Assembly (NCBI GenBank): GCA_963695545.1
Contig: OY968796.1
Location: forward strand, 3,140,753 to 3,164,752
DNA length: 24,000 nucleotides
Direction: 5' to 3'
Origin: Terriglobia bacterium
Lineage (GTDB): Bacteria > Acidobacteriota > Terriglobia > Acidiferrales > UBA7541
Part shown: piece after piece, positions 1-24,000 of the stretch
Position numbering within the stretch: the first letter of the stretch is position 1
How the letters are laid out: each line of letters starts with the position of its first letter
Position numbers and translations under genes: made by a program
The notes under the pieces: model-generated
Told to the model about the DNA's origin: nothing
The model's database searches: none
The model's input: the letters and a program-made list of their open reading frames with translations, nothing else

Positions 1-1237
1 GCAAGGCGTTCAGGCAAGAAGCCGAGCAAGTATGGGCGCTGAGCGGACACCAAAAAAGCGAAGCGATGAAGCCTCGGCCGGGGCGCATAGAACTTGTGCA
101 GCACATGGATAACGTCGAGATCAAGGTCGGGCAGGACACAGTCAAGCGGGAGTTCATGATCAAGGTCACGGCGTCAATGCCGGCACGGTCAAGCCCAAGG
201 CGCAGAAATGGCTATGGCAAAATCGTGTTCCCGCGGGTGCGATCACTTGGGGCGTCGGCAAGCCCGGCAACGCCAAGAGCCTGTGGGCAACCGACCTCGC
301 GGCGCGTGTATCTTCGGGCGCGGATTTTCCCGATGGCGCGAAGAACGAGGGGCGCGAAGAAGGTGCTGATGTACTGCGGTGAGGACGACTGGAGCGCACC
401 GTAGTGCCGAGGCTCATCGTCGGGGCTAACCTCGACAACATCACCCTGCTGGACAACCAATCGTTCGACGTGTTCGACAAAGAATACAACCGCGTTGACC
501 GACGCTCCATCGACCTGGCCAAGACTGCGACACGCTGAACCATCTGGTACACGACCACCCGGAGATCGCGCTGCTGATCCTCGATCCCACCACCGGGGTT
601 TACGGCAGTAGAAATACAAATCACGACAAGGACATGCGCCCGATCATGAACGATCTGCGCGATATGTGCGAGAAGCGCGGGCTGACCATCGTGGGGATCA
701 CGCATACCAACAAGCGGGGGAGGCGGCGGCGATAGACCAAATCCAAGGCGCGTCGAGCATCGCTGGAGCGGCCCGCGGCGCATGGCTCTTCACCCGCGAC
801 CCTGAATCCGACGATGAGCACGCGCATGTCATGTCGTGCATCAAGTCCAACCTCAGCGACAACCATGATGGGCTGAAGCTGTTGACCAAGGCTGTGAAGG
901 TCAATGATGAAGTGGGTGATCACCCGATGATCGTATGGGGCGAGAGCACCAAGATGCAGGCGGACGAGGCGAACCAAGCGTTGAAGGAGAAGCGCGAGAC
1001 CAAGGGCGGCAAGCGGACGCCTCCAAAATCGGCATCCTCGCGATGCTCGGCGAAAAGCCGATGCTGTCCAAGGACGTATACACCGCACTGGAAAAGCAGG
1101 GCTTCTCGGGCGAGACCGTGAAGCGGGCTGCCGCGGAACTGACCAAGGAGTTCCAAATCCATCGCAAGCAGCAAGGCGGTCGCTGGTACATGGTGTTGGC
1201 GGAGCACCTGTATGAGTTCGAGCAGAAACGAGGCTGA
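1..1237 (+). pseudogene. RecA-fold AAA_25/RepA-like replication ATPase (plasmid/phage/ICE type) with a C-terminal winged-helix tail. The 5' end lies outside the window and the gene is broken by at least 6 frameshifts.
   Basis: Protein-like sequence is continuous only when hopping frames. Segments in order: KAFRQEAEQVWAL...VEIKVGQDTVKREFMIKVTA (open from nt 3); KWLWQNRVPAGAITWGVGKPGNAKSLWATDLAARVSSGADFPDG (P-loop-like region, ~206-385); VLMYCGEDD; VVPRLIVGANLDNITLL; EIALLILDPTTGVYG...MRPIMNDLRDMCEKRGLTIVGITHTNK; AAAIDQIQGASSIAGAARGAWLFTRD...MIVWGEST; KIGILAMLGEKPMLSKDVYTALEKQGFSGETVKRAAAELTKEFQI. The stop is at 1235-1237. The family assignment is from remembered AAA_25 motifs. Confidence 0.7.
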
Positions 1238-1290
1238 GGCAAACCCGAGGCTGTGATGGCGTTATCGGCGACGGAGGCTCTGTGAGACCG

Positions 1291-1447
1291 TCAGAAGGTC
1301 ACATCTGTGTGTGTTACGTTCTGGCGTTCTGACCTTCTGAATATAATTTATATACTTTATGAAAGAAACAAAGGAGTTAGTGGTCAGAAAGCCAGAACGC
1401 CAGAAGGTCAGAAAGTCAGTGGTATCGGTCACGAGATGACCTTCTGA
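1291..1447. repeat. Iteron-like repeat cluster around an AT-rich core; candidate replication origin or operator
   Basis: TCAGAAGGTC occurs at 1291-1300 (+) and 1400-1409 (+, as cCAGAAGGTCa). GACCTTCTGA, its reverse complement, occurs at 1331-1340 and 1438-1447. Degenerate copies GGTCAGAAAG/GTCAGAAAGTCAG lie at 1382-1420. GTTCTGGCG (1318-1326) is mirrored by CGCCAGAAC (1392-1400). The core at 1341-1380 (ATATAATTTATATACTTTATGAAAGAAACA) is strongly AT-rich in an otherwise GC-rich window. Confidence 0.6.
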
Positions 1448-2168
1448 GGCTTGGGCGTTTGGCGATCACATCTCGCGTGCTCTCTCAAGCTTTTTGCGGC
1501 ACCACTCAGCACCAATTCCGCGACTTTCAAATCCATTTCGTGAAGCAGAGTTTTGGCAGTCCCGGCAGCATTGCTGATCTCGCCGATCACACGAAATTGC
1601 CATCGTTAATGGCAAATCGTGCTGATGCACCTTGTAACCAAGAACGTGGAGTCATGCCGAAAGCCGCTCAGAGCCGAGTCTACGGAGGAAATCTAAGAAA
1701 TGCGTGCAAGACCGCAGGTGAAAACATACCTGCTCATCACCAAGCTCCAGCGCTGGGCGCGTATCGGGGCGTATCCTAGCTGTTATCCCAACTGCTCGGC
1801 GTCAATCGCCCGCCGCAACTACGCACGGCTGTACGCACGACACGAATCGTTGGCCCGCAGCATAGGGCTTACCCCAATTTCGGCTTATCCTCCGCTTTGA
1901 TCCTGAGAGTCTTCGAACGATGGCATACCCACGCATGGACGAAATGGTCTGGATCGGCGGCGCTGGTGGTGGTTCCCCGGAAGGCAGATCACCGTGGAGT
2001 CGCACTTCGAGTGGAAAAACGGCAGGGCTTACCTGCTGGAACCCGATGGCACCGCCATCGAGGGAATTCTGTTTGTCGGCGAAGTCGCGTCCGATTGACG
2101 CGTCAACTCTGAGCGACCTTTCAGCGTCCGCAAGCCGAGATCAATCGTCCTCTTTTGCGTTGGCTCGA

Positions 2169-2174
2169 TATAAT
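2169..2174 (+). promoter_or_regulatory. Possible -10 box (TATAAT) for the 2196..2981 gene
   Basis: A perfect TATAAT lies 22 nt upstream of the ATG, followed by the purine-rich GGGAAAGGG as an RBS. No convincing -35 element was seen. Confidence 0.3.
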
Positions 2175-2195
2175 GGTGGTTGGGAAAGGGCAGGT

Positions 2196-2981
2196 ATGAA
2201 CTCGGAAAAGAAACGGATTGAGGCTTACATGCTTGCCGCCGCCCGCAAAGCAGGCGTGCCAATACCGACTGGCGAAACGCCCGACGAGGAACCAGATTTC
2301 AGGTTCAACGATGAAACTCCGGCATTGGGAATTGAGCTTTCCGAGGTGTTACGCCCTGCCAGTAGCAATCACGGGATTGTGCCCGTTGAGGAGGATTCCT
2401 TTCATAAGGACATCATCACGAAAGCCCAACTCCACTACTACGATGCGCCTGATGCCAAGCCTGCTCATATTAGCGTTTATTTCACGAACACTAGGGGTGG
2501 GAAACGCAACAAAGCGGGACTGGCTCGTGCTCTTGCTGGGTTTGTGAAGGCTAATGTTCATCGGGCGAATCCTTTTGTGAGTTTGTACCGACCCGAAACG
2601 CCGGATGGTTTCGATTCCATTGTCATCAGTGCTGAATCAAGAGATTGGTGGTGCGGAGAAGGCGGAGGTTACACGCTTGATGACATACGCCCTCAAGTTG
2701 CCGCCAGAATCAGCGACAAAGACAAACTGGTGCAGACTTACCGCGCCAACTTGCCAGAGGGCGCGAACGTTTGGCTGCTCCTTTACACTGGCGTCACCGT
2801 AGCTCGAAGCATGATGATTCCGCACGGAATAGAGACGTGGAAATTCCCGTTCCGGTTTGACAGAGTGTTTTGGTTTACCGCTTTAGAGGGACAATTTGCG
2901 GAGATTCAACGAGCAGAAGCCGCGAACGTAGCGGGGCTACCCATGCCCTCCCGCTCGTTTTCATCGACTATTGTGCCCTGA
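2196..2981 (+). CDS. Hypothetical protein (261 aa), intact; weak PD-(D/E)xK-like N-terminal motif
   Basis: This is the internal ATG of ORF 1920..2981, preceded by GGGAAAGGG and TATAAT. The upstream 92 codons are Ser/Gly/Pro-rich and not protein-like. The motif EEPDFRF...PALGIELSEV resembles the D...E-x-x acidic core of nuclease-fold proteins but lacks a clear Lys. No family was recognised. Confidence 0.55.
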   Translation: MNSEKKRIEAYMLAAARKAGVPIPTGETPDEEPDFRFNDETPALGIELSEVLRPASSNHGIVPVEEDSFHKDIITKAQLHYYDAPDAKPAHISVYFTNTRGGKRNKAGLARALAGFVKANVHRANPFVSLYRPETPDGFDSIVISAESRDWWCGEGGGYTLDDIRPQVAARISDKDKLVQTYRANLPEGANVWLLLYTGVTVARSMMIPHGIETWKFPFRFDRVFWFTALEGQFAEIQRAEAANVAGLPMPSRSFSSTIVP

Positions 2982-3309
2982 CTTTAATCCGCGCCTCCCG
3001 TGCCCAATTTGGTGTACGAGAACGTCAGCCCTGCCTGCCGGAACCTGCGTTGTGGTAGTTAGTAACCCCCAAGTGCCCTAAGTTTGTCCTACCGAAGGGC
3101 GGCTGACCTTTCACGTTTAGCATTAATAGCAGGAGACACCTTCTGCTACCCCAGAAACGCACCCCTGAGTGGCGGCGTCAGCATTTGCTGACCGCCGAGG
3201 ACTTCGCGAGGACGCTGTCGGACTCGGAGTTGTTGGAACGGTGCATGTGCCCGCAGGCGCGATCATGCCCGAGCAATTCTGTCCACTCGCGAAAATAAGA
3301 GGAAGAAAA

Positions 3310-4009
3310 ATGAAGAAATCTGACAAGCAACGCATCCGCGAAACGGCTCTGGCAATGGACAAGCCGTTCACCGTGCAGACCCTCAAGGGCCGTCTTGCCC
3401 GACCTTGTGTTCACATCGGCTGCGCCGAAAGGCAGGGAATGGCGTCGCGTGCTGGACGAGATGATGGCGGAAGGTGTTCTAGTCGTCCACAGTCAGGGTG
3501 CGAGCATCCCAGCGGGTGGAAATGAAAGCGACGACAAGCAGAGGCAGTATGTCGTCTCCACGGCGGCAACGGCACAGGCACGAGCCGAGACACCGACTGT
3601 ATTGGAATCTGTTCGGGCAGAGGTGGACGCAGGCGAGTATGAAGGGCTGTCGCTCAATGATGACGCGGTTGACCGAATCTACCACGGGCAGCGCAATGGC
3701 AAGGTACGCGCCGAGAAAGGCGACATCTGGGATATGGCAAGGCATGTGATCGCGACCCGCAGCGGTCGCAAATTGCCCGACATCCTGCCGGATGTGCTCT
3801 CTGTCCTGCGCAAGCGTCTGCCCGGCGATTCGTTCGTGGTCGCGGACTTGGCGCACGAGTTGCGCACTGGCGTAGACGGACGCCTCGGACGCACCTGCGA
3901 GAAGCTTTACAAGCAGGGCGTGCTCGACCGCAAGAGGGATGAGGGGGAGAGTGGACGTTGGCGTTACACAATTAAAGCCGACCTTTGGCAAAAGTCGGTG
4001 CTCGCTTAG
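3310..4009 (+). pseudogene. Double winged-helix (MarR/Rep-like wHTH) DNA-binding protein with one frameshift near 3390-3400
   Basis: ATG 3310 is preceded by AAGAGGAAG. MKKSDKQRIRETALAMDKPFTVQTLKGRL (frame of ORF 3169..3525) continues in the frame of ORF 3395..4009 as PDLVFTSAAPKGREWRRVLDEMMAEGVLVV. The C-terminal part FVVADLAHELR...CEKLYKQGVLDRKRDEGESGRWRYTI looks like a wHTH wing. Confidence 0.5.
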
Positions 4010-4056
4010 ATTTCCTGTTTTTCACGTTGCTCTCTTTAACCCACCCCCCAAGGAGT

Positions 4057-4725
4057 TCACCATTTTCTTACGCGTTCGCGATAACGCCGAATGACACGCT
4101 TGCTCACTTTGCCTTCGGCATCCTCGATTAGCTCTCGCATGGAATGTTGCGCTGCAAAGCATCCATAGATTGCGTGCCTGCCCGAACTCTCGTCGATAAT
4201 TCTGTGCAGTTGCTTAGCAGAGAACGGGCGAAACCCCAGCAGCCCCCGCGCTGCAATCGGGACTTCGGTCTTGAAATCGTTCGCTGCCAAGAACGCCTGA
4301 ATCGCACCATCGCGGGCGATGGCCCCGAATTCCTCATTCTTGCCCGATGCACGCAGCTACATCCCAAGCAGAGGCGTACGACGATTCTTCGTTCCATTTC
4401 AACGCTTGAATGTGGTCGATGAAGCCGTGAGGATTCTCATCGCGGTGGATTTTGACCGGAATTATCGCTTTTCCGAGGGCGAGTGCAAACCCGGTTTCTT
4501 GGTCTGTCCAGTCTGATTCAGAGAAGGCCTTGGTAAGCAGCGGGATGAAAATGTCGCACTCGCGCAGAGCCTTTCTAATCTCGGTGCGCCAGCCGGGCAG
4601 ACGGGACGGATGTCTTCGTGGGCCAGAAACGCGTCGAAGCCAAACTCTTCAAGACCCGCCTTCAGTCCTCCGGCGAGCTTTTTCGCCTTATGCGAGTAGC
4701 TTAGAAAAATGTTTAGAGGTTCCAT
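4057..4725 (-). pseudogene. TIR-domain protein with an unknown ~90-aa C-terminal domain; 2 frameshifts
   Basis: Translation of the reverse strand gives three segments. The first is MEPLNIFLSYSHKAKKLAGGLKAGLEEFGFDAFLAHEDIRP. After a frameshift near 4590-4605 comes WRTEIRKALRECDIFIPLLTKAFSESDWTDQETGFALALGKAIIPVKIH...ACIG. After a frameshift near 4340-4350 comes NEEFGAIARDGAIQAFLAANDFKTEVPIAARG...RRYRERVRKW*. IFLSYSH, CDIFIPLLT and S-x-W-x-x-Q-E are classic TIR_2 blocks. Confidence 0.75.
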
Positions 4726-4726
4726 G

Positions 4727-5314
4727 TCATTTCTCGGGCTCCGCAGGTAAGACCGCGTTCTGCGCCGAACGTACGGCTTTCACATAAATCACGCCATCTG
4801 CGCCGTTCGGTAATTTCCCTTGATAGGAGTGCGGAACCGTGACCAAGAACGCCTGACTACGAGGAGTTACAGCCGTCTTGTGACTGGCTTCAATGATCCT
4901 GAAAAGCCCCTCGCAGTATCCTCCGAGATGGTTGCAGTACGCTTCTAGTTTCATGTTCAGTTCCCGTTCCTGCACCGCCTTTTGTATCTCCACTTCGTCG
5001 AGCGGAGCACGTTGTTCAGGGGTCTTGGCATCCAACGGCGGAAAAACACGGGCAATGAATGCGTCAGTGGAACCGTCGTGCAGCGTGACAATCACCCCGG
5101 CAAACTGGTGGGACAAATTTCGATACTCCTGAATCTCGTTGACAGTCGGGTCGTCGTCGAGGGCCTTGACGAGTTCGTCGTGCCGCCCTTTCGTCACAAT
5201 ACCTTCCTGCTTGCACCGTCTGTATGCCGTGCACAGCAATTCAGCAAGATGGCGAAGCTGCCAGAGAACGCCTGCGAAATGCGCACGGAACACAGTCGCG
5301 TCCTCCTGAAGCAT
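4727..5314 (-). CDS. Unknown protein X (195 aa as an intact ORF), translationally coupled to the TIR gene; probably longer ancestrally, starting ~5595-5620 with a frameshift near 5315-5325
   Basis: Stop TGA 4727-4729 is 1 nt from the TIR ATG 4723-4725 (AAA TGA C ATG GAA). Protein-like sequence continues upstream in another frame (QDFDGMVAEVWHTLNVCLYHAAYVRVYADTGAM, ORF 5194..5595). No motif was recognised. Confidence 0.5.
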   Translation of the reverse strand: MLQEDATVFRAHFAGVLWQLRHLAELLCTAYRRCKQEGIVTKGRHDELVKALDDDPTVNEIQEYRNLSHQFAGVIVTLHDGSTDAFIARVFPPLDAKTPEQRAPLDEVEIQKAVQERELNMKLEAYCNHLGGYCEGLFRIIEASHKTAVTPRSQAFLVTVPHSYQGKLPNGADGVIYVKAVRSAQNAVLPAEPEK

Positions 5315-5616
5315 CTCACGTTAGCCTGCGAGAACGGTTGAGTCGCTGTGTGTGCGCGCTTGCTCCCAGCCAAGCACATCGCACCCGTGTCCGCATAAAC
5401 CCTCACGTACGCTGCGTGATAAAGGCAGACATTCAGCGTGTGCCAGACCTCGGCGACCATGCCGTCGAAGTCTTGATTGGGAGTGAACGTACCCTGTCCA
5501 TGTTTTGCGCTTCCTCGCCTCAAACAACGGCTCGAACGACGCTTTGGAATCACCTGCTCGCTCACAAAGGTGCTTCGAGCGGGGGCGTAAATCATCGCGG
5601 AGCGATTCGCCGGGCT

Positions 5617-7157
5617 TCAAGCTAATGGAGCGGAGGAGGAACGCCGTCGCAACTGGATCGAGATCGACAGCTTGAACGCGATCTTCAGTTGACTGCGCTC
5701 GTTCGGATACGGCAGCACTTCCCACTTGAGTGCGGCTCGTAGAATCCGTTTCGTCCGCCCGTCGCCATAAAATCCAACTGACGCTTTCCGGCTATCGTCC
5801 TTAAAGAAATCACAGCCTTCCGAGGTTAGCAGTTGTTTTTGTTGGGCACTACTACGCTGTACCTCAGTTTTCCGAAGCGGCGATCACGGGTCAGAAGATG
5901 AACGTTTCGGGCGTCGAAGACCCTGCCATCCGGCCGCCGGAATTTTTCCGTGGGGTTCGTGAAGCCGCAAAATGACCCATTCTAACGACTGGTAAACAAT
6001 TCCGAGTTCATTTCCCTTTGGATCGGCATAGGCGACGAAAATGTTGTACCCCCCCTTTCTCATCTCTCGGCTTGCAGGCTGATCAATAAGGTAGCCGCTG
6101 AACCCGTGTGGGTTCTACCATCCGTAGAACGCCTGATTGGGTCAGCCCAACGCAGAGTGCAGCCGCGTGTGAGCGGATTACCTTCTGTGCATGCTCGGAG
6201 CCGCAGACAGACGCCTTGACCTTCGTACCAGCCGTACTGCCAAAACAAACGCAGCCTGCAATGTATTGCCGAAGGACAAACCGTAAGCAAATTCGGAACT
6301 GCCGAGCGGACTCGCCAGCCATTCAAAGGCGACAACCAAATTGCGTGCCTCAGCAAGGGAAATCTCCTTGACGGTCGCGTTTTTGAAATCAGAGGCTAAT
6401 GCCATTTTTTCGGCAAGGAGCGGATCGGGTTGTTCTGCCATACGTTCGCGGTTCACGCGCTGGAAGGCTTTGCCATTTGCTGGATAATCCTCAAAGTCTT
6501 TGGAAATTTGTTTCTCGCACTCCCCAGCGTGCTTCGCCAAGTTCCTCAAAGCAAGAGTCAGCTTCTTGGTGATCGTCGGGCTGAGCCGACTGCGAAGCTG
6601 GGTTACTTTTTCCAGCTTCTCCCTACGGCTGGCCGATTCGAGGTCGCGAATCAACTCTGACGCAACGAGATTCACGTCCGGCTCCGAAATTACGCCAGTC
6701 GGCGTGACGATCTCTCTGATCTCGCGAAGCAAGCCGCTGTAGTCAGTTCTCCGTTTTTCTCTCGCGCCTGAACGAGAGCCTTTTCAAACGTAGCATCATC
6801 AACGAGGCGCGCGATTCTCTGCCACTTCGCGCTCTGATCCTTCGATATACCGATTTCCTCTAGTGTGGGCGGATTGGCGGTCGGTCTGCTCGACCGCCTT
6901 TTGACTCCATCCTTACGCGGTCGTCCTTCACCCCTTGTGCCGGGGTTCTTTTCCATTTCAAGCAAGAGTTGTCCTGTCCTGCGCTCGGCACGAATTCTTA
7001 TCTCCGCTGCCTGATTCTGGAGTTCAAAGTCGCCCGCCTGCTTGGCGTAAACGCGAACGGCTTCCGCTTTGTCACGGATCGCCTTCACCTCATCGACACG
7101 GTGGGCGGCGGCGAGCGCACGTCGGGCGGCGTCGTAACGAATGAGCGCGACAGTCAT
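5617..7157 (-). pseudogene. Fusion of a helical N-terminal domain (RYDAARRAL...ELTTAA type, common in phage/plasmid proteins) with a GNAT-fold Mom-like acyltransferase-like domain; at least 5 frameshifts
   Basis: Frame-hopping translation gives, in order: MTVALIRYDAARRALAAAHRVDEVKAIRDKAEAVRVYAKQAGDFELQNQAAEIRIRAERRTGQLLLEM...GISKDQSAKWQRIARL...GELTTAA; LLREIREIV...KEISLAEARNLVVAFEWLASPLGSSEFAYGLSFGNTLQAA; CFGSTAGTKVKASVCGSEHAQKVI; PLTRGCTLRWADP; NPHGFSGYLIDQPASREMRKGGYNIFVAYADPKGNELGIVYQS; NGSFCGFTNPTEKFRRPDGRVFDAR; then ...LKWEVLPYPNERSQ with stop at 5617-5619. The 'AYAD..G..G.IYQ' and 'RG....WA' blocks match my memory of Mom-family proteins. This was not verified by a search. Confidence 0.5.
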
Positions 7158-7160
7158 ATT

Positions 7161-7174
7161 CAGAGAATTCTCTG
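7161..7174. promoter_or_regulatory. Perfect 14-bp palindrome CAGAGAATTCTCTG in the divergent intergenic region
   Basis: It sits 4 nt upstream of ATG 7155-7157 of the minus-strand gene and 55 nt upstream of the SIR2 ATG (7229). It is a candidate operator for a dimeric regulator. Confidence 0.3.
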
Positions 7175-7228
7175 GCAGCAAAGGACAACGTCAAGCTACG
7201 AGAGCCGTGAAGTGGTATCTTTTTCGGC

Positions 7229-8265
7229 ATGACATCGGACAGGCGCACGGTTTTCGTAGTGGGAGCGGGTTTCTCCGCTGATCTTGAATACCCGCTTACT
7301 TCTCAACTGCTGCCCCGAGTCAGAAATCGTTTCGACAAAGCGTTTTCGACGCAGTTTGACGAGGTGGTCAGATTTCATCACCCCGGATGGGACAGGCGAC
7401 GGGCTACGCTTCCCGACATCGAACAACTGTTGACGGAATTGTCTGCAAACGAAGAGTTGCTGCCTGCGGTTCGTTCGGACTCCCGTTCGATAGCGTTACT
7501 CTCGAACGGTTTCGGGAGGAATTGCTGCGCCTCGTTGCCGTTTGGTTCCACGAAATCCATCAGAAACGCTCTTCGGCGGGCGACAGATCATTGGATCGCT
7601 TTCTGAAGCTTATAGGCGAATCAGAGAATCCAGTGGTGATCTCTTTCAACTGGGATTACGAGTTGGACGAAGCGTTGTTCGGCAAGAATGGCAAATCCCC
7701 AGACCTAACCCGCGAAAGTTACGGGCTAAACACGGGAAAGCTCGCGAGTCCCGCGTTGCTGAAACCACACGGATCACTGAATTGGTATCCCTCTCGTTCC
7801 GGCAAGCACATACAACGTGACTTGCGATTACGGCTGTGGAGATCATCTGGGTCGGAGCCGTCCATGTACTGTTTCATGCGATGGCGGGCGGTACGCTCGA
7901 CGCAGGGACGGCGATATGTACCGTGGATTGTTCCACCGACACACTGGAAACGATTCGACCATTCGATGATGAAACACATTTGGAAGCGGTGTGTGGATAC
8001 TCTGAGCACCGCTCGTCGAGTGTATTTTCTGGGTTACTCGCTGCCGCTTGCGGATTGGCATTCCAGATACATTTTTCGCTGTGGGTTCCATAATCAAATT
8101 GAAGGACTACCGCTGGCGGGTGGAGGGCGTGCGAAGCCAACCCGATTGGCAAAGGTCACGGTGGTGAACCCGGATAGCGTCGCCGTTCAGAGGATAGAAA
8201 CGACGTGTGGAGTGAAAGCCCGCTGGATCGACGACACGATCAGATCATGGCTACGATCCCGTTGA
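7229..8265 (+). pseudogene. SIR2_2-family (defence-type sirtuin-like NADase) protein, ~345 aa, with one frameshift near 7470-7480
   Basis: VFVVGAGFSADLEYPLTSQL gives the Rossmann NAD-binding start. After the frame switch (ELLPAVRS -> GLPFDSVTLERFREELL) come PVVISFNWDYELDEAL (N/D motif), LLKPHGSLNW (catalytic His motif) and RVYFLGYSLPLADWH. No second domain such as SLOG, HerA partner or TM segment is present. Confidence 0.75.
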
Positions 8266-8586
8266 TTGAGCGTATTTCGAGCACGATGTGTCATCGGTTT
8301 TTGCTTGTCCCTGCCCTGCGGCTGCGTCCGACCTCGATCTGCTCGCGTTTATTTAACCTATCTTCCAGCGTCACCGTAAGCTGCTGATGTCAAAGGGCGA
8401 ATTTCGCCGATTTTGACAGCCCAAATTTCATCCGTTAGATGAACATTACGGGAGCCGGGCGATGAAACCGTTTTCGGCTGAGAATAATCTTCATCTCTCT
8501 ACTGCTTCGCTCGCTGGAAACTGACCTGACCGGGGTTTTTTGTACCAGCGGGAGTGAGAGAGAATTCACTCTGGAGGGAAGCTGGT

Positions 8587-8865
8587 ATGCCGATGAGGAG
8601 ATACAAGCCGGAGCAGATCGTCACGCTGCTGCGGCAAGTTGAAGTTGAAATCGCCAACGGAAAGAGCACCCCACAAGCCTGCAAGGAAGCCGAGATCACC
8701 GCGCAGACCTACTACCGCTGGCGGAAGGAATACGGCGGCCTGAAGTTGGATCAAGCGAAACGCCTCAAAGAGTTGGAGCGGGAAAACGCCAAGCTGAAAC
8801 GGTTGGTGGCGGAGCTTTCGTTGGAGAAGCAAATTCTGAAGGATGTGGCAGAGGGAAACTTCTAA
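8587..8865 (+). CDS. IS3-family transposase OrfA (HTH + leucine zipper)
   Basis: MPMRRYKPEQIVTLLRQVEVEIANGKSTPQACKEAEITAQTYYRWRKEYGGLKLDQAKRLKELERENAKLKRLVAELSLEKQILKDV. The RBS GGAGGGAAG lies upstream of ATG 8587. Confidence 0.9.
   Translation: MPMRRYKPEQIVTLLRQVEVEIANGKSTPQACKEAEITAQTYYRWRKEYGGLKLDQAKRLKELERENAKLKRLVAELSLEKQILKDVAEGNF
8853..8859 (+). other. Candidate programmed -1 ribosomal frameshift heptamer G GGA AAC
   Basis: In the orfA zero frame the codons are GAG GGA AAC TTC TAA, which fits the X XXY YYZ pattern. After a -1 slip the reading is GKLLSPERRRSAVEHARESYQVSERHACRLLGQ, joining orfB without a stop. The orfB frame is open well upstream of 8853. Confidence 0.6.
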
Positions 8866-8888
8866 GCCCTGAGCGGCGACGTAGCGCG

Positions 8889-9731
8889 GTGGAGCATGCA
8901 CGCGAGAGCTACCAAGTATCAGAGCGGCATGCCTGCCGGTTGCTGGGGCAGTGGAGAGGGACACAACGCTACGAGGTGATCCACCGAACGGATGAAGACG
9001 CGCTGACGCGAGACATCGTGGCGCTGGCCAGCGAGTACGGGCGCTTCGGCTATCGGAGGATCACGGCGCTGTTGCAAGCACGGGGCTGGTATGTGGGCAA
9101 GGATCGGGTGCAGCGGATCTGGCGGCGCGAAGGGCTGAAAGTGCCGCAGGGACAAAGGCCGCGAGGAAGGCTGTGGTTGAACGACGGATCGTGTGTTCGT
9201 CTCCGGCCGGAACGAGCCAACCATGTGTGGAGCTACGATTTCGTGAGCGCGATGACCCACGACGGCCGAACACTGCGAATGCTGACGCTGATCGACGAAT
9301 ACACGCGGGAGTGCCTGGCGATCCGCGTGGCGAGAAGGCTGGGGAGATACGAAGTGATCGAAGCGCTGGCGGACGTGATGCTTTACCGGGGAATTCCGGA
9401 ACATATTCGCTCGGACAACGGCCCGGAGTTCGTGGCCAAGGAGCTGAGGAGTTGGCTGGCGAAGGTGGGAACGGGGACGCTGTACATCGAACCGGGAAGC
9501 CCTTGGGAGAATGGCTACTGCGAAAGCTTCAACGGGAAATTGCGCGATGAATGTTTGAACGGAGAGATTTTTTACTCGCTGAAGGAAGCGCAGATCGTGA
9601 TCGAGAAATGGCGGATGGTGTACAACACGCTGCGTCCGCACTCAGCGCTGGGCTACAGGCCACCGGCGCCGGTGGCCTGTAGCCCCTTGGTGCCGCCAAT
9701 TCTCGGTTCGCCGTCGACGGCTGTGATGTAG
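8889..9731 (+). CDS. IS3-family transposase OrfB (rve/DDE integrase core), normally made as an OrfAB fusion
   Basis: HVWSYDFV...LTLIDEYTRECLAI...IRSDNGPEFVAKELRSWL...IEPGSPWENGYCESFNGKLRDECL...YNTLRPHSALGYRPPAP. The track start at 8889 is GTG. The true N-terminus probably comes from frameshifting at 8853-8859. Confidence 0.9.
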   Translation: MEHARESYQVSERHACRLLGQWRGTQRYEVIHRTDEDALTRDIVALASEYGRFGYRRITALLQARGWYVGKDRVQRIWRREGLKVPQGQRPRGRLWLNDGSCVRLRPERANHVWSYDFVSAMTHDGRTLRMLTLIDEYTRECLAIRVARRLGRYEVIEALADVMLYRGIPEHIRSDNGPEFVAKELRSWLAKVGTGTLYIEPGSPWENGYCESFNGKLRDECLNGEIFYSLKEAQIVIEKWRMVYNTLRPHSALGYRPPAPVACSPLVPPILGSPSTAVM

Positions 9732-9771
9732 ACTCTCTCATTCACCGTGGTACAAAAACTCGGGCTGGTCA

Positions 9772-11584
9772 AGAGCCACGGCGGGTTGCCGATGATGAAG
9801 TCGAATTGTTGCTTCAGCATCGCGGGTCTGTAGCTGTTGCGGATGATGAACGACCAGATGGTGTTCTTCTCCTGTCGGATCAAGTCCGCCAACTTTTCGG
9901 TGAAAGACCAAAGCGCGTCAACAATCGCTGCATGCTCAAGCAGTTTGTACAATTCGGGAACATTGACCGTCAGATACTTGTTTAGTGTCGTTCTGCTTTC
10001 CTTCTTCGATTTTGCGTGCGCCTCGGCGACCGTCGCGCAGGCGGCAATCGCGTCGTCAAAAAGCTCCGGTGAGTGGATAAGCCAGTCCGGCATCGCGACC
10101 GTCTTTTCATTCTTCTCGCCGAACTGAATTTCGAAACCGCTCAACTTCTCGTACAGATTCTGCTCGACTTCGCGCGGAAGGAACAGCGAGTCCGCCAGAT
10201 ACACGGGGATGTTGACGGGCTTGCGTGCGGCGTTCACGAGCTTGCCGAGCGCGAGAACGTATGTGGCGCGGGAGATAGTAACCGCGACGGGGTGGATGTC
10301 GATGCCCTGAACCTTGCCGAGTATCATTCGCAGCTTGTCGTTGTCAGTGCCATCGGGATTGTGGTTCAGGAAGTGGTGGATCGTGGCACGCAGGAAGCTG
10401 CCCGAGCCGCAGCTTGGATCGAGCACCGCTTTGTAGCCGTGCTTCGGTAAAAGCTCGTCCACGATGCGTTCGCACAGCCAGTCGGGCGTGTAATACTCGC
10501 CAAGGTCGTGACGATCCTTGGGGTCGATCAACTGCTGGTAGACGCCCTTGAGCACGTCCTCCTTGATGTGAGACAGGTCATAGTCCGCGAGGTGTGAGAG
10601 GATGCGCTCCCACATCGGGGCGAGAATCTTCTCGGCTTCCACGCTGCGAATCCAGTGAAAGAAGTCATCATCCACGAGGTTCGCGAGCCGCTTGGACTCG
10701 AAGTAGCGACCCGAGAGCACATCCTTCGCGACCTGCCTCAGGTTCGCGGTGCTCTTGCCCTGCGACAGGGCAGCCCAAATCAGCAGCCGGGCGATGCTCG
10801 CGAGATAGGTGTGCCGCAGGAACAGGTTCTCAAGCTCGGAGATTTCCTGCGCGGTCTCTATGTCCCGCACCGCCGTGGTGTCCTCGGTCAGGCGACCGTA
10901 GGTGACGGTGAGGTACCGCTGCCACGTCTCGAACGCGAGCTTGGCTTCCGATCCGCCGCTGACCTTTGCCCACGCACGCTTGAGCGCAGCCATGCCCTCG
11001 TGGAACTGGAAGCTCTGGCTGCCGAACTCAAGCTGGAACTGCTCGGCGGTCGCCTCTACCTGCTGCTCACGAAACAGCAAACTCGTGAGCCACAGCCAAA
11101 ACTCGCCCAGCGTCTCATCTGCCAGCTTGAAGTCGCTTAGTTCGTCCAGCACGACGTTCTCAGGCGTCGGCTCCTTCCCCTCGGGAAGCACGGGGCGGTA
11201 GCGAATCCAACGGCTGCCGTCCGTCGCTATCGCCAGCAGTGGACGCAGCGCGTTTCTCTTTTCCTTCTGCCAAGTCCCGGCGACGTACTCGCAAAGCTGA
11301 CCCTTCGCCTCTTCGAGCGTGGCGGACAGAGACTTCTCAAACTCGATGATGGCGTTGCCGTAGTAGGCGTCGGCGCGTCCTCTCTTCTGTCCCACCGCTT
11401 GGTCGATGCGGATCAGTTTCTCGACCCCACGGGAGAACTCGGAGACGGCGTTCGTGCCGGGGAAAAGCTCTGCGATTACGGCGGCGAAGCGCGACCGCTT
11501 GGCGGCTTCGTTGGGGAGTGTCTTGACCTCGCGGGCGTAGGCCCGCAACGTCTCCTTGACCTTTGGCTCAAGCGTCTCAGGCAT
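9772..11584 (-). pseudogene. Gamma-class N6-adenine DNA methyltransferase of a single-chain RM type (N-terminal nuclease-like motif + helical spacer + MTase), 3'-truncated by the IS3 insertion right after motif IV
   Basis: MTase motifs are GEYYTPDWLCERIV, VLDPSCGSGSFL (motif I), VQGIDIHPVAV and FIIGNPPW (motif IV). The N-terminal GRADAYYGNAIIEFEKSL resembles the D...E-x-(E)K nuclease motif of MmeI-like type IIG/IIL enzymes. The last 39 aa of the 657-aa ORF (LTSPSFCTTVNERVY...) are read-through into IRR. The likely start is ATG 11582-11584 (MPETLEPKV), with 11626 as an alternative. Confidence 0.8.
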
Positions 11585-11669
11585 TGGCGTGAATGATAGC
11601 AGCGAGGGCAAAGAAAAGGGGTGCATCTTGCGATGCTCTTACGGCATCAGCAACTTTTCTTGTTCCGCT

Positions 11670-13140
11670 TTAGCTGGAGGCGAGTCGAAGTTTTTCTAAC
11701 AGCTTTAGAAGAGCTAGCGTATCCAGAGCACAATAGTCGAGCAGAGCTTTCTGAATTCTCTCGCGCTCGCCGCCATCAAAGCAGCCGCGCAAGAGCGCCT
11801 CCCACGCCAGTCCGGCTTCCTGCCCGTTCGCAACCGTCATCCCGTCGTAGCTCATCTCAGGCACGAGAGCGGGCAGCACGGACTTGAGGCTGTACGATCC
11901 GGCGAACGCGGGGTGGTAAACATGTGCCCGCACGATGGGCAGTAGATCGAACAGGCGGTCTTGGATTGTTTTGATCTGATCCGCGAACCGAGGAAACCAA
12001 GTCGCGAGTTCCGAAAGACGCTTAGATTCGAACGACGAATACACGACGATGCTGCCGCTTTCGCCGAGTGCAGCGCAGAGGGAGCTAATGAACTCGCGCC
12101 GAGGATCGCTGCTACCTGCGGCAAGAAACTCGTAGTGCTCTGGCTCTGCGCCCGCTTGTCGCTGCACATGGACTGACCATTGAAAGGGCAGGTGGTCGTA
12201 GGGTCGCATTCCCGCGAACGGCGGAATCGCCCGATTCAGAGTCTCGAAATCGGCGAAGTACAACGGGTAGGTCAACCCGTCCAACAGATCGCGGAGTCCA
12301 TCGCTGAACCACGGTCGTCCCGTCTGCACGCACGTCGCAGCACGGCGTTGAATGTCGCTCAACTGGAAATCGTGAGGGATGTCCCGAATTGACTCGACGC
12401 CAATCTCCTCAAGCGCATCGACCGCGCTGGCGTGGATGCGCGGCAAAAATCCGATGTGATCCTGCGAGCGCGGCGGGTTGCAGTGATCGAAAAATTCGCA
12501 AGTGACGGGGGCGGTACAGTGCGCACCAATTTTGATGTTGGGAGGAGTCGGCTGCTCCAGAATCCGAAATTCCGACCGTAGCTGCAACGTCAGCTTGTGC
12601 TGCAACCCCTCGACTCGCCGGGCCACATTGCGGATGCGAAAGAATTCTCGCGGGTCGATTTCACCGCCCGGATAAACATAGTTTCGGTTGATGTGAGCCA
12701 GAGATGCCGAAGCCATGTCCAGCCCTGACCGCGAAACCACGCGATACTGGATCGCTACGTCTTCGAGGTGGTGATCCTTGAGATCGGTCGTTGACTTGAC
12801 TTCAATCAATTTCCAGCGACCGTCGAGCCGTCGCTGTAGGACGTCCACTTTCACGAGCACGTTCTTGTGCTCAAACACCCCCTCGAAAATCGCTGGCACG
12901 TCCGGGTTTGCCACCAGTTCGCGAGTTGCGCGGATCGCTTTGTCCAGCCTGCCGTCACTCGGAACCTCGACCCCGCCCGGAAAAAGCTGCCGGGCAAGCA
13001 AGACCGACCTGCCGCCCCTGTTCGATGATGGCTTGATCAGCAGCGTCCGGCGCGACTGCCAGTTCTGGTTCGTGGACGAGCAGATACAAACGTTTGGCGC
13101 ACTGGCGGCCAGCAATAACTTTTGTTTTGCTGATTCTCAT
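11670..13140 (-). pseudogene. DUF2779-family protein (N-terminal Cas4-like PD-(D/E)xK nuclease with a Cys cluster + C-terminal DEDD-like exonuclease fold); one frameshift near 13010-13030
   Basis: MRISKTKVIAGRQCAKRLYLL...IIEQGRQVG (ORF 12955..13146) continues in another frame as LARQLFPGGVEV. Further motifs are VKVDVLQRRLDGRWKLIEVKSTT (D...E-V-K), AHCTAPVTCEFFDHC (Cys cluster), YPLYFADFETLNRAIPPFAGMRPYDHLPFQWSVH and GSYSLKSVLPALVP. Confidence 0.8.
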
Positions 13141-13173
13141 GTTCAAGGCTTCGAGCAGCGGCGTCGGACTGAA

Positions 13174-13515
13174 TTATGCATCCGCCCGATACGGCTTCCT
13201 ATCGTCGATCAGATGAAGCTTGTACTTGTGAAATTGCGCGATGCTTGCCGGGGAACGGTCGCGCCCGCAGAAGATGTCCTTGAGTCGCGAGTCCGCGCAA
13301 GCGAGCCGCTCAAGAGCACGCCACCACAGGATACCGGGTCGCCCGGAGTCGGTCGCACCGTCCGGGCGCGAGTGGAGGAGCCGGAACTCCCTTTCGGAAT
13401 TGACAAAGTCCCTGACGGCGTTCTCCACTTCCTCCGGGCTGGGGTTGACGAACTTGACCTCGATCTCTCCATCCGGCTTGACGCTCGTCTCGATGATTTC
13501 GTCGAACATCTCCAC
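13174..13515 (-). CDS. Small hypothetical protein P2 (113 aa), N-terminal paralogue of P1
   Basis: GTG 13515 or ATG 13509 is preceded by GAGGAGGAG. The N-terminus FDEIIETSVKPDGEIEVKFV matches LDEQIETKIAPDGTVTVRLI of the upstream gene. The rest is unique. Confidence 0.5.
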   Translation of the reverse strand: MEMFDEIIETSVKPDGEIEVKFVNPSPEEVENAVRDFVNSEREFRLLHSRPDGATDSGRPGILWWRALERLACADSRLKDIFCGRDRSPASIAQFHKYKLHLIDDRKPYRADA

Positions 13516-13541
13516 GTCACTCCTCCTCGCAGCGTCGCCCG

Positions 13542-13871
13542 CTAAGCCTGCGCCTTGACCCTGTGCATATAGAGCAGGAGCGAGCGGAACCGTTCGTATG
13601 CTTCCGCCCGCATCTCCTTATCAGCCCACCCCTCGAAGAACATCTGCTTGAGTTTCCCCTCGGCGGCAACCGACCTGTCCTTCGCTGTCTCGTCCGCGTA
13701 TGTGCACGAGAAGTACTCGTTGGCGGCGAACTCGACCATGGTCTGCGCGAGGTCGATGTCGCGGATCATCTGCTCGTCGCCGATCAGCCTCACGGTTACC
13801 GTGCCGTCAGGGGCAATCTTCGTCTCGATCTGCTCGTCGAGCGTCGTCGCGACCTGCTTGTCGTCCGCCAT
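13542..13871 (-). CDS. Small hypothetical protein P1 (109 aa)
   Basis: ATG 13869-13871 is preceded by GGGAGAAAGAGAAGAG. It is an acidic protein with no recognised family. A 26-nt gap separates it from P2. Confidence 0.55.
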   Translation of the reverse strand: MADDKQVATTLDEQIETKIAPDGTVTVRLIGDEQMIRDIDLAQTMVEFAANEYFSCTYADETAKDRSVAAEGKLKQMFFEGWADKEMRAEAYERFRSLLLYMHRVKAQA

Positions 13872-13913
13872 CTCTTCTCTTTCTCCCTATCGAATTGAGG
13901 TTCCGCTTCCTTC

Positions 13914-14451
13914 CTATACGGTGGCGTACATGTTCCGGCGAATCCAGCGGCTCAGCAGCACCAGCAGCACCGGGGCAAATACGAAGAACGGAGCGATGGC
14001 GAACACCAACGCCGCACTCTCGGGGTTGAGACTGCTGAGGCGTTCGGGAAACACCTTACCGAGTCCAATCGCGAAAATAACTTCGGCGGCGACGGAGCCG
14101 ATGAAACCGCTGACCATGAACCAAATCGACTTGGCGAGCGTCTGCCACATACCGCCGTGGTCTTGACGCCAAGTGCTCAGCTTTCCCGCTCGCTGCCACT
14201 GCCGGACGCTGTGCCAATGGCAGATGAAGACCATCCAGATCGCGCAGGCAAGCGGTCCCGGTAAGGAAGTAGAGCACGCCCCAAATCCGCATATCGGCAC
14301 CGCTCAACGCGAGAGCCTCGATGCCGACTGTAAAAAGAAGAGGAGCCGATAGTCCAAACATGAGCAGGGTGAGTAGGAACAGGATTTCCGACAGCACCCA
14401 TTTCAGGAATTCGCGGGCTGTTCCGGCGATGTCGATAACCATTGGCTCCAT
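13914..14451 (-). pseudogene. Four-TM membrane protein, unknown family; one frameshift near 14240-14265
   Basis: MEPMVIDIAGTAREFLKWVLSEILFLLTLLMFGLSAPLLFTVGIEALALSGADMRIWGVLYFLT switches frame to GPLACAIWMVFICHWHSV...IWFMVSGFIGSVAAEVIFAIGL...AALVFAIAPFFVFAPVLLVLLSRWIRR. Four hydrophobic spans are visible. Confidence 0.5.
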
Positions 14452-14505
14452 GGACGTTTCCTCCGGTACGAGACCCCTTCGCGATAGTTCTGGCGTCGGA
14501 AGATG

Positions 14506-15144
14506 TCAGGCGCATGCAGCCGTAGCGTGCTGAGAACGGGCAGCGGCGTACACAGTCCCAACTGACAGATTCATTTCGTTGGCTATCCACCGCCACGAAT
14601 GCCCGGAGGCTCGCAGTGAGTTGATCCGGTCAACATCGACAGCTTTTCTCGGTCGCCCGAGGCGTTTGCCCTTCGCCCTAGCATTTCGCAATCCTGCCCG
14701 CACGCGCTCAACTATCGTCTCTCGCTCGCTTTCCGCTACCGCTGCGAGAACGTGAAAGACAAATTTGCCTGATGGAATCGTCGTATCAATTTGCTCGATC
14801 ATTGCCACAAAATTGATCTTCAGCGCGTGAAAGGTCTCAAGTGCTCGGCACAGGTGTGAAACTGAGCGCGAAAAACGGTCGAACCGCCAGACGACGACCA
14901 CGTCGAATCTCCGCGCATGAGCATCCGCCATCAAGCGATTCAGTTCGGGTCGGGAATCCTTCCTGCCCGAGACGCCCTCGTCCACATAGCAGTCAAAAAT
15001 ATCCCAGCCCCGTCGCTGACAGTACTCGCGCAGTTCTCGTGTCTGCATCGCCGAGTCTTGCCCGTGACCTATCGTCGAAACCCGAGAATACACGGCAGCT
15101 TTGATCTTTTGCGGGCCGCAATCGCGAACAACCTGCAATCCCAT
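14506..15144 (-). CDS. Small serine recombinase (resolvase/invertase family) with a C-terminal HTH; intact
   Basis: AAVYSRVSTIGHGQDSAMQTRELREY (catalytic Ser block), VDEGVSGRKDSRPELNRLM, VVVWRFDRFSRS, GKFVFHVLAAVAESERETIVERVRAGL, GRPRK, and C-terminal SGHSWRWIANEMNLSVGTVY. Confidence 0.9.
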   Translation of the reverse strand: MGLQVVRDCGPQKIKAAVYSRVSTIGHGQDSAMQTRELREYCQRRGWDIFDCYVDEGVSGRKDSRPELNRLMADAHARRFDVVVVWRFDRFSRSVSHLCRALETFHALKINFVAMIEQIDTTIPSGKFVFHVLAAVAESERETIVERVRAGLRNARAKGKRLGRPRKAVDVDRINSLRASGHSWRWIANEMNLSVGTVYAAARSQHATAACA

Positions 15145-15311
15145 CAGGACTCCCTTCGTACCCCAAACTGTTTGCCAAACCCGTTCAAAAACCCTGCGCG
15201 GGGCGTTCCGGGCGACGCTCTACTCTCCCGTAGACCTGATCCCTTCTGGTGAGCGTAGAACCGCCCAGAACGCCCCGACGAAGGCTGCTCATTTGCTCTT
15301 GGAATCGTCCT

Positions 15312-15563
15312 TCATCGCCTGCCCGCCTTCTGCTGCTCGTGCGCCTTTCGCAACGTCTCATCGAAGCATGCTTCGCACATGCCGCCAGTCTCGCCGCCGT
15401 CGCCTTGCGTAAATCGGTGAGCACAGGAAGGGCACCTGAACTCGATTCCGGTCGGAGGTTGACCTTGACCGTTGGGATGGAGCGGGACAGCCTCCGTTCC
15501 GCACCGAACGCACTTCTCGCCGAGAACTTGCTGGCACTGCACACAGATGCGAGTCACGCGCAT
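15312..15563 (-). CDS. Small zinc-ribbon protein (83 aa, four CxxC pairs); a possible longer form starts at GTG 15728
   Basis: MRVTRICVQCQQVLGEKCVRCG...FRCPSCAHRF...GMCEACFDE. Start-site choice is uncertain and no strong RBS is present. Confidence 0.4.
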   Translation of the reverse strand: MRVTRICVQCQQVLGEKCVRCGTEAVPLHPNGQGQPPTGIEFRCPSCAHRFTQGDGGETGGMCEACFDETLRKAHEQQKAGRR

Positions 15564-15705
15564 CCCCGAATGGTGCCGAAGAACCGGGTGGGACTTGCGA
15601 TTGCTGGCGAGGTTCCGAATGAAAACAGGGGCGTGAATGCGAGCGGACAGACGACTGTTACAATTCGAGCAGCCATTGCAGCCTCCAGTTAGGTTGCTGT
15701 GGTCA

Positions 15706-15739
15706 GGGACGACCCGGTGTATCAGCACCGGGTCGTCCC
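15706..15739. other. Perfect 14-bp stem hairpin/palindrome GGGACGACCCGGTG-tatcag-CACCGGGTCGTCCC
   Basis: It lies 2 nt downstream of the RHH gene stop (15742-15744) on the minus strand. No U-run follows on the minus strand; a T-rich stretch (CTTATTTCAATTCTTT) follows on the plus strand. It could be a terminator/attenuator or a protein-binding site. Confidence 0.5.
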
Positions 15740-15741
15740 GC

Positions 15742-15885
15742 TTATTTCAATTCTTTGGCTCTTTCCTGAAGGTACTTATCAATCGCACGCCGGATCAGTT
15801 CGGCAAGCGGAGCACCCGTCTTATCGGATAGCTTTTGCAGCTTCTCAATCTGCTCTTCTTTAAGGAAGAGGGCCGTACGCTTCAT
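15742..15885 (-). CDS. Ribbon-helix-helix (CopG/Arc/MetJ-type) DNA-binding protein, 47 aa (not in the ORF track, which starts at 60 aa)
   Basis: The reverse-strand translation is MKRTALFLKEEQIEKLQKLSDKTGAPLAELIRRAIDKYLQERAKELK*. It shows an N-terminal beta-strand followed by two helices, typical of RHH. An in-frame alternative ATG is at 15889-15891. Confidence 0.65.
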   Translation of the reverse strand: MKRTALFLKEEQIEKLQKLSDKTGAPLAELIRRAIDKYLQERAKELK

Positions 15886-15925
15886 AGGCATACATATTAC
15901 CATACAGATGCATACATGTCCATAG
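15883..15925 (-). promoter_or_regulatory. Candidate RHH promoter/operator: five (C/G)TATG repeats and an extended -10-like TGGTAATAT
   Basis: The minus-strand reading is CCTATGgacatGTATGcatctGTATGgtaatatGTATGcCTATG. Plus-strand repeat starts are 15883, 15889, 15901, 15911 and 15921, giving 10-12 bp spacing for three of them. TGGTAATAT lies just upstream of the ATG, which implies a very short or absent leader. Confidence 0.35.
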
Positions 15926-16270
15926 GCCGGAAGTACTGGCGTACTTTGAGGTGCGAAAGATTGGGTTTTGGAACATCTTTGGAACAGCTAGGATGATAGG
16001 AAACGAGGGGGTTCATTGCGGCTTAGCGCAGCCTTTGCACCATCCACTTCCGGGAGCAGCGGTCAGAAGGGCGAACCCGCGAGGGCAGTTCTTGCTTTGG
16101 GGTGGACTTTCCGGAATTCTTCAGTATGGGTCGGAGCACCGTCTTCGAACGTGATAGTTGGCAGAACTCCTATGAAGAGCGCAACTTACCAACAACTTGT
16201 ACCTAAACGGCAAAACTAGCGCGTTCAGTGCGTTGCAAGCCCCCGCAACCAATTCGATGCTTCACGCGAA

Positions 16271-16305
16271 AAGGGCTTCCGATGCCAGACTCGGAAGCCC
16301 TTTTT
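16271..16305. terminator. Rho-independent, potentially bidirectional terminator
   Basis: The stem AAGGGCTTCCGA (16271-16282) / TCGGAAGCCCTT (16291-16302) has an 8-nt loop. It is followed by TTTTT on the plus strand and preceded by AAAA (a U-run on the minus strand). It lies ~135 nt downstream of the encapsulin stop. Confidence 0.7.
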
Positions 16306-16441
16306 CCTTGTTAGCGCTGATTGTGGCCGTTCTGCCGGTGTCCCGCGCATCTAGTCGGAAGGCGCCGGCCCCTCACTCCGTTCGGGCACGCTCCCATCTT
16401 CTTCAGTATTTCGTCGCGCGAAGAACGCGTTGCGCCGACCG

Positions 16442-17260
16442 TCAGGCTTTCTTCGCCTTCCCGGGAGGAACGAGCGCGACCGAGGCCTCGGTGGTGAGCA
16501 GCAGGAATGTGAACGTCTCCTGCAGATACAGGCGCACAGCGGTGTCGGTGTGGCTGAGATAGCCGATCGAGACGTCCTGTCCGATGTGCAGGTCGAAATC
16601 TCCGCCGCGCGTGGTCAGCACGAAAGCGCCGCTGATCGCGGGCGCCCAGATGATGGCATCCTTCACGAGCCGCTTAACATGCTCGAGTACGGGATATCCG
16701 TGGTCGCTGGTTTCGGCGAGCGCCGTGTACGCGTCCGCGCCGAGCAACACCGAGTACGGGCCATTGACGCCCACCAGACGAAGTTGGCTCAGGCCTTGCG
16801 CAATCGCGTCCGGGTATTCCAGTACGTTTGCGGGGAGCGTCATGATCGGATTGCTGGTGCCTTGACGAATGCCGCCGATACCCGCGGCGGTGTAGCGATC
16901 GAAAATCGCGCAGTCTTCGGCGAAGGCGATTTTCTGCGCGGCGTCCTTCGCGGGTTGCCAATTCGCGTCGTTCGCGCCGCGCTCAACATCGTCAACGTCT
17001 TTGCGCTCCAGCTCGAAGGGAACACGCAGCTCGACCAGCGCCTTAACCTCGCGTTGTCTTGCAAGGACGCCGTCCGCTGGTGGCGTGATCGTCTTCAGGT
17101 GGCCCGTGCCCACGCCGGAGAGACCTGTGCCCGCCGCGGGGTGCACGTCGACGACGCGGCGACCGGCGATGTAACGCTTGAACGTGCGCGAAGTTTCCTC
17201 TTCGATTTGCGCCCACGCGGGGTCGGAAATGGGAGCGAGTTCGCGATGCAGGTTATTCAT
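16442..17260 (-). CDS. Family 1 encapsulin nanocompartment shell protein (HK97 fold, linocin M18-like), 272 aa
   Basis: MNNLHRELAPISDPAWAQIEEETSRTFKRYIAGRRVVDV...GPYSVLLGADAYTAL...ISGAFVLTTRGGDFDLHIGQDVSIGYLSH. The track ORF's N-terminal 35 aa overlap the DyP gene and are rejected. Confidence 0.92.
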   Translation of the reverse strand: MNNLHRELAPISDPAWAQIEEETSRTFKRYIAGRRVVDVHPAAGTGLSGVGTGHLKTITPPADGVLARQREVKALVELRVPFELERKDVDDVERGANDANWQPAKDAAQKIAFAEDCAIFDRYTAAGIGGIRQGTSNPIMTLPANVLEYPDAIAQGLSQLRLVGVNGPYSVLLGADAYTALAETSDHGYPVLEHVKRLVKDAIIWAPAISGAFVLTTRGGDFDLHIGQDVSIGYLSHTDTAVRLYLQETFTFLLLTTEASVALVPPGKAKKA

Positions 17261-18347
17261 CTTGGCTTTCTCCTTTGAGAGAACCGATGTCGAGCGAACC
17301 ATCGTTGCTCGGCGAAGTTGTTGGCGCGGTTTCGTCCGCTGACGGTTCGGCGGAAGGCGCCGCATCGGCAGCCCCGTCGTCGCTCACGTCGTCAAGAAAT
17401 GTCGCGGACGGCACGAAGAAAAGATTTCCGGTGACCGCGCGGCTGAAGTCGAGCAGCCGGTCGTAGTTGCCCGGCGGGCGGCCGACGAACATATTCTCGA
17501 GCATTAGTTCGATCGTGCGGGCCGAACGACTGTAGCCGATAAAATAAGTCCCGAATTCAGCTTCGGTGGGCCGGCCAAAGGGCATGTTGTCGCGCAGAAT
17601 TTGGAGTTGTTTGCCGTTCTCGAAGATGATGTTGAGCGAGCTGTGCGAGTTGCTCGGCTTGACGGATGCGTCGAGCTCGATATCGGAAAGTTTGTGGCGA
17701 CCGATGATCCGCTCCTGCGCTTCGACGGGAAGCGCATCCCATCCGGCCATATCATGCAGATATTTCTGCACGATCACGTAGCTGCCGCCGGAGAACGCGG
17801 CGTCCTCTGCGCCGATCAGCACGGAGTCAACCGCTTCCTGGCCCCGCGGATTCTCCGTGCCGTCGACGAATCCGATGAGATCGCGATCGTCGAAATAACG
17901 GAAGCCGTGCACTTCGTCCGCGGGCGTAACCGAATCGCCGATGCGCGCCATAATCTGCGTCGCGAGCTCGAAGCACAAATCCATGCGCTTCGCGCGAATG
18001 TGAAACAGCAGATCGCCCGGCGTGGATACCGCGTGGCGGTCACCGGATCGAATCTCGCGGAATGGATGAAGCTCTGCCGGTCGCGGCGAACCAAACAAGC
18101 AGTCCCACGCCTCCGATCCGACGCCCATGATGCAGGAAAGGCCGGCTTCGAGATCGCGCATCTCCACGGCGCGAACCACCGCGGCGAGGTCCGCGGAGAA
18201 CGAGCGCAGCGCGGAGCGACTCTCGGAGCCCGGCTTTATGGTCACCACCAGGAAAATTGCCGCACGGGTGAGCGGCGCGGAAACCGGCTGCGCGAGAGCG
18301 CTCAAACCGGCTGCGGCGTTCTGTGTGCTCTTCGGATCGGGCTCCAT
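17253..18347 (-). CDS. Dye-decolorizing (DyP-type) peroxidase cargo with a C-terminal encapsulin targeting peptide
   Basis: HGFRYFDDRDLIGFVDGTENP (the GxxDG DyP motif), ...MPFGRPTEAEFGTYFIGYS. A flexible Ala/Pro/Ser linker precedes the C-terminal SLDIGSLKG targeting motif. The stop overlaps the encapsulin start by 8 nt (ATGAATAA). Confidence 0.92.
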   Translation of the reverse strand: MEPDPKSTQNAAAGLSALAQPVSAPLTRAAIFLVVTIKPGSESRSALRSFSADLAAVVRAVEMRDLEAGLSCIMGVGSEAWDCLFGSPRPAELHPFREIRSGDRHAVSTPGDLLFHIRAKRMDLCFELATQIMARIGDSVTPADEVHGFRYFDDRDLIGFVDGTENPRGQEAVDSVLIGAEDAAFSGGSYVIVQKYLHDMAGWDALPVEAQERIIGRHKLSDIELDASVKPSNSHSSLNIIFENGKQLQILRDNMPFGRPTEAEFGTYFIGYSRSARTIELMLENMFVGRPPGNYDRLLDFSRAVTGNLFFVPSATFLDDVSDDGAADAAPSAEPSADETAPTTSPSNDGSLDIGSLKGESQDE

Positions 18348-18501
18348 CGGATCTCATCCTGGCGGAGCGCGCGGAATTCCGATCCGCGAAACACCGCGCC
18401 TGCCACACGCGCTGAGGTCAAGCGCCGAAGCTTAGCATCGTCGGCGGACGAACGTCCAGACTGCCGGCGAATCGACTCAAGCAACGCAAGGCGCAGCGAG
18501 G

Positions 18502-19554
18502 CTAGGCGCGCGCGGAGTTTGCCGTCAGCGCTTTGCGGACGATGGGCGCGACGCGCGTGCCCAGAATCTCGATCGCGCGCAACATCTTCGGATGCGGAAG
18601 CGTCGAGACGCCCATTTGAAACGTGATGCGCGAAAGGCCGCCAAGCACATCGTTCACGTACAGGATTTTCTTCGCCACGGTTTCGGCGTCGCCGATCAGG
18701 AGCGCGCCCGTAGGTCCGCGCACCCCATCGAATTGCGCGCGGGTTGTCGGTGGCCAGCCGCGTTCTTTGCCGATCTCGGTGAAGGTGTGCGCGTATCCCG
18801 GGAAAAAATCGTCCGCGGCTTGCTTGGTGGTGTCCCCGAGAAAACCGATGGAGTGAAGACCCACAATGAGTTTTTCGGGGGAGTGGCCGGCGCGGCGGCC
18901 TGCTTCGCGGTAGAGATCGATCAGAGGACGGAATCGTTTCGGCTCGCCGCCGATGATCGCGACCATCAAGGGAAGTCCGAGCATTCCCGCGCGGACGAAG
19001 GATTCCGGCGTGCCCCCGACGCCCACCCAAATCGGCAGAGGATTTTGCAGCGCACGCGGGTAGATCGATTGTCCCGTGAGTGGCGCGCGGTGCTTTCCGG
19101 ACCAGTGGACTTCCGTGTTGTCTCGGATTTTCAGGAGCAGATCGAGTTTTTCGGAGAACAGCGAGTCGTAGTCTTCGAGACGCAAACCGAAGAGCGGATA
19201 GGATTCGACAAACGAGCCGCGGCCCGCGACGATCTCCGCGCGGCCGCGCGAGACCAGATCCAGAGTGGCGAATTCCTGAAAGACGCGCACCGGATCCGCC
19301 GCGCTGAGAACTGTGACTGCGCTGGTGAGGCGAATATTGTTTGTGCGCGCGGCGGCGGCGGACAGAATCACCACCGGAGCGGAGTCAAGAAACTCCGGCC
19401 GGTGATGTTCGCCGATGCCGAAAACTTCAAGACCCACCTTGTCGGCAAGCTCGATTTCTTCCAGAAGGTGCTGCATGCGATCGACGGGGCTGAGAGTGAG
19501 GCCCGTGGTAGGGTCCGAGATGGCTGCCGCGAAGCTGTCCACTCCGATTTGCAT
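18502..19554 (-). CDS. LLM-class (luciferase-like) flavin-dependent oxidoreductase, 350 aa
   Basis: MQIGVDSFAA...GLEVFGIGEHHRPEFLDSAPVVILSAAAARTNNIRLTSAVTVLS...AEIVAGRGSF...PIWVGVGGTPES. This is a typical TIM-barrel LLM pattern. Confidence 0.88.
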   Translation of the reverse strand: MQIGVDSFAAAISDPTTGLTLSPVDRMQHLLEEIELADKVGLEVFGIGEHHRPEFLDSAPVVILSAAAARTNNIRLTSAVTVLSAADPVRVFQEFATLDLVSRGRAEIVAGRGSFVESYPLFGLRLEDYDSLFSEKLDLLLKIRDNTEVHWSGKHRAPLTGQSIYPRALQNPLPIWVGVGGTPESFVRAGMLGLPLMVAIIGGEPKRFRPLIDLYREAGRRAGHSPEKLIVGLHSIGFLGDTTKQAADDFFPGYAHTFTEIGKERGWPPTTRAQFDGVRGPTGALLIGDAETVAKKILYVNDVLGGLSRITFQMGVSTLPHPKMLRAIEILGTRVAPIVRKALTANSARA

Positions 19555-19662
19555 ATGCGCGGCTCCTGATCAGCCGTCCTCGATTGGATGCCGAAGTCGC
19601 GTAATCGTCGCAAGCCCGTGCAGGAACTCTCTGATCGGGACCTCGCGCGGGTCTCGCTGTCG

Positions 19663-20598
19663 TTAAAAGCTGTAGCTGATTCCAAGCGAGAGCACGGGAT
19701 AAAATTTCAAGATCGAGAGCTTGTGGTCGAGCTTAGTTTCCTGCGCGAGAACACTGGCCTGTATAGATGGGCTGGTGACCGTGTTCGCACAGGTGGGACC
19801 CTCGCTGTTGGGCGGGGTGCAAGCGAATCCGCTCAGATCAAGTGAGACATCCGGCGATCCCTGGAAGGCCACTCCGCCCTCGAAGTCGATGCCCCAGCGC
19901 CGGCGGTCGCGGCCGCGAGGAACCAGATTCCCGATTCCCACGAGAATTTCTGGAGCGACCTTGTTTACGGTGAGACCGGCGTCCACGGCAACGGGTGATG
20001 ACCTGCTGCTCTCATAGGTCGTGCCGCCGATGATGAATCCCTGACCGCCGGCAACCAAGGCAGTCTCCCTCGCGTTGTTGTCGTCATAGAGGAGCAGGCC
20101 GGGGCTCACATGAATATTGCGGAACACGAAGTAGTCAAAATTCGCGTTCACCGATCGCAGGTTCAAGTTCCCTGTATAGAAGATGCCGTCGTTGGTCAAC
20201 GAGCCGTGATAGTCGAATAGATCCAAGCCCACTCGAACATTGGCTCGTTGCAAAACTTGCACCGCAAATTGCCCGCCGATACCCAGCGTGGACGCGTCGG
20301 CGCCGAATCCGAATCTGAACCAGCAACACGAACCCGCAGGCTGAGCCTGGGGAGCGGCCGGCGAGGGGGCGGCGGGCGCGGCCGGCAGATTTGCGACTGG
20401 CGCGAATAGCGTGGACGAAAACGCCGCGTCGGCGGGCGGCGTCGGGTCCGACGATGCGGCGCTTGCGTCGGATGCAACGCCGGCGTTGTCAGCGCCGGCG
20501 AAACAGACATTTGGCAAAAGGCCCGCGAAACCAAACACCAGTAGCACGACAGCAAGTAGCGACAATCGTCTCAACGCACCCTCCGGGGGCCGGACCAA
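19663..20598 (-). CDS. Secreted outer-membrane beta-barrel protein
   Basis: The signal peptide is RRLSLLAVVLLVFGFAGLLPNVCFA|GA. A Pro/Ala-rich linker follows, then alternating Gly/aromatic beta-strand pattern, and a C-terminal ...LSLGISYSF ending in Phe. Confidence 0.7.
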   Translation of the reverse strand: MVRPPEGALRRLSLLAVVLLVFGFAGLLPNVCFAGADNAGVASDASAASSDPTPPADAAFSSTLFAPVANLPAAPAAPSPAAPQAQPAGSCCWFRFGFGADASTLGIGGQFAVQVLQRANVRVGLDLFDYHGSLTNDGIFYTGNLNLRSVNANFDYFVFRNIHVSPGLLLYDDNNARETALVAGGQGFIIGGTTYESSRSSPVAVDAGLTVNKVAPEILVGIGNLVPRGRDRRRWGIDFEGGVAFQGSPDVSLDLSGFACTPPNSEGPTCANTVTSPSIQASVLAQETKLDHKLSILKFYPVLSLGISYSF

Positions 20599-20842
20599 AC
20601 ATCATCGCACACAGTATGGGATGCGTTTGCAAAACTATGCTATGCCAACGCCGGCGCCTGAGGGTGGGAGAACGCGCCTTTCCCAACTGCTTTTGATGCG
20701 TCTAGTAGCACATGCGGCGGTATCGCGGAAGTGTGATCGCTCTGGTTTGTGCTTTCGGGCAAAACATTGGAGGCAAGAAGTATCGAAGATATATGCAAAA
20801 TTGCGTATTGGGTGCAAGAATCTCTCGGTGGGGGAGAAGTAC

Positions 20843-21250
20843 ATGGAGCCAGATCAATCGGCGATTGCGTTTCGGTGTTCGATCGCGCCGTGGTTGTCGG
20901 TTCGGGAGAGCGCCAAGGCTGTCGAGTTTTACAAATCGGCGCTTGGAGCGATCGAAGTTTTTCGGCTGGAGGGCCGCGGAGGCGTGGTCGCAAGACTCTC
21001 CGTGGACGGTGCCGAGTTCTGGGTCAGCGACGAATCGCCGGAACACGGCAACTTTAGCCCCATGTCACTCGGCGGGGGATCGGTACGCATGATACTAACG
21101 GTTGCGGACCCGGATTCGCTTTTCGCGCGAGCGCTCGGCGCTGGCGCCACCGAGGTGTATCCCGTGAGCGAAGGGCACGGTTGGCGGGTGGGGCGCGTGC
21201 TGGATCCGTACGGGCATCACTGGGAGATTGGCCGTCCGCTTGCGCGCTAG
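20843..21250 (+). CDS. VOC-family (glyoxalase/bleomycin-resistance, PhnB-like) protein, 135 aa
   Basis: The internal ATG is preceded by GGGGGAG. Sequence: IAPWLSVRESAKAVEFYKSALGA...GAEFWVSDESPEHG...GHGWRVGRVLDPYGHHWEIGRPL. The upstream 144 codons of ORF 20411.. are antisense to the OMP gene and are rejected. Confidence 0.8.
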   Translation: MEPDQSAIAFRCSIAPWLSVRESAKAVEFYKSALGAIEVFRLEGRGGVVARLSVDGAEFWVSDESPEHGNFSPMSLGGGSVRMILTVADPDSLFARALGAGATEVYPVSEGHGWRVGRVLDPYGHHWEIGRPLAR

Positions 21251-21284
21251 TTGGCGTCCGCCGCCGTAATTCGGTCGCGAAGGA

Positions 21285-21659
21285 TTAGGGATGCTGAGCG
21301 ATGGAGAGAATATTTCCGTCGGGATCTTTGAACCACGCGACCTTGTCGCCGTTGGGCGTGGTCCAAATTCCGAGTTCGCGATCCTGGACCCATGGATATT
21401 TTTCGAGCGCAACGCCGCGATCGGCGAGCCATTTGGCGACGGCTACGATGTCGGCAACTTCCCATCCGAGAATCGTGGCTTGCAGCGGAGTGAAATTGGG
21501 CGGCTTGGCGATACGAATTTTGTGGCCGCCGATAGTCATGACCAGCGCGTATTGATCGAGGCTCACAAAATCGAAGCCCAGCTTGCCCTCGTAAAACGCG
21601 CGCGCCTTGTCATAGTCCGTCGTCGGGATGAATCCGACCATTTTTCCCGAAGCCAGCAT
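21285..21659 (-). CDS. VOC-family (glyoxalase-like) protein, 124 aa
   Basis: VGFIPTTDYDKARAFYEGKLGFDFVS...WFKDPDGNILSIAQ. This is the typical betaalphabetabetabeta VOC signature. Confidence 0.8.
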   Translation of the reverse strand: MLASGKMVGFIPTTDYDKARAFYEGKLGFDFVSLDQYALVMTIGGHKIRIAKPPNFTPLQATILGWEVADIVAVAKWLADRGVALEKYPWVQDRELGIWTTPNGDKVAWFKDPDGNILSIAQHP

Positions 21660-21769
21660 TTTTTGGCTCCCCCTTCCACTTGAAGATATTCTAACTCCAT
21701 GTTTTCATGCATGGACAGTCGGCCCGAATCCCAGCGCGTCCGATACGTCGGAGATTTGAGGGGGACGTG

Positions 21770-22330
21770 ATGAACGAGGTAAAGAGTTTAGGCAGCCGCG
21801 ACAATGCACCGACGCGACGGCAGGTGATCGCCGGCGCGGCCATCGCGTTTGGCGGATTGGCCGCAGGCGCGGCGGTTCGGGGTCAGGCCTCGCAACCTGC
21901 GATGCAGGAGGCGCCGAGCACGGCGGCCAACTACCCTCGCACATTTCTTCACCAGGAAGTCGATTTCAAGGCGAGTCCGCAACGAATTTACGAAGCGCTG
22001 CTCGATTCAAAGCAATTCGCAGCGTTCACGGGCTTGTCGGCCGCAATCGATCCTTCCGAGGGCGGAGCGTTTTCGACGTTCGGCGGGTTGATCGCGGGAC
22101 GTAATATCGAGCTCGTGCCCAACCAGCGAATCGTTCAGGCGTGGCGGCCAACGCATTGGGATCCGGGCGTGTATTCGATCGTGAAGTTTGAATTGAAGCC
22201 GGCAGCGTCAGGGACGACGATTATTTTGGATCATACCGGATTTCCCGAAGGGGATTTCGATGGTCTCGACTCCGGCTGGCCCGTGAGATACTGGAAGCCG
22301 CTGGCCACATTTCTCGCGCAGCAACCGTAG
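21770..22330 (+). CDS. SRPBCC/Aha1-domain protein with a twin-arginine (TAT) signal peptide
   Basis: ATG 21770 is preceded by GAGGGGGA. The signal is SRDNAPTRRQVIAGAAIAFGGLAAGAAVRG. The domain part reads IYEALLDSKQFAAFTG...GGLIAGRNIELVPNQRIVQAWR...FELKPAASGTTIILDHTGFP. Confidence 0.75.
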   Translation: MNEVKSLGSRDNAPTRRQVIAGAAIAFGGLAAGAAVRGQASQPAMQEAPSTAANYPRTFLHQEVDFKASPQRIYEALLDSKQFAAFTGLSAAIDPSEGGAFSTFGGLIAGRNIELVPNQRIVQAWRPTHWDPGVYSIVKFELKPAASGTTIILDHTGFPEGDFDGLDSGWPVRYWKPLATFLAQQP

Positions 22331-22372
22331 ATCGGGCAGGGAAAACTTAGACCAGCCGATATCTCAAGCGGG

Positions 22373-22684
22373 CTAGCCGCCGGCGATCGCGCCGATGATC
22401 AGAAAAGGCTCTTCCCCGGAGGCGACTCGATCGGGCAGCGGCGCGTCCGGCGATTCGTGAGAAAGATCTTCCTGGCACGCAAAGAAGCGCAGGAATGGGC
22501 GGCGCTGTTGCGTGACGTGATCGCGAATGGTTCCTTGCAATAGCGGATAGCACGCTTCAAGCGCGTCAAGTACGGAGCGCTGCGTCGGCGTGCCTACGAC
22601 CTCGATCGAAACCTCGCTGCCCACATGCGCGAGCGTCCTGAGATGCGCGGGGAGAACTACGTGAATTGTTTGCTTCGCTTGCAT
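22373..22684 (-). CDS. MoaD/ThiS-family ubiquitin-like small protein ending in Gly-Gly (103 aa)
   Basis: [19 protein letters not shown]...[13 protein letters not shown]. The start is 17 nt downstream of the BNR gene stop. The upstream part of the 180-aa track ORF overlaps the BNR gene and is rejected. Confidence 0.75.
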
Positions 22685-22701
22685 TGCTAACGGCACCGGC
22701 G

Positions 22702-23817
22702 TCACGCGAGCGTTTGGACCTCGACCGAGAGCACGGCCGGAAGATCGTGCACAATCGGCAGGAAATTCTCGCCGGCGTCGGGTGAAACATAAACCTGTCC
22801 GCCGGTCGTGCCGAAATACACGCCGCACGAATCGAGCGTGTCCACGGCCATCGCGTCGCGCAGAACATTCACGTAGCAATCGCTCTGCGGCAGTCCCCTC
22901 GTAAGCGGCTCCCATTCATTTCCGCCGGTGCGGCTGCGATACACGCGCAGTTTTCCATCGAGCGGGAAATGTTCGGAATCACTCTTGATCGGGACCACAT
23001 AAATCGTTTCCGGTTCGTGCGCGTGCACGTCGATGGCGAATCCGAAGTCCGTGGGCAGATTGCCGCTGACTTCTTGCCACGAATCGCCGGCGTTGTCGCT
23101 GCGCATCACGTCCCAGTGTTTCTGCATGAAGAGCACGTTCGGGCGCGAGCCGTGCATGGCGATGTGATGAACGCAGTGGCCCACCTCGGCCGTGGGATCG
23201 GGAATGTGTTCGGATCTCAGTCCTTGATTGATCGCCTTCCAGGTTTTGCCGCCGTCGTCGGTGCGGAATGCGCCCGCGGCCGAAATCGCAATGTAGATTC
23301 GCGCCGGATCGCTTGGATCGAGAAGAATCGTGTGCAGGCACAGTCCGCCGGCGCCCGGTTGCCAGCGCGGCCCGGTGTTGTTTTCGCGCAGTCCGGGCAA
23401 TTCCTGCCACGTTTGCCCCGCGTCAGTCGAATGAAACAACGCGGCATCCTCCGCGCCCGCATAGATCGCATCGGGATCGGTCAGTGAGGGCTCGAGATGC
23501 CAGACGCGCTTGAATTCCCATGGATGCGGGGTGCCGTCGTACCACTGGTGCGTACCGGGAACGCCGTCGTAAACAAATTTATTCCCGACAGCCTCCCACG
23601 TTTTGCCGCCGTCGCTCGAGCGCTGAATGAGCTGGCCGAACCAGCCGGTCGATTGCGACGCGTAAAGGCGATTCGGATCGGCTGGCGAGCCTTTAAGGTG
23701 ATAAATCTCCCAGCCGGCAAAGTGCGGGCCACTGACGCTCCACTGCGCGCGCTTGCCGTCGGATGTGAGAATGAACGCGCCTTTGCGCGTTCCAACCAGT
23801 ACGCGGACCGTGCTCAT
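22702..23817 (-). CDS. BNR/Asp-box repeat beta-propeller protein (sialidase-like / Ycf48-like fold), 371 aa, with no signal peptide
   Basis: Four Asp-boxes are present: [24 protein letters not shown] and SDNAGDSW. The N-terminus is [17 protein letters not shown]. Confidence 0.8.
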
Positions 23818-24000
23818 GGATGGCTCCTTGCGTTGCTTCGCGAATTACGTCGCAACATATCAATTTAATCCGCGCGCTGCAAGTTCCGGCGTTGCGTCTG
23901 GCGAACAATTCGATTCAATTCACGCAGCGAAATGCCCGTGCGCGCGCATCGCAACATCCCGGGTTACGGGATAAGCAAGCCGCGCGGGCGGGTCCATGGA

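Follow-up and report, generated by a model that had tools for sequence, protein, structure and literature searches.

Positions 4057-7157 of the window (the whole 24,000-nucleotide stretch of DNA analysed here) carry three co-oriented minus-strand genes, as the preliminary description had them. We propose that they are two separate things sharing a strand within a mobile, defence-rich island of a 'Ca. Acidiferrales' Acidobacteriota genome, and we put the probability of this explanation as a whole at about 0.5. The first is a pair of genes, one from an orphan family (gene X) and one for a TIR protein with a helical C-terminal domain (TIR+C), for which the best reading, drawn by analogy, is a TIR cassette of Thoeris-like type whose partner is new. 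The second is a Mom-type gene (gene A) directly upstream. In the window each of the three genes carries frameshifts, most probably through consensus errors of long-read metagenome assembly.

Gene A occupies 5617..7157 on the minus strand (~513 aa once repaired) and is followed by a 115-nt spacer (5502..5616), gene X (4727..5501; ~257 aa once repaired) and the TIR+C gene (4057..4725; 221 aa once repaired), all on the same strand. The X stop codon (TGA 4727-4729) does lie 1 nt from the TIR ATG (4723-4725). At the other junction only half of the original account stands. The stop of gene A is indeed TGA 5617-5619, in agreement with the C-terminus 'FAASAPLA', followed by the stop, in the direct counterpart of the window, L079, and in intact homologues. 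The start of X had been placed at ATG 5595, with a gap of 21 nt or an overlap; X homologues, on the other hand, begin 'MDRxSSFPxQDF' in the alignment, which sets the start at ATG 5499-5501 and thus the A-X gap at 115 nt. A Shine-Dalgarno-like motif, GAGGAAG, lies 5' of this ATG within the spacer. The 'tight coupling' once ascribed to all three genes therefore holds for X and TIR but not for A and X. A sigma-70-like promoter match (7167..7194, minus strand; TTGACG-16-GAGAAT, 9/12) is found just 5' of the gene A ATG (7155-7157), and a terminator-like hairpin (3978..3998, minus strand; 9-bp stem and T-rich tail), ~60 nt past the TIR stop, probably marks where the transcription unit ends; both are consensus matches only. 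A search of the A-X spacer for terminator-like or promoter-like sites found none, so read-through transcription from A into X is possible. There are no tRNA genes in the whole window, and an attachment-site search returned no meaningful repeats flanking the A-X-TIR region.

This arrangement of signals, together with the common orientation of A, X and TIR both here and in L079, is what speaks for a single three-gene immune or DNA-modification-linked system of a Mom-like protein, X and TIR. That proposal is largely refuted by lack of co-occurrence, and we now consider it extremely improbable. Gene A was not found beside X in 74 X-containing loci (72 searched by tblastn with three A fragments, plus L080 and L081), and it is absent from the other TIR+C loci examined. 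The sole other X locus with A is L079, so the triad has only this counterpart while the X-TIR pair recurs. Seen from the other side, the A-family loci inspected contain neither X nor TIR, and the many homologues of A have other neighbours; in the P0212 loci, for example, A stands alone amid kinase, Abi_C and SRAP genes. The A family, with at least 543 homologues of ~513 aa, is at least about six times the size of the X family. Furthermore, the A-X spacer shows no overlap, and the conserved DNA block around X begins only ~30 nt 5' of X. Gene A would thus be an independent and widespread protein, a neighbour of the TIR cassette and no conserved part of it.

The Mom-type C-domain assigned to gene A from its sequence is borne out. 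Its N-terminal part is a helical domain (aa 1-~145, about 6720-7157, minus strand), followed by a middle region of ~115 aa and, at the C-terminal side, a GNAT-like domain of the Mom family (aa ~260-500, about 5617-6380, minus strand). Once its frame is repaired, the window copy matches phrog_33995 (1.8e-11) and phrog_1384, 'Mom-like DNA modification protein' (3.8e-9), in PHROG. An intact homologue, P0203, which is 77% identical to the repaired protein, passes the Pfam Mom cut-off of 27.1 with 52.1 bits, and the frame-damaged window copy scores 19.5 bits, under that cut-off. Precomputed PF25680 (Mom) assignments are present on 120/120 A homologues among the matches listed, and phage Mom-like proteins align with aa 259-497. 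The best PDB sequence match of the family is Mu Mom (8bv8), which is marginal (E 0.18), and the profile alignment spans Mom residues 135-203 only. The ~145-aa N-domain also stands alone in many viral contigs, and it is the only part of A present in IMG/VR; a protein search of PLSDB gave no match for A. From family membership, the Mom-family domain probably modifies DNA adenines, evading restriction as Mu Mom does.

What recurs is the cassette X-TIR, or X-Y-TIR, in which Y is a 166-aa membrane protein encoded between the two. It is present in the window and in L079, L080, L035, L001, L012, L039, L031 and L032. In the window, L079, L035 and L080, X and TIR either overlap or lie 1-5 nt apart; the X-Y and Y-TIR gaps in L012 and L039 are a few nt only. 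The homology between copies forms a block of 80-92% DNA identity that runs from about 30-50 nt 5' of X through the TIR stop (in the window, homology to other X loci stops at 5524-5531), and this block recurs with sharp common ends in at least five unrelated flanks. We suggest that X and TIR move together horizontally as a small cassette, into which Y has been inserted in some copies, and that X would be a conserved operon partner of TIR+C. The cassette appears to be confined to soil Acidobacteriota, having been found only there among the loci recovered.

The alternative that deserves most attention is that A, X and TIR+C are independent cargo genes in the variable part of mobile islands, the X-TIR adjacency being one ancestral juxtaposition spread by descent and recombination, and other instances of X beside TIR reflecting the general clustering of defence genes. 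Several features of the loci fit such a history. The neighbours of X are highly variable, and most X loci have no TIR (in about two thirds of those with adequate flanks there is none within 7 kb). One X clade keeps synteny with a secreted repeat protein, a sign that X may simply be an accessory gene of the chromosome. X and TIR are convergent in L018 and L047, so there is no co-transcription of the two there. TIR+C relatives with 37-66% identity are also found in loci that lack X, beside AAA_15 and PIN (L073), beside a 159-aa ORF (L075) or with no partner (L077), so the partnership is not obligate. Independent cargo would not, however, be expected to show translational-coupling-like spacing in every same-strand copy, nor a block with common ends in different flanks, nor purifying selection on X (dN/dS 0.23 against L079). 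The distribution of TIR genes around X also tells against it. TIR ORFs were found in 9 of 56 distinct X contexts (439 kb, 513 ORFs), all of them less than 600 nt from X, with no TIR in the remaining ~396 ORFs, and they represent three different TIR architectures, i.e. two besides TIR+C. Six of the nine TIR-positive loci share the same cassette, leaving about three independent associations, and the rough p value for the association is thus about 0.01, not 1e-6. On balance, we regard independent cargo as rather unlikely.

The identification of the TIR domain (aa 1-~113, about 4385-4725, minus strand) and of its 'IFLSYSH' and 'SESDWTDQETG' motifs holds. The repaired window protein matches TIR_2 at 6.2e-17 (62.7 bits, cut-off 28) and TIR at 24.2 bits (cut-off 21.3), and the intact L079 copy, P0095, matches TIR_2 at 5.9e-20 (72.4 bits). 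The family gave 47 hits, and W-T-D-Q-E ('SxWTDQETG') is invariant in 35 family members, the glutamate of 'WTDQE' being, by motif, the putative catalytic residue and a candidate equivalent of SARM1 E642 or the catalytic glutamate of ThsB. With this context kept, TIR+C most likely cleaves or cyclises NAD+. The AF2 model (pLDDT 91.1) indicates that the TIR part has a flavodoxin-like TIR fold: Foldseek against the PDB returns SPARTA TIR-APAZ, SARM1 TIR, MyD88 TIR and EcThsB at probability 1.00, the SPARTA, SARM1 and EcThsB matches having E values of about 1e-4 and alignments of ~100-170 columns, roughly as long as the TIR part. Because the top alignments span about the TIR part only, the helical C-domain (aa ~115-221, 4057-4383, minus strand; ~105 aa) appears to have no fold match, and it matches no Pfam, NCBIfam, PHROG or PADLOC family. 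Bare TIR domains are present in IMG/VR.

Gene X was described, like the TIR C-domain, as carrying no recognised motif, and this too is upheld. Of its 94 homologues, not one has a Pfam domain over the X part, and all named ones come from Acidobacteriota; a search among 1.84 billion representative proteins gave 57 relatives. Pfam, NCBIfam, PHROGs and PADLOC at E <= 0.1 return nothing for X, for Y or for remote relatives of X, the 574-aa P0151 among them, and no defence-family model matches X or Y. The AF2 model of X is confident (pLDDT 86.9) and has no fold match in PDB or BFVD. The protein is helix-rich, with five invariant histidines; the window copy differs from L079 by an in-frame length difference of 12 nt at 4798-4814. 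A HEPN identity was considered and set aside, since the conserved 'YRNxxH' is Rx3H and not the canonical Rx4-6H, and there is no HEPN fold match. Fusions were likewise set aside as hints to function: P0094 (an X fragment with HD_4) and P0090 (Sel1) cover 31% and 54% of the X query, respectively, and are presumed to be read-through or chimeric ORFs. The X protein has no match in PLSDB and is absent from IMG/VR, and the 3.1-kb region has no DNA match in PLSDB.

The surroundings are those of a defence-rich island. Apart from the three genes, the window carries a type IIG restriction-modification gene, an IS3 element, a RecB-like DUF2779 protein, a SIR2-like gene and a resolvase; type IV secretion genes are found at L080, and type ISP restriction-modification, Mrr and ArdC genes at L010. 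The SIR2-like gene (7229..8265, plus strand; ~345 aa, frameshifted near 7481) is a divergent neighbour of gene A, which we treat as context only; it matches SIR2_2 at 0.006 and PADLOC SIR2 at 2.7e-4. Its position two genes away from TIR, in the window as in L079, raises a Thoeris-type pairing in which a TIR-derived signal would activate a SIR2 NADase, with X as an accessory, and in L039 a 356-aa SIR2_2 protein (9.9e-8; PADLOC SIR2 4e-13) lies convergent to TIR, ~270 nt from its stop. These two SIR2-like proteins, however, share 25% identity over 157 aa only, neither contains a SLOG or other recognised signal-binding domain (Pfam), and both fall to generic PADLOC SIR2 models and not to ThsA; furthermore, no SIR2-like gene was seen near the cassette in L012 or L080. 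Such a pairing is thus quite improbable.

The breakage of all three genes was correctly noted in the preliminary description; its conclusion that they are 'apparently inactivated' is most likely wrong. In the window, X has two 1-nt deletions relative to all homologues (near 5475 and 5323), TIR has three 1-nt insertions (4343, 4592 and 4602) and gene A has about nine frameshifts. L079 aligns with window positions 1-14735 at 94.9% identity with 90 indels, 74 of them of 1 nt; X and TIR are intact there, and IS3, IIG and DUF2779 are broken there yet open in the window, so that the same type of damage falls in different genes. Where the two sequences are nearly identical, the number of indels roughly equals or exceeds that of substitutions (9 vs 9 in IIG, 2 vs 1 in IS3, 3 vs 1 in SIR2), and the bins covering 6001-7500 hold 12 indels vs 18 substitutions. 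Once the indels are repaired, no nonsense codons are left in A (repaired against L079), X or TIR, and dN/dS is 0.18 for A and 0.14 for TIR, with X as given above.

It could instead be argued that the frameshifts are real, the island being in decay and A, X, TIR and the SIR2-like gene having become pseudogenes. Island decay itself is real: the IS3 element (8537-9758, with 26-nt inverted repeats) truncates the type IIG gene, an event common to L079, and the SIR2-like gene is broken at the same site (~7481) in both assemblies. The frameshifts on the window side are also clustered, in 1-2000 and 4300-7500, with about 15 in 4057-7157, none in the open IS3 and IIG genes and none evident in Pfam-complete genes among those checked at 14.5-24 kb, which counts against uniform sequencing error, as that predicts no clustering. 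True pseudogenes would, on the other hand, require an indel rate well above the substitution rate, and the first 300 codons of A are almost free of substitutions relative to L079 despite its many frameshifts; the dominance of 1-nt events, the lack of nonsense codons and the low dN/dS values point the same way. Real inactivation is therefore unlikely in our view, and with frameshifts most probably arising as consensus errors, A, X and TIR are likely to be intact in the organism. More generally, 'pseudogenes' in long-read metagenomes should be compared with a sister sequence before any biological reading.

For the X-TIR cassette, a Thoeris-like working model can be drawn up. Upon infection, the TIR protein would consume NAD+ or make an ADPR-derived signal; its helical C-domain may act as a sensor or oligomeriser, and X, with Y where present, could be the responding effector or a regulator of TIR. 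We hold tentatively, as a possibility short of an even chance, that X is a new kind of partner for bacterial TIRs, either a signal-reading effector or a sensor/regulator gating the NADase, and that X-(Y)-TIR forms a so far undescribed anti-phage cassette, Thoeris-like in kind, that moves between conjugative elements and islands. The suggestion of an undescribed TIR module thus survives for X and TIR, which recur, often on mobile or defence-rich DNA, and have no counterpart among the systems described in PADLOC; the Mom-like gene falls outside the module. If X-TIR works as a system, it would add a structurally new partner protein to TIR-based immunity, from soil Acidobacteriota, a phylum barely represented in experimental defence work, and as a compact two-gene unit (~1.45 kb) it is easily tested. 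The locus also carries a lesson, in that co-orientation and tight spacing in one genome made a common Mom-type gene seem part of the system, and at least 70 related loci removed it.

How do these genes compare with known systems? First of all, Mu Mom is an enzyme of GNAT fold that uses Gly-tRNA as the donor for attaching glycine to adenine N6 in double-stranded DNA (PMC13219725, PMC7261163), with R111 and S124 as essential residues (PMC13219725). The C-terminal ~240 aa of the A family pass the Pfam Mom cut-off and match phage 'Mom-like DNA modification proteins'. Unlike the 232-aa Mu Mom, gene A encodes in addition the helical N-domain and the middle region, and R111 and S124 fall outside the stretch aligned with the A family. 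Second, the NAD+-degrading SPARTA TIR-APAZ and SARM1 TIR are the best structural matches of TIR+C (E 8.6e-5 to 1e-3, query TM about 0.45-0.52), and TIR+C likewise keeps a conserved, putatively catalytic glutamate context, but it has no APAZ, Argonaute, ARM or SAM partner. Third, Thoeris-type systems combine a ThsB TIR with a variable effector in types I-XI (Yirmiya et al., bioRxiv 2025, 10.64898/2025.12.03.692087). Their ThsB models give weak partial hits to the TIR protein (PADLOC 4.9e-8; NCBIfam ThcB4 2e-11), which lie far below family cut-offs (ThcB4 43 bits vs 220; Pfam ThsB_TIR 16.2 vs 21.2). X differs from the Thoeris effector families searched in that SLOG, Macro, caspase-like, DUF2270 and DUF6650 domains are all missing from it and PADLOC gives no hit, and it often occurs without any TIR; Y has no Pfam, NCBIfam or PADLOC match. 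The likeness to Thoeris lies in the overall design: a short TIR protein (~220 aa, with EcThsB among its fold matches) in a compact operon with an adjoining non-TIR partner, one TIR family having different partners and one partner different TIRs, and a cassette carried on mobile or defence-rich DNA. The same preprint lists ~29 putative configurations of a TIR plus an effector, and in several of them the effector has no known function (10.64898/2025.12.03.692087). The earlier statement that no known TIR pairing resembles this one was therefore overstated, and a TIR with a partner of unknown function is now an expected pattern.

Six-frame translation of window positions 4050–7200 reveals three minus-strand genes in the same orientation, each split into pieces across frames. 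Gene A runs from ATG 7155–7157 to TGA 5617–5619; phrog_33995 (1.8e-11) covers the N-terminal ~145 aa and phrog_1384, 'Mom-like DNA modification protein' (3.8e-9), the C-terminal ~240 aa; against Pfam Mom the window copy scores weakly (19.5 bits, under the cut-off). Gene X ends at TGA 4727–4729 on the same strand. Its homologues share the N-terminus 'MDRxSSFPxQDF', which places the start at ATG 5499–5501, with GAGGAAG 5' of the ATG, and rules out a start at ATG 5595. The spacer between A and X is thus 115 nt, without tight coupling. The TIR gene (TIR+C) begins 1 nt past the X stop, at ATG 4723–4725, and extends to 4057 on the minus strand; it matches TIR_2 (6.2e-17) and encodes 'NIFLSYSH' and 'SESDWTDQETG'. 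X and the ~105 aa C-terminal to the TIR domain have no match in Pfam, NCBIfam, PHROGs or PADLOC. The preliminary description of this sequence was largely right, apart from the start of X and the tight A–X coupling.

What does hold up is a smaller unit, an X–(Y)–TIR cassette whose partner protein is an orphan with a novel fold; it is real and, in the resources searched, undescribed. TIR+C copies sharing ~90% protein identity lie directly 3' of X in L001/13, L012/28, L031, L032, L035 and L038/39, and the pair is also present in L079, the window's direct counterpart, and L080/81. At the DNA level, there is a single homology block, from ~30–50 nt 5' of X to the TIR stop or just past it, with 80–92% identity between loci whose flanks are unrelated: the island in the window and L079; in L080, a type IV secretion element that carries HNH, DUF499 and DUF1156 genes; in L039, Fic and poly-γ-glutamate-hydrolase-like genes accompanied by a SIR2_2 gene; in L012, PIN-like genes; and in L001, housekeeping genes. 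X and TIR+C are inherited together, forming a compact unit on mobile, defence-rich DNA. The cassette takes three forms: X–TIR, with a spacer of 1–5 nt or an overlap; X–Y–TIR, with Y in between at few-nt spacing; and X with a truncated Y and no TIR (L026, L027, L041). Y, a 166-aa protein that starts with a hydrophobic helix near its N-terminus and matches no family, Pfam and PADLOC included, is encoded precisely between X and TIR in L012 (7758–8258), L039 (7758–8258) and L001 (8862–9269); the window cassette lacks it. Other arrangements are a 312-aa TIR convergent to X, 20–23 nt apart, in L018, L047 and L046, and a 212-aa TIR divergent from X in L022.

The X family is very small: a profile run against 1.84 billion representatives finds 57 proteins at E <= 1e-3, only a handful of which are full-length distant relatives. 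AF2 models X confidently (pLDDT 86.9, pTM 0.83), as three long helices and a small four-stranded sheet; the model has no Foldseek match under E 0.1 in PDB or BFVD, and a profile search of PDB found nothing. Even distant relatives keep, among other residues, five histidines, two arginines ('RAH', 'YRNxxH') and two glutamates, and this conservation pattern hints at a candidate enzyme or ligand site. For TIR+C (AF2 pLDDT 91.1), the TIR part structurally matches SPARTA TIR-APAZ, SARM1, MyD88 and EcThsB in Foldseek, whose best alignments extend over roughly the length of that part alone, so that the helical C-domain is apparently unmatched. 'SxWTDQETG' is invariant in 35 family members. The TIR shares its fold and a conserved acidic motif with NAD-processing TIRs.

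How strict is the partnership? In a census of 56 distinct X contexts (439 kb of flank, 513 ORFs >=80 aa), TIR ORFs occur in nine loci, all <=600 nt from X, and none is found among the ~396 ORFs farther away. One and the same cassette accounts for six of these nine loci, leaving ~3 independent events, for which the rough chance probability of proximity is (117/513)^3 ~0.01. An obligate partnership is nevertheless argued against, with no TIR in ~2/3 of the X loci that have adequate flanks. Neighbours at TIR-less loci include a PNP_UDP_1 'PDC-M60C'-like gene with DUF7713, Mrr with an unknown gene, and DUF6602. In L004 (6527–9228), a 390-aa PNP_UDP_1 protein (PADLOC PDC-M60C 2e-19; 'Effector PN-superfamily' 1.6e-12) lies 5' of X and a DUF7713 protein 3' of it; X may thus also pair with other nucleotide-processing defence-type genes. 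Conversely, TIR+C relatives at 37–66% identity occur without X, next to AAA_15-like and PIN genes in an R-M island (L073), adjoining an RHS gene (L075) or standing alone (L077).

Gene A, on the other hand, is an independent gene, separate from X–TIR. Searches for X in a protein collection, one genome per species and JGI metagenomes gave 94 protein clusters and 72 loci, including contexts fetched by exact protein look-up; all named loci are Acidobacteriota ('Ca. Acidiferrales/Acidoferrum'). Three A fragments used in tblastn found gene A in none of the 72, and the three-gene A–X–TIR system first proposed is thus not supported. The A family is large and well conserved (at least 543 matches of ~513 aa, the 120 matches listed all having PF25680), and an intact homologue, P0203, scores 52.1 bits against Pfam Mom (cut-off 27.1). 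In the one A context fetched, A stands alone between protein kinase, SRAP and Abi_C genes. Among IMG/VR viral contigs, the N-domain of A is the sole part that occurs commonly; the C-domain is similar to phage Mom-like proteins and, at a marginal level, to the Mu Mom structure 8bv8. Because of its Mom family membership and the mechanism of Mu Mom (PMC13219725, PMC7261163), on which the proposed role is based, A likely acts in DNA adenine modification for restriction evasion.

The three genes had also been taken as inactivated. The sequence to compare is L079, a contig of 19.6 kb from a metagenome assembly in ENA; over window 1–14735 the two are 94.9% identical, with 90 indels, 74 of them single-nt and most outside long homopolymers. 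Both X (254 aa) and TIR (221 aa, P0095) have unbroken frames in L079, where the IS3 transposase, type IIG and DUF2779 genes are frameshifted; in the window these last three are open. In a frame-repair search that kept or dropped only indel-differing columns between the two, A is repaired with no in-frame stop in either (18 indel sites, nine each side), and the X and TIR frames are also restored. The resulting dN/dS values are 0.18 (A), 0.23 (X) and 0.14 (TIR); X and TIR+C are both under purifying selection. Indels equal or exceed substitutions in near-identical stretches (IIG 9 vs 9, IS3 2 vs 1, SIR2-like 3 vs 1), and window 6001–7500 has 12 vs 18. With one amino-acid difference in the first 300 codons of A and no nonsense codon, its nine frameshifts are unlike neutral decay and look like long-read metagenome consensus error; 'contig_N' naming and a 4.16-Mb source contig would fit such a platform. 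The frameshifts in A, X and TIR are thus probably an assembly artefact. The case for genuine decay, however, draws on the clustering of window-side errors in 1–2000 and 4300–7500, their absence from IS3 and IIG, and none being evident in the Pfam-complete genes checked at 14.5–24 kb (resolvase, encapsulin, DyP peroxidase, luciferase-like monooxygenase). Errors clustered in this way call for something local to explain them, for example low coverage or mixed strains within a variable island. One lesion here is genuine: an IS3-family element (8537–9758; 26-nt inverted repeats 8537–8562 and 9733–9758; orfA with HTH_Tnp_1, 8554–8865; orfB with rve, 8889–9731) abuts the 3' end of the type IIG R-M gene (9653–11626, 657 aa). 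This ORF matches only positions 14–616 of the 1100-position PADLOC model and its final residues run into IS3, so the gene is truncated after the NPPW motif, a truncation common to L079.

The window and L079 differ in a mosaic pattern, with divergence near zero over 2200–4000 and 6000–13500 and 10–20% over 1–2200, 4500–6000 (X and the A 3' end) and past 13500. dS is 0.53 for X, 0.08 for TIR and ~0.004 for the SIR2-like, IS3 and IIG genes; the X region was therefore exchanged by recombination with its neighbours unchanged, which implies X allele replacement inside an otherwise conserved island. Across loci, X is consistently more variable than TIR+C (75–86% vs ~90% protein identity). Downstream of the cassette, ORFs 1920–2981 (+, 353 aa, only a weak phrog_35865 match) and 3395–4009 (+, 204 aa in the window, 279 aa in L079) are ~100% identical to L079 over 2200–4000 and almost indel-free. 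Window 1–1236 (+) corresponds to the 3' portion of an AAA_25 gene (489 aa in L079), with many 1-nt deletions relative to L079. Adjoining the type IIG gene, 11670–13115 (−) encodes a 481-aa DUF2779/RecB-like (TM0106 family) protein with a weak Cas4-like match; a similar PDDEXK/RNase_H_2 protein lies near the TIR+C gene in L073. A serine recombinase (resolvase) at 14506–15144 (−) may mark the island's right edge, and past ~16 kb lie intact chromosomal genes for encapsulin (Linocin_M18), DyP peroxidase and a luciferase-like monooxygenase (16442–19554, −).

In the most likely working model, the TIR protein would cleave or cyclise NAD+ upon a trigger, and X, plus Y where present, would be either the responding effector or a regulator. 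Alternatively, the TIR could work with SIR2: a SIR2-like gene (~345 aa, 7229–8265, +) is divergent from A and broken near 7481 in the window and L079 alike, and a 25% identical SIR2_2/AbiH-like protein (356 aa, L039 9193–10263, −) is convergent to the TIR gene there. The window and L039 may thus represent a recurrent TIR–SIR2 neighbourhood without a SLOG domain; neither SIR2 protein has one, and the association holds in only 2 of ~5 evaluable contexts. The X–TIR pair resembles Thoeris in its layout of a TIR gene plus a variable effector, but falls outside every Thoeris type testable, with ThsB/ThcB scores far under cut-offs and no known effector domain. In a 2025 preprint, Yirmiya et al. (10.64898/2025.12.03.692087) describe 29 putative TIR configurations, several with effectors of unknown function, and note that the effector paired with a single TIR cluster can vary. 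Pairs of a TIR and an unknown partner are now many, and X–TIR is one more such case.

Follow-up and report, generated by a model that had tools for sequence, protein, structure and literature searches.

Pipolins, which have been described as 'bimodular platforms' (PMC11551731), and the integrase-linked hotspots of E. coli (PMC10121019) are comparators for defence islands carried on mobile elements. Small serine recombinases have been reported to be general markers of defence loci, as set out for recombinase-associated defence loci (RADS), which were developed on Bacillota and Bacteroidota by Andersen et al. 2026 (PMC13552941). In the literature we found no published description of the gene arm considered here, which runs from an RHH gene to a DUF2779 gene in the window, the whole 24,000-nucleotide stretch of Terriglobia DNA that was analysed. 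On balance, we favor the reading that the eight-gene train containing this arm is a set of stacked layers of a mobile genomic island of soil Acidobacteria rather than one system.

All eight ORFs of the train are co-directional on the minus strand (8/8), and the gaps calculated from the ORF coordinates, 178 (or 13), 167, 54, 42, 26, 33, and 43/85 nt, are exactly those given by a sequence-only reading of this DNA, whose domain calls (RHH, resolvase, DUF2779, and N6_Mtase/Eco57I) also hold as Pfam profile matches. Seven of the genes would form a conserved arm, and the eighth would be a stand-alone restriction-modification (R-M) gene, a swappable piece of cargo that has been cut by an insertion sequence. 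The first layer would provide regulation and DNA rearrangement through the RHH protein, a hairpin, a small ORF, a Zn-ribbon protein, and a small serine recombinase. The second would be a conserved cassette of closely spaced genes for a membrane protein, P1/P2, and a DUF2779 dual nuclease, with DUF2779 always last. Together, these two layers would constitute the fixed arm of an island family in Terriglobia (Acidobacteriota), and the third, exchangeable cargo, would start right at the DUF2779 stop codon, its first gene here encoding a putative self-sufficient MmeI-like type IIG R-M enzyme.

The surroundings of DUF2779 are conserved upstream and variable downstream. Across 80 genome loci (83 locus records), every gene cluster common to at least 10 loci is confined to the ~5 kb upstream of DUF2779; there is none on the downstream side, where each ORF cluster occurs in at most seven loci. 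The conserved neighbors are the small serine recombinase (2–4 kb upstream in ~50 of the 83 records), the membrane protein, and small proteins, and gene-called neighborhoods give the recurrent order RHH, small ORFs, Resolvase, small ORFs, DUF2779. The cargo is defence-rich. After DUF2779, locus L001 has C5 MTase, RelA_SpoT, GmrSD, HNH, and Vsr genes, L003 has genes for a type IIG enzyme (1084 aa), SIR2_2, and an SMC-like ATPase, and L084 has a DISARM-like helicase/MZB along with an MTase of 1327 aa; in all three, the cassette genes are closely spaced or overlapping, with DUF2779 last. A census that took, on the downstream side of DUF2779, the first two ORFs to reach 180 aa (46 loci, 89 ORFs) yielded ResIII (12), N6_Mtase, N6_N4_Mtase, and Eco57I (6 each), SNF2 (5), and C5 MTase (4), along with T1R, PLD, BrxL, AIPR, and SLFN, whereas the matched upstream control (89 ORFs) yielded kinases, SAM-MTases, and response regulators, which are ordinary chromosomal genes. 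PADLOC recognized type IIG, type III MTase, DrmD, and DrmMI in this cargo, which is rich in type I, III, and IIG R-M, DISARM-like, BREX, and TIR genes.

Modules are found in differing chromosomal contexts and in several divergent copies per genome. Two full copies are present in each of four MAGs (L070/L072, L011/L019, L018/L052, and L006/L078) and a second DUF2779 gene without recombinase in two (L045/L073 and L041/L053), the DUF2779 proteins of these six pairs being 53–87% identical. The recombinase and DUF2779 halves show incongruent similarity patterns, and the flanks of the module vary among close relatives. One locus, L028, is a complete island, bounded by 21-bp exact direct repeats (7468–7488 and 18128–18148) that match the 3' end of tRNA-Ser, with a tyrosine integrase (a Phage_integrase protein, 16922–18022) at the tRNA end, the RHH-to-DUF2779 module at the opposite end, and cargo that includes TIR. 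The same 21-mer recurs upstream of RHH in L001, and the far end of L081 carries a tyrosine integrase and tRNA-Asn. Because such an integrase is present in only 3 of ~50 module loci (within the 10 kb fetched), generalizing the island ends from L028 is an extrapolation. The tyrosine integrase would integrate the island, and the serine recombinase would be accessory, with a possible role in resolving excised circles or multimers or in promoting module swapping. Neither an empty site nor an excision junction was observed. Flanking genes are common to some loci on either side (c44/c46 upstream, cl56 downstream), which a vertically inherited hotspot with cargo turnover also fits.

The window itself yielded no island end, integrase, or tRNA gene. 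Between an encapsulin terminator and the island arm lies a 12-nt copy of the tRNA-Met 3' end including CCA (16240–16251, minus strand), in the position and orientation of the attL of L028; it is a possible, if weak, candidate for an att remnant. As a further sign of mobility, none of 80 encapsulin-DyP loci from metagenomes adjoins any gene of window positions 1–16000. On the other side of the train, further island DNA (3270–8521) includes a gene on the plus strand (3310–4009) with 93% DNA identity to related island L004, a TIR-like fragment (4462–4725, minus strand), and a split SIR2-like gene (7229–8265, plus strand), and the far (left) end of the island was not found within the window.

Conservation among six related loci begins sharply at position 15937. 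Inside this end of the arm is a promoter-like site, TGGACA-17-TAATAT with TG (15894–15922, minus strand), a motif that occurs once per related locus and through which the RHH protein would regulate the arm. The RHH (CopG/Arc-like) DNA-binding protein (15742–15885, minus strand; Pfam RHH_3, 35 bits; PHROG Arc-like repressor) likely starts at an ATG AAG that is kept in the alignment of six loci. Directly 3' of its stop codon is a conserved hairpin with a 14-bp stem (15706–15739, minus strand), in which five pairs show compensatory changes and pairing reaches 88%, compared with 35–48% in slid controls. Next come an RBS and the start codon (ATG) of a putative 40-aa ORF (15554–15676, minus strand; conserved GGAGG-N-ATGGCT start). 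The next gene encodes an 83-aa Zn-ribbon protein (15312–15563, minus strand) with four CxxC pairs in its translation and no family match in Pfam, PADLOC, or PHROG. There is no support for a 138-aa long form of this gene, as the third-codon-position excess of changes is confined to 15312–15563.

The recombinase (14506–15144, minus strand; Resolvase, E 2e-45) is of the small resolvase/invertase type, with a C-terminal HTH to which the Pfam match (HTH_7) is weak; among solved structures it is nearest to Gin invertase and gamma-delta resolvase, and PHROG assigns it to DNA invertases. The membrane protein gene (13914–14451, minus strand) belongs to a family with a median length of 179 aa, and its 538 nt are not divisible by 3. 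Since the N-termini of homologues fit one frame and the C-termini another, it is frameshifted near 14261. P1 (13542–13871) and P2 (13174–13515), both on the minus strand, had been read as paralogues. The similarity is full-length, with all eight invariant positions of the family in common, but weak (24% identity), making P1 a distant paralogue. P2 belongs to a very small family (15 clusters), two P2-type genes per related locus are frequent, and its predicted structure, a beta-hairpin and three helices, had no fold match.

The DUF2779 protein (11670–13140, minus strand; Pfam E 1e-41), encoded by the last gene of the conserved arm, combines a Cas4-like PD-(D/E)xK nuclease bearing four Cys with a fused DEDDy 3'-5' exonuclease-like domain. 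In an alignment of 16 sequences, D101/E115/K117 of the nuclease, C16, C210, C216, and C222 of the Cys cluster, and D299/E301 (the DFET motif) and Y471/D475 of the exonuclease are all invariant. Intact relatives are ~490 aa long, and comparison with three relatives places a 1-nt insertion near 12999 in the window copy. DUF2779 is more strongly conserved than all other genes of the module, something a mere passenger would not usually show. With the membrane gene and the type IIG gene, three of the eight genes of the train are broken. Because other genes of the window are also split (3310–4009, 7229–8265, and 22373–23817), the 1-nt frameshifts may be assembly errors rather than decay.

The type IIG gene is represented by its 5' 57% (9772–11584, minus strand), which ends after NPPWL. 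Motifs VLDPSCGSGSFL, NPPW, and ...EFEK were found in the translation; the product matches N6_Mtase/Eco57I, and its residues 29–618 fit a type IIG R-M profile at model positions 14–616 of 1100. Its start is probably 11584, in our reading of the L003 orthologue, which was called from MPETLEPK. The uninterrupted copy that was sought is this orthologue, which has 1084 aa and aligns with the window copy only over its own first 622 residues; no counterpart of the other ~460 aa occurs anywhere in the window. Right behind NPPW, the gene is cut by an IS3-family insertion sequence (8522–9771, plus strand; orfA 8554–8865, orfB 8889–9731), whose ends read TGACC... and whose flanks (AAC / AGA) show no target duplication. 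Because this element took away the target-recognition half, the window copy cannot work. Judged by orthologue length and single-chain layout, the enzyme is a complete stand-alone design.

The sequence-only reading had proposed that DUF2779 and the RM-like methyltransferase, possibly joined by the membrane protein and P1/P2, make up one undescribed restriction variant, and such a two-gene restriction or defence system now appears very improbable. The two genes are adjacent in the window (gap 43/85 nt), as they are, on the same strand, in L003 (= L008). The check on DUF2779 neighborhoods, set beforehand, found this adjacency not to be conserved, however, like every other downstream pairing. A tblastn search placed the methyltransferase close to DUF2779 in 4 of the 83 locus records, or three distinct places, one of which was discarded as an unrelated enzyme (22% identical). 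The orthologue thus occurs at just two other distinct loci of ~80, one of them (L032, 87% identical) on the opposite strand. Moreover, the enzyme alone has the full single-chain type IIG layout, and the closest relative of DUF2779 (L084, 82%) is followed by different genes. The fallback in that reading, a 'mobile-element maintenance module', fits much better: islands with exchangeable defence cargo repeatedly have RHH, recombinase, membrane protein, P2-type proteins, and DUF2779 grouped at one end. That DUF2779 belongs instead to an ordinary chromosomal DNA-repair operon, by chance beside a defence island, we consider scarcely credible. Its very high conservation (60–83% identity across many Terriglobia) and the flanking genes common to some loci would suit such an operon, but a pattern-limited search found only ~100 matches in 185,579 species genomes, and the varying flanks, the two divergent copies in some genomes, and the att repeats and integrase of L028 argue against it.

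A possibility compatible with the island picture, although an unlikely one, is that the cassette (membrane protein, P1/P2-type proteins, and DUF2779, to which the recombinase may be linked as a marker) is itself an undescribed system against phages or plasmids that sits beside other defence genes since such genes cluster. Invading DNA would be degraded by DUF2779, with the small proteins or the membrane protein serving as sensor, inhibitor, or effector. The cassette always adjoins R-M or defence cargo, its genes are tightly arranged with DUF2779 last, and it carries the recombinase type that marks defence loci. Relatives of DUF2779 (32–38% identity) are on 31 plasmids and in 0 of 50,697 phage records. 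The plasmid neighborhoods, which hold Qat genes, Gabija-like OLD/UvrD genes, PLD and DEAD helicase, and, as recurrent partners, an 'ATP-binding protein' on the upstream side and a WYL protein on the downstream side, mildly support a part for DUF2779 in defence biology, and Upx, a single dual-nuclease protein with proven defence activity (PMC13099982), offers an analogy. Against this, the ATPase and WYL partners are absent from the Terriglobia loci, PADLOC models match no cassette protein except for a weak Cas4 hit (E 8e-4), and the fixed polarity at one island edge, with ordinary genes on the other side, is more like the architecture of an element. In addition, a DUF2779 gene is quasi-essential in a minimal Mycoplasma (PMC13621843), an indication that one lineage or more uses such a protein for DNA housekeeping. 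By analogy, DUF2779 could be an ancillary nuclease that helps whichever R-M system adjoins it, finishing restriction fragments or repairing self-cuts, as was proposed for UvrD-Cas4 fusions beside type III R-M and Dcm/Vsr (PMC5704561). The adjoining cargo is dominated by R-M types I, III, and IIG and C5-MTase/Vsr, and there is a published precedent in Cas4-like fusions tied to WYL regulators and to R-M systems of several types (PMC5704561). This role is nonetheless improbable, given non-R-M cargo such as TIR (L028), RelA_SpoT and GmrSD (L001), and BrxL, AIPR, and SLFN elsewhere, plasmid neighbors that are not R-M genes, and ~25 loci with more distant DUF2779 proteins that share no conserved neighbor. 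In the layered island that we favor, the DUF2779 cassette would serve the island itself; its task may be to process DNA ends during transactions of the island or its cargo, or to attack incoming DNA as a fixed nuclease. The cassette may be an undescribed defence or island-maintenance module, which we offer as a lead, not a result.

Among the closest known systems are tRNA-integrated islands that have a tyrosine integrase and carry exchangeable defence cargo. As in these, the locus pairs a conserved module at one of its ends with a variable stretch in which R-M and other defence genes abound, its relatives have varied insertion contexts and mosaic structure, and L028 has direct repeats from a tRNA 3' end with an integrase beside the tRNA. 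Unlike those islands and pipolins, the arm lacks a family-B polymerase and any relaxase, replication, or capsid gene and is made up instead of RHH, Zn-ribbon, small serine recombinase, membrane protein, tiny orphan proteins, and DUF2779. As in RADS, a resolvase/invertase-type small serine recombinase with a possible role in mobilization has diverse defence genes no more than a few kb away, but here it is within a larger fixed module, the DUF2779 cassette stands between recombinase and cargo, and the complete example (L028) also has a tyrosine integrase. The type IIG enzyme resembles MmeI/Eco57I-like enzymes in its N-terminal nuclease-like domain, gamma-class N6-adenine methyltransferase motifs, and ~1084-aa single chain in orthologues, and would be expected to function alone; the window copy differs in that the IS3 element has deprived it of the C-terminal ~460 aa, among them the target-recognition domain. 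DUF2779 shares the D/E/K triad and four-Cys cluster with solo-Cas4 and Cas4-like fusions outside CRISPR (PMC5704561) and with DUF2779/PF11074 proteins including MMSYN1_0389 (PMC13621843, PMC3985635), as well as the DEDD(y) exonuclease-like fusion and a location on mobile elements and near defence genes, but it carries no fused helicase and has no link to CRISPR. The Mycoplasma member has lost two Cys and is quasi-essential, whereas the Terriglobia clade is accessory and island-borne.

The locus is best read as a defence island of the tRNA type that is marked by a recombinase and has a conserved, hitherto undescribed arm, the block that extends from the RHH gene to the DUF2779 gene. The train of eight co-directional minus-strand ORFs described by the sequence-only reading is borne out (9772–15903), its intergenic gaps are correct as given, and most of its domain labels are backed by profile searches; that description was largely right but overlooked three gene disruptions. 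The RHH gene gives a Pfam RHH_3 match of 35 bits, and the correct form of the Zn-ribbon gene encodes 83 aa. The Zn-ribbon ORF, the membrane ORFs, and P1 and P2 matched no family in Pfam, PADLOC, NCBIfam, or PHROGs. P1 (13542–13871) and P2 (13174–13515), which lie just upstream of the DUF2779 gene and had been called small paralogues, are indeed paralogous but distant, and a usable structure model of P2 (pLDDT 80) has no significant match in PDB or BFVD. The membrane gene (14451→13914) is 538 nt long, with the N termini of its homologues matching one frame and their C termini another; the 1-nt indel lies near 14261.

At the RHH end of the arm, conservation among six relatives has an abrupt onset at 15937, which is 52 nt before the RHH start (15885), and the conserved stretch contains a promoter-like site from which RHH would likely regulate the arm. 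Directly after the RHH stop is a perfect 15-bp inverted repeat (15706–15739) that is kept in six related loci and shows compensatory changes at 5 of the 14 pairs (out of 15) tested across loci. This hairpin might act in attenuation, in processing, or as a protein-binding site, and the RBS and ATG of a possible 40-aa ORF (15554–15676) come after it.

The DUF2779 protein closing the arm matches PF11074 with 142.7 bits against a cut-off of 23.3 (E 1e-41). The Cas4-like nuclease, Cys cluster, and exonuclease residues noted earlier from sequence are all present, as the D/E/K triad, Cys, and DEDD columns are invariant in the alignment. In published analyses, DUF2779 is a fusion between a Cas4-like nuclease and a DEDD exonuclease and has no assigned function (PMC13621843, PMC3985635), and the invariant residues agree with the published description (PMC13621843). 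Intact homologues are about 490 aa long; compared with three relatives, the gene in the window has one inserted nucleotide (GGTC[T]TGC). Relatives number more than 4,000, with 70–83% identity in the best 120 clusters, and the matches that carry a source name come from MAGs of Terriglobales or Candidatus Acidiferrales. No match emerged from a profile search of PDB sequences, and an AlphaFold model built from 16 close homologues is poor (pLDDT 39.5). PADLOC gives only a weak Cas4 match for DUF2779 (E 8e-4) and no match for RHH, the Zn-ribbon protein, the membrane protein, P1, or P2, such that no catalogued defence model covers the cassette formed by the membrane protein, P1/P2, and DUF2779.

The sequence-only reading proposed that DUF2779 and the adjacent methyltransferase form one system. 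A scan of one genome per species yielded 80 DUF2779 loci, and the window proteins were compared by tblastn with 83 locus records. The serine recombinase is near DUF2779 in 50 of the 83 records, followed by the membrane protein (21 records), RHH (7), P2 (6), the Zn-ribbon protein (4), and the methyltransferase, whose 4 records represent three distinct places. In one of the related loci, L003 (the same as L008), the methyltransferase adjoins DUF2779 on the same strand; in L032 the orthologue lies on the strand opposite to DUF2779; and the match in L026 is an unrelated enzyme of 22% identity. The adjacency is not conserved, and the methyltransferase is ordinary cargo; therefore, the hypothesis of a joint system can be dropped, and the fallback that had been offered beside it, a mobile-element module, is the better reading. 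Clustering of all ORFs in the loci placed every widely shared cluster on the upstream side of DUF2779, within about 5 kb. The shared clusters comprise the recombinase, the membrane protein, a Zn-ribbon/coiled-coil protein of 342 aa, and several small proteins. On the downstream side, any one cluster is common to 7 loci at most, and about 25 loci with a more distant DUF2779 have no conserved neighbour at all.

The 342-aa protein is encoded about 1–2 kb upstream of DUF2779 in 32 loci (L018 7866–8894, for example) but has no counterpart in the window. Its architecture comprises a CxxC at the N terminus, a coiled coil, and a C-terminal domain, and its similarity to a DUF2130 protein is co-linear but marginal (E 0.03–0.09). 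A family test of the c7 protein gave no more than marginal similarity to DUF2130.

The methyltransferase itself has several features of an MmeI/Eco57I-like type IIG enzyme. Its translation contains the gamma-class N6-adenine motif I (xLDPxCGSGxF) as VLDPSCGSGSFL and motif IV (NPPW/Y) as GNPPW; it matches Pfam N6_Mtase and Eco57I, and the PADLOC REase_MTase_IIG profile aligns with residues 29–618 (model 14–616 of 1100, E 4.5e-68). A D...EFEK stretch in the N terminus would mark a putative nuclease. The window copy stops at NPPWL and lacks the C-terminal target-recognition domain of a full type IIG enzyme of about 900–1100 aa. The uninterrupted copy sought since the earlier reading exists in L003 (1084 aa) and in L032, where the orthologues are full-length. 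The L003 protein aligns over residues 1–622 only; the remainder is nowhere in the window and, therefore, the corresponding DNA was lost. An IS3 family element (8522–9771) cuts the gene right after NPPWL. This element of about 1.25 kb has orfA (HTH_Tnp_1), orfB (rve DDE), and terminal inverted repeats, its ends read TGACC... at 8522 and 9771, and its orfB protein shares 73% identity with annotated IS3 transposases. No target-site duplication of 3–4 bp was found (the flanks are AAC and AGA), which is consistent with an IS-associated deletion. Because the duplication is missing and the DNA to the left of the element (8291–8435) matches a separate part of a related island (L004 9526–9671), the element marks a deletion or rearrangement and not a simple insertion. 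From these sequence features, the type IIG enzyme is predicted to be self-contained cargo that is dead in the window. A perfect palindrome of 18+18 nt (GGGCTACAGGCCACCGGC / GCCGGTGGCCTGTAGCCC) lies at 9650–9685, inside the 3′ end of orfB.

A border between the fixed arm and exchangeable defence cargo lies at the DUF2779 stop codon. By gene calls and Pfam, three related loci share the order RHH, small ORFs, Resolvase, small ORFs, DUF2779, followed by a C5 MTase, RelA_SpoT, GmrSD, HNH, and Vsr in L001; the 1084-aa type IIG enzyme, SIR2_2, and an SMC-like ATPase in L003; and a DISARM-like helicase/MZB with a large MTase in L084. The two large ORFs that come next after DUF2779 were surveyed in 46 loci (89 ORFs in total). 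This survey counted ResIII 12 times, N6_Mtase, N6_N4_Mtase, and Eco57I 6 times each, SNF2 5 times, and C5 MTase 4 times, and also holds T1R, PLD, BrxL, AIPR, and SLFN; PADLOC detects type IIG, type III, DrmD, and DrmMI among the cargo. The matched upstream control yielded kinases, SAM-methyltransferases, and response regulators. It is this difference between a defence-rich downstream side and an ordinary chromosomal upstream side that places the border at the stop codon. No common motif follows the DUF2779 stop, where a hairpin is present in a subset of loci only, and junctions beside cl56, a recurrent flank gene, have nothing in common.

The rest of the window cargo includes a split SIR2-like gene and a TIR-like fragment, and genes outside the train are also split (3310–4009, 7229–8265, and 22373–23817). 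The overlapping ORFs belong to a gene shared with L004 (3169–4009), the SIR2-like gene (7229–8265), and a BNR/sortilin-like gene in the ordinary chromosomal flank (22373–23817). With these splits outside the train and a frameshift of its own in a related MAG locus, the 1-nt indels in the window may reflect either real decay or assembly error; the further split genes suggest a long-read assembly prone to error more than decay specific to the island. Two independent gene-breaking 1-nt insertions (3392–3398 and 12998–13004) share the context GTC[T]TGC. A simple systematic base-calling error at GTCTGC is not supported, as GTCTGC is not depleted and other GTCTTGC sites occur in intact genes. Elsewhere in the window, an intergenic inverted repeat (1305–1419) has 36-nt arms of CAGAA/GGTCAGAA-like short repeats.

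The island reading rests on where the arm is found and on what lies at its ends. Arm contexts differ among close relatives, with an encapsulin gene in the window and RNase H, a Crp-like gene, or CusF elsewhere. The encapsulin and DyP-type peroxidase genes (an encapsulin cargo pair, 16442–18347) flank the island and have about 80% identity across 80 metagenome loci. None of these 80 encapsulin-DyP loci carries the arm, and a search for an empty site through the encapsulin gene found only encapsulin and DyP to be syntenic, the other neighbours differing, and yielded neither a true empty site nor a legible island boundary. Both the recombinase and DUF2779 are duplicated within a MAG in four pairs (L070/L072, L011/L019, L018/L052, and L006/L078) and DUF2779 only in two more (L045/L073 and L041/L053); the DUF2779 proteins of the six same-MAG pairs are 53–87% identical. 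The window recombinase is nearest to L028 and the window DUF2779 to L084 and L003, and this incongruence between the two halves indicates that the arm is mosaic.

The decisive case is L028, in which a 21-bp exact repeat, ATGGCGGAGAGGGGGGGATTC, is present at 7468–7488 and 18128–18148: one copy lies 260 nt upstream of RHH and the other, 10.7 kb away, is the 3′ end of tRNA-Ser(gct), which adjoins a Phage_integrase protein; a TIR protein is in the cargo. L081 has a tyrosine integrase and tRNA-Asn at its end, L025 has a tyrosine integrase 7.7 kb downstream, and L027 has tRNA-Met at its far end. We propose that a tyrosine integrase probably integrates the island at a tRNA gene, as seen in one relative and extrapolated to the window. 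No integrase or tRNA gene was found in the window, and the far island end is probably outside it. At 16240–16251, in the position and orientation of the L028 repeat, is a 12-nt copy of the tRNA-Met 3′ end; it is no more than a candidate att remnant, whose matching tRNA would have a 3′ end reading ...CCCCCGCAACCA. The tRNA-Ser-derived 21-mer of L028 also occurs in a different genome, at 1780–1800 of L001, 4.1 kb ahead of RHH and separated from it by ankyrin-repeat and RNase H genes, and thus the arm is not always at the extreme island end. Just upstream of RHH, L050 (about 6730–6768) and L084 (5838–5870) contain 5′ halves of tRNA-Ala(TGC) and tRNA-Asn(GTT), respectively, cut in the anticodon loop; ARAGORN calls no tRNA at either, and the halves may be relics of earlier integrations.

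A phage origin was rejected, since the sole IMG/VR contig with the module (L166) is the same DNA as the Terriglobales MAG locus L027; its viral label probably stems from another part of the 32.7-kb contig. Searches found no near-identical DNA on plasmids and no DUF2779 relatives among the 50,697 records of a phage collection. DUF2779 relatives do occur on 31 plasmids, where an ATP-binding protein is often encoded on the upstream side and a WYL protein on the downstream side. In four proteobacterial and campylobacterotal plasmids (L170, L173, L174, and L169), an "ATP-binding protein" of ~700 aa is followed by DUF2779 and a WYL-domain protein, a set that looks like a separate candidate system. 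In the Aliarcobacter plasmid pACRY43158 (L172, 4946–8500), DUF2779 comes directly after QatC and TatD (QatD-like) of the Qat anti-phage system, with a large AAA protein and a dGTPase after it.

What the cassette contributes to the island can be considered in light of these neighbours. One lead is that the DUF2779 cassette may itself be a defence module or may serve neighbouring R-M systems, the latter a role proposed for UvrD-Cas4 fusions (PMC5704561). The Qat, Gabija-like, and PLD + DEAD helicase genes that adjoin DUF2779 on plasmids leave room for this lead. The Terriglobia loci lack both the ATPase and the WYL partner of the plasmid type. It is also conceivable, if rather unlikely in our estimation, that the membrane protein–P1/P2–DUF2779 cassette and the small serine recombinase make up an undescribed unit, either a new nuclease-based defence or a "cargo-exchange platform." In such a platform, the Cas4-like/DEDD nuclease and the recombinase would promote the swapping of defence cassettes at a junction that starts exactly at the DUF2779 stop.

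The recombinase is a typical small enzyme of 212 aa, within the about 180–220 aa expected for a resolvase/invertase. It matches Resolvase PF00239 over 144 of 145 positions (E 2e-45), carries the N-terminal Ser motif (YxRVST) as VYSRVST, and has a C-terminal HTH_7 match under the Pfam cut-off (E 5e-4). Because the closest structures are those of Gin invertase and gamma-delta resolvase, the recombinase is probably accessory. No repeat pair that could represent res, hix, or att sites was found flanking its gene, and the RHH-end motif, considered as a paired terminal repeat, has just one copy per locus. An invertible segment was ruled out for the recombinase block, as the gene order in both orientations is not a simple inversion.

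Overall, the conserved arm is a recognisable marker for the boundary of variable defence islands in Terriglobia, members of a soil phylum whose defence biology, to our knowledge, is almost unstudied by experiment, and DUF2779, a widespread family without an assigned role, gains a concrete context in which it can be tested. Used as bait, the arm could help to find new defence genes in Terriglobia, akin to recombinase-guided searches. Small serine recombinases have been reported to mark defence loci yet to be dispensable for defence itself (PMC13552941), and the loci considered here, in which a small serine recombinase lies within a few kilobases of known defence genes, are of this RADS type.
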